Assembly (NCBI GenBank): GCA_035708165.1 | Contig: DASSSZ010000005.1 | Coordinates: forward strand, 112,840-176,839 | Direction: 5' to 3' | Length of the DNA stretch: 64,000 nt | From: Minisyncoccota bacterium | GTDB lineage: Bacteria; Patescibacteriota; Minisyncoccia; Phycocordibacterales; UBA2100 | Shown here: one piece after another, positions 1 to 64,000 of the stretch | Position numbering within the stretch: the first letter of the stretch is position 1 | Layout of the letters: each line of letters opens with the position of its first letter | Program-made: the position numbers and the translations under genes | The notes under the pieces: generated by a model | Databases searched by the model: none | What the model saw: the letters and a program-made list of their open reading frames with translations, nothing else | What the model was told of the DNA's origin: nothing

Positions 1-723
1 CGCACCGAGATCACGCAGTACGACCTCATCCGCTCCATCGAGAAGGTCATGCTCGGCCCCGAGCGCCGGAGCCACGTGCTCAATAAGAAGGAGAAGGAGA
101 TCACCGCATACCACGAAGCGGGGCACGCGGTGCTGGCGAGCGTCCTGCCGTACGCCGATCCGGTGCACAAGGTCTCCATCATCTCGCGCGGCCGCGCGGC
201 AGGCTACACGCTGAAGCTCCCGCTCGACGAGCGACGCATGCAGACCAAGCGGGAATTCCTCGACGATATCGCCGTCTCGATCGGCGGCTACGTGACCGAG
301 CAGCTGATCTTCGACGACCTCACGACCGGCCCGTCGAACGACTTGCAGGTCCTCACCGGGCTTGCGCGCGACATGGTCGCCCGCTGGGGGATGTCCGAGT
401 CCGTCGGCCCGATCGCGCTCACGAGCAATGGCGGCCGGCCGCTCTTCGGCGGCACCGGCGTCGAAGGGTCGGAATACTCCGAGCAGGTCGCCGCGCAGAT
501 CGATGACGAGGTGAGGCGGATCATCACTGAGGCCTACGACCGCGCGAAGACGGAGATCACGAAGCATCGCGACCTTCTCGAAGCGATCGCGAAGCGCCTG
601 GTGGATGTGGAGACGATCGAGCGCGAGGAGTTCGAAGGCATCCTGCGCGCGCATGGCGTGACGCCGAAGCACCGCGAGGACGCGATCGACCTCGTCTCCG
701 AAGCGCCATCCATCCAGGAGTAG
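1..723 (+). CDS. ftsH: ATP-dependent zinc metalloprotease FtsH, C-terminal part (5' end outside window)
   Basis: Frame 1 is open from position 1. HEAGHA zinc-binding motif and M41 peptidase-domain sequence are present. Stop at 721-723. Confidence 0.9.
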   Translation, partial: RTEITQYDLIRSIEKVMLGPERRSHVLNKKEKEITAYHEAGHAVLASVLPYADPVHKVSIISRGRAAGYTLKLPLDERRMQTKREFLDDIAVSIGGYVTEQLIFDDLTTGPSNDLQVLTGLARDMVARWGMSESVGPIALTSNGGRPLFGGTGVEGSEYSEQVAAQIDDEVRRIITEAYDRAKTEITKHRDLLEAIAKRLVDVETIEREEFEGILRAHGVTPKHREDAIDLVSEAPSIQE

Positions 724-737
724 CACCGCTGCTTCCT

Positions 738-1790
738 ATGCACACGCACGCCGCCATCCCCATGGCGGCGTGCGGTATACTGGACGGCATGGATGCCGTA
801 GAAAAAATGAGTCCCGAAGACGCTGCGAAGATGGCAGCGATCAATGAGAAGATCGATGCGCGCCGCGCAGGCGCGATGAACGTGATGCCGGATGCGCCCG
901 AAGCCGCGCCGGCCCCGAGCAGCGCGCGCGAGCAGCTGCACGGCAACGACAGCTTCCTCGCGAAGTTCATGCCGCACCGGAAGGAGGCGAATGGGGATCA
1001 GCCGGCGGACGAAGCGGCCATCGAGGCTGCGGCGGGCTCGATCAAGGACGAGCAGGTCGCTGCGGAAGCCCCGGCCCCGGCTCCTGCGCCTGAAGCGGCG
1101 CCGGCGGCAGGCGGCATCGATCCCTCGCTGACGCCCGAACAGGCCGAAGCCCGCGCAGCGGGCGGCATTGCGCCGGTCATGGCGATGCCGCGCATGGAAG
1201 CGCCTGCTGCACCGGCCGCTCCCGCTCCTGCGAACGAGCAGGCACCGGCTGCGTCCTCGGACACGGATGCACTCCGGAAGCAGTACGAAGACCAGCTGAA
1301 TACGATGATGAACGCACCGGCAGCCCCTGCCGCGCCGAGCGAGGCTGCACCGGCCGCTTCCGTTCCTGCGCCGGCAGAGCGGCATGATGTGCCGGCCCCC
1401 GCGAAGCCGTCGGTGAGCGATCGCCTCACGGAAGCGCTCGAGCGCGAGCACGCGAAGACAGGCCAGGATGCCGCGAAGCCGGAGGCCGTGCCGGCAAAGC
1501 CGATTGCCGCTGCACCGAGCGTCGCTCCCGCAGAGGTCGCGCCGCATGCCGTTGCGAAGAGCGAGTCTGCGCACGAGCACGCGAAGGCCGAGGCAGCTCC
1601 GCATGCGGATGCCGATCTCGTGAAGCTGATGGAGCGCCTCGACAAGGAAGAGGCTGACGCGAAGCAGGCGCTTGCCGCGATCACGCAGAAACGCGAGCGC
1701 TTCCTCGAAGCGAAGAAGAAGCTCGACGCGCTCCGCGCGCAGGAAGCCGCAGAGAAGCAGAAGCTCGAGGAGCTGCTGAAGGCCGCGTAG
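738..1790 (+). CDS. hypothetical Ala/Pro-rich protein with C-terminal coiled coil
   Basis: 350-aa ORF directly downstream of ftsH. Low-complexity APAPAPEAAPA tracts and a charged helical C-terminus. A rho-independent-like hairpin follows at 1809-1837. The exact start is uncertain. Confidence 0.45.
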   Translation: MHTHAAIPMAACGILDGMDAVEKMSPEDAAKMAAINEKIDARRAGAMNVMPDAPEAAPAPSSAREQLHGNDSFLAKFMPHRKEANGDQPADEAAIEAAAGSIKDEQVAAEAPAPAPAPEAAPAAGGIDPSLTPEQAEARAAGGIAPVMAMPRMEAPAAPAAPAPANEQAPAASSDTDALRKQYEDQLNTMMNAPAAPAAPSEAAPAASVPAPAERHDVPAPAKPSVSDRLTEALEREHAKTGQDAAKPEAVPAKPIAAAPSVAPAEVAPHAVAKSESAHEHAKAEAAPHADADLVKLMERLDKEEADAKQALAAITQKRERFLEAKKKLDALRAQEAAEKQKLEELLKAA

Positions 1791-1808
1791 CCTCTCGCGC
1801 CCGCATGA

Positions 1809-1837
1809 AACGGCCGCTCCCTTTGGGAGCGGCCGTT
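1809..1837. terminator. GC-rich hairpin (aacggccgctccc-ttt-gggagcggccgtt), bidirectional terminator candidate
   Basis: Perfect 13-bp stem with a 3-nt loop between convergent ORFs. Confidence 0.55.
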
Positions 1838-1839
1838 CG

Positions 1840-1935
1840 CTACTGCGCGAGCACGCGGTAGCGCTTCACTGAAGCAAGCCGCCGGATGACAAGCATCGCG
1901 ATACACGCGATAAGGACGATGGCACAGAACAGCAT
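1840..1935 (-). CDS. possible 31-aa hydrophobic small membrane peptide
   Basis: Hand translation gives MLFCAIVLIACIAMLVIRRLASVKRYRVLAQ. GGAGAG precedes the ATG. It is below the ORF-track size cutoff. Confidence 0.25.
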   Translation of the reverse strand: MLFCAIVLIACIAMLVIRRLASVKRYRVLAQ

Positions 1936-2022
1936 CCGCCTCTCCTATGGTGCGAACGGCTGCATGATACGGCTGCTGGCAGCTCGGTGCAATCCTTGAC
2001 CGGTCTGCTATAGTAGCCGCAT

Positions 2023-2096
2023 CCGCCCGTAGCTCAGCTGGTTAGAGCTCGGAGCTTATACCTCCGCGGTCCTTGGTTCGAATCCAAGCGGGCGGA
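2023..2096 (+). tRNA. tRNA-Ile, anticodon UAU (gene TAT)
   Basis: Hand-folded cloverleaf. Acceptor CCGCCCG pairs with CGGGCGG. D-arm is GCTC/GAGC and T-arm is CTTGG-TTCGAAT-CCAAG. Anticodon loop is CTTATAC. No CCA is encoded. Confidence 0.75.
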
Positions 2097-2193
2097 CACG
2101 CATTCGCAATTCGTACGAGCGGCACCAGGGTGGCGTGGGATATTCCGCCGCGGTCCTTGGTCGGATCAGTGGGCAGGCGTGCACCGCAAGGAT

Positions 2194-4509
2194 CTACTCC
2201 TGGTGCAGCGCCTGCGCGATCGCGCGCGTGCGTGCGCGCAAGGCAGGGTGCGCATCGAGCGCAGGATCGGCTGCGAGGACGGCTGCGGCTTCCGCGCGCG
2301 CTGCCTCGATCAGGCGCGGGTTCTTCAGCGCTTCCATGCCGAGATCTGAGACGCCCCACTGCGAACGACCGTAGAGGTCGCCGGCGCCACGGTTCGCGAG
2401 ATCTGCTTCCGCGAGGGCGAACCCGTCCGCGCTTCTCTCGAGCGCCCTGAGGCGGCTGAGCGATGCCTGCGAGCTCGTGTCCGGCAGGAGGTAGCAGAAG
2501 GCATCGAACGCGCTGCGCCGCACGCGGCCGCGCAGCTGGTGGAGCTGCGAGAGCCCGAAGCGCTCCGCGCCCTCGATCGCGATCACGGTCGCGTTGGGGA
2601 CATTCACGCCGACTTCGATCACCGACGTGGCTACGAGGATCTGCGTCTCATTCGCGGCGAATGCCGCCATTGCCGCGTCCTTCTCGTCCGGCTTCATCTT
2701 GCCGTGGATGAGCCCGACCGCGTATTCGGGGAAGACATCCGCAGCGAGGCGTTTCGCTTCCGCGATCGCGCTCTTCGCCTGGAGCGCCATCTCCTTGGCC
2801 GGATCCGGCTCATCGATGCGCGGGCAGACGATATACGCCTGCCGGCCTGCCGCGAGCTCGCGGCGGATAGCCGCGTACATGGCATCGCGCTCGCTCTTCT
2901 TCACGAGTGTCGTGGTGATTCCTGCGCGCTGCGGCGGCAGCTCGTCGAGGACGCTGATATCGAGGTCGCCGTAGATGGTCAAGGCGAGCGTGCGGGGGAT
3001 CGGGGTCGCGGTCATGCTGAGGAAATGCGGCGCGCCATTCGCCTGCGATCGGCGCGCTTCCTCGCTGCGGCCCACCTGCGCCTCGGCTACAGCCCGCCGG
3101 TGCGCATTCTTCGGCGCATTCCCCGCGCCTCGAACCGCATCCGATTCCGGACGGATTGAATTCTTCTGCGCGAGCGCCTGTCTCTGCCGCGTCCCGAACC
3201 GATGCTGCTCATCCACGATCGCGTAGGCGAGGTTGCGGAACTTCACCGTCTTCTGGATCAAGGCGTGCGTGCCGACGACCATCGCGATCTCGCCTCCGGC
3301 GACCCATTTGAGGAGCTGCGCGCGGGAGATCTTCGTCGGCTCGGTGCGATTCACCTTCGAGGGGTACTTCCAGCAGCCGCTCCCGGTGATGAGGGCGAGC
3401 GAGATCGGGAGCTCCTTGAAGTACTCGATGAACGAGCGGAAGTGCTGCCCGGCGAGGATCTCGGTCGGCGCCATGTAGGCGACCTGCAGGGTCCCGCTCT
3501 CGCGCCCGGCCGGGCGGCTGGTAACCGCGGCGTAGCTCGTCACGGCGGCGACGGCAGTCTTGCCGGCGCCCACGTCGCCCTCGAGGAGGCGCGCCATGGG
3601 GTGCGGCTTCCGGAAATCCGCGAAGATCTCGGCGATCGCGCGCTTCTGCGCGCCGGTGAGCGCGTAGGGGAAGGTCGCGGCGAATCGCGCCGCCTGCGCC
3701 TCATCGGCATCGATCGCAGGCGCGCGCATCGCATCGTTCTCGCCGCGCTCGAGCCGCTTGCTCGCCTGGATCACGAAGATCTCCTCGAACGCGAAGCGCT
3801 TCCGCGCGGCCTCGGCGTCGCGCAGGTTCTGCGGCGTGTGCATATAGATGAGCGCAGCGGGAAGCGCGGGGAGATGCAGCTTCTCGGCGACATCCGCCGG
3901 GATCGGGTCGTCGAGCGTATCCTGCAGGCCCGCTTCGAAGAGGCGCCGCACGGCATGGTAGAACCATCTGCTCGTGATGCCCTTCGTCTCCGGATAGACG
4001 GGGTAGAGCGTATCGTCCCCATCCGGTTCTCCGAGCAGGGGGGCGGGGATCGCCGAGCGCGAGATCGGCTCGATCTCCGGGTTCGTGATGTAGGGCTTGT
4101 CCTTGCCGGCGACGGTGCCGGTGAGCCGGACAGGGACGCCCATGGGCACCATCTTCGCGATATACGGCTGGTTGAACCACAGCACCTTGATCCTGCCGGT
4201 GCCATCCTCGAAGTAGCCTTGCGCCACGTTGCGCTTGCTCTTCCAGAGCTTCTTCGCTTCGAGCCTGCTCAGCTGCCCGTAGAGCGTGACGTGCTGCCCG
4301 CTCTCTAGCGCGGCGACGCTGCCGCCCTCGCCTGCGCGCTCATGCCGGACAGGGAAGTGGCGCAGCAGGTCCTCGAGCGTGACGAGCCCCAGGCGCTTGA
4401 GCGCGCTCTGCTGCACCGGCGTCAGCCGGAACTGCTGGATGATCGGATCCGTCGCGCGCATGCGGGCAGTATACCCGCTAGAGGAAGATGCGTGCGAGAC
4501 GGATGTCAT
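2194..4509 (-). CDS. recG: ATP-dependent DNA helicase RecG
   Basis: 771-aa ORF with an N-terminal wedge region, GDVGAGKT Walker A and a DEQHRFG-type DExH box, plus helicase C-terminal motifs. Confidence 0.9.
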   Translation of the reverse strand: MTSVSHASSSSGYTARMRATDPIIQQFRLTPVQQSALKRLGLVTLEDLLRHFPVRHERAGEGGSVAALESGQHVTLYGQLSRLEAKKLWKSKRNVAQGYFEDGTGRIKVLWFNQPYIAKMVPMGVPVRLTGTVAGKDKPYITNPEIEPISRSAIPAPLLGEPDGDDTLYPVYPETKGITSRWFYHAVRRLFEAGLQDTLDDPIPADVAEKLHLPALPAALIYMHTPQNLRDAEAARKRFAFEEIFVIQASKRLERGENDAMRAPAIDADEAQAARFAATFPYALTGAQKRAIAEIFADFRKPHPMARLLEGDVGAGKTAVAAVTSYAAVTSRPAGRESGTLQVAYMAPTEILAGQHFRSFIEYFKELPISLALITGSGCWKYPSKVNRTEPTKISRAQLLKWVAGGEIAMVVGTHALIQKTVKFRNLAYAIVDEQHRFGTRQRQALAQKNSIRPESDAVRGAGNAPKNAHRRAVAEAQVGRSEEARRSQANGAPHFLSMTATPIPRTLALTIYGDLDISVLDELPPQRAGITTTLVKKSERDAMYAAIRRELAAGRQAYIVCPRIDEPDPAKEMALQAKSAIAEAKRLAADVFPEYAVGLIHGKMKPDEKDAAMAAFAANETQILVATSVIEVGVNVPNATVIAIEGAERFGLSQLHQLRGRVRRSAFDAFCYLLPDTSSQASLSRLRALERSADGFALAEADLANRGAGDLYGRSQWGVSDLGMEALKNPRLIEAARAEAAAVLAADPALDAHPALRARTRAIAQALHQE

Positions 4510-6202
4510 CGAAGGAGTAGGAGGAACCGAGCTTCGACTTGGCGGCGCCGAGCGGCATCTCGCCGCCGCGGCTCTTCGCGATGCCCTCGAGCGCCGTTTT
4601 CATCTTCCCGAAGCGCTTCGCCTCCGGCTTGAGGTATTCGATGTCCGCACGCGTGATCTTCCCTTCGCCGAGCAGCTTCTCGACATGCCCGATGATCGTG
4701 CCTTCCGTGAGGCCGCGCGCCTTCGCCATCTCGGCGATGCCGCGCTGCTCATTGATGAGCGCGCGCGTCGCGTCGAAAGTCGCGCCGGGCTTCTGCTTCG
4801 GGCGGGGCTCCGCGGAGGGCGCGTACGCGATCTCTTTGAGAGAGCCTCCCGCCGCACGCAGGAAATTCTCATGGAGTGTCGCGAGCTCGGCGGGATCGAG
4901 TGCGGCGAACTGCTCCGCAGCCGCATCGGACCGCTCGCGGAAGGCAGCGTCGGCCGCGAGGATCTCGGGATGCACTTCGAGCGCGCGCTTGTTAAGGCCG
5001 GCGAGCGAAAGGCCCTCGAGCGAGCGCACGCGCGAGAGCGCCACGTATCCCTGTCCGTACTCGAAGACGTCCGAGAGGTCCATGTGCGCCGCATCGAGCG
5101 ACATCCCTTGGCTCTTATGCACCGTCATCGCCCAGGCGAGCCGCAGCGGCACCTGCCGGATCGAGGCGAGCACGCGGCCGCCTTCTTCGAGGCGCCATTC
5201 ATCGGGCTCCGCGACGATCGTCGCGCCATCGTGCGTCCGTACGATCGGGTAGCCGCTCCCGTCCGCGAAGCCGGCCACTTCGCCCAGGGTGCCGTTCGCG
5301 TAGCGGTGCATTGCCGCATCGTTCTTCGTGAACATGACGCGGGCGCCTTCCTTCAAGACGAGCGTCTCGGGAGAGAGGCACCCGCGCACCAGGGCGGCGA
5401 CCAGGTTCGCGGGCCCGGCGCTCGTCATCGAGAATGCGCGTCTGTCGCCGGCAAGCGCGCCAAGAGCGCGATCGTTCAGAGCGTCCACGTTCGCGTTCCT
5501 GCTGTAGAGCTGCGTGACGCCCGGAGCAGGGCGCGACGCGTAGCGCGTGCGCAGGAGCGCGAGGTGCTGCTCGCCGTGCGTGCCGCTCCTCACGGCGTTG
5601 AGGAATTCGAGGAACGGCTCATCGCTCTGACGATGCTGCTCGGTGAGGTAGCAGATGAGCGGGTCGAGCGCGTCCCATGCCGCGCTCCCGAAGGCGAAGC
5701 GCGGCGCGGGAGGCGCGTCGTCATAGACGATCTCCTGAGCGGCGCGCTGCTCGCTGCCCTTTGTCTCGACGGGCGGCAGCTGGAAGAAATCGCCGACGAG
5801 CACCACAGTGAGGCCGCCGAATGGGCGCGCATCGCGCCGCACTTCGCGGCAGACAGCGTCCACCATGCTGAGCGTCGCCGCTGAGAGCATCGAGATCTCA
5901 TCGATGATGAGGACCGCGGGTGCGGTGATCCGCTTCACCGCGTTCTTGTTCTGGCTGATCGCATCGAGGTCGTACGCGCTGAGGTCGCGCTTGATGCCGA
6001 TGCCGCTCCAGGAGTGGATGGTCATGCCGCCGATGTGCGTCGCGGCGATGCCGGTCGAGGCGGTGATCGCCGGCTCGAGCCCGTGGCGGCGCAGGTATTC
6101 GACGAATCGGTTGATCGTGTACGTCTTGCCCGCGCCCGGCTCGCCGGTAAGGAAGGCGGATGCGCCGGTCTTCAGTATCGCGAGCGCTTCATCCTGCGTC
6201 AT
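4478..6202 (-). CDS. PIF1/RecD-family ATP-dependent DNA helicase with a C-terminal HTH-like extension
   Basis: Walker A GEPGAGKT, Walker B LIIDEISM and the PIF1 signature GDFFQLPPV. Its 3' end overlaps the recG start by 32 nt. Confidence 0.8.
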   Translation of the reverse strand: MTQDEALAILKTGASAFLTGEPGAGKTYTINRFVEYLRRHGLEPAITASTGIAATHIGGMTIHSWSGIGIKRDLSAYDLDAISQNKNAVKRITAPAVLIIDEISMLSAATLSMVDAVCREVRRDARPFGGLTVVLVGDFFQLPPVETKGSEQRAAQEIVYDDAPPAPRFAFGSAAWDALDPLICYLTEQHRQSDEPFLEFLNAVRSGTHGEQHLALLRTRYASRPAPGVTQLYSRNANVDALNDRALGALAGDRRAFSMTSAGPANLVAALVRGCLSPETLVLKEGARVMFTKNDAAMHRYANGTLGEVAGFADGSGYPIVRTHDGATIVAEPDEWRLEEGGRVLASIRQVPLRLAWAMTVHKSQGMSLDAAHMDLSDVFEYGQGYVALSRVRSLEGLSLAGLNKRALEVHPEILAADAAFRERSDAAAEQFAALDPAELATLHENFLRAAGGSLKEIAYAPSAEPRPKQKPGATFDATRALINEQRGIAEMAKARGLTEGTIIGHVEKLLGEGKITRADIEYLKPEAKRFGKMKTALEGIAKSRGGEMPLGAAKSKLGSSYSFDDIRLARIFL

Positions 6203-6229
6203 GCCCGCATTCTAGCAAACGCAGCAGGC

Positions 6230-7456
6230 TTAGAAATCGATCTCGATATGCTCAGGCCTGAATCCGAGACCGATGACACGCGCGGGGATGCGGCGCAGGA
6301 TCGGGAACCAGGCGAGGAACCGGAACGGCAGCGGCATGCGCACTCCTTTCTTCGCGCGAAGGATGGGGGCGAGGAACCGGTCCTGCAGCAGGACCTGCAG
6401 CTTCTGCATGCGCAGCGCCGCCGGCGCGCGCCTCGCCTCGACGGCGTTGAGCGTCGCGAGCGGGAGCGCGCCCTTCTTGGCGCGTAGCGCGGGCACGAGG
6501 ATGTTCGCGGCTCCGATCGCATCCGCGATCGCGTAATTGATGCCGACGCCGCCGACGGGGGACATCGCGTGCGCCGCGTCGCCGATCAGGAGGATGCCGT
6601 CCGCGGCCCACGGCGATACGTGATCAACCGCGACCGAGAGGAGCTTCACGTCGTCCCAGCTCTCGATGCCGGCGAGCGCGCCTTGGGGGAGCTTCGCGAG
6701 CGTGGCGATCGAGGAGCGGAACGCGTCCAGCCCTGCGGCCTTGATCGCATCGAATGCGCCTTTCTCGATGATGAATCCGCACTGCCAATAGTCGTGGCGG
6801 TCGAGCATCACGAGCGCGCCGCCTGCTTCCGTATACGCCAGCGATTCGCGCGTGTCGGCGTCGTGCCGGTCGATCCGGAACCAGAGCACATCGATCGGGA
6901 CGCCGAGCGCCGCGACCTTCGCGCCGAGCGCGTCGCGCATCGTCGAGTGGCGGCCGTCGGCGCCGATCACGAGATCCGCGCTGATATCGAACGCGCCATC
7001 GGCGTCGCGCGCCGTAATGCCGGTGATGCGGCCGCTCTCGTCGCGGATGAGCCCGGTCGCATCCGTCGCCATCAGGAGGGTGAACGCAGGGAACGCGGCG
7101 GCTTTGGTGGCGAGGAAATTGAGGAAATCCCACTGCGGGATGAACGCGATGAAACGCGCGCGAGTGGGGAGGTGCGAGAAATCGGCGACTGCCACTTCAT
7201 CGGGGCCTACGGTGAGCGACATACGCGCCATCTCGCTGTGCGGGAGCGCCAGGAACTCATCGAGGAGCCCGAGCTCGGCGAGCGCATCCATCGTGCTCGG
7301 GTGGATGGTATCTCCGCGGAAGTCGCGGAAGAAGTCCGGCCATTTCTCGAGCACGATGACGCTGATCCCGGCTCGCGCGAGGAGATAACCGAGCATGATG
7401 CCTGCGGGCCCGCCGCCGGCGATGCAGACGCGGGCCTCCTTGTGTCGTGTGTCCAT
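6230..7456 (-). CDS. FAD-dependent oxidoreductase (geranylgeranyl-reductase/UbiH-like)
   Basis: N-terminal Rossmann motif CIAGGGPAGIMLGYLLARAG. The likely start is MDTRHKEARV at 7456; the ORF extends to 7549. Confidence 0.7.
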   Translation of the reverse strand: MDTRHKEARVCIAGGGPAGIMLGYLLARAGISVIVLEKWPDFFRDFRGDTIHPSTMDALAELGLLDEFLALPHSEMARMSLTVGPDEVAVADFSHLPTRARFIAFIPQWDFLNFLATKAAAFPAFTLLMATDATGLIRDESGRITGITARDADGAFDISADLVIGADGRHSTMRDALGAKVAALGVPIDVLWFRIDRHDADTRESLAYTEAGGALVMLDRHDYWQCGFIIEKGAFDAIKAAGLDAFRSSIATLAKLPQGALAGIESWDDVKLLSVAVDHVSPWAADGILLIGDAAHAMSPVGGVGINYAIADAIGAANILVPALRAKKGALPLATLNAVEARRAPAALRMQKLQVLLQDRFLAPILRAKKGVRMPLPFRFLAWFPILRRIPARVIGLGFRPEHIEIDF

Positions 7457-7543
7457 GCCCTCAGTATACCCGTATCGGAGCGATCGGCGCCGGGAGCCCA
7501 CAGCACCGCTCTTCGCTGCGCAGAGATACGATACAATAGGCAT

Positions 7544-8389
7544 ATGCATGCACGTGCACTGTCATGCTGCCGGATCATCCTGGCATGCTTCGCGATTGCC
7601 ATAACCGCCCCTTCGGCGGCTATCGCTGCACAGCCCGCGGACGGGCTCGGCAGCGCGGTCGCGGTGACGGTCCCGTTCGCGGCAGCGCCGGGGGATATCA
7701 TCGCGTACGACGATGCGAGCGGCGCATACCGCCTCGCGCAGGAAGGTGACAGCGCCATCGCGGGCGTAGCTGTCGCGGATCCGCCCATCGTGCTCTTCAG
7801 CGGCACCGCAGCGAGCGGGACGCCGATCACGCGAAGCGGCAGCGTGCCGGTGCTGGTCTCGCTCGAGAATGGCCCGATCGCGGAAGGAGATGGCATCGCG
7901 ATCTCATCCGTCCCGGGCATCGGCATGCGAGCCGGCGCCTCGAGCAGCGCGGCAGTCGGCACTGCGCAGGAAGCGTTCGACGGGACGGATGCGACGGGCA
8001 CGCTCGCGATCGGCGGCCGCGCCGTGCCGGAAGACGCGATCAGCGTCATGCTCGCGGAGGCAGGTCCGGGCGCAGGCGGCGACGAGGGAGAAGGAGGCAT
8101 CGCCTGCACCGCTGGCGCGACCGCGTGCGCGATCATGGCGAAGATCAATGCTGCGCCGCTTGTCGCGCTGGTGCGCTACCTGCTCGCCGCCGCGCTCGCG
8201 TTCGGCTCGCTCTTCGTGGCCTTCCGGATCTTCGTCGCGAATGCGATCAACGGCATCGTCTCGATCGGGCGCAACCCGCTCGCCAAAGGCGCGATCCAGG
8301 CGATGATCATCCTCAACGCCGTGCTCGCAGCGTTCATCATGGTCGCGGGCGTCGGGGCGGGTATCGCCATCCTGCTCGTCCAGGCATGA
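7544..8389 (+). CDS. secreted/membrane protein with a C-terminal hairpin resembling ATP synthase subunit c (no carboxylate)
   Basis: Signal peptide MHARALSCCRIILACFAIAITAPSAAIAA is followed by an Ala/Gly-rich domain. The C-terminal two helices ...SIGRNPLAKGAIQAMIILNAVLAAFIMVAGVGAG resemble the c-subunit loop ARQPExKG...AVAE. The position that should hold the ion-binding Glu/Asp is Ala. The gene sits immediately upstream of atpF. Confidence 0.5.
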   Translation: MHARALSCCRIILACFAIAITAPSAAIAAQPADGLGSAVAVTVPFAAAPGDIIAYDDASGAYRLAQEGDSAIAGVAVADPPIVLFSGTAASGTPITRSGSVPVLVSLENGPIAEGDGIAISSVPGIGMRAGASSSAAVGTAQEAFDGTDATGTLAIGGRAVPEDAISVMLAEAGPGAGGDEGEGGIACTAGATACAIMAKINAAPLVALVRYLLAAALAFGSLFVAFRIFVANAINGIVSIGRNPLAKGAIQAMIILNAVLAAFIMVAGVGAGIAILLVQA

Positions 8390-8396
8390 CGCCCGC

Positions 8397-9080
8397 GTGC
8401 TAGCATATCCACGTATGATCCCTCTCGTCCTCTTCGCGATCGCCTCACTCGCTGTCCTGCTCATCGCGGCGGCGCTCGCGCTTGCGGCATACGCGTGGCT
8501 GCGCGGCCGGGGGGACGCGGCGCTCGCAAAGGAGGATGCGCGCCTGCGGGCCGAGCGCGAGGCGGCGGGCATCGTCGCGCATGCCGAGGACGAAGCGCGC
8601 GACCTCATGGGCGAGGCGCAGGAGGCGAGCATGCGGCTCGCATCCGCCCGCGCGTCTGAGGATGAGAAGGCGGCGCGCGCGTTCGAGGCGCGCTTCGATG
8701 CGCTCCTCGCGAAGCTCGAAGCCAGGCTCGATGCCACGGGCGAGGCGATCGCCGCGGCCGAGCAGCACGCGAGCGCCGAGGCCCTCGCGCGGCTCAAGGC
8801 ATCCGGCGAGACGGCACAGGCGCATCTCGAGGAGGCGCTTGCCGCGCTCGGGAAGGATGCATCCGCGCGGATCGAGACGGAGGTGGCGCAGGCGTTCTCA
8901 GCCGCGCGCGACGCAGCGGCGCAGTACGTCGCAGCGCGCACCGCGGCCGTGGATGCGCAGATAGGCGCGCTCATCAGCGAGACAGTGAAGGCGGTCCTCG
9001 GGAAAGACATGCCCGAGTCACTGACGGTCGAACTCGCGCAGAAGGCGCTCGAGGAGGCGAAAGCAGCGCATGTCTTCTAA
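8397..9080 (+). CDS. atpF: F0F1 ATP synthase subunit b-like
   Basis: One N-terminal TM helix followed by a long Ala/Glu/Arg-rich helix. Position is at the head of the atp cluster. Confidence 0.6.
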   Translation: MLAYPRMIPLVLFAIASLAVLLIAAALALAAYAWLRGRGDAALAKEDARLRAEREAAGIVAHAEDEARDLMGEAQEASMRLASARASEDEKAARAFEARFDALLAKLEARLDATGEAIAAAEQHASAEALARLKASGETAQAHLEEALAALGKDASARIETEVAQAFSAARDAAAQYVAARTAAVDAQIGALISETVKAVLGKDMPESLTVELAQKALEEAKAAHVF

Positions 9081-9570
9081 GAAGGAGGAGGTGGGAGCCG
9101 ATGCGCTGCTCGCGTCTCTCATCGCGAGCGCGTACACGCTGACGGATGCGCACGCCTGCATCCGCGCGCTTGCGGATGCCGTCGAGCGATCCCGTTTCGG
9201 CGCCGCTGCAGAAGACGCGGCGCGGGCTGCGCTGCCGTGGGGTGCCGCGACTATGCACGCGCTCGCGGGAGGGGAGGACGCGCACGATACGCTCACGGAG
9301 CTTGCGCGCAGGGCAGACGCCCTGCCAGTCCTGGTGCTCTATGTCCCGGCCGCGCTTTCTGCCGCCGGGGTCGAGCGCCTCGGCCGATGGTGCCGAGCGA
9401 ACATCGATCCGTCCCTCATGCTCTCGCTGCATACCGATCCCGCGGCGGCAGGCGGCTGCATCTTCGCTTGGCAGGATCATCTGCATGATTTCTCGCTCAG
9501 CTACTTCCTCGCGAAGGAGCGCGATGCCTTCTCGCGCGTGCTTGCAGCGCACGCCCCGGCTGTCGTATGA
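9070..9570 (+). CDS. atpH: F0F1 ATP synthase subunit delta-like (divergent)
   Basis: 166-aa helical protein between atpF and atpA, overlapping both neighbours by a few nt. The call rests on synteny. Confidence 0.5.
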   Translation: MSSKKEEVGADALLASLIASAYTLTDAHACIRALADAVERSRFGAAAEDAARAALPWGAATMHALAGGEDAHDTLTELARRADALPVLVLYVPAALSAAGVERLGRWCRANIDPSLMLSLHTDPAAAGGCIFAWQDHLHDFSLSYFLAKERDAFSRVLAAHAPAVV

Positions 9571-11017
9571 CTGATCGAACCGATACCCGCGGGACTGAAG
9601 TCGGCTTCATCGTCGAGGCGAAGCAGTACGTGCTCACGATCGAGGGACTGCCATCCGCGCGCGTGCACGACGTGATCGTAAGCCAGTCGGGGAGCCGGGC
9701 GCTCGTGCGCTCGCTCGCCGATGATCGCCTGACCGCGCTTGCGCTCGACCCGGTGGCGCCGCGCGTCGGCGATCGGTACGGCTTCCTGCCGGACGATCGC
9801 ATCTTCGCGCTCGGCGAGCATCTCTTCGGGCGGACGATCACGGTCCTCGGCGAGCCGATCGACGGCGGCGCGCCGTTCCCGGCCGGGAATGCCCGGCTCA
9901 CGCTCGATGCGCAGGCGCCGGGCATCGACGTGCGCGCGCCTATCGCCGGCATGCTCGAGACCGGCGTCACGCTGATCGACGCCTTGATCCCGATCGCCAA
10001 AGGCCAGCGGCAGCTCCTCTTCGGCGGCGCGCCGGGGAGCAAGGCATCGTTCCTCGAGGATGTCACGCTGCACCAGGCGTCGCTTGGCGCGGTATGCATC
10101 TACGCCGCGATCGGCATGTCGCTTTCCGAGCTCGAGCGCATCGAGCGGCGCGTCATGCGTGCTGCCACAGGCGATGTCATCCTCATCGCGGCGCTCTCGG
10201 ACCAGCCTTCGGCGCGCATCATGCTCGCGCCGGCGATCGCCTTCGAGATCGCCGCGCATTTCCAGGGGCAGGGGCGGGACGTCCTCGTCATCCTCGACGA
10301 TCTCGACGTCCATGCCAAGTACCTGCGCGAAGTGGCGCTGCTCGAAGGGCGGCTGCCAGGGCGCGAATCATACCCGGGCGATCTCTTCTATGAGCATGCG
10401 CACCTCCTCGAGCGTGCCGGCACCTTCGTCCCGGAGTTCGGCGGCGGCTCCATCACGGCCTTGCCGGTCATCAGGAGCGATCCCAATGCGGCGCTCGGCA
10501 TCGTCTCCACCAACCTGATGTCGACGACGGACGGTCATCTCGCGTTCGACCCCGCGCTCGAGCGCGAAGGCGCGTACCCCGCCGTGGACGAAGCAGCGTC
10601 CATCACGCGCGTGGGCCGGCTCTCGCAGACGCTCCTCGAGAAGCAGCTCTCGCTCGAAGTACGCCAGCGGCTCGCGGAGGCGAAGCGCCAGCGCCAGTAT
10701 GCTGCATTCGGCGCGCCGCTCGGCAAGGCAGCTGCCGACGCCGTGCGCCAGGCGGACATCATCATGGCGCTCTTGCGCCAGCGGCCGGGCGAGCGGGTCC
10801 CGCGCGACCTGGAGACGCCGCTCCTTACGCTCGCATTCACACCACTCCTCCTTTCCAAGGATACGGCGTTCGCGGCGGCCAAACGGCAGCAGCTCCTCGA
10901 CGGGCTCGGGGCCGATCCTGCGCTCGCCGAGCTGCGGACGAGCGCGCGGGAGGGGAGCATGCCGTTCGATGCGTTCCGGCGGCTGGTCGAAGGGAAGCAG
11001 GCAGCATTCGAAGCGCT

Positions 11018-11030
<13 letters not shown>
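9567..11030 (+). CDS. atpA: F0F1 ATP synthase subunit alpha (degenerate P-loop)
   Basis: Alpha/beta-family sequence with ...LLFGGAPGSKASFLEDV... where GDRQTGKT is expected. C-terminal alpha-type helices are present. Confidence 0.8.
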
Positions 11031-13607
<2,577 letters not shown>

Positions 13608-13662
13608 CGCTATCCCCAATCGAAGCCCGAACAGAGCCGAAAAATCATGGGAGCTTGCTATC

Positions 13663-16600
13663 ATGAGTCCCATGCCACGCTACACGCATGAGAAGACAGC
13701 CGCACCTCGGCGCGCTCGCGGTACGACCCGCCTCGGCGGGCTGCTTCTTGCGCTCATCGTGGTGCTCGCCGGCGTCGCTTCAGGCGTGCCGGGCCGGTTA
13801 ATGACACTCGCCTCGGTCCCGCGGACGCCGCTCCTTGCCGCTGCCGCAGCAGCAGATGCGACCGGTACCGCACCGATAGGTGCTGCCGCAACGAGCATGC
13901 CAGCGCTCGCGGGCGCGCCGAGCAAGCTCGGCATCAACGTCCCGCTCGAGCTCTCGCGTCCGCTTTCGGCGCAATCGGCTACCTTCGCGAAGGATGTGTC
14001 GGCGAACTCCCTCACGATCTCCGGCAGCGCGACCTTCGGGTCGCCGCTCTCGAGCCACGGCCCGGCGACGATCGACGGGCTGCTCGAAGCCGAGGGCGGC
14101 GTCTCGACGAACGGCGCCGATATCGACCTCGGCGGCGGCAAGCTGTTCGCGTCGAACGTGCTTTCCGGGATCACTGCGGGCACGAACGTCACGATCACCG
14201 GGCCGGCGAACCACCCCACGATCTCCGTCAGCATGCCGCAGCAGCAGGCGCCGATCTTCTTCGGTGGCGGAGGCGGCGGCCTCAGCTCGATCACGGCAGG
14301 GAGCGGGCTCTCGGGCGGCACGATCACGGGCGCTGGCACGCTCGCGCTCAACCTCGCCAGCGCGAACGTCTGGAGCGCGCTGCAGTCGTTCGGAGCCGGC
14401 GCATCGACGACCGATCTCGTCATCGCCGGCACCGCGACCACGAGTGCGCTTTCGATCACGAGCGCGACATCCACGCTGCTGAAGACCGATGCGAGCGGCG
14501 CCGTCATCCCGGCAATAGCGGGCGTGGACTACGAGCTGCCGGGCGGCCCGAACGCGGCCGACTGGCTCGTTACGGATGGCGCGCTCTCGCCGACATCCAC
14601 GATCGGCATCCTTATCGGGGCGAGCTCAACCGTGGGCGACGGCTCGCAGGCAGGCGGCCTCACGGTAGCGGGCGGCGCGACGACGACGGGGGACGCATAT
14701 ATCGGAGGGAACATGGCTGCAGCCGGTGCCCTTTCGATTACCGGCACGACGACGCTCGCGAGCATCGCCTCAGGCCTCGTGAAATCGGTCGGCGGCGTGC
14801 TCTCGGCGGCTATCGCCGGGACCGATTATGTCGCGACGTCGACCCTGGGCAGCTATTTCTCGCTTCCTGACTGGTATGCGACGACGACCGATGCCCTCGC
14901 CGAAGGCCCTACGAACAAGTACTACACCGACGCCCGCGTGCAGTCGTATCTCGATTCGCTCAGCAAGGGCTACTACTTCGGCACCACCTCAGCCGCATAC
15001 TTCCTCTCGCAGAACCAGGGCCTCGCGTTCTCTACTTCGTCCGCTAACTACCTTCTTTCTACGAAGGGCTACGGCACCTTCGGTTACCTCTTCCCGAACG
15101 ACGCGACGACGACCGGCCTCGGTTTCTATGCGTCGACGACGATCGGAGATGGGACGCAAGCCGGCGGCCTCACGATCGCCGGCAACGCGACGACGACCGG
15201 CTCTCTTACCATTTCAGGCACAGCGACCTCGACTTTCGCCAGCGGCATCGATCTCGCGAGCGGCTGCCTTGCGGTGAATGGCGCCTGTGTCGGCTCGGAC
15301 CCGTGGGTGGTGAGCGGCGCGGCGATCTCCTACGGGATGGGTAACGTGGGTATCGGGACGACGACGACGCCGTATGCGCTAACGGTCGCGGGCGATGGCA
15401 GCGTCTCCGGCGCGTTCACGGCAAAGAGCACGTTCATGGCTGGCGAGTACACCCGAGCGCTGCCGTGGCTCGATCGCACGGAAGCGGGTACACGCGATTG
15501 GGCTCCCGTCACATCCTCTTCGGATGGAACGCATATCGCCGCAGCGGTATATGGGGGTGATATCTATACCTCGACCGACGATGGCGCGACGTGGACTGAT
15601 CGCACGGCTGCCGGCAGCCGTAATTGGCAGTTCATCACGTCATCTTCCGACGGCATGAAGCTCGCAGCAGTAGTCAACGGCGGCGACATCTACACCTCGA
15701 CTGATGGCGGCGCGATCTGGACCGATCGTACTGCTGCCGGCAGCCGCAGTTGGCAGTCCGTTACCTCATCTTCCGACGGCACGTACCTTGCAGCGGCTGC
15801 CTATAACGGCGATATCTACACCTCGGCCGATGGCGGCGCGACGTGGACCGACCGCACCGCTGCGGGCGCGCGGTATTGGCGCTCCGTCACTTCATCTTCC
15901 GACGGCACGAGACTCGCGGCTGCGGACGGCGCCGCCGCCGGGTACATCTACACCTCTACCGATGGCGGCGCGACGTGGACAGTACGCACCGCTGCGGGCG
16001 GGCAGCGGTACTGGCAGTCCATCACTTCCTCCTCCGACGGCATGAAGCTCGCAGCGGTAGTCAACGGCGGCGACATCTACACCTCGACTGATGGCGGCGC
16101 GACCTGGACCGATCGTACTGCTGCCGGCAGCCGCAGTTGGCATGCCATTGCCTCGTCCGCTGACGGCTCGCTGATCATCGCGAGCGCGGATAATGGGAAT
16201 GTCTATACATCAAGCGACTCCGGTGCGACCTGGACGGAACAAACGGCGCTCGCTTCAGGTCGCTGGCTCGGCGTCAGCATGTCTGCTGACGGTACCAAGC
16301 TGGTAGCGGCAGCTCTTGGCGGCGATATCTGGGTATACGATGCTGCAGGCATCCAGACCCCTTCGTTCATCGTCGACTCGACGACCCACAACGTCGGCGT
16401 CGGCTCGACGACGCCTGGATCGCTCCTCGCCGTCGGCGATAGGAACGGCATCAATTTCTCGACCGCCACGAGCACGTTCTCTTCGATCGGCGGCATCAAC
16501 CTCTCTGCCGGCTGCTTCGCCGTCGATGGCACGTGCATCGGCACGGTCCCCTGGGCCACCAATGGCTCGGCTATTTCCTATACCGCCGGCAATGTGGGGA

Positions 16601-19011
16601 TTGGGACGACGACGCCGTTCGCTGCGCTTTCCGTCGCCGGCAATACGTTCCTCGGCGGTACGCTCACCGCGACCGGCACCGTCTCCTTCGCGAACGCTCT
16701 CGGTATTTCTTCCGGCGGCACGGGCCTCGGCACTGCTCCTGCCTATGGGAATCTGCTCCTCGGCAACGCGAGCGGCGGATACGATCTCGTCGCCACCAGC
16801 TCGCTCGGGATCAGCGCGCCGTGGACCACCAACGGTTCCACCGTCTCCTACATTGCCGGCAACGTCGGCATCGGCACCACTTCGCCCTTCGCGAAGCTCG
16901 CAGTCGCAGGCGATGGCTACTTCACGGGCGGGCTCACGGCATCGAGCTCCCTCGTGGCAGGCTTGTGGCAAACGTCCGTAGGAGGCGGATTCGGGACGCC
17001 GGTCTGGACCGACCGGACTTCTGCAGGCATTCGCAACTGGCATGCCATCACATCCTCTTCCGATGGCACGAAGCTCGCTGCTGTTGACGCTAGCGGCTAT
17101 ATCTACACCTCCACCGATTCCGGTGCTACCTGGACAGCTCGGGCAGCTACCGGCAGCCAGGAGTGGCAATCCATTACTTCTTCCGCCGACGGCACGAAAC
17201 TCACAGCTGCTGTTGCTTACGGCGATATTTTCACCTCCACCGATGGCGGCGCCACCTGGACCGATCGCACCGCTGCCGGCAGCAAGGTGTGGTACGCCAT
17301 CTCTTCTTCCGCCGACGGCACGAAACTCGCAGCTGCTGTCTATGCGGGTGATATATTCACCTCCGCTGATGGCGGCGCCACCTGGATCGACCGCACCGCT
17401 TCCGGCAGCCGAAATTGGGTTTCCATCACCTCCTCTTCCGACGGCACGAAACTCGCGGCTGTTGTCAATGGCGGTGATATCTATACCTCCACCGACTCCG
17501 GCGCTACCTGGACCGACCAGGCTGCCGCTGGCAGCCGCGATTGGATGAGCATCACCTCGAGCAGCGACGGTACGAAGCTTGCAGCAGCAGCCGGCAACGG
17601 CGATATTTTCACCTCCACCGATGGCGGCGCCACCTGGATCGACCGCACCGCTGCCGGTACACGCCGTTGGACTGCCATCACGTCATCTGCTGACGGCACT
17701 GCATTAGCAGCTGCGGTAAATTCTGGCGGCCATATCTACACCTCCGCTGACGGCGGCGTTACCTGGACCGACCAGACCGTCGCCGGTGGCCGCTCTTGGA
17801 CAGCTATTGCTTCCTCCGCCGACGGCGCAAAGCTCGCGGCCGCCGTCTATAACGGCGATATCTACACCTATAACGCCCCCTACACCCCGCCCACCATCAC
17901 GAAATATGCGACGTTCACGGTGGACGGATCGACTCACAACGTCGGCGTCGGCACGACGACGCCTTCGATGACGCTTCAGGTCGCCGGCTCGATCGGGCCG
18001 ACCGCCTCCTCGACCTATAATCTCGGATCTGCCACGTACAATTGGGGCTGCCTCTACTACGACGGCGGCACGCTCGGCACCTGCGCATCCGACGAGCGGC
18101 TGAAGACGAACATCCACGCGCTCAGCTTCGACATGGGCAGCTCGACGGCGCTCGATCAGATCGCGGGCCTCTCGCTGCATTCCTTCGCGTACAAGACGGC
18201 GAGCACGACCATCTACCATGGCTTGATCGCGCAGGAGGTGCGGAACGTGGCGCCGGAGCTCGTCGCCGTGAATGCTGCGACAGGCTTCTTCGAGGTGCGA
18301 TACGGCGACGTGCAGTGGCTCATGCTCGAGGCGCTGCAGCAGCTCATCGCGAAAGTGGATGCGCTCGAAAGCGCGGTCGCAGGCTTCGCGCAGGCGTTCG
18401 CTTCCGACAAGCTCACGGCGGGCAACGAGCTGTGCGTCGGCGACACGTGCGTGACCCCGGCGCAGTTCAAGGCGATAGTCGCAGCGGCGGGTGTGGCTGC
18501 GGCAGGCACGAGCACTGAGGCCGCCACCCCCGCTCCGACCATCACCCTCCTCGGCGCCAACCCCGCCGCCGTCTCCCTCAACGCCACCTACAACGATCTC
18601 GGCGCCACCGCGAAGGACGCCGAAGGCCACGACCTCGGCATCACGTACACAGTGAACGGCTCCACCACGCCTGCCGTCTCCCTCGATACCTCGACCAGCA
18701 CCACCTACACCATCATCTATACGGCTACTGACACGGACGGCCGCTCCGCTTCCGCTACCCGTACCGTGTATGTCGGCGCTGCGACCTCGACTGCACCGAC
18801 AGGCACGGACGCGACGAGCACGCCGAAGGGTTCGGATGGTACGGCGCCGGGCACTGAGCAGGATCAGACGAATGCGAACGATACCGCCTCTTCCACGCCG
18901 AGCGTGAGCGCCGATGCGAGCTCGACGCCATCGGCAGGCTCACTCGCCAGCAGCACGCCATCCGTGTCTTCTGATGCGACGAGTACGGCTGCGACCTCGA
19001 CGCCGAAGTAG
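13663..19011 (+). CDS. giant cell-surface protein: fiber-like Gly/Thr repeats, ~17 BNR/Asp-box repeats, an S74-type intramolecular-chaperone autoproteolytic domain, an Ig-like (DUF5011-type) domain and a Ser/Thr-rich tail
   Basis: Start ATG at 13663 with GGGAG about 11 nt upstream. N-terminal TM/signal segment LGGLLLALIVVLAG. Repeated VGIGTTTP...L(T/S)VAG units. About 17 repeats of S-x-D-G-G-A-T-W...W..I(T/A)SS(S/A)DG. An SDERLKTNI...GLIAQEV chaperone/autocleavage motif near aa 1480. TVNGSTTPAVSLDTSTSTTYTIIYTATDTDG Ig-like domain. Confidence 0.8.
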   Translation: MSPMPRYTHEKTAAPRRARGTTRLGGLLLALIVVLAGVASGVPGRLMTLASVPRTPLLAAAAAADATGTAPIGAAATSMPALAGAPSKLGINVPLELSRPLSAQSATFAKDVSANSLTISGSATFGSPLSSHGPATIDGLLEAEGGVSTNGADIDLGGGKLFASNVLSGITAGTNVTITGPANHPTISVSMPQQQAPIFFGGGGGGLSSITAGSGLSGGTITGAGTLALNLASANVWSALQSFGAGASTTDLVIAGTATTSALSITSATSTLLKTDASGAVIPAIAGVDYELPGGPNAADWLVTDGALSPTSTIGILIGASSTVGDGSQAGGLTVAGGATTTGDAYIGGNMAAAGALSITGTTTLASIASGLVKSVGGVLSAAIAGTDYVATSTLGSYFSLPDWYATTTDALAEGPTNKYYTDARVQSYLDSLSKGYYFGTTSAAYFLSQNQGLAFSTSSANYLLSTKGYGTFGYLFPNDATTTGLGFYASTTIGDGTQAGGLTIAGNATTTGSLTISGTATSTFASGIDLASGCLAVNGACVGSDPWVVSGAAISYGMGNVGIGTTTTPYALTVAGDGSVSGAFTAKSTFMAGEYTRALPWLDRTEAGTRDWAPVTSSSDGTHIAAAVYGGDIYTSTDDGATWTDRTAAGSRNWQFITSSSDGMKLAAVVNGGDIYTSTDGGAIWTDRTAAGSRSWQSVTSSSDGTYLAAAAYNGDIYTSADGGATWTDRTAAGARYWRSVTSSSDGTRLAAADGAAAGYIYTSTDGGATWTVRTAAGGQRYWQSITSSSDGMKLAAVVNGGDIYTSTDGGATWTDRTAAGSRSWHAIASSADGSLIIASADNGNVYTSSDSGATWTEQTALASGRWLGVSMSADGTKLVAAALGGDIWVYDAAGIQTPSFIVDSTTHNVGVGSTTPGSLLAVGDRNGINFSTATSTFSSIGGINLSAGCFAVDGTCIGTVPWATNGSAISYTAGNVGIGTTTPFAALSVAGNTFLGGTLTATGTVSFANALGISSGGTGLGTAPAYGNLLLGNASGGYDLVATSSLGISAPWTTNGSTVSYIAGNVGIGTTSPFAKLAVAGDGYFTGGLTASSSLVAGLWQTSVGGGFGTPVWTDRTSAGIRNWHAITSSSDGTKLAAVDASGYIYTSTDSGATWTARAATGSQEWQSITSSADGTKLTAAVAYGDIFTSTDGGATWTDRTAAGSKVWYAISSSADGTKLAAAVYAGDIFTSADGGATWIDRTASGSRNWVSITSSSDGTKLAAVVNGGDIYTSTDSGATWTDQAAAGSRDWMSITSSSDGTKLAAAAGNGDIFTSTDGGATWIDRTAAGTRRWTAITSSADGTALAAAVNSGGHIYTSADGGVTWTDQTVAGGRSWTAIASSADGAKLAAAVYNGDIYTYNAPYTPPTITKYATFTVDGSTHNVGVGTTTPSMTLQVAGSIGPTASSTYNLGSATYNWGCLYYDGGTLGTCASDERLKTNIHALSFDMGSSTALDQIAGLSLHSFAYKTASTTIYHGLIAQEVRNVAPELVAVNAATGFFEVRYGDVQWLMLEALQQLIAKVDALESAVAGFAQAFASDKLTAGNELCVGDTCVTPAQFKAIVAAAGVAAAGTSTEAATPAPTITLLGANPAAVSLNATYNDLGATAKDAEGHDLGITYTVNGSTTPAVSLDTSTSTTYTIIYTATDTDGRSASATRTVYVGAATSTAPTGTDATSTPKGSDGTAPGTEQDQTNANDTASSTPSVSADASSTPSAGSLASSTPSVSSDATSTAATSTPK

Positions 19012-19025
19012 CGGCACGCATACGA

Positions 19026-19052
19026 AACGCCCCGCCTGAATGGCGGGGCGTT
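19026..19052. terminator. bidirectional rho-independent terminator hairpin
   Basis: aacgccccgcc-tgaat-ggcggggcgtt is a perfect 11-bp stem between convergent genes, followed by a T-run. Confidence 0.65.
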
Positions 19053-19068
19053 CTGTATCGCTCGTGCG

Positions 19069-20862
19069 TTAGATCGTGAGGAGCGAAGTGATCGACGAGA
19101 GAAGGGAACAGGTCTCGCCGCAGGAGCCGCCCGGCGTCGTGCCGGTCATGGCCTCGAAGTGGCTGTCGATCTCGGACTGGCTGAGGAGGCGGTCATACAC
19201 CGCGACCTTGCCGACGGCGCCCTTGAAGAAGGTATCCATCGCCATCGTGCCGATATCGAGCGGCGAGCCGCCGGCCTTCGGCGTGATCTTGTACTGGCTC
19301 ATGCAGCCGGTCGGTGCATGGTCCGCGAAGCTCTGCTTCACGCCGTCGACCCAGATGCTGATCGAGCCAGGGTACTGCGAGGAGCAGCCCGACGGCGTCG
19401 TCTTCGTCTGGTACTCGGCGACGACATAGACCCACTCGCCGGAAGCGATCTGTCCCTTCGACGGCTGCCAGTCCGCGGCGCTGCCGAGGCCCGCCGACGG
19501 GTTGAAGACGTAGGCCGAGAGGCGCTCCGGACGGCCCTCGGCCGTATCGGATCCGTAGATGCGGGCCTCCCACTCGCACGAGGGCGAGTAGTCCTCGCAC
19601 TTGCCCATCCAGTCCACGTAGCCGTCATCGCTATCCTTGGGGAAGGAGAACGTGTCGGCGCGGACCCAGCCTTCCCAGGTGAGCGCGCCCGTGGCGGGGA
19701 TGGAGAACGAGCGATCGGACGGGACAGTCAGGTACTGGCTCGTGCCGTTGAAATCGGCCGCCGTATCACCGTTCGGGAGCGTCGCCGAAGACGGCGTGCC
19801 GCCCTTGTAGGTGCCAGTGTGGCCGTTGCCCGAGAGGTCCTGCTCATGGCCGGAAGCCATGCCATCCATCGCGAGGTAGAGGACAGGCTTCGCGGCAAGG
19901 ATCGTCGCGTCGTACGCGGTGCCGGCCTTGGTGCTGCTCGTGCCGCTCTCAGCCGGAGCCGGATCGGATGCGACAGGGTCGCTCGATGCGGCCGCTGCCG
20001 ACGCCGCTGTCTCGAAGTTATCGAAGACGAGGTCGCCGAAGGTGCTCTCGATGCCGGCCGTACCAGCCTTCGCGAGCGTCGCGTCCGAGTCGAGCGCGGA
20101 CGCCGCGAGGGTCCAGCGGCCGGTCCAGCCGATGTCGGTGTAGAGGCTGAGCTTCTGGCCCTTCGACGTGTTGGTCACGTCGAGCTTGAGGCCGACCCAC
20201 TTATTGAGCGGGATCAGATCGGCATCGCCGCTCGCGCTCCATGTGCCCGGAAGCACCTTCTTCACGGCGAGCGTGGTGAACGAGCCGTTCACCTTGCGCT
20301 TGATGACGACATTGCCGTCAGCGCGGATGCCGGCGTAGTAGTAATCATTCCCGTCCTGGTAGCGCGCGATGACGGACTCGCCGTTGTACGCGTGCCGGTT
20401 CGCCGCGTTCGACAGGTTGTCGCGGATGCGGTCGAAGTAGGCGGAGACGGACCCGTCCGCGAGCGCCTGCTTCGTCAGCATGAGGAAGCTGTTCTGCGGA
20501 TGCGTGCCGCTATCCGACCAGACGGCGCTGCCGCTGCGCTTCTGCGCTCCTTGGAGCGTCTGGCCGCGGCCGCCCTTGATCACGAGGGCGTCGCCCTCCG
20601 CGAGCCAGAAGTACGGGCTCGTGCTATTCGCAGGAGAGGACGCCTCACGCAGGGTGCCGGCGCTGTTGAACGTATAAAGGAAGGGATTCGGCACTGCGCT
20701 CTGCGCGGTTGCCGGCGCTGCCGGGACGAGCACGGCTGCTGCCGTGATCACGCCCGCAAGCGCGATGCCGAACGTGCCGAGGGCGCGGAGCGCCTGCGGA
20801 CGAGCGGCATGGGATAACGGAGGGTTCATAGGATCACGTCCGGGGCGGAGCGAAGGCTCCAT
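19069..20862 (-). CDS. secreted protein with concanavalin A-like lectin/glucanase (LamG-like) jelly-roll domains
   Basis: N-terminal signal/TM (LGTFGIALAGVITAAAVLVPAAPATA). The C-terminal half has the LamG-like pattern (TWEGWVRAD...VYVVAEY...SIWVDGVKQ...AVYDRLLSQSEI). The start (MEPSL versus MNPPL) is uncertain. Confidence 0.6.
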   Translation of the reverse strand: MEPSLRPGRDPMNPPLSHAARPQALRALGTFGIALAGVITAAAVLVPAAPATAQSAVPNPFLYTFNSAGTLREASSPANSTSPYFWLAEGDALVIKGGRGQTLQGAQKRSGSAVWSDSGTHPQNSFLMLTKQALADGSVSAYFDRIRDNLSNAANRHAYNGESVIARYQDGNDYYYAGIRADGNVVIKRKVNGSFTTLAVKKVLPGTWSASGDADLIPLNKWVGLKLDVTNTSKGQKLSLYTDIGWTGRWTLAASALDSDATLAKAGTAGIESTFGDLVFDNFETAASAAAASSDPVASDPAPAESGTSSTKAGTAYDATILAAKPVLYLAMDGMASGHEQDLSGNGHTGTYKGGTPSSATLPNGDTAADFNGTSQYLTVPSDRSFSIPATGALTWEGWVRADTFSFPKDSDDGYVDWMGKCEDYSPSCEWEARIYGSDTAEGRPERLSAYVFNPSAGLGSAADWQPSKGQIASGEWVYVVAEYQTKTTPSGCSSQYPGSISIWVDGVKQSFADHAPTGCMSQYKITPKAGGSPLDIGTMAMDTFFKGAVGKVAVYDRLLSQSEIDSHFEAMTGTTPGGSCGETCSLLSSITSLLTI

Positions 20863-21101
20863 CCGGACTGCTGTTCATTGGTCGTGTAATCAGCGGGTGG
20901 CATACGTTCCTGAGTTTGAGATGAACGCACCGCAGGGTCATGTTCGCGCAGCGGCTACGGAGAATCAAATGAAGCCGCCACCATGAACAAGCCGCTCATA
21001 TTCATATGCGGTTCACCGGGGCTGCATACCATAGCACTAACGCCACGATCCTCTGTATGAAGTTATCAAGACTCGTCTTTGCATAATCGAACACGATCCA
21101 T

Positions 21102-22925
21102 ATGAATCCCAGGCCCTTTGCAGTGTGGGGGTTGGTGTGCCTGTTCGTGCTTGCGCCCGCCGTCTCGGCTGCGGCGACGCTTCGCGTGCGCACGGAGAGC
21201 GCGCTTCCGCTGCAGATGCTGCGCGATAAGGATGTCACGGCGCCGATCGGCGCCTCGATACGTCCCGCACGCATCCCCGCGAGCGCGCCGCTTCTGCAGA
21301 TGCACGCGCTCTCCGTGGCGCAGCCGGCGCAGCAGAACCTGATCGGCAACGCTTCGCTCGAGACAGCCGGATCGAATGGCATGCCTGCCGGCTGGCACCA
21401 AGGCGGCTACGGCTCGAACACGCGCACCTTCGCGTACCCGGCATCGCCCGCGCACGACGGCAGCGTCGCCGCATCGGTCTCCATCACGAAATACGGAAGC
21501 GGTGACGCGAAGTGGTACTTCGACCCGGTGCCCGTTACCGGGGGAGCGACGTACCAGTTCTCGGACTGGTACGTGTCGACCGTACCGTCCGAAGTGGACG
21601 TGCAGGTCACGCATACGGACGGTTCGATCACGTACCTCGTCCTTGGCGCGCCCGCGGCGAGCGCGACGTATGCGCAGTTCAGCGCCTCGTTCACTGCGCC
21701 GTCGGATGCGGCGTCCGTCACCATCTTCCATGTGATCGACTCCGTGGGCACGCTCACGGTGGATCAGTATGCGCTGACGGATGCCGCCGATGACACGCCC
21801 GTGAACGACGTGCCGAACGGGAATCTCGATGCGGAGGAGGACGGTATGCCGGTCGGCTGGATCGAAGGGGGATACGGCGACAGCACGCGCACGTTCACCT
21901 ACCCGGTGCCGGGCGTCTCGGGGAATGCCGCGTCCCTTACGGTCACTGATTACGTGAACGGCGACGCGAAGTGGGGCCCGCCGTACGCGTCCGTCCCAGC
22001 CGGCGCCTACCTCTATGAGGACGACTACGAATCGGATGCGCCCACGGTCCTCACGGCCGACTTCGCGCATGCCGACGGGACCGACCAGTACGTGGACCTC
22101 GCCGTGCTCCCGGCCGAGCGCAGCTGGACGCACGTACGCCTGCCGTTCACGGTACCGGCGGATGCGATCGGCGTGCGCGTGTTCCATCTGCTCGACCGAG
22201 ACGGCACCCTCACGATCGACAATACCTCGATCACGCCGCAGCCCGGGAGCGATCAGGGCATCTTCAAGACGGGCGCGGTCACCTTCCGCTTCGATGACGG
22301 CAGCGTGGACCAGTACGACAACGCTGCGCCGGTGCTTCAGGTGGCGGGATTCACAGGCACCTTCTATATCGTCTCGCACCAGGTGAAGGACAACGGCTAC
22401 AGCGGCTACATGTCGATCGCGCAGGTGAAAGACCTCTACGCGCGCGGCTTCGAGATCGGCGCGCACACGCGCACGCATCCCTTCCTCTCGCAGGAGAGCG
22501 CCGCAAAGCAGCAGGATGAGATCGCCGGCTCGCGGCAGGACATCCTCGGCTGGAATGTCGGGCCGGTGGATTCATTCGCGTATCCCTATGGCGATTATGA
22601 CGCGACCACCACGCGGATCGTCGAGAATGCCGGCTTCACGAGCGCGGCAGCCACCATCTCCGGCGATGTGACGCCTCTCTCGGACCACTACCAGCTGCAG
22701 TACGAGGAGGTGAAGCAGGGCGTGACGCTCGCGCAGGTGCAATCGTGGATCGACACGGCCAAGAAATCGCACACCTGGCTCATCCTCACGTTCCATCAGG
22801 TCTCCGCGACCTCGAGCGACTCGTACGCGTCCTCGCCAGCGCTCTTCAAGCAGATCGTCGCGGCCGTGCAGGCATCCGGGCTCCCCGTAGTCTCCGTCTC
22901 CGAAGGGATGCAGTCCATGCCCTAG
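21102..22925 (+). CDS. secreted polysaccharide deacetylase (NodB/CE4) with two N-terminal CBM4/9-like carbohydrate-binding modules
   Basis: Signal peptide MNPRPFAVWGLVCLFVLAPAVSA. A duplicated ~150-aa module (NLxGNxxLE...MPxGW..GGYG..TRTFxYP...DAKW). The C-terminal NodB domain carries FRFDDG...HTRTHP...YPYG motifs. Confidence 0.8.
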   Translation: MNPRPFAVWGLVCLFVLAPAVSAAATLRVRTESALPLQMLRDKDVTAPIGASIRPARIPASAPLLQMHALSVAQPAQQNLIGNASLETAGSNGMPAGWHQGGYGSNTRTFAYPASPAHDGSVAASVSITKYGSGDAKWYFDPVPVTGGATYQFSDWYVSTVPSEVDVQVTHTDGSITYLVLGAPAASATYAQFSASFTAPSDAASVTIFHVIDSVGTLTVDQYALTDAADDTPVNDVPNGNLDAEEDGMPVGWIEGGYGDSTRTFTYPVPGVSGNAASLTVTDYVNGDAKWGPPYASVPAGAYLYEDDYESDAPTVLTADFAHADGTDQYVDLAVLPAERSWTHVRLPFTVPADAIGVRVFHLLDRDGTLTIDNTSITPQPGSDQGIFKTGAVTFRFDDGSVDQYDNAAPVLQVAGFTGTFYIVSHQVKDNGYSGYMSIAQVKDLYARGFEIGAHTRTHPFLSQESAAKQQDEIAGSRQDILGWNVGPVDSFAYPYGDYDATTTRIVENAGFTSAAATISGDVTPLSDHYQLQYEEVKQGVTLAQVQSWIDTAKKSHTWLILTFHQVSATSSDSYASSPALFKQIVAAVQASGLPVVSVSEGMQSMP

Positions 22926-22984
22926 CGGTTATCCACCGCATGCGTGCTCATGAGCTTGCTACTGAGCACGCTCAGTAGCAAGCT

Positions 22985-23155
22985 ATGGTCATGATCATGA
23001 CGTTCATCAGGAAGCTCACGCGCAGCGGCGGGGGCCGGAGCCTCTCGGTCATCATCCCGGCGGAGATCGTGAAAGAGCTCAAGCTTCGCGAGCATCAGAA
23101 GCTCGCCATCCATCGCCGCGGCGCGGAGATCATCATCAGGGATTGGCGGGGGTGA
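22985..23155 (+). CDS. AbrB/MazE/SpoVT-family swapped-hairpin DNA-binding protein (56 aa)
   Basis: Hand translation gives MVMIMTFIRKLTRSGGGRSLSVIIPAEIVKELKLREHQKLAIHRRGAEIIIRDWRG. The RKLTRSG-SL-V-IPAEI-KELKL core is typical of AbrB/MazE antitoxin-like domains. It is below the ORF-track cutoff. Confidence 0.55.
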   Translation: MVMIMTFIRKLTRSGGGRSLSVIIPAEIVKELKLREHQKLAIHRRGAEIIIRDWRG

Positions 23156-23549
23156 GGCCGTGCATCCGCAGGAGCGCAGCGCAATCGGTCGTCGTTGCCG
23201 ATTGGTCGCACGAGGGGAGCCGGGCAGGGCTCACGGAGTAGCGGCCGAGCAGTACGTCCCAGAGGGTGTACGGATTCACCTGCATGCGGTCGGGGATGCC
23301 GGTGAAGACGACCGTGCCGCGCAGGAGATCGGAAAGCGGCGGCGGGGTGATGCTGAACGGGCAGAGCGCATACACGGGCACCTGCGTGCCGTCCGGCGCA
23401 CGCGCCGTCTGCGGATGCGCGAGCTGGTATTCGCACGCTTCGCGCGCGCGTATGACCGCGTACCGATGGTACGAGTACCAGGAAGCATAGCCGGCAAGCG
23501 CAGCGATGCACGCGATGCCGATCATGAGCGTGATCCGTCCCGCAGCCAT
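23136..23549 (-). CDS. hypothetical small membrane-anchored protein
   Basis: 137-aa ORF with an N-terminal TM helix (ITLMIGIACIAALAGYASWY). It converges on, and overlaps, the AbrB-like gene by 20 nt. Confidence 0.35.
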   Translation of the reverse strand: MAAGRITLMIGIACIAALAGYASWYSYHRYAVIRAREACEYQLAHPQTARAPDGTQVPVYALCPFSITPPPLSDLLRGTVVFTGIPDRMQVNPYTLWDVLLGRYSVSPARLPSCDQSATTTDCAALLRMHGLTPANP

Positions 23550-23625
23550 GATTCTTGTATGCGTACCATTCTATACCATGCTCGAATGACGATAGACCTA
23601 TCCTATGGTATCGTGTGGCCGTACA

Positions 23626-23712
23626 GGAGACGTGGCTGAGTGGTCGAAGGCACCTCACTGCTAACGAGGCGGGGTCTCAAAGCCCCCCAGGGTTCGAATC
23701 CCTGCGTCTCCG
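23626..23712 (+). tRNA. tRNA-Ser, anticodon GCU (class II, long variable arm)
   Basis: Acceptor GGAGACG pairs with CGTCTCC. Anticodon loop is CTGCTAA. Long variable arm GGGGTCTCAAAGCCCC. T-arm is CAGGG-TTCGAAT-CCCTG. Discriminator is G. No CCA is encoded. Confidence 0.85.
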
Positions 23713-23780
23713 CAAAAATAATGAGGGCGAAGCGTCAGCTCCGCCCGATTATATTTTTGCCGGAGACGCAGGGATTCGAA
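23707..23780. repeat. 74-nt structured repeat, copy 1; it starts inside the tRNA-Ser 3' end and ends with an inverted copy of the tRNA T-arm/acceptor (ggagacgcagggattcgaa)
   Basis: ctccgcaaaaataatgagggcgaagcgtcagctccgcccgattatatttttgccggagacgcagggattcgaa. Nested palindromes: caaaaataat/attatttttg and gagggcg/cgccc. Confidence 0.7.
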
Positions 23781-23879
23781 AGCCGCAGCCCCGTGGAGCG
23801 GGGCGAGGCGGGGTCGCGAACGCTTGCGGGGTTCCGAGCCGGAGGCGAAGGAACCCGTCAAGCGATTCGTGACCGAATC

Positions 23880-23952
23880 CTCCGCAAAAATAATGAGGGC
23901 GAAGCGTCAGCTCCGCCCGATTATATTTTTGCCGGAGACGCAGGGATTCGAA
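23880..23952. repeat. structured repeat, copy 2 (identical 73 nt), preceded by a degenerate T-arm fragment (cgaatcc)
   Basis: Exact direct repeat of copy 1, 173 nt downstream. The same peptide string KIMRAKRQLRPIIFLPETQGFE appears in two spurious ORFs. Confidence 0.7.
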
Positions 23953-23961
23953 GCTGCGCGT

Positions 23962-24351
23962 CTACCGCTCCCGCGTCGCGAGGAAGGCAGCCATCGTGGG
24001 CCAGTTGCGCACGCCGGTCGCGGGCGTGCCGGATTCGCGCAGGATCTCATGCAGCCGCTCGGGCGAGGTGCGCGCGAGCGCGCCGTACGAGCGGATCCCG
24101 TGCGCGGCGAGCGCATCGGCGACCGTCGGGCCGATGCCCGGGATCTTCTTGAGGTCGTCAGCGTGCCCGTCCCCCTGATCGGGCATGCGTGCAGGGAGCG
24201 CTGCGGCGGAGGAACGGCGGAAGCGCCCGTTCGGCGCAAGGAGCGTGCGGCCGAAGAGCGCGCCGAGCGCGAACGCGATGAGGAGGCCGAGCAGGAACAT
24301 GCCTGCGCCCCCTGCGGCATCGAATGCGTGCGCTGCGCCGATCCCTTCCAT
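23962..24351 (-). CDS. membrane-anchored helix-hairpin-helix (HhH) DNA-binding protein, ComEA-like
   Basis: Start MEGIG at 24351 with GGAG 10 nt upstream. N-terminal TM MFLLGLLIAFALGALF. C-terminal LKKIPGIGPTVADALAAHGIRSYGALA HhH motif. The gene lies adjacent to comFC. Confidence 0.55.
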   Translation of the reverse strand: MEGIGAAHAFDAAGGAGMFLLGLLIAFALGALFGRTLLAPNGRFRRSSAAALPARMPDQGDGHADDLKKIPGIGPTVADALAAHGIRSYGALARTSPERLHEILRESGTPATGVRNWPTMAAFLATRER

Positions 24352-24388
24352 GTGCCCTGAATCTACTCCAAATCGCGAGACAGCGCCA

Positions 24389-25042
24389 TCAGGCCCGTGC
24401 AAGGGCGAGCGCGGTCACCGCGGCCCCTTGCGTGCGCAGCGTGCGGGCCGCTTCCGTAAGCGTCGCCCCGGTCGTAGTGACGTCGTCGATGAGGATCGCG
24501 TGCACGCCCTGGTACGCGGCCCTCGGGAGGGGCGCTGCGAACGCGCCTTTGACGTTGGTGAGCCGCGCATGCCGCGAAAGCAGGGTCTGCGGCGTCGTCT
24601 CCCGGGTGCGCGCGAGGAGATCGGCGCGCACCGGGAGCGCGATGCCGAGCGCCGGGAGCTCCGCGAGGGAAAGCGCGATCTGATTGTAGCCGCGCTCGCG
24701 GAAGCGCCGCTTCGCAAGCGGCATCGGGACGAGCACGAGCGCTCGCGCATCGAATGCGTCCTCCTCGCCCATGAGCTCGAGCAGAAAATCGGCGAGCAGC
24801 CCTGCGAGCTGGCGCGCTGCAGCGCGGCTCTTCTCATACTTGAGCGCCTGGATCGCGTCGGCGATGGATGAATCGCGGTACAGCGAAAGCGCGATGATCG
24901 CATCGTCCGTCGCGGCAGGCGCAGCGGGGAGCGGGCGGCGCGCGTTCCTGCGTACGCGCCGCTCGCGCGCGGACGGCGGGAACACGAGATCAAGGATCGC
25001 ATTCCCGGCATGCACTGCTTGTGCACCGAGAGGGATGCGCAT
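24389..25042 (-). CDS. comFC: ComF-family competence protein (phosphoribosyltransferase domain)
   Basis: PRTase motif ILIDDVTTTGATL and ComFC-like core. It is divergent from pilM. Confidence 0.75.
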   Translation of the reverse strand: MRIPLGAQAVHAGNAILDLVFPPSARERRVRRNARRPLPAAPAATDDAIIALSLYRDSSIADAIQALKYEKSRAAARQLAGLLADFLLELMGEEDAFDARALVLVPMPLAKRRFRERGYNQIALSLAELPALGIALPVRADLLARTRETTPQTLLSRHARLTNVKGAFAAPLPRAAYQGVHAILIDDVTTTGATLTEAARTLRTQGAAVTALALARA

Positions 25043-25086
25043 GCAGCCACTATAGCGGATTACCCGATGCTATACTGTGTACATCT

Positions 25087-26238
25087 ATGCCACGGATCGG
25101 TCTTTCGCAGATCCTCAGCAAGGCGCAAGCCTTCCTCGGCCAAGGGACGCCGACATCGGTGCTCGGCATCGACGTCGGCTCCTCGTCGCTGAAGGTGGTG
25201 CAGCTGAAGATGGTCCGCGAGACGGTCGTGCTCGAGACGTACGGCGAGATCGCGCTCGGGCCGTATGCGAACCAGCCCGTCGGCAAGACGGTGCGGCTCG
25301 ACCCTGAACAGATCGCGGCGGCGATCGGCGACCTCTCGAAGGAGGCGAACGTCACGGCCACGCACGCCGGCGTCGCGATCCCGTTCTCCTCGAGCCTCGT
25401 CTCGATCATCGACATGCCCAAGGTGGGGGAGAGCCAGCTCTCGCGCATGATCCCGATCGAGGCGCGCAAGTACATCCCGGTCCCGATCACGGAAGTGACG
25501 CTCGATTGGTTCGTCATCCCAGAGAAGCACGAGGAGGACGCGTTCGATCGCGTGCAGGAAGAGACTGAGATGCAGAAGACGGGGCGCGAGGTGCTGATCG
25601 CCGCGATCCACAACGAGACGATCCGGAATTTCCAGACCACCATGGAGACCGCGAAGATCGCCGTCTCCTTCTTCGAGATCGAGATCTTCAGCACGATCCG
25701 CTCCGTGCTCGGCACGGGCATCGAGCCGGTCGTCGTGGTGGATATCGGCGCCTCGACGACCAAGATCTACGTCGTCGAGCGGGGGATCGTGCGCGCATCC
25801 CACCTCGTCTCGATCGGCTCGCAGTCGCTCACGGAGGCAGTCGCTCGCTCGCTCGGGTGGACGTTTGAGAAAGCGGAGCGCATGAAGCGCGAGTGGGGGC
25901 TCACCGACTCGGATGCGTACAGCCGCGATGAGAACGATCGCATGCATGAAGCGATGCTATCCACATTGTCGCGTATCTTCGCGGAAGTGAATCGCGTATT
26001 ATTGACGTACGGGAAGCGGTACAACAAGAACGTCTCGCAAGTCGTATTCGTCGGCGGAGGCGCAGCGTTGGCCGGGCTTGCCGATATCGCGACGAAAGAG
26101 CTGAACGTGGATACCGTCATGGCCGCGCCGTTCGACAAGGTCGAGGCGCCGGCGTTCCTCGATGGGGTCCTGCATTCGATCGGGCCGGGATTCGCAGTCG
26201 CAGTCGGCGTCGCGATGCGGCGCCTGAGGCAGGGATAG
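25087..26238 (+). CDS. pilM: type IV pilus assembly protein PilM (actin-like ATPase)
   Basis: LGIDVGSSSLKVVQL N-terminus and an actin/FtsA-like fold signature. The in-frame start is MPRIGLSQ at 25087. Confidence 0.85.
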   Translation: MPRIGLSQILSKAQAFLGQGTPTSVLGIDVGSSSLKVVQLKMVRETVVLETYGEIALGPYANQPVGKTVRLDPEQIAAAIGDLSKEANVTATHAGVAIPFSSSLVSIIDMPKVGESQLSRMIPIEARKYIPVPITEVTLDWFVIPEKHEEDAFDRVQEETEMQKTGREVLIAAIHNETIRNFQTTMETAKIAVSFFEIEIFSTIRSVLGTGIEPVVVVDIGASTTKIYVVERGIVRASHLVSIGSQSLTEAVARSLGWTFEKAERMKREWGLTDSDAYSRDENDRMHEAMLSTLSRIFAEVNRVLLTYGKRYNKNVSQVVFVGGGAALAGLADIATKELNVDTVMAAPFDKVEAPAFLDGVLHSIGPGFAVAVGVAMRRLRQG

Positions 26239-26253
26239 ACCCGACCATACCGC

Positions 26254-27021
26254 ATGGAATCGCAGATCAAGTCATCATTCATACCGCAGGACGTCGGCAG
26301 GCCGGCAGCATCGGTGCGCCGCACCGGCAGCGGCGGCGAGCTCCTGGTGCTCGGCGCCATCATCCTCGTCGTCGCATCGGTCGCGCTCGGGGCGTCCGTC
26401 TTCCTCTATACGCAGTATCTCAATAATGCGATCAGCAGCCAGCAGCAATCGATCGATCGGGCGCGCGCGGCGATCGAGCCATCCCTCATCGATGAGCTCA
26501 CCCGCCTCGATCAGCGCATGAAGACGTCCGATACGCTCCTGCAGCAGCACGTCGCGCCTTCGATCCTCTTCAATTACCTCGAGCAGGTGACGCTCCAGTC
26601 GGTCACCCTCAAGTCGCTCGAGATGAAGATGGTCTCGCCGACCAAGATCGAGCTCACGATGAAAGGCGCGGCGGCGAGCGTCAACGGCATCGCGCTGCAA
26701 TCCGATCTCCTCGGCAAGAGCGGCCTCATCACGAGCCCGATCTTCTCCGATATCAATCGCGGTGCCGATGGACTGATGGATTTCCAGGTGAACGCGGGGA
26801 TCGATCCCTCGTCGCTTCGCTACGAGCAGCTCGTGAGCGGCGGCCAGCCGGCAGCAGGCGCGCAGCTTTCGGCACCGCAGCAATCATCCGCGACGAACGG
26901 GAGCGCCGCTGGCGGCCTGCCGCAGTCCTCGGCGCCAGCGACGAGCGGCACGCAGGCGACCAGCACCGGCGCTGCGTCGTCGGCCGCAGCATCAGTCCCG
27001 ACGTTCACCCCCACCCAGTAA
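26254..27021 (+). CDS. pilN: PilN-like pilus assembly protein
   Basis: Short cytoplasmic N-terminus, single TM (LLVLGAIILVVASVALGASVFLY) and a coiled-coil periplasmic part. Synteny pilM-N-O. Confidence 0.55.
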   Translation: MESQIKSSFIPQDVGRPAASVRRTGSGGELLVLGAIILVVASVALGASVFLYTQYLNNAISSQQQSIDRARAAIEPSLIDELTRLDQRMKTSDTLLQQHVAPSILFNYLEQVTLQSVTLKSLEMKMVSPTKIELTMKGAAASVNGIALQSDLLGKSGLITSPIFSDINRGADGLMDFQVNAGIDPSSLRYEQLVSGGQPAAGAQLSAPQQSSATNGSAAGGLPQSSAPATSGTQATSTGAASSAAASVPTFTPTQ

Positions 27022-27024
27022 CGT

Positions 27025-27624
27025 ATGTTCAAGCTCTTCACGACCATCCTGCTCCTCCTCGTCGCTGCCGTGGTGTTCTTCGGCTATACGAAGCCGGCGT
27101 ACTCGCATGTGCAGGAGCTCCGCGCGCAGTCCGGGCAGCTCAACCAGATCCTCTCCGAGGCGAGCGAATTCCAGAAGCTCAAGTCGCAGCTGATCGCGCG
27201 CTACAACGCGCTGCCCTCGGACAAGCTCGCGCGCCTCTCGAAGCTCCTGCCCGATCATGTGGACAACGTGCGGCTCATCCTCGATATCGACTCACTCGCC
27301 GGGCAGAACGGCCTCGCGCTCGAGAACGTCGTCATCAATTCCGGCACGGGCGCTTCAGGCTCAGGCTCAGGCTCGGACTCCGACTCGAGCGACGCCCCGA
27401 CAGCGCTCGGCGCGGCGAGCGCGAACCAGGTCCCGTACGGCACGCTCACCATGCAGTTCAAGACCGAAGGGTCGTACCAGCATTTCCTGCAGTTCCTGCA
27501 CGGGCTCGAAGGCAGCCTCCGGCTCGTGGACGTGACGGATCTCACGGTGAGCCAGGGCAGCAGCGCGTCGGCGCCGGATTCCTACGCGTACGCGATGACC
27601 ATACAGACCTACTGGCTCAAATAG
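27025..27624 (+). CDS. pilO: PilO-like pilus assembly protein
   Basis: N-terminal TM (LFTTILLLLVAAVVFFGY) and a coiled coil, with a GSGSGSDSDSS linker. Synteny. Confidence 0.5.
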   Translation: MFKLFTTILLLLVAAVVFFGYTKPAYSHVQELRAQSGQLNQILSEASEFQKLKSQLIARYNALPSDKLARLSKLLPDHVDNVRLILDIDSLAGQNGLALENVVINSGTGASGSGSGSDSDSSDAPTALGAASANQVPYGTLTMQFKTEGSYQHFLQFLHGLEGSLRLVDVTDLTVSQGSSASAPDSYAYAMTIQTYWLK

Positions 27625-27633
27625 CACCTGCTT

Positions 27634-27999
27634 ATGATAGACACGCTCAAATCGCATAAGGTCGTCGCCATCGTGATCGTCGTCATCGTCCTCGGCGGCC
27701 TCTGGTACATCATGGGCGGCGGGGGAAGCAGCAGCCAGCTCTTGGAGAGTTCGGACGCGTCAGCATCGGCATCCGGAGACGCGACCGTCGCGGCGGTGGA
27801 TCAGGAGCTCCAGTCCACCCTCGCGAAGGTGCGCGCGATCTCGCTCGATGATTCGATCATGAGCGACCCGGCATTCCTCGGCCTTACCGACATCGGCCAG
27901 CAGATCGTCTCCGAGCCGTTCGGCCGCTCAGACCCGTTCGCGCCGATCAGTTCGCGCTCGGGCGCGAGCAGCGATGCGGGCTCGGCGGGCAGCAACTAG
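27634..27999 (+). CDS. small membrane-anchored protein (PilP-like position)
   Basis: Single TM VVAIVIVVIVLGGLWYIMG and a Ser/Ala-rich tail. It lies between pilO and pilB. Confidence 0.35.
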   Translation: MIDTLKSHKVVAIVIVVIVLGGLWYIMGGGGSSSQLLESSDASASASGDATVAAVDQELQSTLAKVRAISLDDSIMSDPAFLGLTDIGQQIVSEPFGRSDPFAPISSRSGASSDAGSAGSN

Positions 28000-28047
28000 C
28001 CCGCGCACGCCGCGCATGCGGCAGCATCGGGTACAATACGTAGACGT

Positions 28048-29919
28048 ATGCCGAACGACCTAGCGCAATCTGCCGCTCCAGCGCCCGTGCCGGTGCCGCC
28101 TGCAGCCGCTGCACCGGCCGCGCAGGAGCAGGACGGCATCCCCGTGCGATCGCTCAAGCCGGATGAGAAGATCCCGTACGAGGTCCTGCGCATGGTGCCG
28201 CAGGAATCCGCCGAGCATTACAGCTTCGTGCCGCTCGACGTGGACGAGAACGTCCTCGAGGTCGGCATGCTCGACCCGGAGAACCTCCAGGCCATCGACG
28301 CCCTCAATTTCATCACCCGCCAGAGCGGGATGCCATACAAGATATTCCGCATCTCCCGGGAGGATTTCGATACGGTCCTCAAGATGTACCGCGGCCTCTC
28401 CGGAGAGGTGGACGAGGCGCTCTCCGAGCAGGCAGGCGTCGCCGGTGCGGCAAAGCAGAGCGGCTTCACGCCGGAAGGCGCCGATACGCCGCTCGATCTC
28501 GATGATCCGAATGCGGGCATCCAGCAGTCGGAAAGCGACCAGCAGGGGAAGGGGAAGAAGGGCGAGATCGAGATCCGCGTCGACGCGCCCTCGATCAAGC
28601 TCGCATCGACCATCCTGCGCTACGCGATCGACGGCAAGGCATCCGACGTGCATATCGAGCCGACCTCCGCCGGCGTGCGCGTGCGCTACCGCGTGGACGG
28701 CACGCTGCATACGAGCGTGGTCCTGCCGATCGGCGTGCATCGCTCGCTCGTCGCGCGCATCAAGGTGCTTTCCTCGATCCGGCTCGACGAGCAGCGCAAG
28801 CCGCAGGACGGCCGCTTCGCCGCACAGATCGACAACCGCAAGATCGACTTCCGCGTCTCGACGCTTCCGTCCTACTACGGCGAGAAGATCGTGATCCGCA
28901 TCCTCGACCGGCAGGAGGGCCTGATCCCGCTCGATACGATCGGGATGCCGGAAGACATGCTCCGTATCACGCGCGAAGCGCTCGCGCAGCCGCATGGCCT
29001 CATCCTGATCTCCGGCCCGACCGGGTCCGGCAAGTCCACGACCCTCTACTCCATGCTCTCCGAGCTCAATCGCGAGGAGAAGAACGTGCTCTCGCTCGAG
29101 GATCCGATCGAATACAACATGGACGGCGTCACGCAGTCGCAGGTGCGGCCGGAGATCGGGTACACGTTCGCGAACGGGCTGCGCACCACCCTGCGCCAGG
29201 ACCCGGATATCATCATGGTAGGCGAGATCCGCGACGGCGAGACGGCGAAGCTCGCCATCCAGGCGGCGCTCACGGGCCACCTCGTGCTCTCGACCATCCA
29301 CACAAACAGCGCCGTCGGCACGATCCCGCGCCTCATAGACATGGGCGTCGAGCCGTACCTCATCCCGCCCACGCTCATCCTCTCGATGGCGCAGCGTCTC
29401 GTGCGCAAGCTCTGCCCGGACGGCGGCGAGCCGACGCCCGTCACCGAGAGCGTGCGCGACATGCTCGCGAAGGAGTTCGCCGACCTGCCGGAGCACAAGC
29501 GGCCGGCCATCCCTGACACGGTCTACGAAGCGCGCCGGACCCCGAGCTGCCCGAACGGCACGCGCGGGCGCCAGGCCGTCTTCGAGATGCTGCCGATGAG
29601 CTCGCCGCTCGAGCGCATCATCCTCAAGGAGCCGATCGAGTCCGAGCTATGGGCAGTCGCGCGGCAGGAGGGCATGCTCACGATGAAGGAGGATGCTATC
29701 CTCAAATCGTTCGCCGGCGAGATCCCGTTCTCGGAGGTGAACGCGCTCGGCACGACCCTCCTCATGGACGAGGAGACCGACGAGGCGCTCGACACGGCGG
29801 CGGAAGCGCCTGTCTCGGCGGCGGGCGAGACGAATGCCGACCCGACCGCCGGGATGGTGCCTGCGCCGCAGACGATCGACCTCGAGGACGAGTCCGGCGG
29901 CGAGCCGCCGACCGCCTAG
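28048..29919 (+). CDS. pilB: type IV pilus assembly ATPase PilB (GspE family)
   Basis: GSPII_E N-terminal domain. Walker A ISGPTGSGKSTTLYSML. Asp and His boxes. Tetracysteine-like CPDGG...CPNGTRGR. Confidence 0.9.
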   Translation: MPNDLAQSAAPAPVPVPPAAAAPAAQEQDGIPVRSLKPDEKIPYEVLRMVPQESAEHYSFVPLDVDENVLEVGMLDPENLQAIDALNFITRQSGMPYKIFRISREDFDTVLKMYRGLSGEVDEALSEQAGVAGAAKQSGFTPEGADTPLDLDDPNAGIQQSESDQQGKGKKGEIEIRVDAPSIKLASTILRYAIDGKASDVHIEPTSAGVRVRYRVDGTLHTSVVLPIGVHRSLVARIKVLSSIRLDEQRKPQDGRFAAQIDNRKIDFRVSTLPSYYGEKIVIRILDRQEGLIPLDTIGMPEDMLRITREALAQPHGLILISGPTGSGKSTTLYSMLSELNREEKNVLSLEDPIEYNMDGVTQSQVRPEIGYTFANGLRTTLRQDPDIIMVGEIRDGETAKLAIQAALTGHLVLSTIHTNSAVGTIPRLIDMGVEPYLIPPTLILSMAQRLVRKLCPDGGEPTPVTESVRDMLAKEFADLPEHKRPAIPDTVYEARRTPSCPNGTRGRQAVFEMLPMSSPLERIILKEPIESELWAVARQEGMLTMKEDAILKSFAGEIPFSEVNALGTTLLMDEETDEALDTAAEAPVSAAGETNADPTAGMVPAPQTIDLEDESGGEPPTA

Positions 29920-29949
29920 CGCCGCTACTACTACCGTAATCAATACCGT

Positions 29950-30348
29950 ATGACCGAATCCGAACCCTACTCCGTACTCCTGCTCGATGACGACCAGTTC
30001 CTGCTCGATATGTATGCGAAGAAGTTCTCCGACGAGGGCTACGAGGTCCAGTCGTGCCAATCCGTGCCGGAAGCGGTCCAGATCCTCGAGAAAGGTTTCC
30101 CGGCCGATGCCATCGTCTTCGACCTCACCATGCCGCAGGACGACGGCTTCGCGCTTCTGCAGCTCCTGCGCGAGAAGCAGCTCTCGCCGGCTGCCGTGAA
30201 GGTGGTCCTCACGAACCAGAGCAGCGAGGAAGAGGAAGCGAAGACGAAAGCGCTCGGCGCCGACGCATACATCGTGAAGGCGACGATGATCCCGTCCGAG
30301 GTATTCGCGACCATCAACGGCATGGTCGCGAGCCGCCGCGGCGCGTAG
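29950..30348 (+). CDS. stand-alone response-regulator receiver domain protein (PilH/CheY-like)
   Basis: LLLDDDQFL...DLTMPQDDGFALL...KVVLTNQ...GADAYIVKA is a receiver-domain pattern with the phospho-acceptor Asp. There is no output domain. Confidence 0.8.
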   Translation: MTESEPYSVLLLDDDQFLLDMYAKKFSDEGYEVQSCQSVPEAVQILEKGFPADAIVFDLTMPQDDGFALLQLLREKQLSPAAVKVVLTNQSSEEEEAKTKALGADAYIVKATMIPSEVFATINGMVASRRGA

Positions 30349-30397
30349 CGGGTTGTGCAGTGGATACTGCAGCTGCGCGTTCCCGCGATAGGGTACA

Positions 30398-31474
30398 ATG
30401 AGAGCGATCGCTATGGACTACGCAGCCACGCTCCAGAAGTACACGAACGTCCTCTCGCATGAGGGCGGCTCCGATCTCCACTTCTCGGTCGGCACGCATC
30501 CTACGATGCGTATCGCAGGCGAGCTCGCCCCGCTCCTGAAGGAGCCGGTGCTCACGCCGAAGGATACCGAGGGCTTCCTCGCCGCCCTGGTGAACGACGA
30601 GCAGATGGCTGTGTTCCGCGAGCGCCAGGAGATCGATTTCGCATACCAGATGGATACCGGCACGCGGTTCCGCTGCAACGCGTTCTACCAGCGCGGCACG
30701 ATCGGCATCGCGATGCGCCTCATCGCCCGAGATATCAAGACCGTCTCCGAGCTCGGGCTCCCGCCGGTCCTCGAGACCTTCGCGCGGCTCCAGCAAGGCT
30801 TCTTCCTCGTGGTGGGGCCCGTGGGGCAGGGGAAGTCCACGACGCTCGCCGCGCTCATCGAGCTCATCAATACGGAACGCACGGAGCATATCGTCACGAT
30901 CGAGGACCCGATCGAGTACTCCTTCGAGCCGAAGCGCTCGATCATCGAGCAGCGCGAAGTCGGGATCGACTCGCATACGTTCGCTGCGGCGCTCCACTCC
31001 GCGTTCCGGCAGGACATCGACGTCCTCATGGTGGGCGAGATGCGCGATGCGGAGACGATGGGCGCAGCCGTGACCGCGGCAGAGACCGGCCACCTCGTCT
31101 TCTCGACGCTGCATACCAATAACGCCAGCCAGACGATCGACCGCATCATCGACTCGTTCCCGGCCGAGCAGCAGGACCAGATCCGGCTCCAGCTCGCCGC
31201 ATCGCTCGCAGGCGTCTTCAGCCAGCGCCTGATCCCGCGCGTCTCCGGCGGCCTCATCCCTGCGTGCGAGCTCCTGATCAACAACAAAGCGGTCGCGAAT
31301 CTCATCCGCGAGAAGCGGACCCAGGAGATCGACGTCGTGATCGAGACCTCCTCGCAGGACGGCATGATCGACATGAACCGCTCGCTCGCGGACCTCGTGC
31401 AGCGCGGCGAGATTACCGTCGAGGAGGCATACGCGCATTCGCTCACCCCGCAGGTCCTCGATCGCCTCATCTAA
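30398..31474 (+). CDS. pilT: twitching-motility retraction ATPase PilT
   Basis: Walker A VGPVGQGKSTTLAALI, Walker B/Asp box and a His box (HLVFSTLHTN). Confidence 0.9.
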   Translation: MRAIAMDYAATLQKYTNVLSHEGGSDLHFSVGTHPTMRIAGELAPLLKEPVLTPKDTEGFLAALVNDEQMAVFRERQEIDFAYQMDTGTRFRCNAFYQRGTIGIAMRLIARDIKTVSELGLPPVLETFARLQQGFFLVVGPVGQGKSTTLAALIELINTERTEHIVTIEDPIEYSFEPKRSIIEQREVGIDSHTFAAALHSAFRQDIDVLMVGEMRDAETMGAAVTAAETGHLVFSTLHTNNASQTIDRIIDSFPAEQQDQIRLQLAASLAGVFSQRLIPRVSGGLIPACELLINNKAVANLIREKRTQEIDVVIETSSQDGMIDMNRSLADLVQRGEITVEEAYAHSLTPQVLDRLI

Positions 31475-31487
31475 GCCGCCACCTCTC

Positions 31488-32693
31488 ATGCAATTCGCCT
31501 ACAGTGCCCTCGATTCTGAAGGGAAGCAACGCAAAGGCACCATCGATGCGGTGAACGAGGACATCGCGATCGCCGCGCTGCAGCGCCGCAACCTCATCAT
31601 CTCTTCGATCGAGCGCATGGATCAGCGCTCGTTCTGGGAGCGGGAGTTCTCCACGCTGAATCACGTGAAGAACGAGGATATCGTGATGATCAGCCGGCAG
31701 ATCACCACGCTCTTCGAGGCGCAGGTCTCCGCATTGCGCGCATTCCAGCTCCTCGCCGCGCAGGCGCGCACGCAGACGATCGAGCAGATCCTGACGGCGA
31801 TCGCGAACGACATCCAGGCCGGCAGCTCGATCGCCGACGCCTTGGGCAAGCACCACGAGATGTTCTCGGATTTCTATGTGAACATGGTGCGCGCCGGCGA
31901 GGAATCGGGCCGTCTCGACGAGACATTCAGCTTCCTCGCGAACTATCTCGACCGCAGCTACGAGGTGACCGCCAAGGTGCGCAACGCCCTGATCTACCCG
32001 GCATTCGTCATCGTCACGTTCGTCGCGGTGATGCTCCTCATGATGACCATGGTCATTCCGAAGCTCGCCTCGATCCTCGGCGACGTGGGGCAGAACGTGC
32101 CGATCTACACGCGCGTCGTCATCTCGGTGAGCCAGTTCATGCGCCACTACATCTGGTTCATCCTGATCGTGATGGCAATCGCGCTCATCCTCGCGGTGCG
32201 ATACCTGCAGACGGAGAAGGGACAGCAGCAGGTCGCGATGATCCTCCTCGATACGCCGTACGTCGGTGGGCTGTACCAGAAGCTCTATATGTCGCGCATC
32301 GCCGACAACCTCGCGACGATGCTTGCCTCCGGCATCCAGATGGTGCGCGGCTTCGAGATCGCGGCGTCCGTCGTGGGGAATCCCCGCTACGAGAAGGTGA
32401 TGCTCGAGGTCGCCGAGAAGATCAAGGGCGGCATGCCGGCGTCTGAAGCGCTCGCGCAGTACCCGGATATCCCGAAGATCATGAGCGCGATGATGAAGAT
32501 CGGCGAGGAGACCGGCAACCTCGGCAACGTGCTCGGCACGATGGCGAAGTTCTACCGCCGCGAAGTGGATAACGCCGTGGATACGCTGGTGGGCCTGATC
32601 GAGCCGGTCATGATCGTCGGTCTTGCCGTGGGCGTCGGCTTCCTCCTCGCCTCGGTCCTGATCCCGATCTATAACATCGCGGGCAGCTTCTAG
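31488..32693 (+). CDS. pilC: type IV pilus platform protein PilC (GspF family)
   Basis: Two GspF repeats and three TM segments. 401 aa. Confidence 0.9.
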   Translation: MQFAYSALDSEGKQRKGTIDAVNEDIAIAALQRRNLIISSIERMDQRSFWEREFSTLNHVKNEDIVMISRQITTLFEAQVSALRAFQLLAAQARTQTIEQILTAIANDIQAGSSIADALGKHHEMFSDFYVNMVRAGEESGRLDETFSFLANYLDRSYEVTAKVRNALIYPAFVIVTFVAVMLLMMTMVIPKLASILGDVGQNVPIYTRVVISVSQFMRHYIWFILIVMAIALILAVRYLQTEKGQQQVAMILLDTPYVGGLYQKLYMSRIADNLATMLASGIQMVRGFEIAASVVGNPRYEKVMLEVAEKIKGGMPASEALAQYPDIPKIMSAMMKIGEETGNLGNVLGTMAKFYRREVDNAVDTLVGLIEPVMIVGLAVGVGFLLASVLIPIYNIAGSF

Positions 32694-32756
32694 GCCCGAA
32701 AGAGGGGGATGCGGCCGGAAACTTATCCACAGCAGCGTTTCCGGCCTAGTCCGTGC

Positions 32757-32846
32757 CCTTCTATAATGTGAGGCACACCAGGTCGTGTGCCTCTAATTCA
32801 ATAAAGGCTTACTAATTACTCATTTCATTCCATTCATTTCATCTTT
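32757..32846 (+). promoter_or_regulatory. AT-rich promoter/leader region of the pilin gene with a TATAAT box and palindromes
   Basis: ttctataatgtgaggcacaccaggtcgtgtgcctctaattcaataaaggcttactaattactcatttcattccattcatttcatcttt. Local GC is far below the background. The inverted repeat ggcacacc/ggtgtgcc overlaps the -10-like box. Confidence 0.45.
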
Positions 32847-33305
32847 ATGAAGAATACCAATACGGGCGCACGAGGCTTCACCCTCATCGAGCTCCTCGTC
32901 GTGATCGCCATCATCGGCATCCTTTCGGCGGTGGTGCTCACGTCCCTCAACTCGGCCCGCACGAAGGCACGCGACGCACGGCGTCTCTCAGATCTCGCTG
33001 AGATGGCGAAGGCAGCGCAGATCATCGATAACGGGAAGGCCGTCTCGTTCGTCGGCTGCACGGCTGCGAATGCGGCAGTGACCACGTGCACCACGCCGGA
33101 TCTCAGCAAGTACAAGGATCCGGCAGGCGCAACGACGGCATGCACGGGCAGCTCGAGCGCTACGTGCGAGTACTCGGTCAAGGCAGCGAACTCGACGACT
33201 GAGAACTTCGAGATCTGCACCTATCTTGAGAACGGCGGGGGTCCGAGTTCGGGCGCCGGCTTGGTCAATGTGAACCAGGACGGTACGATCTCGACCGGCT
33301 GCTAG
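32847..33305 (+). CDS. type IV pilin (prepilin with class III signal, GFTLIELLVVIAIIGIL)
   Basis: Prepilin leader MKNTNTGARG|FTLIELLVV with Glu5. Two Cys pairs sit in the C-terminal half. Confidence 0.8.
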   Translation: MKNTNTGARGFTLIELLVVIAIIGILSAVVLTSLNSARTKARDARRLSDLAEMAKAAQIIDNGKAVSFVGCTAANAAVTTCTTPDLSKYKDPAGATTACTGSSSATCEYSVKAANSTTENFEICTYLENGGGPSSGAGLVNVNQDGTISTGC

Positions 33306-33322
33306 CCTCAGTAATCCTACGC

Positions 33323-33805
33323 ATGCATCCTATGAAAACAACGAACACAAGCAGCCGAGGCTTCACCCTCATCGAGCTCCTCGTCGTGATCGCCATCATC
33401 GGCATCCTTTCGGCGGTGGTGCTCACGTCCCTCAACTCGGCCCGCACGAAGGCACGCGACGCACGGCGCGAGTCGGACATGAAGTCGGTCCAGCTCGCAC
33501 TCGAGCTCGAGTATGACAAGAGCGGCGGGTACCCGACAGCGCTCACCGCTCTCGTGACAGATGATTTCCTCCCGAGCGTCCCGACCGACCCGTCGAGCGC
33601 GAATAACGGGTATGGATATGTAGCGCTCCCGAGCGGCTGCAACAACAGCTCGAGCATGTGCACCAGCTACGTGCTCGCGGCAATCCTTGAGGGTGGTGCT
33701 GGTGTGGTGCCTGACAACGCCTACACGGGCAGCCAGGCGATCACGATCGGCGCAACTTCAGCTAACTGCAGTTCGACGGCCGGCATCTACTGCCTCAAGC
33801 CGTAA
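33323..33805 (+). CDS. type IV pilin paralogue
   Basis: Leader ...SSRG|FTLIELLVV. The first ~114 nt of the mature-pilin coding region are identical to the upstream pilin gene. Confidence 0.8.
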   Translation: MHPMKTTNTSSRGFTLIELLVVIAIIGILSAVVLTSLNSARTKARDARRESDMKSVQLALELEYDKSGGYPTALTALVTDDFLPSVPTDPSSANNGYGYVALPSGCNNSSSMCTSYVLAAILEGGAGVVPDNAYTGSQAITIGATSANCSSTAGIYCLKP

Positions 33806-33840
33806 GGCCTGAGTGACAGAGTCCGTGAACGCTCCGCCAC

Positions 33841-34704
33841 ATGGCGGAGCGTTCGCATTGGTGGGGTATACTGAGCCGCGTGGACGCGTATCTCCTCTGC
33901 TTCTACGGCATCCTAGGGCTCATCGTCGGGAGCTTCCTCAATGTGCTCGTGCTGCGCACCGGCAGCGGGCGCTCGCTCGGCGGCCGCAGCTTCTGCGATA
34001 CGTGCGGGATGCAGCTCGCCTGGTACCACCTCGTGCCGGTCGGCTCGTGGATCCTCCAGCGCGGCCGCTGCAGCAGATGCAAGGCGAGGATCAGCGCGCA
34101 GTACCCGGCCGTGGAGGCGCTCACCGGGATCGCGTTCGCGGTGATCGGCTCCGCGATCCTGCCGATCGCCGCGACAGCGCTCGCGCTCCTCGCCGCAGCG
34201 CTCCTGATCGCGATCAGCGTCTACGACCTCAGGCACACGATTATCCCGGATGCCTGGTCGTACCTGCTCGCCGCGGTCTCGCTCGCGTTCGCGATCGCGA
34301 TCGCGCCGCCCGCCTCGCCCGAGGGCTGGCTCGCGCTGCTCGTGAGCGGGCCGGCGGTCGCGCTGCCGATCTACGCGCTCTACGCGCTCTCGCGCGGGTC
34401 CTGGATGGGGCTCGGCGATGTGAAGATCGCCCTGTCGTTCGGATGGCTTCTCGGCCCTGCGTGGGGTCTCGCCGCACTCATGGGCGCGTTCGTGATCGGC
34501 GCGGTCATCTCGGTCTGCATCCTCCTGCCGCTGCCGCGCATCGCGCGTGCGGCGCGCGCTCTCAACATGCCGCTCTTCGGTGCCTCGCGCGGGCGGTTTA
34601 CAATGACAAGCGAGGTCCCGTTCGGCCCCTTCCTCGCATGCAGCCTCTCTCTCGCCTGGTACGCACACTTCGTCCTGCACCTTCCCCTGATGGTGCTCTC
34701 GTAG
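33841..34704 (+). CDS. pilD: prepilin peptidase PilD (A24 family)
   Basis: GLIVGSFLNVLVLR...CDTCGMQLAWYHLVPVGSWILQRGRCSRC zinc-finger region. DL..HTIIPD and GLGDVK catalytic Asp motifs. Multiple TM segments. Confidence 0.85.
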   Translation: MAERSHWWGILSRVDAYLLCFYGILGLIVGSFLNVLVLRTGSGRSLGGRSFCDTCGMQLAWYHLVPVGSWILQRGRCSRCKARISAQYPAVEALTGIAFAVIGSAILPIAATALALLAAALLIAISVYDLRHTIIPDAWSYLLAAVSLAFAIAIAPPASPEGWLALLVSGPAVALPIYALYALSRGSWMGLGDVKIALSFGWLLGPAWGLAALMGAFVIGAVISVCILLPLPRIARAARALNMPLFGASRGRFTMTSEVPFGPFLACSLSLAWYAHFVLHLPLMVLS

Positions 34705-35354
34705 CGCGCCGGACACAGGGCGGCTTCACGCTGATGGAGCTTCTGGTGGTGACGGCGATCATCATGATCCTCTCCGCCGTCCTCTTGACGCGCAATAGCG
34801 CGTTCGGCGGCGTCATCATCCTGCGCAGCCTCGCCTATGACGTCGCGCTCTCGGTCCGCGAGGCGCAGACGTACGGCATCTCCGTGCGCCAAGCCACGAC
34901 GAAGGAGTTCTCGAATGCCTACGGCGTGCACTTCATCCCTTCGGCCGGCCTCACGAACGATTTCTACTGGCTCTATGCGGACGTGACGCCGAACGGGCAT
35001 TACGATGGCGGTACGCTCGGATCAGGCGGCGAGCTCGTCACGCGCTACTCGCTCGCGAGCGGGTATCGCGTCAAGGACCTGTGCGTGACGGATTACACCG
35101 GCAAAGAGACGTGCGGCCACTCGCAGGTGGACATCGACTTCCTCCGGCCCGAACCGGATGCCTGCATCGGCGCCGATGGCGTCGGCACGATCGCGCACGA
35201 GGGGGATGACCCGGCCGGCAAGCTCGTCTGCGACACGAGCGGCATCAAGTCATCCGACCGCACCTACCAGGAGGCGCGCATCGTGCTCCAATCGGCGGAT
35301 GGCAGCACGGCGAGCATCGTGGTCGAGAATACCGGGCAGATCACCGTGAAGTAA
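34638..35354 (+). CDS. type IV minor pilin/pseudopilin (GspH/FimT-like)
   Basis: GGFTLMELLVVTAIIMIL prepilin motif. The only upstream in-frame ATG (34638) gives a 28-aa leader and overlaps the pilD 3' end by 67 nt. The start is uncertain. Confidence 0.6.
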   Translation: MQPLSRLVRTLRPAPSPDGALVARRTQGGFTLMELLVVTAIIMILSAVLLTRNSAFGGVIILRSLAYDVALSVREAQTYGISVRQATTKEFSNAYGVHFIPSAGLTNDFYWLYADVTPNGHYDGGTLGSGGELVTRYSLASGYRVKDLCVTDYTGKETCGHSQVDIDFLRPEPDACIGADGVGTIAHEGDDPAGKLVCDTSGIKSSDRTYQEARIVLQSADGSTASIVVENTGQITVK

Positions 35355-35355
35355 T

Positions 35356-36024
35356 ATGAAGGGCATGCTGCAGCAGCAAGGGACCCGCAGGGTGACGCCG
35401 GCGCGCGTACGCGCCTTCGGCGGCATGGCACCTCATACGCGTGAAGCAGGCTTCACATTGGTCGAGATGCTCGTCTCGATCGCGCTCTTCTCCGTGGTGA
35501 TGCTCGTATGTACGGGGTCCCTGCTCGCGCTCGTCGCAGCGAATAAGAAAGCGCAGGCGCTGCATTCCGTCATGGAGAACCTCAACATCGCGACCGACAG
35601 CATGGTGCGCGCGGTCCGCATGGGCAGCGCCTATCACTGCGGATCGCTGGGCGACCCGAGCACCACGCGGGATTGCACGAGCGGCGATTCATACTTCTGG
35701 TTCGAGCCGTTCAATGGCTGGCCCGGTGAAGAGGTGTACTACTTCGCGGACGACGGGAACGGGATCGGACGCCTGTACCGGGCGGAGAGCACGCAGAGCG
35801 GCGTCGCGGCCAATCCGAGTACGGGCGTGCCCGTCACGTCGGCGGAAGTGAATCTCACGAGCGTCCAGTTCTTCGTCTATGGCTCGACGCCGCAGGAGGG
35901 GACGCAGCCGAAGGTCGTTATCATATTCAAAGGGGAAGCGAATACCGGAAATGCCAGCGACCCCACCTCGCAGACCTCATTCACCGTGCAGGCGACCGCG
36001 AGCCAGCGCGCCCTCGACCTCTAG
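35356..36024 (+). CDS. type IV minor pilin/pseudopilin
   Basis: AGFTLVEMLVSIALFSVVML prepilin motif. 222 aa. Confidence 0.65.
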   Translation: MKGMLQQQGTRRVTPARVRAFGGMAPHTREAGFTLVEMLVSIALFSVVMLVCTGSLLALVAANKKAQALHSVMENLNIATDSMVRAVRMGSAYHCGSLGDPSTTRDCTSGDSYFWFEPFNGWPGEEVYYFADDGNGIGRLYRAESTQSGVAANPSTGVPVTSAEVNLTSVQFFVYGSTPQEGTQPKVVIIFKGEANTGNASDPTSQTSFTVQATASQRALDL

Positions 36025-36027
36025 CCT

Positions 36028-36602
36028 ATGCAGCATCGAACCAATGAATCCGGCTTCACCCTGATCGAGACTCTGGTCGCGATCACGGTCCTGGTCATCG
36101 CGGTCGTCGCGCCGATGTCGCTCGTCGCGCAGAGCTTGACGGTCTCGTACTACGTCCGCGATGAGGTGACCGCATCCTATCTCGCGCAGGAAGCCATCGA
36201 GACCATCCGCAATATCCGCGACTCGCGCGTGGACCAGGATCTCCTTTCGGGTACGAACGGCGACCCCTTCCGCGACCTCGATGGCGGGACCGGCGGGACC
36301 GTCTTCACGAACAACAAGCCGTTCCGCGTCGATGCGCACATCATCGGGAGCGATTATGCCGATGCGCTCCTCTCGTGCAGCAGCACCTGCCCGCCGGTCC
36401 AGACTGACGGCACGTTCTACGGCTATGGCACCGGCTGGGCGAACACGCGCTTCACGCGCACCGTGACCGCGCACTACATCGACCCTGGTCCCAACACGGA
36501 TCTCCTCATCACCGTGACCGTTACCTGGCAGACCGGCGGCTTCGCCAGCCGATCGCTCACCCTGACGGAGAACCTTTATTCCTGGGCTGAGATCAGCACA
36601 CC

Positions 36603-36606
<4 letters not shown>
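36028..36606 (+). CDS. type IV minor pilin/pseudopilin (GspI/PilV-like)
   Basis: SGFTLIETLVAITVLVIAVV prepilin motif. Confidence 0.65.
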
Positions 36607-39435
<2,829 letters not shown>

Positions 39436-39446
<11 letters not shown>

Positions 39447-40857
39447 TCCTATGCCGGATCTCGACACGCTCACCATCACTGAGGCGCGTCGCGCGCTTGA
39501 CGCCCGCGAAGTGAGCGCGGTCGATCTCGCGCATGCCTACCTCGAGCGCATCGCGGAGCGCAACGAGGAGCTCAATGCCTACCTCGAGGTCTACGATGAC
39601 GTGCGCGCGCAAGCGGAAGCGGCGGACAGGATGATCGCGGAGGGCCGGGCGCAGCCGCTGACCGGCATCCCGATCGCGATAAAGGATAATCTCCTCAACG
39701 AAGGGAAGCGCGCGACCAGCGCCTCGAAGATCCTCGAAGGGTACGTCGCGCCGTATACCGCGACAGCGGTCGCGAAGCTCAAAGAGCAGGGCGCCGTGAT
39801 CCTCGGGCGCGCGAACATGGATGAGTTCGCGATGGGCGGCTCGACCGAGCACTCGGCGTACGGCCCTTCGCGGAACCCGCACGACCCGTCCCGCATCCCG
39901 GGCGGCAGCTCGGGCGGCTCGGCCGTCGCCGTTGCGGCCGGCCTCGCGCTCGCAGCGCTCGGCTCGGATACCGGCGGCTCCATCCGCCAGCCTGCGAGCT
40001 TCTGCGGCGTGGTAGGGCTCAAGCCCACGTACGGCAGCGTCTCGCGCTACGGGCTGATGGCGATGGGCAGTAGTCTCGACCAAGTGGGGCCTATCACGAA
40101 GACGATCGCGGATGCGAAGCTGCTCTTCGAGGCGATCCGCGGCCACGATGCGAATGACGGCACCTCGCTGCCGGACGGCTTCTATCCGGCGCCGGGCGCG
40201 CCGAAGCGGATCGGCGTGCCGCGCGCGTTCCTCGGCGACGGCGTCGATCCGGCCGTGCTCGACCGGTTCGAGGCGATGCTCGCCCGTGCGCGCGATGCAG
40301 GGTACGACGTCGTCGATATCGACCTGCCCGCGCTCGCGGCGACGCTCGCGGCGTACTACATCATCATGCCAGCCGAGAGCTCCACGAACCTCTCGCGCTT
40401 CGACGGCATCCGCTACGGATTCTCGGCCGAGGCCGAAGCCATCCAGGAGACGTACGAGGAGACGCGCGCGCGCGGCTTCGGGCCGGAGGTCCGCCGCCGC
40501 ATCCTCACGGGCGCCTTCGTGCTCTCATCCGGCTACGTGGATGCCTACTACCGACGCGCGCTCGCGATCCGCGAGGCGCTCCGCGATGAGCTGCGCGCCG
40601 CGTTCGCATCCGTCGATGCGATCGCGCTGCCGACCGCCCCGACCGTTGCCTGGCATATCGGCGAAGTCACCGATCCGGTCGCGATGTACGCGTCGGACAT
40701 CTTCACCGTCCCGGTGAACCTTGCCGGCGTCCCGGCCGTCTCGATCCCTGCCGGCACGGCCGATGCGGAAGGTACCGACATGCCGGTGGGCTTCCAGCTC
40801 ATCGCGCCGTGGGGCGCCGAGGAGACGCTCTTCACGCTCGGCGAAGAGCTCGCTTAG
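39436..40857 (+). CDS. gatA: Asp-tRNA(Asn)/Glu-tRNA(Gln) amidotransferase subunit A
   Basis: Amidase signature [14 protein letters not shown] and the Ser-cisSer-Lys triad region. The start may be the second Met (39451). Confidence 0.9.
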
Positions 40858-40904
40858 GCACAGCGGCTCTCTCAGGCGCGATCGGCCTTCGGTATACTAG
40901 AGCG

Positions 40905-41705
40905 ATGGAGTTCTCGACGAGCACGTCGGTCGCCATTCAGGATGGCATCCTCACGGTGCTCATTTTCATATCGAACCTCGTCTTCAAATGGGTGCCGGCG
41001 GCGATGAACGTGCTGCTCGCGCAGCTGACGGGGACGGCAGTACCGGCCGCGGTCACGAGCGGCACGGGGACGCAGGTCGGGCTTGAGGCGAGCAGCTACG
41101 CGCCGAGTGGCATCGAGACCGGCACGACCGCGCTCGGCAGTGCGGCGACGACCGCGCCTGCGACGCCTGCAGCCGAGACGATCTCGTTCGGGAGCCAGAC
41201 GCTGCATACCGCATGGAGCATCTTCGCGCCGCTCTCCATCTTCATCTCGCTCCTGATCGCGACCTGGGTGGTCTACGCGCTGATCCGGCTCTCCCAGGTG
41301 AAGCGCGCCGAGAAGCAGGCGCTGGCCGCAGTGAGGGAGCGCCCGACGCCGCACATCGCTGCACAGCCGGTCGAAGCCGGGCCAAGCGACGCGCAGAAAC
41401 GCTGGGCAAGGATCGAGACGCAGATCGCGAGCGATAACGAGAACGAATGGCGCCTCGCCATCCTCGAGGCGGATATCATGCTCGACGAAGCGCTGGAGCG
41501 CGCCGGCTATACCGGCGATACCATCGGCGACAAGCTGAAAAGCGCGCAGCGAGGCGATTTCAAGACTCTCGACCTTGCCTGGGACGCGCACAAGGTGCGC
41601 AACCACATCGCGCATCGCGGCACGGCGCACGATCTCAACCAGCGCGAGGCCAAGCGCGTGATCGGGGAATACGAGCAGGTATTCCATGAATTCAACTTCA
41701 TATAA
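40905..41705 (+). CDS. hypothetical membrane protein with a C-terminal helical domain carrying an Rx4H motif (HEPN-like?)
   Basis: Start MEFSTST at 40905. TM segments near the N-terminus and at IFAPLSIFISLLIATWVVYALI. C-terminal ...KVRNHIAHRGTAH.... Confidence 0.45.
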   Translation: MEFSTSTSVAIQDGILTVLIFISNLVFKWVPAAMNVLLAQLTGTAVPAAVTSGTGTQVGLEASSYAPSGIETGTTALGSAATTAPATPAAETISFGSQTLHTAWSIFAPLSIFISLLIATWVVYALIRLSQVKRAEKQALAAVRERPTPHIAAQPVEAGPSDAQKRWARIETQIASDNENEWRLAILEADIMLDEALERAGYTGDTIGDKLKSAQRGDFKTLDLAWDAHKVRNHIAHRGTAHDLNQREAKRVIGEYEQVFHEFNFI

Positions 41706-41758
41706 GCGCGGCGCATGCCTTGACCGGAGGCTCCGCGAGAGGTACCCTATGGATACAC

Positions 41759-41829
41759 AGCGGGGTGGAGGAGCGGTACCTCACGAGGCTCATAACCTCG
41801 GGACCCTGGTTCGAATCCAGGCCCCGCAA
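41759..41829 (+). tRNA. tRNA-Met, anticodon CAU, initiator-like (unpaired A1•A72)
   Basis: D-arm GAGG/CCTC. Anticodon stem CGAGG/CCTCG with loop CTCATAA. T-arm CCTGG-TTCGAAT-CCAGG. Acceptor AGCGGGG/CCCCGCA leaves positions 1:72 unpaired, as in bacterial initiators. Confidence 0.65.
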
Positions 41830-42190
41830 CAAGCAAACGAGAACCCGGCGCATGCCGGGTTCTCGTTTGCGCGGCGCGGGGAAGAAGGCAGCCTGCGCTG
41901 CCTTCGCCTGGATCCGAACAGGCGGAGCCGTATCGCGCGCAGCGAAGCGAGCACGATCGGCGAGCCCGGGGAGGAAGTCCTTAACGAGCGGAGCGAGTTT
42001 AGGAACTTGACCCTCGAATCCAGGCCCCGCAACAAGGAAACACGAGCGGCCATTCGGCCGCTCGCGTTCTTCGTATTTCTCGTAGGTGCGGGCAGGTGCC
42101 GTCCGGAGTCGACTTTCCAGGCCCACAACTGCTGCTCCACCCTCCAATAGCAACGATCCGATAGGCAAGCCTATCGGATCGTTGCTTATG

Positions 42191-42264
42191 CGCGAGTGAA
42201 GGGACTTGAACCCTCGGCCTCCGCCGTGACAGGGCGGCGCTCTAACCAGCTGAGCTACACCCGC
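42191..42264 (-). tRNA. tRNA-Asp, anticodon GUC
   Basis: Reverse complement folds as GCGGGTG-TA-GCTC..GAGC-G-CCGCC-CTGTCAC-GGCGG-AGGCC-GAGGG-TTCAAGT-CCCTT-CACTCGC-G. Confidence 0.85.
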
Positions 42265-42483
42265 ATTGAAACTGGGTCGCAGGTCTCCCGCAGCGGGGCG
42301 GAATGACTATAGCATAACCATGCCCCGCGAACACATCCGCATCAGGTGGATGCGAACGATGCGATTGTAGCAGAAAAAGCTTCCCGTGTCGTGTGCCGAG
42401 CGGCCATCCTGGCGGCCGCTCTACTGCGTGCACCACGTGCCGCGGGTACGGCTCTGGCGGGCGCGTCCGCCCTTGGTCTTGTG

Positions 42484-42557
42484 TGTCGGGGGTGGGGCAT
42501 GATCCCACGACCTTAGCGTTATGAATGCTACGCTCTAACCAGCTGAGCTACCCCGAC
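42484..42557 (-). tRNA. tRNA-Met (elongator) or tRNA-Ile2, anticodon CAU
   Basis: Reverse complement has a fully paired acceptor GTCGGGG/CCCCGAC, anticodon loop TTCATAA and T-arm GTGGG-ATCATGC-CCCAC (unusual T-loop). Confidence 0.7.
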
Positions 42558-42755
42558 AAATGAGGAGCGAGGTAAATGTACCACAGTTACCTCCTCCGAA
42601 CGCCACCGGGGCGCGATGCTCTTGCTCCGGCCCCTCAGGAACAGATTGAGAATACCAATTCCTCGCCTCTTTCTCAAATAGGCTCTCTATTGACTGGGAC
42701 GCTTCTGCGCTGCATAACGAAGACGGATACGGAGATCCGAGAGAGGGGATTCAGC

Positions 42756-43325
42756 ATGGAGAAAAACGGTTTCTTGCGCACCATCAGAAGAGTGCCGCCA
42801 GGCTCTCAAGTGGAGCTGATCCAGCTCTGGCATGGCGATCGTCCGGTTGCGGAAGTCACGGTGCCGCACGGCCGGGAGCGGGATTTTGCGGCCATTGCGG
42901 ACGCGTTACGCCAGCTACAGACCGCGGGGTTCCATTTCCTGCCACTTGCTAAGGCGGATGCTACGGTGTCCCGCTGCTTCGTCTCGCACGAGAAGGATCT
43001 GGTGCAGAAAGCACTCGAGGCGGCGCGCCGCGGCGATCACCGGCAGTTCGGAGAGATGATGGGATTCCCGGCTTCCGCGATCGATGCGTTCGTGCACAAG
43101 GAAGCGATGCTTTCTGAGGAAGACATCAGTGCTTCGATCGGGTTTAGGAATTGGCATTTCCATCTGCGTTTCGCGAAAGCACATCCGGAAGACATGCACG
43201 CGTACCTCGCCCGGGGCTACGCGCACCTGCTCGACGATGCGCCTGATCTCATGCTCGACATGCTCCCGAAGGAAGAGGATCCGCGTGCGTACCTCGCGTC
43301 CGTCAGGCAATTCGTCGGCGCGTGA
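42756..43325 (+). CDS. hypothetical protein
   Basis: ATG at 42756 is preceded by GAGAGGGGA. 189 aa. No recognisable motif. Local GC is somewhat below background. Confidence 0.45.
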   Translation: MEKNGFLRTIRRVPPGSQVELIQLWHGDRPVAEVTVPHGRERDFAAIADALRQLQTAGFHFLPLAKADATVSRCFVSHEKDLVQKALEAARRGDHRQFGEMMGFPASAIDAFVHKEAMLSEEDISASIGFRNWHFHLRFAKAHPEDMHAYLARGYAHLLDDAPDLMLDMLPKEEDPRAYLASVRQFVGA

Positions 43326-43363
43326 TCATGTCTGTTGCAGAGGCCGCTTCAAAGCGGCCTCTT

Positions 43364-44401
43364 CTATTTCTTGGGAAGCACCAGCATCCCGTCGCCGAAG
43401 GAGAAGAAGCGGAAACCGTGCTGCTTCGCGAGCTCATAGAGCTCGAAGAGCTTCGCCCGGCCGATCATGGCTGCCACGAGCATGAGAAGGCTCGACTTCG
43501 GCACATGGAAATTGGTCATCAGGCCATCGGCTGCTCTGAATCCGTACCCCTCGCGGATGAAGAGCCGGGTCGAAGCGGAGCCGGCCTCGATGCGGCCGCT
43601 TGCATCTGCGGCGGACTCGATCGTGCGCAGCGCCGTCGTGCCGACGGGGATCACCGGGCGGCCTTCGGCCTTCGCGCGGTTGATCGCGTCAGCTGCCTCA
43701 CGCGGTATCTCGTAGCGCTCCTCGTGGAGCTGCCCGGTCGCGAGCGCCTCATCCGTGAGGGGAAGGAACGTGCCGAGGTTCACATGGAGCGTGACGAACG
43801 CCGTCTCGATCCCGGCATCGGCAAGCTTCTGCAGGAGCTCTGGCGTGAAGTGGAGCGACGCCGTGGGCGCTGCGATCGAGCCCTCGGCGCGCGCGAAGAC
43901 GGTCTGGTAGCGCGTCCGAAGCGCATCCTCGGAGAGCGGCGTCTTCTTGAGATAGGGCGGGATCGGCGTCCTGCCGTTCTCCTCGAGGATGCGCGCGAGG
44001 CTGCCGCTCGCCTTGAAGCGGTAGCGGCCGGCGGTATCGATCACGGTGAGCGTCTCGGCGCCGACTGAAAGGACTTCATCCAAGGCGAGCTTCTTGTTCG
44101 TGAGCGCAGTCGCGGTGTCCGTGCTGAGGTCGAGCTCGGTCATGAGCACCTCGACCGTGCCGCCGGTCGCGCGGGTCGCGAAGATGCGGGCAGGGATCAC
44201 CTTCGTGTCATTGAAGACGAGGAGCGCCCCGCGCGGGAGATAGCGGGGCAGGTTCGCATAGGTGTCGTAGCGCGCAGAGCCGTCCTCGGGCGAGTAGACG
44301 AGGAGCTTCGCGGAATCGCGCGGCTCGGCAGGGGAGAGGGCGATCTGCTCGTCGGCGACCTCGTAGTCGTAGAGCGCGAGGAGCTGCTCGAGAGGAGTCA
44401 T
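43364..44401 (-). CDS. queA: S-adenosylmethionine:tRNA ribosyltransferase-isomerase QueA
   Basis: 345-aa protein with the QueA N-terminal LYDYEVADEQIALSPAEPRD and conserved core. Confidence 0.9.
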   Translation of the reverse strand: MTPLEQLLALYDYEVADEQIALSPAEPRDSAKLLVYSPEDGSARYDTYANLPRYLPRGALLVFNDTKVIPARIFATRATGGTVEVLMTELDLSTDTATALTNKKLALDEVLSVGAETLTVIDTAGRYRFKASGSLARILEENGRTPIPPYLKKTPLSEDALRTRYQTVFARAEGSIAAPTASLHFTPELLQKLADAGIETAFVTLHVNLGTFLPLTDEALATGQLHEERYEIPREAADAINRAKAEGRPVIPVGTTALRTIESAADASGRIEAGSASTRLFIREGYGFRAADGLMTNFHVPKSSLLMLVAAMIGRAKLFELYELAKQHGFRFFSFGDGMLVLPKK

Positions 44402-44410
44402 GGCGAAATG

Positions 44411-45559
44411 CTAGAGCTCGTCGTTGCCGATGCGCTCCCGCAATTCCCGTGCGAGCGCATTGAAGCGGAAGACGTTGTGCATGGAGAGGAGCATCGCGCC
44501 CGATGGCTCGTGCGCGTGCACGAGGTGCGCGATGTACGCGCGCGAATAGGTCGTGCAGACCGGGCAGGCGCACGCTGGGTCGAGCGCGATGTGCGTCGCG
44601 GCAGGTTCGCGATGGATCGCCTTGCCCATGTCGAGGCGGCCCTCGCTCGTGAAGGCCGTCCCGTGCCGGGCGTAGTGCGTGGGCGTAATGCAATCGAACG
44701 TATCCGCGCCGCCTCTCGCGATGTAATCGAAATCCTCCGGGTGCCCGACGCCGAGGAGGTGCCGGGGTTTCCCGGCCGGCAGGGCATCCGTGACGACCTT
44801 CGCCATACGCTCGAGCGACTCCTTGTCGTAGCCGAATTCGCCGCCGATGCCGAAGCCGGAGAATCCTTCCATCGCGCCGATCACCTCGGCGCTCTGCCGG
44901 CGCAGCTCGGGGACGCCGCCGCCTTGCACGATCCCGTAGAGGGCCTGATCGGTCGCTTTGGCTGCAATGCACTGCGCGGCCCAGCGATGGGTCTTCTCGA
45001 GGGACTGCTCGAGGTACGCCTGATCCGCGAGCGGCGAAGGGCACTCATCGAAGGCGAACATGATATCCGAGCCGAGCGCTTCCTGGATCGCGATCGATTC
45101 TCTCGGGCCGAGGAACAGCTCGCGGCCATCGAGAGGCGAACGGAAGAAGACGCCCTCTTCGGTGATCCGCACGCGCCGCGGCTGCGCGCCGGCAGCGAGC
45201 GTCTTCTGACCCTCTTCCTGGAGGATCTTGCCCATGCCGTGATCCATGCCGAATCCCATGCTGAAGACCTGGAAGCCGCCCGAGTCCGTGAGGATCGGCT
45301 TCTCCCAGCCCATGAATGCATGCAGGCCGCCCGCCTCCTTCACGAGCGCTTCGCCCGGCGTGAGATGCAGGTGGAAGGTGTTGCAGATGAGGAGCTGCGT
45401 GCCGAGTTCGGCCGCTCGCTCGCTCGGGATAAGCCGCACCGAGCCGCGAGTCGCGACCGGCACGAACGCGGGCGTCTCGATAGCGCCATGCGGCGTCTCG
45501 ATGACGCCGAGCCGCGCGTTCGAGCGCGATGATTGCTTGAGGATCTTGAATGAGATCAT
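44411..45559 (-). CDS. tgt: queuine tRNA-ribosyltransferase Tgt
   Basis: Start MISFKIL at 45559. Zinc-binding CxCxxC...H near the C-terminus. Conserved catalytic Asp region (LICNTFHL...). Confidence 0.9.
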   Translation of the reverse strand: MISFKILKQSSRSNARLGVIETPHGAIETPAFVPVATRGSVRLIPSERAAELGTQLLICNTFHLHLTPGEALVKEAGGLHAFMGWEKPILTDSGGFQVFSMGFGMDHGMGKILQEEGQKTLAAGAQPRRVRITEEGVFFRSPLDGRELFLGPRESIAIQEALGSDIMFAFDECPSPLADQAYLEQSLEKTHRWAAQCIAAKATDQALYGIVQGGGVPELRRQSAEVIGAMEGFSGFGIGGEFGYDKESLERMAKVVTDALPAGKPRHLLGVGHPEDFDYIARGGADTFDCITPTHYARHGTAFTSEGRLDMGKAIHREPAATHIALDPACACPVCTTYSRAYIAHLVHAHEPSGAMLLSMHNVFRFNALARELRERIGNDEL

Positions 45560-45694
45560 GGCCGTAGCATACACAGCGCGGCGGTGCTTGGCGAACCCTA
45601 GGCCTGCTCGCGCTGCGAGGCGCTGCCGTTTCCGCAAGAGAGGAGTGCCCTGCGGTTGAGCGTGCTGCGTTCGTATAGTATCCTACCCCGCAGC

Positions 45695-45767
45695 GCCATC
45701 TTAGCTCAGTAGGTAGAGCACGCCCATGGTAAGGGCGAGGTCCCCGGTTCGATCCCGGGAGATGGCT
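45695..45767 (+). tRNA. tRNA-Thr, anticodon GGU
   Basis: GCCATCT-TA-GCTC..GAGC-A-CGCCC-ATGGTAA-GGGCG-AGGTC-CCCGG-TTCGATC-CCGGG-AGATGGC-T. Confidence 0.9.
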
Positions 45768-45800
45768 CCCGGCCGCGATGCCGTGCTAGTATCGTGGCAC

Positions 45801-45873
45801 GCCACCTTAGCTCAGTTGGTAGAGCGACGCACTCGTAACGCGTAGGTCCCCAGTTCAATCCTGGGAGGTGGCT
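45801..45873 (+). tRNA. tRNA-Thr, anticodon CGU
   Basis: GCCACCT-TA-GCTC..GAGC-G-ACGCA-CTCGTAA-CGCGT-AGGTC-CCCAG-TTCAATC-CTGGG-AGGTGGC-T. Confidence 0.9.
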
Positions 45874-45950
45874 CAAAGAGATTCATCAGATCCATTCGCT
45901 CCGATTCGGAGCTCCAGGGGTGGAGGGTGATGCGAGCGCGCGCAGCATCG

Positions 45951-45997
45951 CCCACTCGTACCTCACGGTGCCAGTTCAATCCTGGGAGGTGGCTCAA
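45951..45997 (+). pseudogene. partial tRNA-Thr(CGU) duplicate (anticodon-loop-to-3'-end fragment)
   Basis: cccactcgtacctcacggtgccagttcaatcctgggaggtggctcaag. The last 27 nt are identical to the 3' end of the intact tRNA ~100 nt upstream. The 5' part is degenerate. Confidence 0.6.
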
Positions 45998-46042
45998 GTG
46001 GAGAAGGCGCCTGCGGCACCTTTCTGAGTTGGTATACTGCCT

Positions 46043-47230
46043 TTGATGGATGTGCACGAGGAAGCGCGCGAGGTCCTGCGGAGGAACCGCCGCACCACGA
46101 GCGGCCACCAGTACACGGTCCCCGCACCCGATACGTACCCGTACCAGTGGCTGTGGGATTCGTGTTTCCACGCGATCGCGCTCGCGACATTCGAGCCTGA
46201 AGCGGGGGCGGCTGAGCTCCGCTCGCTCGTCACGAAGCAGTTCGAGAACGGGATGATCCCGCACATGATCTATTGGGAGCCGAGCCCGCTCTACGATTTC
46301 GCCTGGGGCACGAGCGGGACGAGCGCACTGACCCAGCCGCCGATGCTCGCGTATGCCGCGCGAGCAGTCGCCGATCGGCTGCCGGACGGGCACGCATTCC
46401 TCGAGGAGCTCTTCCCGAGCATGATCGCGTTCTACCGCTTCCTCGTGGATAAGCGGGATCCGCGCGATCATCACCTGATCGGCATCATCAATCCGGATGA
46501 GTCCGGCGAGGACAACTCGCCGCGCTTCGATGCGATCCTGCACGTGCCGCCGGATATCGCGCTTGCCGATCACCTCAAGCGCCGCCTCGAGCTCGTGGAT
46601 GCGAACCGGACGTGCAACTTCGATGCGGAGCGCTGCATGCGCAAATACTTCTGGGCGAAGGACGTGCCCTTCAATGCGATCATGATCGAGAACCTGCGCT
46701 CGCTCGAGGGGATCGCCCGCGAGCTTGCCCGTGAGGATGACGCGCGCTTCTGCGCGCTCAATGCCGACCTCATCGCGCGCGCCATGCACGACCTGCTGTT
46801 CGCCGACGGCATCTACTGGTCCGCGAAAGGCATCGATTACGAGAAGCTGCGCGTCGCGACCTGGGCGCATTTCGCGCCGCTCTTCGCCGGCCTGTACTCG
46901 CCGGACGAGGCCCGGTGCCTCATCGAGGAGCATTTCACTGATGAGACGACGTTCCGTTCGCCATGGGGGATCCGCACCACCTCGGCGAAGGAGCCGTCGT
47001 ACCGGCCCGATGGATTCTGGCGGGGCCCGGTGTGGATGGCGCCGCACTGGTTCATCTATCATGGCCTCATCCGCTACGGATTCAACGATGAGGCGGCATG
47101 GATCCGTGAGCGCAGCGAGGCGCTGCTCGCGCACTCAGGATTCCGCGAATATTTCGACCCGGAGACGGGGCAGGGATGCGGCGCGCACGACTTCACGTGG
47201 GGGGCGTTGATTCTTGCTATGATGAGCTGA
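46043..47230 (+). CDS. GH63-like glycoside hydrolase (alpha/alpha-toroid; mannosyl-/glucosyl-glycerate hydrolase or debranching-type)
   Basis: YQWLWDSCFHAIAL, FENGMIPHMIYW and ...GFWRGPVWMAPHWFIYHGL are motifs typical of GH63/GH37-type (alpha/alpha)6 hydrolases. Confidence 0.7.
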   Translation: MMDVHEEAREVLRRNRRTTSGHQYTVPAPDTYPYQWLWDSCFHAIALATFEPEAGAAELRSLVTKQFENGMIPHMIYWEPSPLYDFAWGTSGTSALTQPPMLAYAARAVADRLPDGHAFLEELFPSMIAFYRFLVDKRDPRDHHLIGIINPDESGEDNSPRFDAILHVPPDIALADHLKRRLELVDANRTCNFDAERCMRKYFWAKDVPFNAIMIENLRSLEGIARELAREDDARFCALNADLIARAMHDLLFADGIYWSAKGIDYEKLRVATWAHFAPLFAGLYSPDEARCLIEEHFTDETTFRSPWGIRTTSAKEPSYRPDGFWRGPVWMAPHWFIYHGLIRYGFNDEAAWIRERSEALLAHSGFREYFDPETGQGCGAHDFTWGALILAMMS

Positions 47231-47231
47231 T

Positions 47232-48155
47232 ATGGAAGGCGATGTGGAAGGACGGCAGCTGGCGTACCAGCCTCAAGTGGCGGGGCACGTCCAGCCGCAC
47301 GCGGCCGTCGTCGTAGGCGGCATGGGCGGCTCCGGGCTCGCGGGCCGCGCGGCGCAGTGGCTCGGGGTCCCGCACGTGCTGCGCCATGCCAGCTACGACC
47401 TGCCGCCGGCGCTGCCGCCGCACGCGCTCTACGTCGCGATCTCCTATTCGGGGAACACGGAAGAGACGCTCTCGTTCGCCGAGGCGGCCCTCGCGCAGCA
47501 CCTGCCGCTCGCGGCGATCACTGCAGGCGGGCGGCTCTCGCAGATGGCGGTGGAGCGGCAGCTGCCGCACGTGCTCGTGCCCGGCGGGATGGTGCCGCGG
47601 GATGCGTTGATCGCGCAGACCAAGGCGCTGGTCGCGCTGCTCGGCGCCTCGCTCGATTGGGATGCGCGCGATGAGCCGGCGCATGGCGCGATCACGACGG
47701 ATTCCGAACGGCTCGCCCGCGCGCTTACGGGGAAGGTCCCGCTCGTCTACGCAGGCCCAGGCAGCGAATTCCTCGCGTATCTCTGGAAGACGACGCTCAA
47801 CGAGACGGCGAAGGTGCCTGCGTTCAGCAATGTCTTCCCGGAGTGGAATCACAACGAGCTGCAGGGGATCGACCCCACGGGTCCCTTAGGACAGGCGATA
47901 CCGGTCGCGCCGGTCATCCTCGAGTCCGAGCAGGACGACTCGCGCATCCGTCACCGCATGGAAGCATTCGCACGCGTGTTCGTCGAGCACGGGGGAGCGG
48001 AGCCGCTGGTGATCCCGCCGCCGGTCGCGCCGCGGGCAGGGACATTCATCTACCATTGGGCGCTCGCTCGCGCTGTCGCGCACGCGCTCGCAGCCCGCTA
48101 CCATGCGGACCCGGATGCGACGCCCCTGATCGAGGCATTCAAGAAGGAACTCTGA
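47232..48155 (+). CDS. SIS-domain bifunctional phosphoglucose/phosphomannose isomerase-like protein
   Basis: VVVGGMGGSGLAG...YVAISYSGNTEETL is a SIS-domain pattern. 307 aa. Confidence 0.7.
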   Translation: MEGDVEGRQLAYQPQVAGHVQPHAAVVVGGMGGSGLAGRAAQWLGVPHVLRHASYDLPPALPPHALYVAISYSGNTEETLSFAEAALAQHLPLAAITAGGRLSQMAVERQLPHVLVPGGMVPRDALIAQTKALVALLGASLDWDARDEPAHGAITTDSERLARALTGKVPLVYAGPGSEFLAYLWKTTLNETAKVPAFSNVFPEWNHNELQGIDPTGPLGQAIPVAPVILESEQDDSRIRHRMEAFARVFVEHGGAEPLVIPPPVAPRAGTFIYHWALARAVAHALAARYHADPDATPLIEAFKKEL

Positions 48156-48156
48156 T

Positions 48157-48957
48157 ATGGCGAAGATCGTATTCGACATCGGCGGGACGAACATGCGCGT
48201 AGCGCGCTGGCAGGACGGCGCAGTCGCGGACGCGCACAAGGAGCCGACGCCGCGCGGGCGCGAAGCGGGCCTCAGCAAGCTTCTCGAGCTCGCCCGCGCG
48301 ATCGCAGGCGAGGAGCCGATCGAAGCCGTGGCCGGCGGCTTCGCCGGCGTCATCGGCCCGCGCGGCACCATCCTGCATTCCCCGCACCTGCCGGGCTGGG
48401 AGGGCTGTTCGATCGCTGATGCGTTCGTGCCGCTCGCCGAGCGCGTCTCGGTCACGAATGACGCCGCGGCAGGCGCACTCGGCGAAGCCGTTTTCGGCGC
48501 AGGCAGCGGGAGCCGCGTGGTCGCGTATGTCGCGATCGGCACCGGCGTCGGCGGTTCGCGCATCGTGGACGGCCAGGTAGACTCGCCTGCGCACGGCTTC
48601 GAGCCCGGGCATCAGATCGTGGAGGTGAGCACGGACTCCACGCTCGAGTCGCGCGTCTCGGGGAGCGCCATGACTGCGCGGTATGCCATGCATCCCTCGC
48701 TCCTGCCGCGCGAGGCGTACGATGGCGCGCTGCCGTACCTCGCGGCAGGCCTGTCCAACATCCTCATGCTCTGGTCGCCCGATATGCTCGTCCTCGGCGG
48801 CTCGATGATGAACGAGGAGAACGGCTATCGGCTCGCGGATATCACGGCGGCGGTCCGTGAGCTCGCCCTGCCGCACATCGAAGTGCCGCCTATCGCGAAA
48901 GCGGAGCTCGGCGACCAGGCCGGCCTCTACGGCGGAGGCGTGCTATTGCAGCGATAA
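48157..48957 (+). CDS. ROK-family sugar kinase (glucokinase-like)
   Basis: N-terminal IVFDIGGTNMRVA and the ROK core. 266 aa. Confidence 0.8.
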   Translation: MAKIVFDIGGTNMRVARWQDGAVADAHKEPTPRGREAGLSKLLELARAIAGEEPIEAVAGGFAGVIGPRGTILHSPHLPGWEGCSIADAFVPLAERVSVTNDAAAGALGEAVFGAGSGSRVVAYVAIGTGVGGSRIVDGQVDSPAHGFEPGHQIVEVSTDSTLESRVSGSAMTARYAMHPSLLPREAYDGALPYLAAGLSNILMLWSPDMLVLGGSMMNEENGYRLADITAAVRELALPHIEVPPIAKAELGDQAGLYGGGVLLQR

Positions 48958-49000
48958 GCGTACGCGTGCTATACCGCACGGAGCACTCACGGAGGCTCGC

Positions 49001-49228
49001 ATGATCGTACTGCAGCTCTTCTTGCCGGACGGCACGCCCATCACCGATGGCTCCCATGCCGTCATGAACCTTCTGATCGACGTGCCATCCGAAGCGTTCG
49101 AGTGCGGGGACTATCCAATCGAGATCAATGGATACCCGTACCGGTTCCGCGCCATCCGCAAGAACGCCTTCCTCGATGATTCCGGCGAGGTGCTCGATGT
49201 GATCGAGCTCGTCAAGAAGCCGAACTGA
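49001..49228 (+). CDS. hypothetical small protein (75 aa)
   Basis: ATG at 49001 is preceded by CGGAGG. A terminator-like hairpin gcgccctcgggcgcg follows at ~49240-49256. Confidence 0.4.
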   Translation: MIVLQLFLPDGTPITDGSHAVMNLLIDVPSEAFECGDYPIEINGYPYRFRAIRKNAFLDDSGEVLDVIELVKKPN

Positions 49229-49316
49229 CAGCAGCTGCGCCCTCGGGCGCGGCTTTCGCATCGGTTATGCACGTATCGCGGTTGCGGCGCACGCAGCCGT
49301 CCTGCAGTATCAAGGC

Positions 49317-50486
49317 ATGCACCGCGCGCGCCAGCACCCCTTCCTCGCAGCCGCGCTCGGCATGCTCTGCGTACTGCCGTTCCTCGCTGCCATGCCGCAA
49401 CGGGCGGTCGCGGCCGATCTCTCGCTTCCGCAGCTCGTCTCGCTCTTCATCTCGCTGGGGATCATCCCGGCAGAGAAGGCGGATGCAGCGCGCGCAGCGA
49501 TCGCACGCATGGGCGCCGGGAGCGGGAGCGCCGCGGCGTGCGCGGATATCTCGCATGCGCTCAGCCTCGGCTCGACCGATGCGGCGACCAGCGGCGATGT
49601 CTCGGCGCTCCAGCGGCTCCTCACGCAGACCGGCGACTATGCGTACCGCACGATCACCGGCTACTTCGGCCCGGTCACGCAGCAGGCGCTCGAGCGCTAC
49701 CAGGCGCGGCTCGGCATCGTCTCTGCCGGCTCGCCGGCGACGACCGGGTACGGCCGTGCCGGCCCTGCCACGCGACGCGCGATGCGCTGCGCGGCCGCAG
49801 GCACGGGGAGTGCAGCCGTGCCCGGCTCGAGCGAGGCATCAACGCTGCCCGGCAGCTCCGCGGCGGCATCATCTACCGCAGCGGCATCCACGGCATCCGC
49901 GACCATCGATGACGTGCCGCTCTCGGTCGAGACCGGCGACCTCATCCTGACCGGCTCGGCCACCGGGACCGCATCGCTCATCCCCGTCATCATCCCGGGA
50001 TCGTACGATGGCCCGACGAACTGGCTTTCGATCGGCGGCGTGCTCTCGGGGCAGAGCCACGGCGAGCTCGACGGCACGTCCGTCTATGCGTTTACCGTCC
50101 CGGTCGTCGGCGGCCGCTGGTTCACCTACTTCACGGGCCTTCTGCCGGGCGCGTACGACGTGCTCGTCTATGATGCGCTCCCGGCATCGCACCCCTTGGT
50201 CACGACGGGCGAGGTCACTATCGCAAGCGCGACGAGCACGAGCGCGACCTGCACGCTCAGCCCGAGCGCGACGACGACATCGGTCGGCACTCCCTTCACG
50301 CTCGCCTGGACGAGCGACGGCGTGGAGGCGCCCATCCTCTATGAGAACGACGCCCAGGTGGTCTCCGCGCGCGAGATCCCGGCGGATGGCTCGCTCCCGT
50401 ACCAGGACTCGCAGCCGACGGTGCACGTGTTCGGCATCGGCGACACCCACTCGGTTTACTGCCACGCGACTGTCTCTACGCGCTAG
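49317..50486 (+). CDS. secreted protein with a putative peptidoglycan-binding (PG_binding_1-like) domain
   Basis: Signal peptide LAAALGMLCVLPFLAAMPQRAVAA. GDVSALQRLLTQTG...GYFGPVTQQALERYQARLGI resembles PGRP-type PG-binding repeats. Ser/Thr/Ala-rich beta domains follow. Confidence 0.5.
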   Translation: MHRARQHPFLAAALGMLCVLPFLAAMPQRAVAADLSLPQLVSLFISLGIIPAEKADAARAAIARMGAGSGSAAACADISHALSLGSTDAATSGDVSALQRLLTQTGDYAYRTITGYFGPVTQQALERYQARLGIVSAGSPATTGYGRAGPATRRAMRCAAAGTGSAAVPGSSEASTLPGSSAAASSTAAASTASATIDDVPLSVETGDLILTGSATGTASLIPVIIPGSYDGPTNWLSIGGVLSGQSHGELDGTSVYAFTVPVVGGRWFTYFTGLLPGAYDVLVYDALPASHPLVTTGEVTIASATSTSATCTLSPSATTTSVGTPFTLAWTSDGVEAPILYENDAQVVSAREIPADGSLPYQDSQPTVHVFGIGDTHSVYCHATVSTR

Positions 50487-50525
50487 TCCTGCTATACTGC
50501 CGGTGGAATCGCACAGGGGGATCCC

Positions 50526-50948
50526 ATGCTCTCGCAGTATCTTTTCCTCGGCGTAGCCGTGGTCGGGCTCGCATTCGCCAGCTCGTTCGTGATGACAATC
50601 CGGTTCGGCCGCGCGCTCGCCGTCCCGGGACGCCAGATGCGCACCGACGCCCATCGCCGATGGGCGAGCATGACCGTCGCGGCGCTGATCGCATTCGTGC
50701 TCGCCGCGGAGGCGTTCGCGGATCTCGGCGGCATGGCGCGATCGTTCGACCAGCCGGTCTTCTGGGTGCACCTTCCGAGCGCGCTGCTCGTGGCCGTGCT
50801 CCTATTCACGCTGCGCATGCGCTACACGGGGCTCGCGAGCCCGCGGATGCACCGCGTGCTCATCTATTGGCTCCTCATCCCGGCGTTCGTCGTGATGTGC
50901 GCGACCGGCATCGTGCTGTTCGTGCCGATCACGGGCCAGCTCTTCTGA
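50526..50948 (+). CDS. hypothetical 4-TM membrane protein
   Basis: 140 aa with four hydrophobic segments. A terminator-like hairpin gccgcgcctccgggcgcgg follows at ~50966-50984. Confidence 0.45.
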
Positions 50949-51006
50949 CAGGCTTCCCAGCCACAAGCCGCGCCTCCGGGCGCGGTTTTGCTATACTGGC
51001 AGCATC

Positions 51007-51906
51007 ATGCCGGGCAAGGAGGAGCTGGAAGCGCGCATCGCTGCGATCGAATCGAGCATGTCGCAGCCCGACTTCTGGAACGACAAGGAGCGCGCGCAGG
51101 CGGCGATCCGCGAAATGCAGGACCTCAAGGCGAAGCTCGAAGGCGCTGATGCGTACGACAGGGGCAACGCCATCATCTCGATCATGAGCGGCGCCGGCGG
51201 GGATGATGCGGAGGATTTCTCCGCGATGCTCTACCGCATGTACCAGAAGTACGCGGAAGCGCGCGGCTGGACGACTGCCCTCATCCATGAGAATACGAAC
51301 GACCATGGCGGCTATCGCAACGTCTCCTTCGAGGTCGCCGGGAAGAATGCGTACGGCACGCTGCGGAACGAATCCGGCGTGCATCGCCTGGTGCGCGTCT
51401 CGCCCTTCAATGCGCAGGCGAAGCGCCAGACCAGCTTCTCGATGGTCGAAGTGGTCCCGGTCCTGCCGCCCCTCGGCGATATCGAGATCGATGAGAACGA
51501 TCTCGAGGTGGAATTCTCCCGCGCCGGCGGCAAGGGCGGCCAGAACGTGAACAAGGTGGAGACAGCCGTGCGCCTCACGCATGCGCCGAGCGGCATCACC
51601 GTGCGCGTCACGAGCGAGCGCAGCCAGCAGCAGAACCGCGAGCGCGCGCTCCAGATGCTGCGCGGGAAGCTCTACCGCAAGCAGGAGGAGGACCGGCAGA
51701 GGCAGGCACGCGGGCTCTCGCCGGCCTCCGGCACCTCGATCGAGTGGGGGAATCAGATCCGCAGCTACGTCCTGCACCCGTACAAGCAGGTGAAGGACCA
51801 CCGCACCGAGTACGAGAGCCACGATCCCGATGCGGTGCTCGAGGGCGATCTCCAGGGGTTCATCGATGCGGAGCGGAGCTTGGACGGCTCCGAACGTGGG
51901 GTATAA
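51007..51906 (+). CDS. prfB: peptide chain release factor 2 (short form, no programmed frameshift)
   Basis: SPF tripeptide motif ([16 protein letters not shown]) and GGQ ([10 protein letters not shown]). Only 299 aa, with a truncated N-terminal domain 1. There is a direct ATG start and no CUU-UGA-C frameshift site. Confidence 0.85.
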
Positions 51907-51922
51907 TAGGCAACGCGTTCCT

Positions 51923-52603
51923 ATGATCTATTTCGATAAGGTGACTAAGGCATATGGCGACGGAGTCCCGGCCGTCGAGGACATCGAGCTCTCGATCGAG
52001 CCGGGCGAGTTCGTCTCGATCGTCGGCCACTCGGGCGCTGGCAAGACGACCCTCCTCAAGATGCTCTTCGCCGAGGTCGCGCCGACCGCCGGCGCGGTGT
52101 ATTTCGGCTCGCGCGATATCAGCCAGCTGCGGCCGAAGGAGCTCCTCGAGATGCGCCGCATCATCGGCACGGTCTTCCAGGATTTCCGCCTGCTGCCCAC
52201 CAAGAACGTGTACGAGAACATCGCGTTCGCGATGGAGGCGGCCGGGCGGCTCGATGAGGATATCGAGGCGGATGTCCCGCACGTGCTCGATCTCGTCGGG
52301 CTCGCGGATAAGATGTGGAGCTTCCCGCACGAGCTCTCGGGCGGCGAGCAGCAGCGCGTCGCGATCGCACGCGCCATCGTCAACCAGCCCGATATCCTCA
52401 TCGCGGATGAGCCGACCGGCAACCTCGACCCGATCAATACGTACGAGGTGGTGCAGATCCTCAAGAAGATCAACGACCTGGGCACGACCGTGCTCCTGAC
52501 GACGCACAACAAAGGCGTCGTCGATTCTATCAATCGCCGCGTCGTCACGATGGACCAGGGGCGCATCGTGCGCGACGACCCGGCTGGCAAGTACGTCCTC
52601 TAA
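51923..52603 (+). CDS. ftsE: cell-division ATP-binding protein FtsE
   Basis: Walker A GHSGAGKTT, ABC signature LSGGEQQR and Walker B ILIADEPTGNLD. Start MIYFDKV at 51923. Confidence 0.9.
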   Translation: MIYFDKVTKAYGDGVPAVEDIELSIEPGEFVSIVGHSGAGKTTLLKMLFAEVAPTAGAVYFGSRDISQLRPKELLEMRRIIGTVFQDFRLLPTKNVYENIAFAMEAAGRLDEDIEADVPHVLDLVGLADKMWSFPHELSGGEQQRVAIARAIVNQPDILIADEPTGNLDPINTYEVVQILKKINDLGTTVLLTTHNKGVVDSINRRVVTMDQGRIVRDDPAGKYVL

Positions 52604-52606
52604 TCT

Positions 52607-53536
52607 ATGCAGCATCTCTGGCTCTCAGCGAAACGCATCGGCCGCTACGGCCTCATCGGGTTCTTCCGCAACGGCTTCGTCACGCTGGCGGCGATCCTCA
52701 TCATGACGATCACGCTCGCCGTGATCGGGACGATGATGGTCACGGGCGCCGCGCTCTCAGCGACGCTTTCGACGCTCTCGGACAACGTCGATATCAGCGT
52801 GTACTTCACGCCTGATGCGCCGGAGGACCGCATCATGCAGGTCAAGAGCGCGCTCGAGGCGCTCCCTGAGGTGGCGAACGTCACCTACACGACACGCGAC
52901 CAGGCGCTCGAGCAATTCAAGGCGCGCCATCAGAACGACCAGCTCACGCTCCAGGCGCTCGATGAGCTCGCGGACAACCCGCTCGGCGCATCGCTCTCCA
53001 TCCAGGCGAAGGACACGAGCGAGTACCAGGCGATCGATACCTTCCTGCAGACCGCGCCGGGCGTCGGCGAGGGATCGGATAGCATCATCGACAAGGTGAA
53101 CTTCGCGCAGAACAAGACGGCGATCGAGCGGCTCTCGAACATCATCGCGACCGCGCGCACGGCGGCGATCGCGATCGCGATCATCTTCGCGATCGCATCC
53201 ATCCTCATCGCGTTCAACACCATCCGGCTCGCGATCTATACGAGCCGCGAAGAGATCGGCGTCATGCGGCTCGTGGGTGCCGGCTCGTGGTACGTGCGCG
53301 GGCCGTTCGTGGTCGCCGGCGTGCTCTACGGCATCATCGCCGCGATCCTGGTGCTCGTCCTCATGTACCCGGTCACGTTCTACCTCGGCGGGCCGTCGGA
53401 GCGATTCTTCGGCACGTTCAATACCTTCACGTACTACATGCACGCGTTCCCGCTCATCTTCTCGATCATCCTCGGCACCGGCATCGTGCTGGGCGCGCTT
53501 TCGAGCTTCCTCGCAGTGCGCCGCTACCTGCGATAA
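52607..53536 (+). CDS. ftsX: cell-division permease FtsX
   Basis: Four TM segments with a large periplasmic loop. It lies immediately downstream of ftsE. Confidence 0.85.
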   Translation: MQHLWLSAKRIGRYGLIGFFRNGFVTLAAILIMTITLAVIGTMMVTGAALSATLSTLSDNVDISVYFTPDAPEDRIMQVKSALEALPEVANVTYTTRDQALEQFKARHQNDQLTLQALDELADNPLGASLSIQAKDTSEYQAIDTFLQTAPGVGEGSDSIIDKVNFAQNKTAIERLSNIIATARTAAIAIAIIFAIASILIAFNTIRLAIYTSREEIGVMRLVGAGSWYVRGPFVVAGVLYGIIAAILVLVLMYPVTFYLGGPSERFFGTFNTFTYYMHAFPLIFSIILGTGIVLGALSSFLAVRRYLR

Positions 53537-53567
53537 GCGGGGATTCCGGGAAAAGAAGGCCGCCGAA

Positions 53568-53921
53568 TCATTCGGCGGCCTCTCGTTTGGGGGCGCGGTA
53601 GCGCAAGAACGAGCCCGCGATACGCTCGACGAGCATGACATAGGCATCCGTCCCGTCAGGGACAGCGAAGCGCCGCGTGGTGCGTCGCAGCTTCGTGCGG
53701 ACGCTCTTCTCGAATGACGAGAGAGCGACGCTCCCGTTGATGCGGGCCTCGATCAGCTTGCTGTCATGCACGACCTTGAGAAGGATCGTCCCGTCCGGAT
53801 GCCGCCCGCGGCGGACCATGAGGCCGTCGCGCTTCCACGCGTCGACTACCTGCTGCGGGATGATCCGTTCCGCCTCCTCGCGGATGCGAGGGTCCTGCGG
53901 CGGGAACTTCTCGGTCTCCAT
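53568..53921 (-). CDS. hypothetical protein
   Basis: 117-aa ORF, basic. No recognised motif. Confidence 0.4.
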   Translation of the reverse strand: METEKFPPQDPRIREEAERIIPQQVVDAWKRDGLMVRRGRHPDGTILLKVVHDSKLIEARINGSVALSSFEKSVRTKLRRTTRRFAVPDGTDAYVMLVERIAGSFLRYRAPKREAAE

Positions 53922-54055
53922 TGCTGTACTCCTTCAAAAAAGAAAAGGCCTTGCAGGGATGCAAGAACCTCGTGCCCTTTCTATTGTACGCATCCGCTCG
54001 GCTGCGGCAAGGCCGGCATGTGCATTACCCGAGCGGCACCTGCTATGATGCGGCA

Positions 54056-54787
54056 ATGGCGCTCTCGCTTATCTCTCTCAATATCGAGCGGGACCGGCAC
54101 CTGCCCGCAGTCGAGGCGCTCCTGCAGGAAACGGCACCGGATGTGGCTTGCCTCCAGGAGGTTTTCGAAGCAGACCTGCCAGCACTCGCGAAAGCGGCCG
54201 AGGGTGAGGCGCTCTTCGTGCCGCGCATCCGCTATCCGAGCCCGCGCGGCCTCATGCCGGAAGGGCTCGCGATCATTTCCCGACGAGGGCTCTCCGATCA
54301 GGCATCAGCATGCTATGCCGGCGAGAAGGCCGCGATCCCGATCGCGGCGATCGACGGCTCCGTCGAGGAGAAGCAGCGCGACCAGCGCTATAGCATCGCG
54401 TCCTGCCTCGTCGAGAAGGATGGCGCCTCTTACCGCATCGTGACGACGCATTTCCCCTGGACGCCCGACGGCGAAGCGGATGCGTTCCAGCGCGATGCGC
54501 TCGCAGGGCTCTTCAGCGTGCTCGAGCCATTAGGCGAATTCGTGCTGACCGGCGATTTCAATGCGCCGCGCGGCAAGGAGATCTTCAGTGCGATCGCCGA
54601 GCGGTACGCGGATGCCGTGCCGCCCGCGTATGGATCTTCGATCGACGGACGCATCCATCGCGCCGGACCGATCCCGTACATGGTGGATGGCCTGTTCTCG
54701 ACGCAGGACTATCGCATCTCGGACGTCGTGATGCGCTGCGGCGTCTCCGATCACTGCGCGCTCGCCGGGGCAATCGAGCGCGCCTGA
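54056..54787 (+). CDS. endonuclease/exonuclease/phosphatase (EEP) family protein
   Basis: Start MALSLISLNIE at 54056. ...CLQEV..., VTTHFPW, LTGDFNAPRG and VSDHCAL are motifs typical of the EEP fold. Confidence 0.7.
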   Translation: MALSLISLNIERDRHLPAVEALLQETAPDVACLQEVFEADLPALAKAAEGEALFVPRIRYPSPRGLMPEGLAIISRRGLSDQASACYAGEKAAIPIAAIDGSVEEKQRDQRYSIASCLVEKDGASYRIVTTHFPWTPDGEADAFQRDALAGLFSVLEPLGEFVLTGDFNAPRGKEIFSAIAERYADAVPPAYGSSIDGRIHRAGPIPYMVDGLFSTQDYRISDVVMRCGVSDHCALAGAIERA

Positions 54788-57084
54788 TTCCCGCCGAGCC
54801 GCTCCGCGATGCCGTCCTCGACAGCCATCAGCGGCGCGCCGAAGGTGAGGCGGGAGAGCTCGGCGAGCTTCTCCGCGACCTCGGGGCTGCCGCGCGGAGG
54901 CAGCGGGATCGTCATATTGAACGCGCGCGTGGGCTGCCCGTGCACCAGGGGGCGGATGATCGCGTGCAGATTGGGGAGGGTGATGAGGTCGGTCGAGGCG
55001 AAGTTCGGCGCCATGTGCTTCTCCAGGGCCTCCGCGTCCTCGGTCCCCACGCGGAAGGAGACCAGCGTGCCCGCATTGCCGAAGACCGCATCGCGGATAT
55101 GCTCCGGCAGCTGCCCGAGGTACTGGTGCGCGATGGTGAGATTAAGGCGGTACTTGCGCGCTTCGGAGAGGATGGTCGTGATGGAGTCGGTGGTGAAGTT
55201 CTGGAATTCATCGATATAGAGGTAGAAGTCGCGCCGTTCCTCCTGCGCGACGTCATCGCGCCCGAGCGCAGCCATGAGGAGCTTGCCGGTGATCACCATG
55301 CCGAGCAGGTTCGCATTGATCTCGCCGATCCTGCCCTTCGGGAGCTTCACGATGAGGATCTTCCCTTCGTCCATCACCTGCCGGAAATCGAAGGCGCTCT
55401 TCACCTGGCCGATGATCGGCCGCATGTAATCGTTGCCGATGAAGCCGCCGAACTTCGAGGTGATATAGGGCGTCATGTTCGCGAGCGCGCCTTCGCCGCC
55501 GGCCTTCTCGGCCTCTTCGCGCCAGAAATTCGCGACGACAGGATTCCGGCAGCGCTCAAGCTTCGCGCGGCGCCACGCGGCATCGGTGAAGATGCGCGGG
55601 ACCTCGACGAGCGTCGCCGGCTCGACGGCAGCGTCTTCCATGAGCAGGAGGAGCGCGTTGCGCATGTACTGCTCGAACATCGGGCCCATCGTCTCCTCTG
55701 AGTAGAGGCGATTGAAGATGGATTGCATCTCGTTCACGATGAAGGTCTTCTGCTCCGGGCGGCTGGGGTCGAACTCGAGCATGTTGAGCCCGAGCGGGCG
55801 GCCGAGCTCCGAGGGGTCGAACACGATCACGTCCTCGATGCGCTCCGCCGGCACGAGCCCCAGGATCTCATCGGCGAGGTCGCCGTTCGGATCGATGAGG
55901 CACGCACCAGCGCCGCGCGCGATATCCTGCGCGAGCATGCCGCGGATGAGCGTGGACTTGCCGGTGCCTGTCTGGCCCACCATGTACACGTGCCGCCGTC
56001 TATCCTCGTCCGTGAGCCGCACGTCGCGATGCTCGCCCCGGAACTCGCTTTGGCCGAGCATGATGCCTTCGGCGGGGAGCGCCGGGGCTTCCGCTGAACG
56101 CGCCGAGTGCCAGGCGATGCGCGGGATATCCAGATCGGCAGTAGGCAGGTGGAAGATGCTCGCGAGCTCCTCGGTGTTCATCGGCATGGCGCCTTCGCCC
56201 GGCTCGCGGAACGCGTAGCGATACGCGAGGCTTTTCATATCCCGCGGCTTCTTCAGCCCGAACGCGTTCCGGGTAGGGCCGGCGAACTGGCCGAAGCTTC
56301 CGGCGATATCGAGCAGGAGGTCAGCCGCGCGGTCGCTCGATTCGGCTGCGACGATGATGCGCACTTCCGCCGAGAGCAGCGGCTTCGCGATCTTGCGCTC
56401 GAGCGCCTGCACGGCTGCATCATCGATAGGGCGGAAGCGCTCTTCATGAGGGTCCTCCTTGCGCGGGCTTCCCGCGAAGGCCTTCTTCACGTCGGTGAAC
56501 GCATTCTCGCTGAGGATGGCGGAAAGCTTCTCGCCGCCCTGCACGCGCTCGATCGCGCTCCGGACGGATTTCGCGAAGCTGCCAGGGGCAGGGCTGACGA
56601 TGATCTGGAGCGCGGCCCCGTCGCCTGCATCATTGAGCTTCCCCAGAGAGGAGAGGATCCCGGCGAACGTGTCCACCTCCGCTTCCGCATACGTGCGGAT
56701 CGGGAGAAGCGGCTTCTCTTTCATGGTGAGCGTGCCCCCGGCCGTCCGGCTTCCTTGGCCGAAGATCGTATAGTCGTCCGTCTCCTCGACGCGCGCACGG
56801 GGGAATAGCCCGAGGATCTGCTGCTCGGCGAAGCTGCGCTTCGCGCGGGGCACGGCGATATAGAAATGGATATCAGTCCCGACATTGTGCACCGCGACCT
56901 CGAAGACGAACGGTTCGCCGAGCGAGAGCAGGGATGCGAAGAGCTGCTCGCTGCGCTTGATATCGGAAAGCTCGTTCCGCGGATCGCGCTCCTCGCCGGC
57001 CGGACGCGGCAGCGTGATCTCGAGCAGCCGGAGCTCGAGCTGCTCCGCGAGATGCTTCTTGGAGAAGGGGAGAGCGAAGGCCAT
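54751..57084 (-). CDS. FtsK/HerA-superfamily P-loop ATPase, TraD/VirD4-like (type IV coupling protein/DUF87-type)
   Basis: Walker A VGQTGTGKST and Walker B YLYIDEFQNF. A ~330-aa N-terminal region of unknown function. 777 aa. Confidence 0.5.
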   Translation of the reverse strand: MAFALPFSKKHLAEQLELRLLEITLPRPAGEERDPRNELSDIKRSEQLFASLLSLGEPFVFEVAVHNVGTDIHFYIAVPRAKRSFAEQQILGLFPRARVEETDDYTIFGQGSRTAGGTLTMKEKPLLPIRTYAEAEVDTFAGILSSLGKLNDAGDGAALQIIVSPAPGSFAKSVRSAIERVQGGEKLSAILSENAFTDVKKAFAGSPRKEDPHEERFRPIDDAAVQALERKIAKPLLSAEVRIIVAAESSDRAADLLLDIAGSFGQFAGPTRNAFGLKKPRDMKSLAYRYAFREPGEGAMPMNTEELASIFHLPTADLDIPRIAWHSARSAEAPALPAEGIMLGQSEFRGEHRDVRLTDEDRRRHVYMVGQTGTGKSTLIRGMLAQDIARGAGACLIDPNGDLADEILGLVPAERIEDVIVFDPSELGRPLGLNMLEFDPSRPEQKTFIVNEMQSIFNRLYSEETMGPMFEQYMRNALLLLMEDAAVEPATLVEVPRIFTDAAWRRAKLERCRNPVVANFWREEAEKAGGEGALANMTPYITSKFGGFIGNDYMRPIIGQVKSAFDFRQVMDEGKILIVKLPKGRIGEINANLLGMVITGKLLMAALGRDDVAQEERRDFYLYIDEFQNFTTDSITTILSEARKYRLNLTIAHQYLGQLPEHIRDAVFGNAGTLVSFRVGTEDAEALEKHMAPNFASTDLITLPNLHAIIRPLVHGQPTRAFNMTIPLPPRGSPEVAEKLAELSRLTFGAPLMAVEDGIAERLGGNQARSIAPASAQ

Positions 57085-57089
57085 GCGGC

Positions 57090-57485
57090 TTAGATGAGCC
57101 CGCGCTGCGAGAGGGCATCGTAGAGCTTATCGACCAGCGCATCATGGAAGGCATCGAGGATGTACGGGTCTTTCGTGCGCGCATCCGCGATCGCAGCTGC
57201 GATGCCTTTCTCCTGGATCTCATCGATGAGCGCATTCACCGAGGCGGCGGTTGCCGGATCCGTATGGTCAAGGTAGCTGCCGCTCGAAGCCGCGGGATCC
57301 GCGGGGGCGGCAGCCGCCTGCGCGGCATCGTGCAGCGCATTGCCGATCGCCGCCTTGGCGATCTCCTGTGATGCGGCGCTTTCGATGCCGGCTTCGCGCT
57401 CGAGCACGCTGCGGCGCGATGCGATTTCCGTATTGATCGCTGCCACTTCCGCCTCGAAAGCGGGCGAGAATCGCTCCGGTTCCAT
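57090..57485 (-). CDS. hypothetical protein co-oriented immediately upstream of the TraD-like ATPase
   Basis: Start MEPERF at 57485. Helical and Ala-rich. 131 aa. Confidence 0.4.
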   Translation of the reverse strand: MEPERFSPAFEAEVAAINTEIASRRSVLEREAGIESAASQEIAKAAIGNALHDAAQAAAAPADPAASSGSYLDHTDPATAASVNALIDEIQEKGIAAAIADARTKDPYILDAFHDALVDKLYDALSQRGLI

Positions 57486-57569
57486 GCGCCAAGTATAGCA
57501 GCTTAGCGTTGAAGGAAGCCGTCGTTTCATGTATGCTGTGCAGACGCTGAGTCCGCCGACTCGGCGTAT

Positions 57570-57640
57570 TGCCGGATCGTCTAATGGTAGGACAACGGAT
57601 TCTGGCTCCGTTTATCTAGGTTCGAGTCCTAGTCCGGCAG
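57570..57640 (+). tRNA. tRNA-Gln, anticodon CUG
   Basis: TGCCGGA-TC-GTCT-AATGGTA-GGAC-A-ACGGA-TTCTGGC-TCCGT-TTAT-CTAGG-TTCGAGT-CCTAG-TCCGGCA-G. Confidence 0.85.
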
Positions 57641-57715
57641 CAGCTTAGTTTAGTATCGAAGGACCTAGAGGGGTATAAATGCTTCTGTTTCTACTCACCC
57701 CCCGAAAGGCCTATA

Positions 57716-60529
57716 ATGTATGGGTTGCCCATTATGGATTCTTACAAGTATGGGTCTAAATGGCGTAGGTGGGATTTGCACCTACATACACCAGAAACCC
57801 TAAAAGAAGATCAGTACACTGGAACGACGCCCGAGGAAAAGTGGGAGAATTTTTGCAATGATATAAACTCCACCGACGCTGAAGTATCGGTCGTGGGCGT
57901 AACCGACTATCTCCTCATCGATAACTACAGGAAATTCCACTCCTTCATCGATTCAGGGAAGATCACCAAGAAATTCGACCTTGTCATCCCAAACATCGAG
58001 CTTCGGCTTACCCCGGTGACCGGAAGCGGGACAGCCTTGAACCTCCACCTATTAATCGATCCTGCGTTCGTGGACCAGCTCGAGTCCCGCATTTACTCAA
58101 AACTCAAAATCAAAAGCGGCACGACGGAATACACCGCTCTTCGGGCTGACTTGATTCGTCTCGGTAAGACGATAGATGCGGCAGCTTCAGACGACGTCGC
58201 GTACAAGAAAGGAGCCGAGCAGTTCGTCATCGATTTCGATACCCTCAAAGGAGTCTTTGATAACGATCCCGACCTGCGTAACCACTGCCTCATTGTGGTG
58301 GCTAACAGCTCGCATGATGGAGCCACGGGTGTAACGCACCACGCAAGCTTCTTCACGGCTACCGGCTCGAGCCTCGATACTAAGCGACAGGCGATTTACA
58401 AATTTGTTGACGCTATATTCTCCGCTAATCCTAGCGACCGTACATACTTCCTCGGTAAGTCTTCCAGCGATACACGCGACATCGTCATCGACAAGTGCGG
58501 AAGTCTCAAGCCGTGCGTGCACGGATGCGATGCGCATACTAACGCGAAGATCTTTAAGCCGGATCAAAATCGATATTGCTGGATAAAGGCGAATCCTACG
58601 TTCGAGGGCCTACGACAAATCCTATTCGAGCCGGAGGAGCGCATCTGCGTTCAAGAGCTACAGCCGGATGAGAAGGAGCTTTATCGCGTTATCGACAAGG
58701 TGAAGCTGACCGATGCGAATTTCACTGCCGAGCCGCTCGAACTCAATCCGAATCTGAACGTAATTATCGGCAGCCGCTCATCAGGAAAAACGACGCTGCT
58801 TAACAGCATTGCTAAAGCGGTAGACGTATCTGAATACGAGCTGCGTCATAAAGATTCCCCGCCCATAAAGGAACCTCCAAGCGCAAACGTGTTCTGGCTC
58901 GACGGCGCGGAAAGCGGTGCTGCAGAAACGCAGAAAGGCATTACCTACATACCTCAAAACTACATAAACAGCCTCGCCGAAGCGACCGAGGAAAATTCGC
59001 CCATACTTGAGATCGCCGAGAATGCGCTCTTCGACAGCACAGGCGGCATTGCTCAGGAAAGGAAGGATTTAAATCTCAAAATCGAGCAACTTAACCGCAC
59101 CATCGGTAACGACGTCTACCAGCTTTTTGTTACCCGGAAGCAGATCGCCGAGCAGAAGGAGAAGATCAAAAAGATCGGCGACAAAAAAGGTATAGAGGAG
59201 CAAATCAAGAAAGTCGAAGCCGAAATCGCGAAGCTTCAAAAGGACCTTACCAAAGCTGAGGCTGCTACTTTAAAGAAGCTCCGTGAAGAGTATGCGGACA
59301 ATAAAAAGCAAATCGAGACCATTACTGCTGATGTCGAGACGCTGACCGAGGAAACCGCTGATGTCGAAAGGGGTGCCAGCTTTTTTGAGGAAAGATCGCT
59401 CAGCTTGAAATCCGAGGAGCTGTCACGAGAGCTTGGCGAATTCACTGGCAAGCTCCAGGATGAATACCTGCAAAAGTACGTAGCGTTCGTTAATAGGAAA
59501 AAGGAGGAGCTGGCCAAGGAAAAGAAAAAACTCGAGGAAGACAATAAGAAAATACTCGACAACAACAAGGTCCTTATTGATAAGGCAAAGCAGAACACGG
59601 CCGCCGATCAGAAAGTGAAGGAGAAGGAGGCTCAGGACAAAAAGCTCGCGGAAATATCGTCGGCAGAGAAGGCGCTCAAGACCAGCGAGGATGCGCTATT
59701 GGCCACGCTCACAAAAATCGTTCTGGCGCACAAGGAGCGCTCTAACGCCCGACATGCCTTCGTCGCGAAAGCAACCGGAGATCTGGAAGGGATCGAGTAC
59801 CGCGCAGTGGTGGGGATCGACACGGTGAAGCTCGATAAGTTCATGACGGATTTCGTGAACTTCCACAACTCAACCGGCGCACGTACCCAGCTCAATGCGA
59901 TTCCTGGCTATAAAACGGGCGAGGACACGGATGTTTCGACTCTGATAAAAAACGACAACATTAAGACAACCGCCGAACTTATTCTTAGCGATACCTTGAA
60001 GCTTAAAGCCGGCATCGATTTGCAGCGCGCCATCGAGGGACTGTTCGGCGACTTTGAATTCATCAACTACTCTCTCAAATATGAGGGCGACAACTACCCT
60101 GAAATGACCCCAGGCAAGAAATCTCTCGTCGTATTAAAGCTGCTCGTCGAATCCAGCGAGGATAAATATCCGATTCTCATAGACCAGCCAGAGGACGATC
60201 TCGATAGCCGTTCAATATCGGGCGAAATCGTCGATTTCTTACGCTCCAAAAAGAAGGAGCGACAGATTATCCTCGTCACACATAACGCGAACATTGCTAT
60301 CAAGGCAGATGCGGAGGAGATCATTGTCGCCAACCGTCACTCTACGCAGCATCCGAACAAGAATGCTGTCATGTTTGATTACACGACAGGCGCTATCGAG
60401 ACGAGCTTCGTAAATCCGTCTGCCGCATTTTCTCTTGACAAAATGGGTATGCGCGAGCATGCATGTGAACTTCTGGAAGGTGGTGAGGAAGCGTTCGAGA
60501 ATCGGAAGAATAAATATAATCTAAAGTAA
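57716..60529 (+). CDS. PHP-domain phosphoesterase fused to an SMC/OLD-like ABC ATPase (single-protein anti-phage defense candidate, Ppl-like architecture)
   Basis: N-terminal PHP motifs (WDLHLHTPET, ...SSHDGATGVTHHASF, CVHGCDAHT). ABC ATPase with Walker A IIGSRSSGKTTLLNSI, a ~250-aa coiled-coil insertion, Walker B/D-loop ILIDQPEDDLD and H-loop LVTHNAN. A TATAAT box lies 6 nt upstream. Confidence 0.8.
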   Translation: MYGLPIMDSYKYGSKWRRWDLHLHTPETLKEDQYTGTTPEEKWENFCNDINSTDAEVSVVGVTDYLLIDNYRKFHSFIDSGKITKKFDLVIPNIELRLTPVTGSGTALNLHLLIDPAFVDQLESRIYSKLKIKSGTTEYTALRADLIRLGKTIDAAASDDVAYKKGAEQFVIDFDTLKGVFDNDPDLRNHCLIVVANSSHDGATGVTHHASFFTATGSSLDTKRQAIYKFVDAIFSANPSDRTYFLGKSSSDTRDIVIDKCGSLKPCVHGCDAHTNAKIFKPDQNRYCWIKANPTFEGLRQILFEPEERICVQELQPDEKELYRVIDKVKLTDANFTAEPLELNPNLNVIIGSRSSGKTTLLNSIAKAVDVSEYELRHKDSPPIKEPPSANVFWLDGAESGAAETQKGITYIPQNYINSLAEATEENSPILEIAENALFDSTGGIAQERKDLNLKIEQLNRTIGNDVYQLFVTRKQIAEQKEKIKKIGDKKGIEEQIKKVEAEIAKLQKDLTKAEAATLKKLREEYADNKKQIETITADVETLTEETADVERGASFFEERSLSLKSEELSRELGEFTGKLQDEYLQKYVAFVNRKKEELAKEKKKLEEDNKKILDNNKVLIDKAKQNTAADQKVKEKEAQDKKLAEISSAEKALKTSEDALLATLTKIVLAHKERSNARHAFVAKATGDLEGIEYRAVVGIDTVKLDKFMTDFVNFHNSTGARTQLNAIPGYKTGEDTDVSTLIKNDNIKTTAELILSDTLKLKAGIDLQRAIEGLFGDFEFINYSLKYEGDNYPEMTPGKKSLVVLKLLVESSEDKYPILIDQPEDDLDSRSISGEIVDFLRSKKKERQIILVTHNANIAIKADAEEIIVANRHSTQHPNKNAVMFDYTTGAIETSFVNPSAAFSLDKMGMREHACELLEGGEEAFENRKNKYNLK

Positions 60530-61798
60530 AATTAGGTTTTTATTTTCCAGCTGTAGTTGGGATTTCAGGCAAGTGAGAAGATCTCGCCTCTCAAATATCG
60601 ACCCTTCGGTTAGCAGGTACTTCGCGTAGTTGCGAATATCGGCGTCCTTCACAGAATAATTCTCGTCTGCCTTGCCCATAATCCCTGAATGGAACTTCTT
60701 ATGCCGCTCAATCTCAGCCTCGAGCTTTTTCTTGATACCAGAGCGGTCAAGATCTATCTGGTCAATAATTTCCGTTAGTTGCGAGATAAGGACCTTCTCC
60801 TCAATGTAGCCTTCTTTGCAGTTGATATTCCGTGAGCGAGTGCAACCATAGTAGATGTACTTGGCGATCGAACCGTCCTTCAGGGTCTTGAATTTCTCTT
60901 GGGCCGTCACACCGGATCCGCAGGTTCCACAGGAGAGCAAACGAGTGAAAGCGAACTCTTTGTTTTTGCCTCGGGCTTTGATTTGAAGGTGAAGCTGCTT
61001 CTGCACCTCTTCGAAAAGTTCTCTGGATATGAGTGGCGTATGCTTACCCTGGAACCATCGGCCGCTGTTCTTGGGGTATTCAAAAGTACCGTAGTAGAAG
61101 TGGTTATTGAGAATGACGTATACGTTGCTCAGAGTTAGAGGTTTGCCGGTACGGGTAACGAATTTGATTTCCTTGAGCCAGCGATATACTTTCCTACCAC
61201 TCCAGCCTTCATTGGCTACTTTCTGAAAGAGTTCCTTCATAACAGGGGCTCGATCAGGATCTACGAACACCACGCCTTTCTGATCCTTATTTTTTGAATT
61301 GAGATAACCGGTTGGGGCTACTGAAGGCCAGAGGCCGAGCTCGCACTTGGTTTTGAGCCCGCGCTTCACATTGATGCTCTTGTTGTCGTTCTCCAGCTTC
61401 GCCTGGCTACCAAGGATCATGAGAAGGAACTTCTCATTGGGGTTGTTAGTGAAGCGTTGACTGTAAGTACGAATTTCAATGAGCTTCTTCTGGTCGAAGA
61501 GATCCACGATCGCCCCAAGGTCGCCGGCATTGCGGGATAGACGGTCCGGATGCCACACCAAGATCCCATTGAATTTACCCTCCCGAATATTGAGAAGGAG
61601 CTGGTTGAACACAGGCCGCTGGCCGGCATCCTTTGCGGAGTGCGATTCTCGGTACATATCGACCACATTCAGTCCGTCTCGCTGCGCTAAGGCCAACATC
61701 TCCTTAAGCTGGGAATCTATCGAAAGCGCCTGTTTTTCCTCGGCTTCGCTCGATTTTCGGGCGTACAGGCAGTACCTGACTGGCTCCTGGTTTTCCAT
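60521..61798 (-). CDS. large serine recombinase (serine integrase)
   Basis: Resolvase catalytic N-terminus VRYCLYARKSSEAEEKQALSIDSQ (nucleophile Ser). Recombinase domain. Zinc-ribbon CGTCGSGV...YYGCTRSRNINC plus a coiled coil. The start could alternatively be 61843. Confidence 0.85.
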   Translation of the reverse strand: MENQEPVRYCLYARKSSEAEEKQALSIDSQLKEMLALAQRDGLNVVDMYRESHSAKDAGQRPVFNQLLLNIREGKFNGILVWHPDRLSRNAGDLGAIVDLFDQKKLIEIRTYSQRFTNNPNEKFLLMILGSQAKLENDNKSINVKRGLKTKCELGLWPSVAPTGYLNSKNKDQKGVVFVDPDRAPVMKELFQKVANEGWSGRKVYRWLKEIKFVTRTGKPLTLSNVYVILNNHFYYGTFEYPKNSGRWFQGKHTPLISRELFEEVQKQLHLQIKARGKNKEFAFTRLLSCGTCGSGVTAQEKFKTLKDGSIAKYIYYGCTRSRNINCKEGYIEEKVLISQLTEIIDQIDLDRSGIKKKLEAEIERHKKFHSGIMGKADENYSVKDADIRNYAKYLLTEGSIFERRDLLTCLKSQLQLENKNLILL

Positions 61799-61911
61799 AC
61801 AACACAACACATGCCCGAAGCCGGGGAAGAAGTCCATACCCAAGCTGGTGGTAAGAAATACGGCTTTAAACCAAGGCGATTTCGTGATAAAATCATGAAA
61901 ATCCTTATTTT

Positions 61912-63510
61912 ATGGCCACGTTGAATTGGATCGGAAAAGAGGCGGTGGCAAACCACGACAAAGAGGTGCCTTTCAAGTTGCTTGAGAAAGTCCCGAGCGC
62001 ATCCGTCGGTAAGGAATCAAAGAATCTCGTCATTCACGGCGACAATCTAGAAGCACTTAAAGCACTTTTGCCTTTCTATCAAGGCGAGGTTAAGTGCATT
62101 TATATTGATCCTCCATACAACACCGGAAACGAGGATTGGGCATACAACGATAATGTAAGTTCTCCCAAAATTCGAGAGTGGATCAAGAAAACTGTGGGGC
62201 GAGAAGGGGAAGACCTCACTAGACATGACAAGTGGCTTTGCATGATGTATCCCCGTCTTAAACTCCTTCGTGATCTTTTACGGGATGACGGGGTCATATT
62301 TGTCAGTATCGATGACAATGAACAGCACCACCTCAAGATACTGATGGATGAGATTTTCACAGCTCGGAATTTTATTGGGCAGATTACCGTCGTTGGAAAC
62401 CCACGAGGTAGAGATTATGGTGGAATTGCGCGCATGCACGACTACCTTCTTGTTTACTCGAAGGAGTTTGGAAAGGCAGATATCAACAACTTGAACGATC
62501 CTGATAAGGAGTTTCCTTTTGAGGACAGCAGGGGAGGTTTTGAGATTCGCGAGCTACGCAATCGCAATATTGCTTTCCATATAGGGAATAGGCCTAATCT
62601 TCATTACCCCTTTTATGTCAATCCAAAGAAGAAAGACGAGAATGGTTTTTTTGAGATCTCGCTTGAGAAAAAGAGTGGCTGGACTGAAGTTTTTCCGAAA
62701 GAATCTCAGGGATTTAAGACTGTTTGGCGTTGGGGGAAAGCGCGTTCTCAGCAAAATCTGAATACTGAAATTGTTGCAAAGAAGATGATGGATGGTGGTT
62801 ATCAGATTGTTGAAAAGTATCGTGAGAGAACACGGATGGCTCGATCTGTCTGGTGGGACAAAGATGATAATACTGAAAAAGGAACGCTGGAGGTTAAGAA
62901 TCTTTTTGATGGCAAGAAAGTGTTCAATTTCCCTAAGTCCATGGAAATGGTACGGAAGGTGGTTGAGATGGGTACTGGACCAGACGACATTGTCCTTGAT
63001 TCGTTTGCGGGATCGGGTACAACAGGCCACGCTGTGCTCGATTTAAACAAAATGGATGGCGGACACCGTCGCTTTATTTTGGTTGAAATGGAAGATGACG
63101 TCGTGAAGAAAATCACTGCTGAAAGGATCAAGAAAGCTATAAAAAAGTACGACTATGACGGAGGCTTTGAATATTGCGAGCTCGCTTCCGCCCTTTTTGA
63201 TCAGAATGGATTGATAAATGAGTCGTGTTCATATGCCGACTTGGCTTCTTACATTTTCTTCACCGAGACGCAAACAAACGTCGATAAAAAAGCAATCAAA
63301 AATCCATTCGTTGGTGAGAGTGGCGGGATTTCCTACTACCTCGTTTACGCTGGCCGTGGAAAAAATGACTTAACTCGAGCTTCACTCAGCAAGCTCAAGA
63401 TCGCCGGTCCTGCAGTCGTATATGCTGATCGTTGTCTTGTGGACGAGGATGAACTGAAGGAGAAAGGTATTACCTTCAAACAGATCCCGTACGAGATAAC
63501 AATCTACTAA
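61912..63510 (+). CDS. mod: Type III restriction-modification system methyltransferase (Mod), N6-adenine type
   Basis: Motif IV DPPYN, motif I FAGSGTTG and Mod-like overall architecture. 532 aa. Confidence 0.9.
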   Translation: MATLNWIGKEAVANHDKEVPFKLLEKVPSASVGKESKNLVIHGDNLEALKALLPFYQGEVKCIYIDPPYNTGNEDWAYNDNVSSPKIREWIKKTVGREGEDLTRHDKWLCMMYPRLKLLRDLLRDDGVIFVSIDDNEQHHLKILMDEIFTARNFIGQITVVGNPRGRDYGGIARMHDYLLVYSKEFGKADINNLNDPDKEFPFEDSRGGFEIRELRNRNIAFHIGNRPNLHYPFYVNPKKKDENGFFEISLEKKSGWTEVFPKESQGFKTVWRWGKARSQQNLNTEIVAKKMMDGGYQIVEKYRERTRMARSVWWDKDDNTEKGTLEVKNLFDGKKVFNFPKSMEMVRKVVEMGTGPDDIVLDSFAGSGTTGHAVLDLNKMDGGHRRFILVEMEDDVVKKITAERIKKAIKKYDYDGGFEYCELASALFDQNGLINESCSYADLASYIFFTETQTNVDKKAIKNPFVGESGGISYYLVYAGRGKNDLTRASLSKLKIAGPAVVYADRCLVDEDELKEKGITFKQIPYEITIY

Positions 63511-63514
63511 TCCT

Positions 63515-64000
63515 ATGAAGCTCAAGCGTTATCAAACAAACGCAATAGAAACGCTGGATCAATTCCTGGATCTCGTCAGGAAGATGAAGCCGCGGCATGC
63601 CTTCAATGAGATAACGGAGCAGGTCTACAACCATGAGTGGTTCGGGGACGTACCTTTTGTGTGTATTCGTATCCCCACGGGCGGCGGAAAAACGTTCGTT
63701 GGCTGCAAGGCAGTCGAACGGATCATGAGCACAGTCCTCCAGAACAAGATGGACACCGGCATTGTGATGTGGTTCGTACCATCAGACTCCATCAAGACTC
63801 AAACGTTGAAGAAGTTCCGAGATCCTAAAGATGCCCACTACCAAGCGCTGAACGAAGCATTCGGGACGAAGTTCAAAGTCTTTTCAAATGAAGAGGCTTT
63901 GACAATTTCGCCGGAGGACGTGACGAATAATCTCTGCGTTATCGTCGCCAGTCTCGATGCATTCAGGAAAGACGCGTCTATTCAGAAAAAGTACAAGGTC
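63515..64000 (+). CDS. res: Type III restriction enzyme Res subunit (helicase/ATPase), 3' end outside the window
   Basis: ATG 5 nt after the mod stop. Walker A IRIPTGGGKTFVG and the beginning of a DEAD-like helicase. Confidence 0.8.
   Translation, partial: MKLKRYQTNAIETLDQFLDLVRKMKPRHAFNEITEQVYNHEWFGDVPFVCIRIPTGGGKTFVGCKAVERIMSTVLQNKMDTGIVMWFVPSDSIKTQTLKKFRDPKDAHYQALNEAFGTKFKVFSNEEALTISPEDVTNNLCVIVASLDAFRKDASIQKKYKV

Follow-up and report, generated by a model that had tools for sequence, protein, structure and literature searches.

How does an intact tRNA gene come to be followed, on the same strand, by a second and truncated copy of its own 3' end? The question is raised by the tRNA-Thr(CGU) gene in a 64,000-nt stretch of DNA from a Minisyncoccota bacterium, and we use "the window" for this whole stretch. 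The original prediction held that the arrangement recurs in the window, and it named three possible causes: old integrations at tRNA genes, a family of tiny mobile repeats, or tRNA-like 3' structures kept as terminators or processing signals. The window has a G+C content of 64% and carries housekeeping genes (ftsH, recG, ATP synthase, type IV pilus, ligA, gatCA, queA, tgt, prfB, ftsEX), and the nearest homologues of its tgt gene in genome and metagenome collections belong to Patescibacteria (63-65% identity).

The tRNA-Thr(CGU) locus

The features of the locus are as follows:

45801-45874, plus strand: intact tRNA-Thr(CGU) (ARAGORN; Rfam tRNA model, 62.8 bits)
45850-45876, plus strand: first repeat copy within the intact gene, covering the T-arm, the acceptor 3' strand and 2 nt of trailer (repeat search, 27 nt at 100%)
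45877-45952, plus strand: gene-less insert of 76 nt behind the tRNA (sequence, fold)
45953-45997, plus strand: partial tRNA-Thr(CGU) copy from the anticodon loop to the 3' end (alignment, repeat search)
46003-46024, plus strand: terminator-like hairpin 3' of the partial copy, then TTTCT (sequence, palindrome search)

The direct repeat is exact over 27 nt (45850-45876 and 45971-45997). Upstream of it, the anticodon-loop octamer CACTCGTA of tRNA-Thr is found again at 45953-45960, in register save for a 2-nt deletion, so that the partial copy consists of CACTCGTA, 10 diverged nucleotides with the deletion, and the 27 identical nucleotides. Such a mosaic, with perfect identity beside a diverged 10-nt patch, is not the outcome of uniform decay. 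Local alignment of the tRNA-Thr 3' half to the 400 nt downstream scored 50 against a mean of 15.1 for shuffled sequences (sd 2.3, max 25), which gives z = 15; with the repeat search this bears out the partial copy and the identity of its last 27 nt as first described. The Rfam tRNA model does not match the partial copy.

The insert contains neither an ORF nor a promoter-like site. It holds a small hairpin at 45898-45912 (GCTCCGATTCGGAGC), one clear hairpin at 45926-45952 with a stem of 8 bp and the GAGCG-type loop GAGCGCGCGCA, and an inverted segment of the tRNA in degenerate form only. The hairpin at 46003-46024 is probably the original terminator of tRNA-Thr. Two Logan contigs support the flanks of the locus only, one (L162) ending at 45831 and the other (L001) starting at 45971; these ends are suggestive of an empty-site Thr allele, but they are not interpretable as one and we set them aside.

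Partial copies behind other tRNA genes of the window

ARAGORN and Rfam agree on eight tRNA genes in the window, where nine had been counted. At three of them besides Thr the surroundings are organized as follows.

Ile locus:
2023-2097, plus strand: intact tRNA-Ile(UAU) (ARAGORN)
2141-2179, plus strand: degenerate partial tRNA-Ile copy, from the anticodon loop towards the 3' end, 43 nt behind the tRNA (alignment, repeat search)

Ser locus:
23626-23713, plus strand: intact tRNA-Ser(GCU) (ARAGORN)
23714-23780, plus strand: trailer unit 1, a bidirectional terminator hairpin and an inverted copy of tRNA-Ser from the T-loop to the 3' end (repeat search)
23781-23874, plus strand: two-hairpin core (fold, alignment, leave-one-out model)
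23875-23885, plus strand: short direct copy (stub) of the T-loop and 3' end, internally deleted (GAATCC..TCCGC; alignment)
23886-23952, plus strand: second trailer unit, the same sequence as unit 1, whose inverted copy lies at 23933-23952 (repeat search)

Met-i locus:
41759-41830, plus strand: intact initiator-type tRNA-Met (ARAGORN)
41835-41868, plus strand: first hairpin behind the tRNA (palindrome search)
41906-41919, plus strand: inverted copy of the T-loop and the T-stem 3' strand, GCCTGGATCCGAAC (14 nt, 93%)
41919-42014, plus strand: two-hairpin core (nhmmer, fold, alignment)
42014-42041, plus strand: direct partial copy from the T-loop to the 3' end, with 8 nt of trailer (repeat search)
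42043-42064, plus strand: canonical terminator behind the partial copy, with a 9-bp stem and a T-rich tail (terminator search)

The Ile repeat covers 21 nt at 90% identity (2057-2077 and 2141-2161) and is degenerate from there to about 2179; alignment of the tRNA-Ile 3' half to the downstream sequence nevertheless gives z = 9.6. The Thr and Ile inserts are the shorter ones (76 and 43 nt), both copies begin at the anticodon loop, and neither element has a clear inverted copy.

The Met-i repeat extends over 28 nt at 96% identity (41811-41838 and 42014-42041), 8 nt beyond the end of the tRNA. The palindrome of the first hairpin reaches into the acceptor 3' strand of the tRNA (28-nt arms, 86%), and the sole canonical terminator sits behind the partial copy, not behind the intact gene. 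In relatives, the native trailers of Met-i are similar to the trailer of the partial copy. An independent assembly from Logan (L178) shows tRNA, insert and partial copy base for base as in the window, which excludes an assembly artefact for the Met-i case.

At the Ser locus the direct copy of the tRNA tail is no more than an 11-nt stub (23875-23885), and the tRNA-Ser 3' end (20-26 nt) is present twice more in inverted orientation. The first inverted copy lies at 23761-23780 (palindrome arms of 26 nt, 92%), and an exact repeat of 73 nt (23708-23780 and 23880-23952) makes up the two trailer units. The left part of the Ser core can be aligned to tRNA-Ser positions 40-70 at 74%. Of the four tRNA genes first named as followed by a copy of their own tail, Thr, Ile and Met-i hold up well and Ser does so only in part, its repeats being mostly inverted copies and trailer duplicates.

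Repeat to repeat, the spacing is 121 nt for Thr, 203 nt for Met-i, 172 nt for Ser and 84 nt for Ile. The inserts of the window measure 43-184 nt and contain no ORF, in agreement with the earlier description of inserts without cargo.

Statistical support and orientation of the copies

The 3' half of each tRNA was aligned to the 400 nt downstream and upstream of it, on both strands and with other tRNAs masked. A direct downstream score of at least 24 was reached by six of the eight tRNAs of the window (four genuine cases and two cross-matches) and by 8 of 33 tRNAs in loci of related Patescibacteria, with no upstream control on either strand, in the window or the Patescibacteria loci, scoring that high (0/45). 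At loci from outside the Patescibacteria no tRNA had such a downstream direct score (0/8), a sample too small for a claim of phylum specificity. Inverted copies reached significance downstream only. A candidate fifth case in the window, at the minus-strand tRNA-Asp, was rejected, its match being the reverse complement of the core hairpin of the Met-i insert; the same Asp-matching hairpin also occurs in the related locus L169, whose local tRNA-Asp has a different T-arm.

The direct copies lie on the same strand as their tRNA and run through its 3' end. For Thr and Ile in the window and for Leu and Ala in L017 the start falls in the anticodon loop; for Met-i and Ser in the window and for the cases in L003, L028, L169 and L176 it falls at T-arm positions 55-61. 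The anticodon loop and the T-loop are the two classical sublocations of integrases. Chance matching, raised at the outset as a possible refutation, does not account for downstream copies that exceed the shuffle background, and the position, orientation and start points of the copies correspond to the integrase-like attachment-site geometry that had been proposed. The copies are also consistently downstream and in the orientation of the tRNA, and the Met-i case stands in two independent assemblies.

Shared layout and conserved core

The layout was defined from the six well-preserved cases: Ser and Met-i in the window, Asp in L169, Met-i and Asp in L176, and Glu in L028. In its 5' part the intact tRNA is followed by one or two hairpins and an inverted copy of the tRNA from the T-loop to the 3' end; the 3' part comprises a core of two hairpins, the tRNA tail again in direct orientation and a second terminator, which is usually unrelated to the first. 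The inner end of the inverted copy, next to the core, is T54 in all six. The direct copy runs from the T-loop or the 3' strand of the T-stem to the 3' end, and 1-4 nt of the T-loop are often absent. Ser, L169-Asp and L176-Asp each have a further, partial unit behind the first. The inverted copy is able to pair with the direct one, and each element is therefore predicted to fold as a three-way junction, the tRNA-sense strand having a higher predicted stability than its complement in seven of eight cases. The conserved structured core and the inverted copies had both escaped the original prediction, as had the mostly inverted and trailer-repeat nature of the Ser case; its view of intact tRNA, insert and tail copy stands.

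The core is conserved across tRNA genes. The last 57 nt of the window Met-i core are identical at 54 positions to a core behind tRNA-Asp in L169 (nhmmer E 5e-10), and one compensatory pair accounts for two of the three differences. The protein encoded next to the L169-Asp element is only 51% identical to its counterpart in the window, and the arms around the nearly identical core differ, matching Met-i in the window and Asp in L169. Two related cores also lie behind Met-i and Asp in L176 (E 2e-11), with compensatory changes in both hairpins. RNAalifold on five aligned cores gives two hairpins in which 85% of cells are paired, against 33-41% with slid partners, and 16 of 23 pairs are changed on both sides, a count that comes from five sequences and a structure derived from the same five. 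One G-U pair in the core hairpins is kept in four of the five.

A leave-one-out model (R2) built without the window Ser core recovers the Ser element as the second-best match in the window (17.3 bits, E about 0.017), a weak sequence signal that lies exactly where the element is expected; the best match is a probable chance one in coding DNA. A single covariance model for all cores had to be abandoned, as two such models (R1 and R2) recover no element of the window other than Ser, and neither finds the Met-i or the Thr core; the cores thus form subfamilies that have nothing more than layout and short motifs in common. We likewise claim no homology of the Ile insert with the Thr insert: their local alignment has p of about 0.02 against shuffles, yet unrelated tiles of the window score higher. 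We therefore treat the elements as subfamilies with a common layout and not as one proven family. No Rfam 15 family reaches its gathering threshold on any element. Below threshold, the Ser hairpin gives the two best matches, to sX4 (36.8 bits against 70) and to DUF3800-IV (36.6 against 60.7), and the partial copies have no match to the Rfam tRNA model even at E up to 5-10.

Distribution among relatives

At the Met-i site, the window and L176 carry an insert and L169 and L175 have none. At the Asp site, an insert is present in L003, L169 and L176 and absent from L166. The Thr(CGU) copy occurs in the window only, with none in L166, L169 or L176. The comparison of filled and empty sites proposed earlier thus reveals a patchy occupancy, among relatives so distant (41-55% identity of the neighbouring protein) that exact insertion boundaries are not readable. 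The same tRNA is followed by different core types in different lineages and the same core type lies behind different tRNAs, and this distribution is an insertion pattern and not that of an inherited functional module. In the fetched loci no tRNA-tail repeat lies more than 450 nt from its tRNA, and the sample contains a dozen or more mini-elements of 75-250 nt and, in flanks of 4-10 kb, no large island bounded by a tRNA. At two Kerfeldbacteria loci, old fragments of tRNA-Ala lie on either side of the intact gene.

Search for an integrase or a parent element

No integrase is encoded within or beside any insert, and the approximately 32 proteins of the window include no match to Phage_integrase; the sole recombinase found is a large serine recombinase (60521-61843) unrelated to the insert sites. 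Neither the window nor 178 loci nor IMG/VR yielded a parent element carrying the cores; in IMG/VR, three core motifs and two tRNA tails gave nothing or three chance matches in coding DNA, and no phage attP there matches these tRNA ends. The idea of old integrations by an integrase consequently keeps its plausible geometry, while the enzyme and the parent element that it calls for were absent from these searches.

Comparison with known systems

The closest described counterparts are the microCIMEs of Streptococcus salivarius, gene-less and att-flanked remnants of 130-220 bp which have been found solely next to an ICE or IME, in tandem, and are presumed to derive from it (PMC7563491). CIMEs (cis-mobilizable elements), the att-flanked products of ICE and IME decay, are very common at the 3' end of tRNA-Lys in S. 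agalactiae (PMC7563491). The elements described here are likewise gene-less, have direct repeats of the target's 3' end at their borders and in some cases show what looks like tandem accretion, and their repeat-to-repeat size, 121-203 nt for Thr, Met-i and Ser, is comparable with 130-220 bp. Unlike microCIMEs, they stand alone behind a large share of tRNA genes with no parent or integrase seen, possess a conserved, covarying two-hairpin core and an inverted copy of the tRNA tail, and carry nearly the same core behind different tRNAs.

The attL/attR footprints of tyrosine integrases in tRNA genes were reportedly described by Reiter et al. in 1989 and Williams in 2002. The elements share with such sites an intact tRNA and a downstream partial 3' copy on the same strand that starts at the anticodon loop or the T-loop. 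Unlike the classical inserts, which span kilobases and encode an integrase, they are non-coding and 75-200 nt long; the prophages and islands given as examples at tRNA genes are inserts of 9-23 kb with an encoded integrase (PMC9897764).

Two further groups resemble the elements in their folding. The attC sites of integrons and the attP(+) site of the CTX phage are folded single-strand sites, imperfect palindromes whose structure is kept more than their sequence, and the attP(+) stem mimics the chromosomal target. The elements are also imperfect palindromes with structure conserved above sequence and possibly a branched centre, as judged here from sequence. Unlike those sites, they lack the R'/R'' consensus, no IntI was seen with them, and their target is a tRNA gene and not attI or dif; inspection of the element sequences revealed no consistent R''/R' pair (RYYYAAC ... 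GTTRRRY). MITEs and the palindrome-associated elements of the IS200/IS605 group are small, non-coding and hairpin-rich and occur in several copies per genome, all of which applies here as well. The elements have, however, neither shared terminal repeats nor a fixed target motif, no short target-site duplication and no cognate transposase. Their terminal inverted repeats are locus-specific because they are copied from the local tRNA, and the conserved part is the interior.

Origin of the elements

Our leading interpretation, which is still a tentative one, is that the partial copies are the far ends of gene-less, att-flanked mini-elements at tRNA 3' ends, similar to microCIMEs. Site-specific recombination, presumably by a tyrosine-type recombinase, would have occurred within the tRNA gene, in the anticodon loop for Thr and Ile and in the T-loop for Met-i and Ser. 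The incoming DNA would carry its own tRNA 3' part and hairpin; since it supplies that part, the tRNA gene would stay intact. The original 3' part and its terminator would be displaced 75-200 nt downstream and decay there, and what remains of the insert could be the two arms of the attachment site, namely the inverted copy of the tRNA tail and the conserved two-hairpin core. That the downstream copy is the original one is suggested by the Met-i locus, because the terminator sits behind the partial copy and the trailer there is like the native trailers of relatives. The second units of L176-Asp, window Ser and L169-Asp look like tandem accretion.

Several observations do not sit easily with this microCIME-like origin. 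No integrase and no parent element came out of the searches above. The fetched loci contain no large islands, and hence no size range suggestive of decay, and the mosaic identity of the Thr copy is unlike uniform decay. As a nearly identical core lies behind two tRNAs, the tRNA-derived parts must have changed while the attachment-site arms stayed 95% identical, and a core with arms rewritten for another tRNA is not easily explained by a fixed attP. Inverted copies that end at T54 are foreign to classical att sites. The covariation and the conserved G-U pair suggest, as far as the predicted fold goes, selection on a folded single strand, which would be unexpected for a dead remnant. The integrase model also leaves uncovered the standalone occurrence and the very high frequency of the elements.

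These points would be accommodated by a self-contained mobile element that encodes no protein, a possible but unlikely origin. Its paired copies of the tRNA tail would, in a hypothetical single-stranded form, mimic the double-stranded target, and a host recombinase of the Xer type or another kind would insert it, in the manner of CTX-phage attP or integron attC sites, so that its small size would be native and owe nothing to decay. In the predicted fold of every well-defined copy, the inverted and direct copies form an outer stem around two hairpins; the higher predicted stability of the tRNA-sense strand in 7/8 cases, the compensatory changes in 16/23 hairpin pairs, the conserved G-U pair and a core that is 95% conserved between distant genomes with both arms matching the local tRNA are in line with it, as are the discrete sizes and the lack of large islands. 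The type IV pilus and the DNA-uptake-like genes of the window are a possible source of single strands. On the other hand, no recombinase is tied to the elements, sequence inspection found no attC boxes (GTTRRRY), both arms would have to be rewritten for each new tRNA, the covariation comes from only five sequences from which the structure itself was derived, and Thr and Ile lack a clear inverted copy. We consider it rather unlikely that the elements constitute a class of protein-less mobile DNA not described before, about 100-250 nt in size and specific to the tRNA genes of Patescibacteria, in which arms and core together would imitate the target, a host recombinase would insert the element at the T-loop or the anticodon loop and thereby rebuild the tRNA, and each move to a new tRNA would involve a rewriting of the arms.

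It is quite unlikely that the elements are functional RNA modules of the tRNA trailer. Here a read-through transcript would fold as a three-way junction and control tRNA 3' processing, sequester a factor that binds tRNA, as a decoy or sponge, or make termination stronger. The conserved structure with its compensatory changes and G-U pair, a fold that is more stable on the tRNA-sense strand, and arms that match the local tRNA almost perfectly in several genomes would all fit such a role. The Rfam sX4 model describes a tRNA 3' end paired to its trailer, and tRNA-Ser with its hairpin bears a weak likeness to it (36.8 bits against a gathering threshold of 70). The elements sit, however, behind a hairpin that already follows the tRNA and have no promoter-like site, no Rfam family is found at threshold, and an antisense arm paired to the tail of its tRNA would be in competition with the fold of the tRNA itself. 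The patchy occurrence, the empty orthologous sites and the different core types behind one tRNA are also unlike a needed function. The earlier suggestion of tRNA-like 3' structures selected as terminators or processing signals is not supported, for the same reasons of position, promoter and family.

It is improbable that slippage or unequal recombination duplicated a tRNA, or the 3' half of one, locally in tandem and that the copy then decayed as a pseudogene and took up small hairpin insertions, with no mobile element involved. The exact tandem trailer repeats at the Ser and L169-Asp loci could have arisen in this way, global alignments give a faint hint that the Met-i and Ile inserts resemble the 5' halves of their own tRNAs, and the 74% alignment of part of the Ser core with tRNA-Ser positions 40-70 and the two Kerfeldbacteria loci with old tRNA-Ala fragments around an intact gene point in the same direction. 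Duplication does not, however, place homologous cores behind different tRNAs in different genomes, nor does it produce so sharply mosaic an identity, with 27 of 27 nt matching beside unalignable sequence. The terminators after the two copies are unrelated in most cases, the starts always fall in the anticodon loop or the T-loop and not at random, and in the window there are no upstream copies of 5' halves, the 5'-half alignments being at background level. The copies lack the full-length tRNA homology, 5' half included, that is expected of a tandem-duplication pseudogene.

It is very improbable that the elements are heavily decayed, inactive scars of large prophages or integrative elements, shortened by random deletion in a genome where deletion pressure is strong, and without conserved function: the att-like geometry, the small genomes of Patescibacteria and an island of low GC3 behind tRNA-Gln of the window, which encodes a large serine recombinase and shows that foreign DNA does enter at tRNA genes, would be compatible with this, but random deletion should spread the sizes, and more than 12 elements are 75-250 nt long with none larger in flanks of 4-10 kb, independent decay would not keep the same covarying two-hairpin core across genomes and tRNAs, and no parent sequences were found.

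Other sources of the copies were considered and rejected. A stop of reverse transcription at m1A58 or position 37 does not account for the anticodon-type copies, which include the anticodon; a primer-binding site of the retroviral type fails for the inverted copies, most of which stop short of the tRNA 3' terminus; and the geometry does not fit attC boxes, the target motif of IS200/IS605 or left and right guides in the style of bridge RNAs.

Among the three causes offered at the outset, a family of tiny mobile repeats is the best fit in view of related cores behind different tRNAs and empty sites in relatives, with the proviso that the elements form subfamilies and that a single family is unproven. 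Within the microCIME-like interpretation, mobility of the mini-form itself would be a further supposition.

Significance

The mobile elements of Patescibacteria, also called the candidate phyla radiation, are poorly known, and their genomes are thought to be streamlined. Gene-less mini-elements flanked by att sites are of a known kind; what is notable here is their density at tRNA genes in a streamlined genome and their conserved structured core. Annotation can mistake the partial copies for tRNA genes or attachment sites, and metagenome assemblies are likely to break at these copies and at the identical trailer repeats. A tiny insert with a conserved folded core behind a quarter to half of the sampled tRNA genes suggests that tRNA-targeting recombination is active, or was so recently, in these bacteria. 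If the mini-elements prove to be mobile by themselves, they would rank with the smallest site-specific mobile DNAs known, with a mimic of the target built from the target itself.

Possible pairing of tRNA tails with their trailers

The tRNA-Ser(GCU) and tRNA-Met-i genes of the window are each followed by a mini-element, a gene-less insert that ends in a partial copy of the tRNA's own 3' part. The hairpins 3' of these genes are long palindromes, with 26-nt arms at 92% behind tRNA-Ser (23693-23780) and 28-nt arms at 86% behind tRNA-Met-i (41822-41881), and in both the left arm is the acceptor and T-arm 3' strand of the tRNA itself. The tail of either tRNA could pair with the trailer in a read-through transcript. 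The tRNA-Ser with its trailing hairpin (23612-23774) gives a sub-threshold match (36.8 bits vs. a gathering score of 70) to the Rfam model sX4, a Xanthomonas sRNA whose tRNA-like 3' end forms base pairs with the sequence that follows it.

The top window match of a model of the two-hairpin core, built without the Ser element, lies on the minus strand at 20701-20769 (19.7 bits, E ~0.005); this stretch is part of a coding region, the hairpin-loop motif CAGCAG occurs in it, and the match is probably due to chance.

Possible allelic variation and a candidate island

Two independent Logan contigs from sample SRR25158513 end at the tRNA-Thr(CGU) locus, one (L162) exactly at 45831, position 31 of the tRNA, the other (L001) exactly at 45971, where the second 27-nt repeat begins. 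Since a repeat of 27 nt is expected not to break a k=31 graph, the sample may hold a second allele of the 45831-45971 stretch. The left break point, at 45831, disagrees with a simple empty-site allele.

The gene block directly 3' of tRNA-Gln(CUG) has a third-position G+C of 0.61 vs. ~0.85 elsewhere, and is probably an integrated island or a defence cassette; no tail repeat of tRNA-Gln was found for it (57570-63510).

Features of the tRNA-Gln(CUG) locus (window positions)
57570-57641, tRNA-Gln(CUG)
57716-60529, SMC/AAA_21-like ATPase gene
60521-61843, minus strand, large serine recombinase gene
61912-63510, DNA methylase gene

Apparently rearranged tRNA copies in relatives

What looks like one tRNA nested within another is found in two Kerfeldbacteria MAGs (L022, 1340-1515; L017, 1500-1712), where an older tRNA-Ala, with a 5' fragment GGGCCCTTAGCTCA... 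and a 3' fragment ...AGGTGACCGGTTCGAGTCCGGTAGGGTCCACCA whose acceptor strands match each other, is split around an intact tRNA-Ala(GGC). The intact gene is bracketed in both by inverted repeats that differ between the genomes in a compensatory manner (CCCGCACCATTCC/GGAATGGTGCGGG vs. CCCGCCTG/CAGGCGGG), and the intact tRNAs of the two genomes have diverged more than their old 3' fragments.

In the comparison locus L169 (~14440-14480), a short sequence, GCCGAAGTAAGGGGCCCCTACCTCTTGCTTCGGC, lies between tRNA-Thr-GGU and tRNA-Thr-CGU. It joins both acceptor strands (5' and 3') of tRNA-Thr(CGU), the gene downstream, with a small hairpin between them, and looks like a tRNA copy with an internal deletion, upstream of that gene. 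A partial tRNA-Leu(UAA) copy in L017 (6690-6775) starts at the anticodon loop and is identical to the gene for 36 nt; a 26-nt hairpin, inserted precisely within the T-loop, then separates this block from the last 13 nt, which are again identical. Small insertions and deletions seem to be drawn to the T-loops of dead tRNA copies.

What the first reader, a model, noticed from the sequence alone, without database searches (positions are those of the whole stretch)
57641..64000. Low-GC genomic island at tRNA-Gln carrying three defense modules and a large serine recombinase
GC content falls from ~67% to ~40-50% exactly at the 3' end of tRNA-Gln (57640) and stays low to the window end. The segment encodes a PHP-ABC ATPase fusion, a convergent large serine recombinase, and Type III R-M mod and res genes. 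This is a horizontally acquired defense island. It is rare and informative in a lineage with small, streamlined genomes. The right boundary and any att repeat lie beyond the window. Large serine recombinases usually target coding genes rather than tRNAs, so the true attachment site may be elsewhere; for example, the island may extend and the tRNA adjacency may be coincidental.
Basis: seen in the sequence. Interest (0 to 1): 0.75.

Follow-up and report, generated by a model that had tools for sequence, protein, structure and literature searches.

The report
Serine-recombinase defence island at tRNA-Gln
The low-GC block after tRNA-Gln is a real, horizontally acquired island in a Paceibacterota (CPR) genome carrying two defence systems, and its large serine recombinase belongs to a widespread CPR family that sits almost invariably next to the 3' end of a tRNA gene, a target that serine integrases are rarely reported to use.

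Summary
GC falls from 0.658 to 0.479 at tRNA-Gln(CTG) (57570-57641) and stays low to the window end. An independent Logan contig spans the junction at 100% identity.

The genes are:
- a TrlF-family PHP + SMC-like ATPase, related to Ppl but not a Ppl member
- an intact large serine recombinase (LSR)
- Type III mod, and the start of res

That makes two defence modules, not three.

In 77 non-redundant metagenome loci with LSR orthologues, all 46 tRNAs within 5 kb lie downstream of the LSR and convergent with it (p = 2e-30). Most are tRNA-Gln. A conserved ~35-40 nt motif abuts the tRNA 3' end, and the window has its copy at 57642-57680. A 99.9%-identical element sits behind two different tRNA-Gln genes.

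Cargo is modular. TrlF, Type III R-M and a ParB-methylase cluster recur around this LSR. The R-M clade in the window is mostly LSR-linked.

Such islands are common in CPR, not rare. The right end and the exact crossover remain unresolved. I judge this a new variant of a known kind, of moderate interest.

The parts
57570..57641 (+). tRNA-Gln(CTG). Host gene whose extreme 3' end is the left junction of the island (attL, B arm).
   Evidence: ARAGORN. Rfam tRNA, 61.1 bits. GC drops immediately after it. Orthologous LSR elements abut tRNA-Gln in 28 of 41 metagenome loci that have a flanking tRNA.
57642..57680 (+). Junction motif 'J': AGCTTAGTTTAGTATCGAAGGACCTAGAGGGGTAT. This is the element-side arm directly after the tRNA. 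It contains the quasi-palindromic core GACC-N6-GGTC (here GACCTAGAGGGGTA, with the last position degenerate). Proposed P' half-site of attL.
   Evidence: A PWM built from 10 subclade-A junctions (the window's own copy is one of the 10) scores 46 bits here. The next best score in window 50-64 kb is 6.7 bits. The same motif sits at the same place in L065, L066, L068, L072, L073, L076, L077 and L078. The exact 14-mer is unique in the window.
57716..60529 (+). TrlF-family protein: N-terminal PHP phosphoesterase/nuclease domain (about 1-320), SMC/Rad50-like ATPase head split by a coiled coil of about 350 aa (Walker A 352-358, Walker B 823-827). Candidate single-gene anti-phage effector.
   Evidence: NCBIfam NF045780, 548.6 bits against cutoff 350. 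PADLOC Ppl, 91 bits, partial. Invariant H22, H24, D64, E95, H111, D272, H274, K358, D823, E826 and H856 in 42 homologues. AF2 pLDDT 85.8, with Foldseek hits to Smc, JetC, MukB, Rad50 and LmuB. N-terminal domain model matches RNase AM and the Pol III alpha PHP domain, E = 2e-6 to 1e-3.
60521..61798 (-). Large serine recombinase, 425 aa, apparently intact. It is transcribed toward the tRNA. Its stop overlaps the TrlF stop by 9 nt.
   Evidence: Pfam Resolvase 86 bits, Recombinase 64 bits, Zn_ribbon_recom 24 bits. Motifs YARKSS, DRLSR and four Cys are present. Best solved relative is SPbeta SprA/YokA, E = 5e-15. Orthologues at 58-87% identity in more than 100 loci.
61799..61911 (.). Conserved LSR-upstream region 'U' (about 61805-61870, read on the - strand: TTCTTACCACC...TATGGACTTCTTCCCCGGCTTCGGGCATGTGTTGTGTTGTATG), followed by the mod promoter region. 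The Logan contig ends here, at 61910.
   Evidence: A family-wide motif lies upstream of every LSR start. The TTACCAAC-type repeat is found only upstream of LSR genes. The LSR-mod intergenic region aligns with L015, L006, L018 and L088.
61912..63510 (+). Type III R-M methyltransferase (Mod), 532 aa.
   Evidence: PADLOC MTase_III PDLC03644, 529 bits, positions 1-530 of 542. Pfam N6_N4_Mtase, 119.5 bits.
63515..64000 (+). Type III restriction subunit (Res). First 162 aa only, with helicase motif I (PTGGGKT). Cut by the window end.
   Evidence: Pfam ResIII, 36.5 bits. PADLOC REase_III, 92.5 bits. 85% identical to the N-terminus of the 758-aa Res of L006.

Best explanation
Window 57642-64000 is the tRNA-proximal part of an integrative genomic island. 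The island belongs to a Patescibacteria-wide family of elements built around one clade of large serine recombinases.

Inferred mechanism of integration:
- The recombinase recombines an attP on the circular element with an attB formed by the last nucleotides of a tRNA gene, here tRNA-Gln(CTG).
- The tRNA is left intact.
- The conserved element arm J is placed directly behind the tRNA.
- The recombinase gene points back toward the tRNA.

Cargo is modular and sits in two slots: between J and the LSR, and beyond the conserved LSR-upstream region U. In this window the first slot holds a TrlF-family PHP-nuclease/SMC-like ATPase. That protein probably senses foreign DNA with the SMC-like head and degrades it with the PHP domain, by analogy with Ppl, Lamassu and Rad50-Mre11. 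The second slot holds a Type III restriction-modification system.

The DNA came from lower-GC CPR relatives and has been only partly ameliorated. The island continues past the window end. Relatives with both candidate ends measure about 9-12.6 kb.

Shown here: the composition shift, the gene identities and folds, the statistical LSR-tRNA linkage, the junction motif, and one near-identical element behind two different tRNA-Gln genes.

Inferred: that the LSR catalyses the integration, the exact crossover position, the far end, and the defence activity of TrlF.
For: 1. Foreign origin. GC is 0.479 against 0.658 with no overlap between windows, and GC3 is 0.48-0.64 against 0.71-0.91.

2. LSR-tRNA linkage. 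In 77 non-redundant metagenome LSR loci, all 46 tRNAs within 5 kb are downstream of the LSR and convergent with it. None falls in the other three side/strand classes (binomial p = 2e-30). 41 of 58 loci with at least 400 nt of downstream sequence have such a tRNA: 28 Gln, the rest Arg, Asn, Tyr, Ser, Lys, Leu, Trp and Glu.

3. Junction motif. J begins within a few nucleotides of the tRNA 3' end in every case. Its type follows the LSR subclade, not the tRNA identity. The window copy scores 46 bits and is unique.

4. Recent mobility. L002 and L003 share at least 9.6 kb at 99.9% identity, starting at the tRNA. Their tRNA-Gln(TTG) T-arm and acceptor sequences differ, and so do their upstream host genes (ATP synthase against EamA/sigma-70). 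This places the crossover 3' of the acceptor stem.

5. One element, not just neighbours.
   - The LSR-mod intergenic region is conserved in five loci.
   - 9 of the 13 closest Res relatives have this LSR directly adjacent.
   - L170 carries LSR, Type III R-M, TrlF and a ParB-methylase cluster in one block.
   - L006, another high-GC host (about 0.64), has the same layout at tRNA-Gln(CTG) with at least 11 kb of low-GC DNA.

6. Candidate distal sites. A second copy of the J core (TGACCCGTCTAGGTCGC) lies 3.6-9.2 kb upstream of the LSR in L065, L066, L068, L081 and L127. None is present in the window.

7. The LSR looks intact. The TrlF fold and catalytic residues are conserved.
Against: - No empty site and no excised attP junction was recovered, so integration by this LSR is inferred from association only.
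- The right end of the window's island could not be reached. The source genome is not in genome contigs, exact-protein look-ups failed, and no full-length Res was returned.
- The distal core copies were found in only 5 of about 11 subclade-A loci with at least 3.6 kb of sequence on that side (the denominator is an estimate from the locus map). Their flanks are not conserved, so they may not be att sites.
- Related LSRs (86-90% nucleotide identity) lose similarity sharply at the outer edge of U. L071 and L074 lose it at the U centre. This could mean that the truly mobile unit is only J..LSR..U, and that mod-res lies outside it.
- Mod has lower GC3 (0.475) than TrlF, the LSR and Res (0.61-0.64), which hints at a different history.
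- Partial tRNA-3' fragments followed by J occur in non-tRNA contexts (L170, L093, L117, L138). The simple model does not fully explain them.
- TrlF has no experimental defence evidence that I could find.
Confidence: 0.72

Rival explanations
1. Composite locus. The mobile unit is only J-TrlF-LSR-U (57642 to about 61870, about 4.2 kb). It inserted between tRNA-Gln and an older, independently acquired mod-res island, whose own integrase (if any) lies beyond the window.
For: - LSR orthologues of 86-90% nucleotide identity share only the block from the outer edge of U to the tRNA junction, and differ completely outside it.
- L071 and L074 (95% identical) diverge exactly at the U centre CTAGACT.
- In subclade A, J starts with AGTCTAG, the reverse complement of the U centre.
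- Mod GC3 is 0.475 against 0.61 for TrlF and the LSR.
- The Logan contig ends at 61910.
Against: - L002 and L003 stay 99.9% identical for at least 8 kb beyond U.
- The LSR-mod intergenic region, including the mod promoter, is homologous in five loci from different hosts.
- This Res clade is LSR-adjacent in 9 of 13 loci, on either side of the LSR.
- The Res fragment has the same GC3 (0.64) as the LSR.
- The window's own J and U do not share the heptamer (AGCTTAG against AGTCCAT).
- The Logan contig break is equally explained by k-mers shared with the conserved 5' end of other mod genes in the sample.
Confidence: 0.17
2. The LSR is not the integrase of the island. It is a passenger (resolvase, or the recombinase of a nested element). 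The island was placed at tRNA-Gln by a tyrosine integrase located beyond 64 kb, as in classical tRNA islands.
For: - Tyrosine integrases account for nearly all known tRNA-integrated elements. S-Int use of t(m)RNA genes was 14/297 and unproven in Mageeney et al. 2020 (PMC7192596).
- The right-hand part of the island was not seen.
- L071 shows a 165-nt insertion with an 18-nt duplication of the tRNA-Gln 3' end, which is typical of tyrosine-type integration at the same tRNA.
Against: - The side, strand and distance relation between LSR and tRNA holds in 46 of 46 cases. It includes minimal arrangements with only 79-150 nt between the LSR stop and the tRNA.
- The junction motif co-varies with the LSR subclade.
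- No long direct repeat of the tRNA 3' end was found in most relatives with long flanks.
- No tyrosine integrase was called in the annotated related loci L002-L005 and L170.
Confidence: 0.07
3. Artefact. The GC shift is a chimeric assembly or binning join between a high-GC and a low-GC organism.
For: The change is abrupt, at a tRNA that is conserved between organisms and so could bridge a mis-assembly. The window comes from a MAG.
Against: - An independently assembled Logan contig spans 5.3 kb of host and 4.3 kb of island at 100% identity.
- L006 shows the same high-GC host / low-GC island transition at tRNA-Gln in another MAG.
- The junction motif J lies exactly where the family rule predicts.
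Confidence: 0.02
4. The LSR is a DNA invertase or phase-variation switch controlling the divergently transcribed mod gene, rather than an integrase.
For: The LSR and mod are divergent with a conserved intergenic region. Recombinase-controlled R-M phase variation is known in other systems (general knowledge).
Against: - The full Recombinase + Zn-ribbon + coiled-coil architecture is typical of integrases.
- Most orthologues have no R-M neighbour: about 2 of 100 LSR-selected loci.
- No inverted repeats bracket the mod promoter.
- R-M occurs on either side of the LSR.
Confidence: 0.02

Closest known systems
SCC / SCCmec-type cassette chromosomes mobilised by Ccr large serine recombinases, including anti-phage defences mobilised in tandem (PMC11470126)
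   Same: - An LSR sits inside the element rather than strictly at its end.
- Insertion is at the extreme 3' end of a conserved housekeeping gene, which stays intact.
- Cargo is modular and composite or tandem arrangements occur.
- Defence systems are carried as cargo.
- CcrB is the best NCBIfam match of the window's LSR (E = 5e-40).
   Different: - The target is a tRNA gene, not rlmH/orfX.
- There is a single recombinase gene, not a ccrAB pair.
- The CcrB model scores 137.6 bits against a cutoff of 900, so this LSR is not a Ccr.
- The host is Patescibacteria.
- No flanking ISS-like direct repeats were demonstrated.
Classical tRNA-integrated genomic islands and prophages with tyrosine integrases (Islander/TIGER-type IGEs, P4-like)
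   Same: A tRNA gene is the landing site. There is a compositional shift at the tRNA 3' end. The integrase gene lies near the tRNA-proximal end. Defence cargo is carried. Accretion at one tRNA is seen in relatives.
   Different: - The recombinase is a serine integrase, not a tyrosine integrase.
- The junction lies after the acceptor stem, so no tRNA 3' segment is supplied by the element (L002 against L003).
- No long direct repeats were found.
- Mageeney et al. 2020 found S-Int at t(m)RNA sites in only 4.9% of cases and called it previously unreported.
Tycheposons of Prochlorococcus (bioRxiv 10.1101/2020.12.28.424599)
   Same: Cargo-carrying integrative elements at tRNA genes in a streamlined genome. 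A minority (27 of 937) carry an LSR instead of a tyrosine recombinase.
   Different: A different phylum. The hallmark there is a tyrosine recombinase plus replication genes, and no replication module was seen here. Whether the LSR-type tycheposons use the tRNA end in the same way was not examined.
Ppl (PHP + ATPase single-gene anti-phage system; name recalled from Gao et al. 2020, represented by the PADLOC and NCBIfam Ppl models)
   Same: A single large protein with an N-terminal PHP domain and a C-terminal ABC/SMC-type ATPase with a coiled coil. The PADLOC Ppl model is the best PADLOC hit (E = 1e-26).
   Different: Only the ATPase C-terminal region aligns. NCBIfam Ppl_antiphage scores 104.7 bits against a cutoff of 1000, while TrlF_fam_ATP passes its cutoff (548.6 against 350). 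I found no experimental anti-phage evidence for TrlF.
Type III restriction-modification systems (EcoP15I-like)
   Same: mod is immediately followed by res (a 4-nt gap). The Mod matches a Type III MTase model over its full length. The Res N-terminus has the ResIII helicase motifs.
   Different: Only 162 aa of Res are in the window. The orthologous Res in L006 is 758 aa, shorter than the PADLOC REase_III models (871-989 positions). The nuclease domain was not examined.

Membership tests
tRNA-associated genomic island (integrative genetic element) | Composition and codon usage deviate from the host. | tested here: met
   GC 0.479 against 0.658, with non-overlapping windows. GC3 0.48-0.64 against 0.71-0.91.
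tRNA-associated genomic island (integrative genetic element) | Starts at a tRNA gene and carries a site-specific recombinase near that end. | tested here: met
   tRNA-Gln ends at 57641 and the island begins at 57642. The LSR stop is 2.9 kb from the tRNA.
tRNA-associated genomic island (integrative genetic element) | Two defined ends (attL and attR), and an empty site in relatives. | not testable with these tools
   The right end lies beyond 64 kb. The source contig is absent from genome contigs and from the exact-protein index. No empty site was recovered.
tRNA-associated genomic island (integrative genetic element) | Sporadic distribution, or the same element in different genomic contexts. 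| tested here: met
   A related element (L002/L003/L004, 99.3-99.9% identical) lies behind two different tRNA-Gln genes with different upstream genes. Cargo differs between loci.
Large serine recombinase (serine integrase) | N-terminal resolvase catalytic domain with the nucleophilic Ser. | tested here: met
   PF00239, 86.4 bits. Motifs YARKSS (S16/S17) and DRLSR are present.
Large serine recombinase (serine integrase) | Recombinase domain plus zinc-ribbon domain with an embedded coiled coil. | tested here: met
   PF07508, 64.2 bits. PF13408 scores 24.2 bits, just under its 25.3 cutoff, but four Cys are present. Aligns to SPbeta SprA over residues 16-397. The coiled coil is inferred from sequence only.
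Large serine recombinase (serine integrase) | Cognate attP/attB with quasi-palindromic half-sites around a central dinucleotide. | tested here: inconclusive
   The conserved arm J at the tRNA end and distal core copies in 5 relatives are candidates. The crossover dinucleotide and the P arm could not be defined.
Ccr recombinases / SCC elements | Membership of the CcrA/B/C equivalog families. | tested here: not met
   CcrB 137.6 bits against 900. CcrC 63.9 against 900. CcrA 57.4 against 700.
Type III restriction-modification | Mod methyltransferase of the Type III kind. | tested here: met
   PADLOC MTase_III, 529 bits, full length. PF01555, 119.5 bits.
Type III restriction-modification | Adjacent Res with SF2 helicase motifs and a C-terminal nuclease. 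| tested here: inconclusive
   The N-terminal 162 aa match ResIII and REase_III. The rest lies outside the window. The L006 orthologue (758 aa) matches REase_III over positions 2-439 only.
Ppl anti-phage protein | Passes the Ppl equivalog model. | tested here: not met
   NF042955, 104.7 bits against a cutoff of 1000, C-terminal stretch only.
TrlF family AAA-like ATPase (NCBIfam NF045780) | Full-length match above the curated cutoff. | tested here: met
   548.6 bits against 350, residues 13-935 on model positions 2-944.
PHP-domain + SMC/Rad50-like ATPase fusion | PHP fold with metal-binding His/Asp/Glu residues, and a split ABC-type head with a coiled coil. | tested here: met
   Invariant H22, H24, D64, E95, H111, D272 and H274, plus Walker A, Walker B and H-loop. 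Foldseek hits to RNase AM and Pol III PHP, and to Smc, JetC, MukB, Rad50 and LmuB.
Tycheposon | tRNA-integrated element with a hallmark recombinase plus a replication module. | not tested
   No replication genes are present in the 6.4 kb seen. The rest of the island is unavailable.

The most novel reading that the evidence does not exclude
This LSR clade is a natural family of serine integrases whose attB is the generic 3' end of tRNA genes (T-arm plus acceptor). Subclades have retargeted between tRNA-Gln, Arg, Asn, Tyr, Ser, Lys, Leu, Glu and Trp. In addition, the conserved site U next to the recombinase's own promoter acts as a second recombination or entry point, where defence cassettes (Type III R-M in six loci) are swapped in. 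On that reading the element would be an integron-like defence-gene platform in CPR bacteria.
Probability: 0.1. Interest if true: 0.8.

Novelty: new variant of a known kind. Interest (0 to 1): 0.55.

Why it matters
Taken alone, a defence island at a tRNA gene is ordinary. What the follow-up adds is a large clade of serine integrases that is tied to tRNA 3' ends: more than 500 relatives in metagenomes, spread across Patescibacteria.

The large survey I read (Mageeney et al. 2020) found this target class in only 4.9% of serine-integrase elements. It described it as previously unreported and still in need of experimental proof.

If the linkage reflects catalysis, three things follow:
1. These enzymes show how a serine integrase can use a universally conserved RNA gene without damaging it.
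2. They give a handle on how defence genes (Type III R-M, TrlF, ParB-methylase clusters) circulate among ultra-small CPR genomes, and apparently between GC-rich and GC-poor lineages.
3. They offer compact (about 425 aa) integrases with a predictable, conserved landing site for genome engineering in uncultivated or hard-to-transform bacteria.

The work also shows that defence islands are common, not rare, in this 'streamlined' lineage.

Tried and rejected
1. Extending the contig.
   - Exact-protein look-ups of Mod and of the NCBI TrlF entry found nothing.
   - TrlF and the 777-aa flank protein returned only the same 9.5-kb Logan contig.
   - The single genome-contig scan, run with the Res fragment, did not contain the source genome.
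   - A protein search with the Res fragment returned only short fragments, not the full-length protein.
   - The right end therefore stays unknown.

2. Repeats within the window. No direct or inverted repeat relates 57.6 kb to 61.9 kb or to any other position. No second copy of the J core is present.

3. Direct repeats of the tRNA 3' end plus J in 28 related loci, searched with blastn-short. Second junction copies turned up in L071, L098 and L138, with a weaker one in L094; the rest were chance-level hits.

4. Symmetric attP model. The 20 nt outside the distal core copies are neither conserved nor complementary to the J spacer. I could not derive a crossover dinucleotide and dropped the attempt.

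5. 'The crossover lies in the GACC-N6-GGTC core, and the 20-nt spacer is host DNA.' Rejected, because the spacer type follows the LSR subclade and occurs behind many different tRNAs.

6. Empty site via the gene flanking the distal end in L068. No homologue in any fetched locus or in the window.

7. Known RNA for J, U or the distal flank. Rfam found only tRNAs, plus LOOT RNA inside some related elements.

8. Plasmid similarity. Only the conserved mod N-terminus matched.

9. Literature on 'TrlF'. Nothing relevant was found.

10. Pfam PHP models do not detect the N-terminal domain. A structure prediction was needed.

Full report
**Observation**

The window is a high-GC segment of a Candidatus Paceibacterota MAG. 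A 100%-identical NCBI protein, 'MAG TPA ... VFL98_03510', lies on a 178.7-kb contig.

- 500-nt windows up to 57.5 kb have GC 0.658 +/- 0.031, never below 0.574.
- Windows from 57642 to the window end have 0.479 +/- 0.031, never above 0.53.
- The cumulative change point falls at 57490, so the shift lies within 57490-57641. That stretch is the intergenic region plus tRNA-Gln(CTG) at 57570-57641.
- Third-position GC is 0.71-0.91 in host genes. It is 0.61 (TrlF), 0.61 (LSR), 0.64 (res fragment) and 0.475 (mod) in the island.
- A Logan contig assembled independently from run SRR25158513 matches window 52347-61910 at 100% identity without gaps. It crosses the tRNA/island junction, so a chimeric join is very unlikely.

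**Gene content**

*57716-60529 (+), 937 aa.*
- It is a full-length member of NCBIfam 'TrlF family AAA-like ATPase' (548.6 bits, cutoff 350).
- It matches the Ppl anti-phage models only in the C-terminal ATPase part (NCBIfam 104.7 bits against 1000; PADLOC 91 bits).
- Pfam sees no PHP domain.
- In 42 homologues the residues H22, H24, D64, E95, H111, D272 and H274 are invariant. So are Walker A (352-358), Walker B (823-827) and H856.
- An AlphaFold model (pLDDT 85.8) matches Smc, JetC, MukB, Rad50 and LmuB heads with a coiled coil.
- A model of residues 1-330 (pLDDT 86) matches RNase AM, the PHP domain of Pol III alpha, and HisK (E = 2e-6 to 1e-3).
The ATPase is SMC/Rad50-like, and the protein is a TrlF-family relative of Ppl, not a Ppl.

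*60521-61798 (-), 425 aa.*
- It is a large serine recombinase with Resolvase, Recombinase and zinc-ribbon domains.
- The catalytic-serine motif, DRLSR and four Cys are present.
- The nearest solved relative is SPbeta SprA.
- Its stop overlaps the TrlF stop by 9 nt.

*61912-63510 (+) and 63515-64000 (+).*
- The first is a Type III Mod (PADLOC MTase_III, 529 bits, full length).
- The second is the first 162 aa of the Type III Res.
- Mod and res form one system, so the island carries two defence modules.

**Is the tRNA adjacency meaningful?**

Yes. Close TrlF homologues (79% identity) lie in an element ordered tRNA-Gln(TTG) | ~180 nt | LSR (58%) | TrlF | ParB-methylase cluster.
- Copies of this element in different samples are 99.3-99.9% identical.
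- L002 and L003 nevertheless have different tRNA-Gln T-arm and acceptor sequences, and unrelated upstream genes.
- This is direct evidence of recent mobility. It also places the crossover 3' of the acceptor stem.

Scanning metagenomes with the LSR gave more than 527 relatives.
- In 77 non-redundant loci, all 46 tRNAs within 5 kb are downstream of the LSR and convergent with it. None falls in the other three side/strand classes (p = 2e-30).
- 41 of 58 loci with enough downstream sequence have such a tRNA, at 79 nt to 6.3 kb from the LSR stop.
- 28 of these are tRNA-Gln. The rest are Arg, Asn, Tyr, Ser, Lys, Leu, Trp and Glu.

Directly after the tRNA end lies a conserved arm, here called J.
- In LSRs at least 71% identical to the window's, J reads AGTCTAGTTTAGTATCGAWGGACCTAGAGGGGTCA.
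- In the ~60% subclade it reads CAYATGCTAAGTCAGGTGACYGAGACGCAT, whichever tRNA precedes it.
- The window has the first type at 57642-57680. It scores 46 bits on a PWM built from the 10 subclade-A junctions (the window's own copy included). The next best score in window 50-64 kb is 6.7 bits.
- J follows the recombinase subclade, not the host tRNA. It therefore belongs to the element and is the natural candidate for the P' half of attL.

**Is mod-res part of the same element?**

Probably.
- The LSR-mod intergenic region, including a promoter-like stretch, aligns between the window and L015, L006, L018 and L088.
- Among the 13 closest Res relatives, nine have this LSR directly adjacent, on either side.
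- L170 carries, in one block, a tRNA-Gln 3' fragment + J, the LSR, a Type III R-M of another lineage, TrlF and the ParB-methylase cluster.
- L006 comes from another high-GC CPR MAG (about 0.64). It repeats the window's layout at tRNA-Gln(CTG): a small gene overlapping the LSR 3' end, then the LSR, Mod, Res and further genes, with low GC for at least 11 kb.

The case is not closed.
- A second conserved site, U, lies 30-100 nt upstream of every LSR start.
- Related LSR blocks lose similarity sharply at its outer edge. In one pair they lose it at its centre.
- Mod has lower GC3 than its neighbours.
- A composite origin therefore remains a live rival. On that reading the TrlF-LSR unit inserted in front of an older R-M island.

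**Ends**
- No repeat in the window marks a right end.
- In five subclade-A relatives, a second copy of the J core (TGACCCGTCTAGGTCGC) lies 3.6-9.2 kb upstream of the LSR. This gives element sizes of about 9-12.6 kb where both sites were seen (L065, L066, L068, L081).
- I could not derive a symmetric attP or a crossover dinucleotide from these copies.
- All routes to the sequence beyond 64 kb failed.

**Comparison with what is known**
- The closest functional analogue is the SCC/SCCmec type of element. There, Ccr serine recombinases insert modular cassettes at the 3' end of a housekeeping gene and co-mobilise defences (PMC11470126). The LSR here is not a Ccr (137.6 bits against 900).
- Classical tRNA islands use tyrosine integrases. 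A survey of 3295 mapped elements found serine integrases at t(m)RNA genes in only 14 of 297 cases. It called this previously unreported and in need of proof (PMC7192596).
- Tycheposons in Prochlorococcus include a small LSR-bearing minority.
- I found no description of TrlF. Its recurrent neighbours suggest a defence role but do not prove one. They are R-M systems, an SbcCD-like pair, a NgoFVII-helicase and LSRs.

**Verdict**

The island is real and foreign. It carries a Type III R-M and a candidate PHP-SMC defence protein. It is best explained as a member of a CPR-wide family of serine-recombinase elements that insert at tRNA 3' ends.

The island itself is an ordinary kind of object. The tRNA-targeting serine-integrase family behind it is the noteworthy part, and it still needs junction reads or an assay.

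Noticed in passing
window 61910 (end of Logan contig L001 = window 52347-61910): The independent Logan assembly of SRR25158513 breaks one base before the mod start codon, inside the conserved LSR-mod intergenic region. This may reflect k-mers shared with other mod genes in the sample, or strain heterogeneity at exactly the U/mod boundary.
   Followed up: partly
window 57716-64000; L006 7011-16703: GC3 is heterogeneous inside the islands. In the window, TrlF, LSR and Res are 0.61-0.64 but Mod is 0.475. In L006 (host GC3 0.70-0.93) the LSR is 0.61 while all cargo genes are 0.33-0.37. The recombinase seems to have resided longer in high-GC hosts than its cargo.
   Followed up: partly
L065 1800-1929, L066 2315-2435, L068 2302-2419, L081 3601-3722: LOOT RNA (Rfam RF03000, 76-79 bits against a gathering score of 46.4) lies inside four related LSR elements, between the distal core copy and the LSR. 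None is present in the window.
   Followed up: no
L002 8030-8300: Upstream of the intact tRNA-Gln(TTG) there are two tandem partial copies of the tRNA 5' end (TGGGGTGTCGTCTAATG...), each fused to the same unrelated sequence. These look like scars of other recombination events in the 5' part of the same tRNA.
   Followed up: no
L071 10069-10252: A 165-nt insertion separates tRNA-Gln from J and is bounded by an 18-nt duplication of the tRNA 3' end. A different (tyrosine-type or miniature) element appears to use the same tRNA.
   Followed up: no
L138 2395-2560; L110 ~3280; L140 ~3520; L094 16361-16500; L098 6202-6270: Tandem arrays of [pseudo tRNA 3' fragment + J] lie between the real tRNA and the LSR. 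They may be attP-like junctions of tandem or miniature element copies. The simple integration model does not explain them.
   Followed up: partly
L170 2346-2380: Only the last 23 nt of a tRNA-Gln (GGTTCGAGTCCTAAATACCCAGC) precede J, lying a few nucleotides after the recO stop codon. ARAGORN finds no full tRNA in the locus.
   Followed up: partly
L141 ~8413-8480: J is followed by a tRNA-Asn-like 3' end that ARAGORN does not call as a tRNA. Recent work reports group I introns hiding tRNA-Asn and tRNA-Asp genes in Patescibacteria (PMC13011429).
   Followed up: no
window 54751-57084 (-) and 57090-57530 (-): The host-GC genes next to the tRNA are a 777-aa VirD4/TraD/HerA-like coupling ATPase (DUF8128, TrwB_AAD_bind) and a 146-aa protein with a faint PD-(D/E)XK hit. 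Homologues of the ATPase also lie within a few kb of R-M/LSR islands in L009, L012 and L045.
   Followed up: partly
window 61733-61748 and 61816-61831: A 16-nt inverted repeat (88% complementary) brackets the LSR start codon. It could form an mRNA hairpin over the translation start.
   Followed up: no
window 2023-2097: tRNA-Ile with anticodon TAT (UAU), an uncommon way of reading AUA in bacteria.
   Followed up: no
L166-L169 923-15656: In a widespread gut-metagenome organism, a TrlF homologue lies directly after an SbcD/SbcC-like pair and a NgoFVII-PLD-helicase protein. It is followed by Fic and a 569-aa LSR. TBLASTN with the window protein aligns about 45-47% over the two terminal regions. 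This is another defence-island-like context for TrlF.
   Followed up: partly
L026, L033, L035, L036, L038, L041, L047, L049, L053 (res region): res genes of this Type III family are 85-92% identical at the nucleotide level between MAGs assigned to different CPR phyla. Among the DPANN archaeal MAGs (L041, L047, L049, L053) they are 87-92% identical. Protein-level relatives (52-59% in the Res N-terminus) span both CPR and DPANN. This suggests recent exchange within each group.
   Followed up: no

Follow-up and report, generated by a model that had tools for sequence, protein, structure and literature searches.

The last part of the window (the whole 64-kb stretch of DNA analysed here) contains, in this order, an intact tRNA-Gln(CTG) gene (57570..57641, + strand; ARAGORN, and Rfam tRNA with 61 bits), the gene of a 937-aa TrlF-family AAA-like ATPase (57716..60529, +; NCBIfam NF045780, 548.6 bits, cut-off 350), an uninterrupted ORF of 425 aa for a large serine recombinase (LSR, integrase; 60521..61798, -), the gene of a type III restriction-modification (R-M) methyltransferase, Mod (61912..63510, +; PADLOC MTase_III 529 bits, Pfam N6_N4_Mtase 2.7e-34), and the start of a type III Res helicase-nuclease gene (63516..64000, +) that runs off the window. 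Base composition changes at tRNA-Gln, from a GC of 0.65-0.68 before it to 0.43-0.52 after it, with the island at about 0.48 and the host at about 0.66, and with GC3 values of 0.48-0.61 in the island versus 0.85-0.9 (about 0.87) in host genes. This low-GC block, taken here as the island, extends from 57641/57642, the 3' end of tRNA-Gln, to beyond 64000, and the left edge of the foreign DNA is fixed at that junction to the base. A wider region that also included the host-side VirD4-like ATPase gene was rejected as the island, this being a conserved, high-GC Patescibacteria host gene.

Judged by its domains, residues and predicted fold, the product of ORF 60521-61798(-) is an intact large serine integrase, in line with the large serine recombinase proposed by the initial annotation. 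The Pfam searches suggested there returned the Resolvase (PF00239; 2.4e-24, residues 11-153) and Recombinase (PF07508; 1.3e-17, residues 181-269) domains, together with a Zn_ribbon_recom match (PF13408; residues 284-339) whose 24.2 bits lie slightly below the gathering score of 25.3; the PF13408 match is precomputed for many close homologues. Across 42 homologues, R14 and S16 of the catalytic YARKS motif and D85-R86..R89 (HPDRLSR) are invariant, as are C290, C293, C319 and C327, the four Cys of the zinc ribbon already recognised as a Cys4 motif. Neither of the defects against which the initial annotation had cautioned, a missing catalytic Ser or an interrupted pseudogene, was found, S16 being present and aligned with the catalytic Ser of the SPbeta integrase SprA/YokA, the best solved relative (E 5e-15, residues 16-397). 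The AlphaFold2 model (pLDDT 67) displays a helix at 120-138, then a helical domain at 184-277, the beta hairpins of the zinc ribbon at 296-319 and, with medium confidence, helices at 334-347, 355-372 and 388-409 before beta strands appear again at 415-424. With this model, every one of the 12 best PDB matches in Foldseek is a large serine integrase (SprA, Bxb1, PhiC31, LI). The best PHROG match is the phrog_95 integrase (6e-70). The best NCBIfam match is CcrB; orthology to Ccr proteins was rejected on the scores for CcrB (137.8 bits, cut-off 900), CcrC (64.1, cut-off 900) and CcrA (57.6, cut-off 700).

Family-wide alignment of the Met of 'MEN' supports a start of the integrase at 61798, which would correct the public NCBI start codon. 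The latter is a further-upstream ATG (438 aa) that coincides with a conserved promoter-like box, (C)TAGACTT, containing a stop codon in most homologues. The upstream alignment of 30 clade members delimits a conserved promoter-like region at 61799..61870 (-), of the form TGGACTT-N17-CATGTG...GTTGTATG, from which the gene would be transcribed nearly leaderless if its presumed promoter role holds. The mod gene diverges from the integrase gene across a 113-bp gap, an arrangement that could suit a DNA invertase switching mod expression by phase variation, and both the label 'DNA invertase Pin-like' given by JGI to homologues and a secondary match to PHROG 125 (DNA invertase) point that way. Nonetheless, this explanation deserves almost no credence, considering that (i) the protein is built like a complete LSR, with recombinase domain, zinc ribbon and a probable coiled coil, and has 425 aa versus the roughly 190 aa of the invertase form, (ii) no inverted repeats surround the mod promoter or 5' end, the 57400-64000 interval yielding only chance-level pairs of 14-23 nt, and (iii) the same integrase clade adjoins R-M systems of types I, II and III as well as non-R-M cargo. 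A small serine DNA invertase of the Hin/Gin/Pin kind (~190 aa, C-terminal HTH) was also rejected as the identity of the protein itself, in view of its length and its recombinase and zinc-ribbon domains.

Directly 3' of tRNA-Gln lies a 34-nt stretch (57642..57675, +; AGCTTAGTTTAGTATCGAAGGACCTAGAGGGGTA) that is read as the element-side arm (P' arm) of attL; the 3' end of the tRNA (...GGCAGC) probably supplies the B arm, on the host side of attL, as well as the common core. The P' arm contains a GACC-N6-GGT(C/A) palindrome (57662-57675) whose last base is altered in the window (GGTA, not GGTC), a change that might be meaningless or an early decay. It is followed by a -10-like TATAAAT and, another 40 nt on, by the TrlF start. 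The arm motif occurs once in the window, with 0 copies expected by chance. It is motif A with 1 mismatch in 30 positions, and motif A sits at the same place after the tRNA in ~24 of the 28 loci of the clade of the window integrase (clade 0), while motif B is found in 14 of 16 clade 1 loci and smaller clades have further types of this ~35-nt motif abutting the tRNA 3' end; across the loci compared, motif type is thus seen to co-vary with integrase clade. Of 81 related loci, 57 likewise have a tRNA-Gln gene downstream of the integrase gene and tail to tail with it, placed and oriented as in the window, and nucleotide similarity to related loci ends at about 57674-57680. These features also bear on whether the low-GC block could be an assembly or binning chimera on a high-GC contig, in which case the integrase would carry no information on this genome. 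The host GC of 0.65-0.68 is indeed an outlier, the 47 loci with measurable host flank spanning 0.31-0.645; however, the GC break matches, to the base, the usual integration point of the family after an intact tRNA-Gln with motif A, a separately assembled Logan contig spans the junction with ftsX, the VirD4-like gene, tRNA, TrlF and integrase contiguous, and lower-GC islands are present in other high-GC hosts (L039, 0.635; L020, 0.61), making a chimera extremely improbable.

At the far end, islands of 22 related loci are closed, 5.3-12.3 kb from attL, by a conserved P arm (GGTACCAGACCnnACATCGCAGC) that ends in ...ACATCGCAGC and beyond which sequences diverge, except in L030, where motif A directly follows the P arm and the site resembles attP. 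The P-arm pattern was not found across the whole 64-kb window and, because the Res gene runs off the window end, attR of this island presumably lies past 64000; the island is probably 7-12 kb long, with 6.4 kb of it visible. Since the P arm and the tRNA end share nothing other than (C)GCAGC, the crossover is placed there, its position being read from where shared sequence starts and stops in natural junctions; the exact dinucleotide would be located in or next to this core. In general, textbook LSR sites are shorter than these att arms and show clearer dyad symmetry.

Taken together, the locus is best read as carrying the integrase gene of a small integrative island that occupies the site directly 3' of a chromosomal tRNA-Gln(CTG) gene in a high-GC Patescibacteria (Paceibacterota) genome, a reading to which we assign a probability of about 0.85. 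The mechanism proposed for it is modelled on the established behaviour of large serine integrases. Integrase dimers would bind attP on the circular element, consisting of the P arm ...GGTACCAGACCnnACATCGCAGC, the core and the P' arm AGTCTAGTTTAGTATCGAAGGACCnnGAGGGGTCA, and attB, made of the tRNA-Gln 3' end and the host sequence after it. The dimers would then synapse via the coiled-coil motif, both strands would be cut at a central dinucleotide within or beside (C)GCAGC, and the subunits would rotate before religation, leaving the tRNA intact with the P' arm directly after it and attL at 57636-57675. In the resulting organisation, the integrase gene points to attL across a one-gene slot, here occupied by TrlF, with a second slot lying upstream and divergent, here holding the type III R-M system.

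The TrlF and integrase genes converge and share 9 nt, 60521-60529 (CTAAAGTAA), tail to tail, the ATPase gene ending in TAA and the integrase gene in TAG (CTA as read on the + strand). The initial annotation had described this 9-nt overlap correctly, though its view of it as unusual does not stand, given that overlap of this kind is the family norm: 29 of 55 related loci have a convergent downstream ORF that runs into the integrase stop (mode 4 nt). Its alternative, that a recombinase cassette landed beside an older TrlF gene which would remain outside the mobile unit, could draw on the overlap being readable as a secondary join and on the absence of TrlF from the 81 loci compared, which leaves the window as the sole case among them of TrlF beside an integrase of this family, the nucleotide comparison likewise giving no match. 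Against it, TrlF is flanked by the attL arm on one side and the integrase on the other, whereas an element entering attB would land next to the tRNA and leave any older insert on its far side; true tandem arrays (L027, L030, L031) show an attP-like junction at the boundary, and no internal att junction is present between TrlF and integrase; the GC3 of TrlF, 0.61, is that of the island rather than of the host; and in relatives slot 1 is taken by other large ATPases, often overlapping the integrase stop. That scenario is thus very improbable, and TrlF is best placed inside the att-bounded unit, not beside it, which makes both TrlF and the type III R-M genes cargo of one mobile unit.

TrlF itself is a Ppl/Gabija-like ABC ATPase by sequence, with partial Ppl, GajA and AriA matches in PADLOC, and is a candidate anti-phage effector. 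The slot between attL and the integrase 3' end holds, in relatives, a KAP NTPase, an SF1 helicase or a 1311-aa protein, and the general pattern is that of R-M genes upstream of the integrase and one large ATPase downstream. Cargo varies even among integrases 85-91% identical. At the nucleotide level, the window island resembles other loci solely in the tRNA with its motif, the integrase gene and, in L039 only, Mod/Res: the window Mod is 56% identical to the Mod at the same position in L039, the window Res start has 73% nucleotide identity to the Mod-Res region of that locus, and the L039 gene at the Res position belongs to cluster c47, with a ResIII domain. Element lineages would trade cargo with one another, and homologous recombination at conserved backbone pieces would be the simplest route. 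In varying combinations, related elements further carry a DUF5681 gene, LOOT RNA, an outward-facing promoter in which the GACC-N6-GGTCA palindrome recurs, and the P arm (attR).

Comparison with related genomes, as advised by the initial annotation, returned variable cargo, att arms and an unoccupied site. The last is L103, which retains the host synteny VirD4-like, ftsX, ftsE and prfB together with tRNA-Gln and has neither motif nor integrase, although identity of the flanking host protein is no more than about 68%; in L104 and L105, sequence diverges directly after the tRNA end. In L031, the tandem array includes two units that lack an integrase (4.3 and 2 kb), both delimited by a P and a P' arm with 92-93% identity. 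Tandem arrays, the GC contrast and the unoccupied site of L103 all suggest that the island is mobile, and the window copy is presumed to be active. The earlier view that the recombinase is likely to mobilise the island, or a smaller cassette within it, holds in that this catalytically intact integrase is the best candidate for the task; it does not extend to a wider region. No recombination directionality factor was recognised.

The integrase could instead belong to a complete temperate phage, considering that its top PHROG match is a phage integrase, that family members from other clades, at about 60% identity, adjoin TerS, TerL and Sie-like genes, and that 20 IMG/VR contigs encode relatives with 47-60% identity. 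Nonetheless, attL-attR distances of 5.3-12.3 kb in the window clade are too short for a tailed phage, neither a clade-A integrase nor motif A was found in IMG/VR viral contigs, and the visible 6.4 kb contain defence-type genes only, with no virion or packaging genes. A prophage is accordingly unlikely, and the small island is retained, whose integrase clade may be phage-derived or satellite-like.

The window integrase shares with SprA, Bxb1, PhiC31 and Listeria A118/LI integrase the three-domain architecture, with a probable embedded coiled coil, and the catalytic residues, and would likewise integrate via a short common core. It is, however, shorter (425 aa) than these proteins, has 15-21% identity to SprA, Bxb1, PhiC31 and LI in Foldseek structural alignments, and appears to target a tRNA gene 3' end, unlike phage-type LSRs, from which its clade also differs in forming 5-12 kb islands without virion genes. 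Insertion at tRNA 3' ends is a habit of tyrosine integrases and is seldom known from serine integrases. Comparable in organisation are the staphylococcal SCC elements (CcrA/CcrB/CcrC), also LSR-driven cassettes at one conserved chromosomal site, with tandem or composite arrays and recombinase-less units, and often bearing R-M cargo; their target is rlmH (orfX) rather than tRNA-Gln, and host phylum and att sequences differ. Defence hot spots have been described for P2/P4-like prophage or satellite integrases and for Tn7-like elements with defence cargo (PMC8649781); they are similar in combining a conserved mobility backbone with fixed slots where anti-phage genes are swapped among elements that are otherwise alike, but use tyrosine integrases or the Tn7 transposase in other hosts, while the window-type elements are serine-based and much smaller. 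Within the same phylum, similar cargo, namely a complete type I R-M system, has been reported from a genomic island of Patescibacteria nzgw456, in a paper that mentions no recombinase, integrase or tRNA target (PMC12455944). A MAG of the same study series, nzgw419, carries a member of the integrase family of the window.

The integrase belongs to a phylum-wide Patescibacteria family with recognisable attL/attR arms and interchangeable anti-phage genes, and the element is of a well-understood kind in an under-described family; knowledge of the serine integrase mechanism is left unchanged. More tentatively, and with slightly less than even confidence, these loci can be seen jointly as an undescribed phylum-wide family of 5-12 kb serine-integrase 'mini-islands', whose clades would each be specialised on a tRNA 3' end (mostly Gln; also Glu, Arg, Leu, Lys and Ile) and which would be the main platform for swapping R-M and other anti-phage genes in these tiny genomes, with two fixed cargo slots, integrase-less satellites mobilised in trans, and LOOT RNA (Rfam RF03000) as a backbone component perhaps regulating integrase expression or excision. 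Patescibacteria are thought to depend on few defences and are difficult to study, and a conserved integrase family with readable att sites offers a simple handle on their defence cargo in metagenomes. As naturally occurring attB/attP pairs, the att sites might also be put to use for integrating DNA in members of this phylum. As a separate observation, orphan LOOT RNA travels with the islands of this integrase family, in which the motif gains a genomic home.

A break in the base composition of the window coincides with an intact tRNA-Gln(CTG) gene (57570-57641). Positions 1-57,500 show GC contents of 0.60-0.71 (mostly 0.62-0.71) with GC3 near 0.87, and their genes are typical of a chromosome (RecG, LigA, GatA, a PilB-type ATPase, and ATPase subunits), whereas GC drops to 0.43-0.52 and GC3 to 0.48-0.61 over the remainder of the window, from ~57.6 kb onwards. 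Just before the tRNA, a high-GC gene (54751-57084, minus strand) encodes a VirD4/TraD-like "coupling protein" (DUF8128 + DUF87/TrwB). Its assignment to a conjugative element or to the island was considered and rejected, as it is a conserved host gene of fixed synteny in Patescibacteria, with 3864 strong homologues there, thousands of relatives 53-69% identical, and ftsX, ftsE, and prfB as fixed neighbours in other genomes. The junction between tRNA and island is not a binning artefact, since a separately assembled 9.6-kb Logan contig contains ftsX, the VirD4-like ATPase gene, the tRNA, and the genes for the TrlF-family ATPase and the integrase in one piece, ending inside the latter. Beyond the integrase gene lie a type III Mod methyltransferase gene (PADLOC, 529 bits) and the beginning of Res, cut off by the window end. 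Megablast of 57000-64000 against a plasmid collection returned no match, and a promoter and terminator scan of the island found nothing above shuffled expectation.

The integrase is encoded by an uninterrupted open reading frame of 425 aa (60521-61798, minus strand). Pfam recognizes a Resolvase catalytic domain (2.4e-24), a Recombinase domain (1.3e-17), and a recombinase zinc ribbon whose 24.2 bits fall slightly below the gathering score of 25.3. The catalytic residues R14 and S16 (YARKS) and D85, R86, and R89 (HPDRLSR) are invariant in the protein and 42 homologues, as are the four zinc-binding cysteines in those homologues. Among solved structures, its closest relative is the SPbeta integrase SprA (E 5e-15, residues 16-397). 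A medium-confidence AlphaFold2 model (pLDDT 67) displays the expected succession of a catalytic domain, a long helix E, a helical recombinase domain, beta hairpins, and C-terminal helices, all its 12 best PDB matches being large serine integrases. No PADLOC model matched the recombinase, and an orthology with Ccr was rejected upon NCBIfam comparison. The start codon chosen in the initial annotation is right, the methionine of "MEN" being aligned throughout the family; the upstream ATG of the public 438-aa annotation (P0001), which begins the gene 39 nt too far upstream (window 61799-61843), coincides with a conserved box resembling a promoter, (C)TAGACTT, where most relatives have a stop codon.

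A Candidatus Paceibacterota MAG encodes an identical protein, annotated as "recombinase family protein", and the 120 best-matching database relatives share 78-100% identity with it. When one genome per species was scanned, relatives turned up in 455 stretches, essentially all from Patescibacteria, 80 of which were fetched with 10-kb flanks for comparison. In 57 of 81 related loci, the strand opposite the integrase carries a tRNA-Gln gene (CTG or TTG) downstream of it, at distances from 80 bp to 10 kb. In seven loci (L040, L041, L042, L049, L061, L078, and L106), integrases of other clades (36-62% identity) stand tail to tail with tRNA genes for Glu, Arg, Leu, Lys, or Ile, which suggests that the target specificity of the family has diversified among tRNAs. 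No published description of the family was found in the limited library searched for Patescibacteria serine recombinases, tRNA-Gln, prophages, and integrases, although large surveys of such recombinases may include members of it.

Directly after the tRNA 3' end, a stretch of ~35 nt is conserved. In the clade of the window, defined as 30 integrases linked at at least 72% identity, this motif A reads CAGC, then AGTCTAGTTTAGTATCGAAGGACCnnGAGGGGTCA, and occurs at the tRNA 3' end in roughly 24 of the 28 loci. A single copy is present in the window (57642-57675), deviating at one position of the 30-nt core. In a second clade (23 integrases) the motif is instead …ATGCTAAGTCAGGTGACTGAGACGCAT (14 of 16 loci), and smaller clades have motifs of their own after the tRNA. 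Because the motif follows the tRNA in hosts of 31-65% GC yet varies with the recombinase clade, it is best read as the element-borne half of attL. The notion that the far end would be a direct or inverted copy of motif A was rejected, the only further copies found being same-strand ones at tandem junctions.

The far end is instead marked by a conserved P arm, GGTACCAGACCnnACATCGCAGC (sequence pattern ACCAGACCNNACATCGCAGC), detected in 22 loci, which belong to the window's clade and to its neighbours, on the same strand, beyond the integrase and 5.3-12.3 kb from attL. No common sequence is left after its terminal GCAGC; locus L030 is the exception, in that motif A follows the P arm to give an attP-like junction. 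Accordingly composed sites would be an attP of P arm-GCAGC-AGCTTAGTTTAGTATCG... and an attB of tRNA-Gln...GGCAGC plus the sequence that follows the P arm. The tRNA end and the P arm have only (C)GCAGC in common, and the crossover is therefore placed at the tRNA 3' terminus, which is why the tRNA stays intact. A pattern search found no P arm anywhere in the window, so that the attR of this copy should lie beyond 64000. We infer this far end, as well as the exact crossover dinucleotide and the control of excision. That the recombinase might be a phase-variation invertase is excluded, considering its large serine recombinase architecture and that no inverted repeats were found.

A palindrome, GACC-N6-GGT(C/T)A, also recurs near both ends of the elements. 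It is present at the attL arm (window 57662-57675), in the close relative L108 (6880 and 14066, the two copies being identical over 15 nt), and as distal copies in L006, L012, L013, L020, L023, L027, L030, and L031, with a -10-like box within 15-35 nt after every copy. On the attR side, a GACC-N6-GGTCA copy with its -10-like box lies ~90 nt outside the core. A first guess at the P arm based on this palindrome was rejected, since it is an operator-like box ~90 nt outside the real arm, and a crossover inside it, suggested by the exact 15-nt repeat of L108, was dropped when the ...ACATCGCAGC arm was found in the 22 loci. The palindrome looks like an operator common to two outward- or cargo-facing promoters.

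Several loci suggest that the sites are used. L031 contains three motif copies in a row, separated by two integrase-less units of 4.3 and 2 kb whose arms match those of the adjacent unit at 92-93% identity; the whole (14602-21053) forms a tandem array at tRNA-Gln, in which the integrase-less units, both flanked by a full pair of att arms, separate the integrase-bearing element from the tRNA. These units are candidate satellites mobilised in trans. Similar junctions occur in L027 and L030, the latter keeping a fragment of a second integrase. L103, a relative with the same host synteny, has unrelated genes and no motif after its tRNA-Gln, and in two contigs that encode the identical host ATPase the sequence departs as soon as the tRNA ends. 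The GC content of the integrase tracks that of its host loosely (r = 0.61) and is well below it in GC-rich hosts, that of the window included. The earlier proposal of a serine integrase responsible for mobility is supported and made precise by the intact recombinase, the attL motif, and the attR arms of relatives; its activity is presumed. A full prophage is an unlikely bearer of the integrase in this clade, whose elements measure only 5-12 kb, and both its integrases and motif A lack matches in IMG/VR; integrases of other clades do adjoin terminase genes, for which reason the family is probably of phage origin. Extra tRNA-like pieces adjoin the host tRNA-Gln in L105 (1-140), which contains a second tRNA-Gln-like gene broken by a ~45-nt insert, and in L103 (9480-9540), where part of the tRNA 5' half is repeated; they may have been left by earlier recombination events or represent tRNA genes with introns.

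In relatives, the cargo located upstream is mostly divergent from the integrase and comprises type I restriction-modification (R-M) systems (HsdM, HsdS, and HsdR plus a YgjP-like protein, often with an AAA_15 ATPase), type III R-M, an Eco57I-like enzyme with HNH and GHKL proteins, an EcoRI-type methylase with GmrSD, and LexA-fused C5 methylases. The last, exemplified by a 525-aa fusion of a LexA DNA-binding domain and S24 peptidase to a C-5 cytosine DNA methylase (L005, 7227-8804, plus strand; cluster c11), recur as cargo in L005 and seven other loci. The slot between the integrase stop and attL often holds one large gene (a KAP NTPase, an SF1 helicase, or an uncharacterised 1311-aa protein). 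The closest integrases to that of the window (91% identical) accompany quite different cargo, and at the nucleotide level the window island resembles the other loci in three places only, namely the tRNA with its motif, the integrase gene, and Mod/Res (L039 only).

In the window, and in no other of the 81 loci compared, this slot holds TrlF (57716-60529, plus strand), a TrlF-family AAA-like ATPase (NCBIfam 548.6 bits, cut-off 350). The "PHP" of the former "PHP-ATPase" label is reached only through NCBIfam TrlF/Ppl similarity, Pfam returning no PHP domain at E <= 0.01; an HxH-type motif, WDLHLHTPE, is seen at the N-terminus. The overlap of the two convergent genes is confirmed, their reading frames having the nine bases 60521-60529 in common. 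It is not unusual as had been thought, since a downstream convergent ORF overlaps the integrase stop in 29 of the 55 loci having one, most commonly by 4 nt. Insertion of the recombinase beside a pre-existing defence gene, as also suggested initially, is unlikely, given that TrlF lies within the att-bounded unit, matches it in composition, and is separated from the integrase by no junction.

Relatives also carry conserved non-coding elements, neither of which was found in the window. LOOT RNA, an orphan formerly known only as a metagenomic motif (PMC7779021), was identified with Rfam (RF03000; 75-88 bits, gathering score 46.4) on the minus strand of L014 (2181-2303), L016 (1926-2056), and L047 (2569-2693). 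Our own covariance model placed it in 39 of 100 loci, the closest relatives L108-L110 not being among them, and in 38 of the 39 it lies on the tRNA-sense strand at the 5' side of the integrase, either adjoining it or with R-M cargo in between; in L030 it is inside the att-bounded unit. The second element, GCATACC-NGC-YGAGN-GCN-GTATTCAGAACAAAAA, spans the 40-75 nt that follow the attL motif, in the interval separating attL from the integrase stop, in L012-L016, L019, L020, L022, L025, L036, L043, L044, L046, L047, L059, and L068. It forms a 4-bp hairpin with one fully covarying pair (UA 5, GC 4, CG 4; none broken), followed in several loci by a terminator-like stem-loop on the tRNA-sense strand, and could be a small RNA or a terminator shielding the integrase from antisense read-through.
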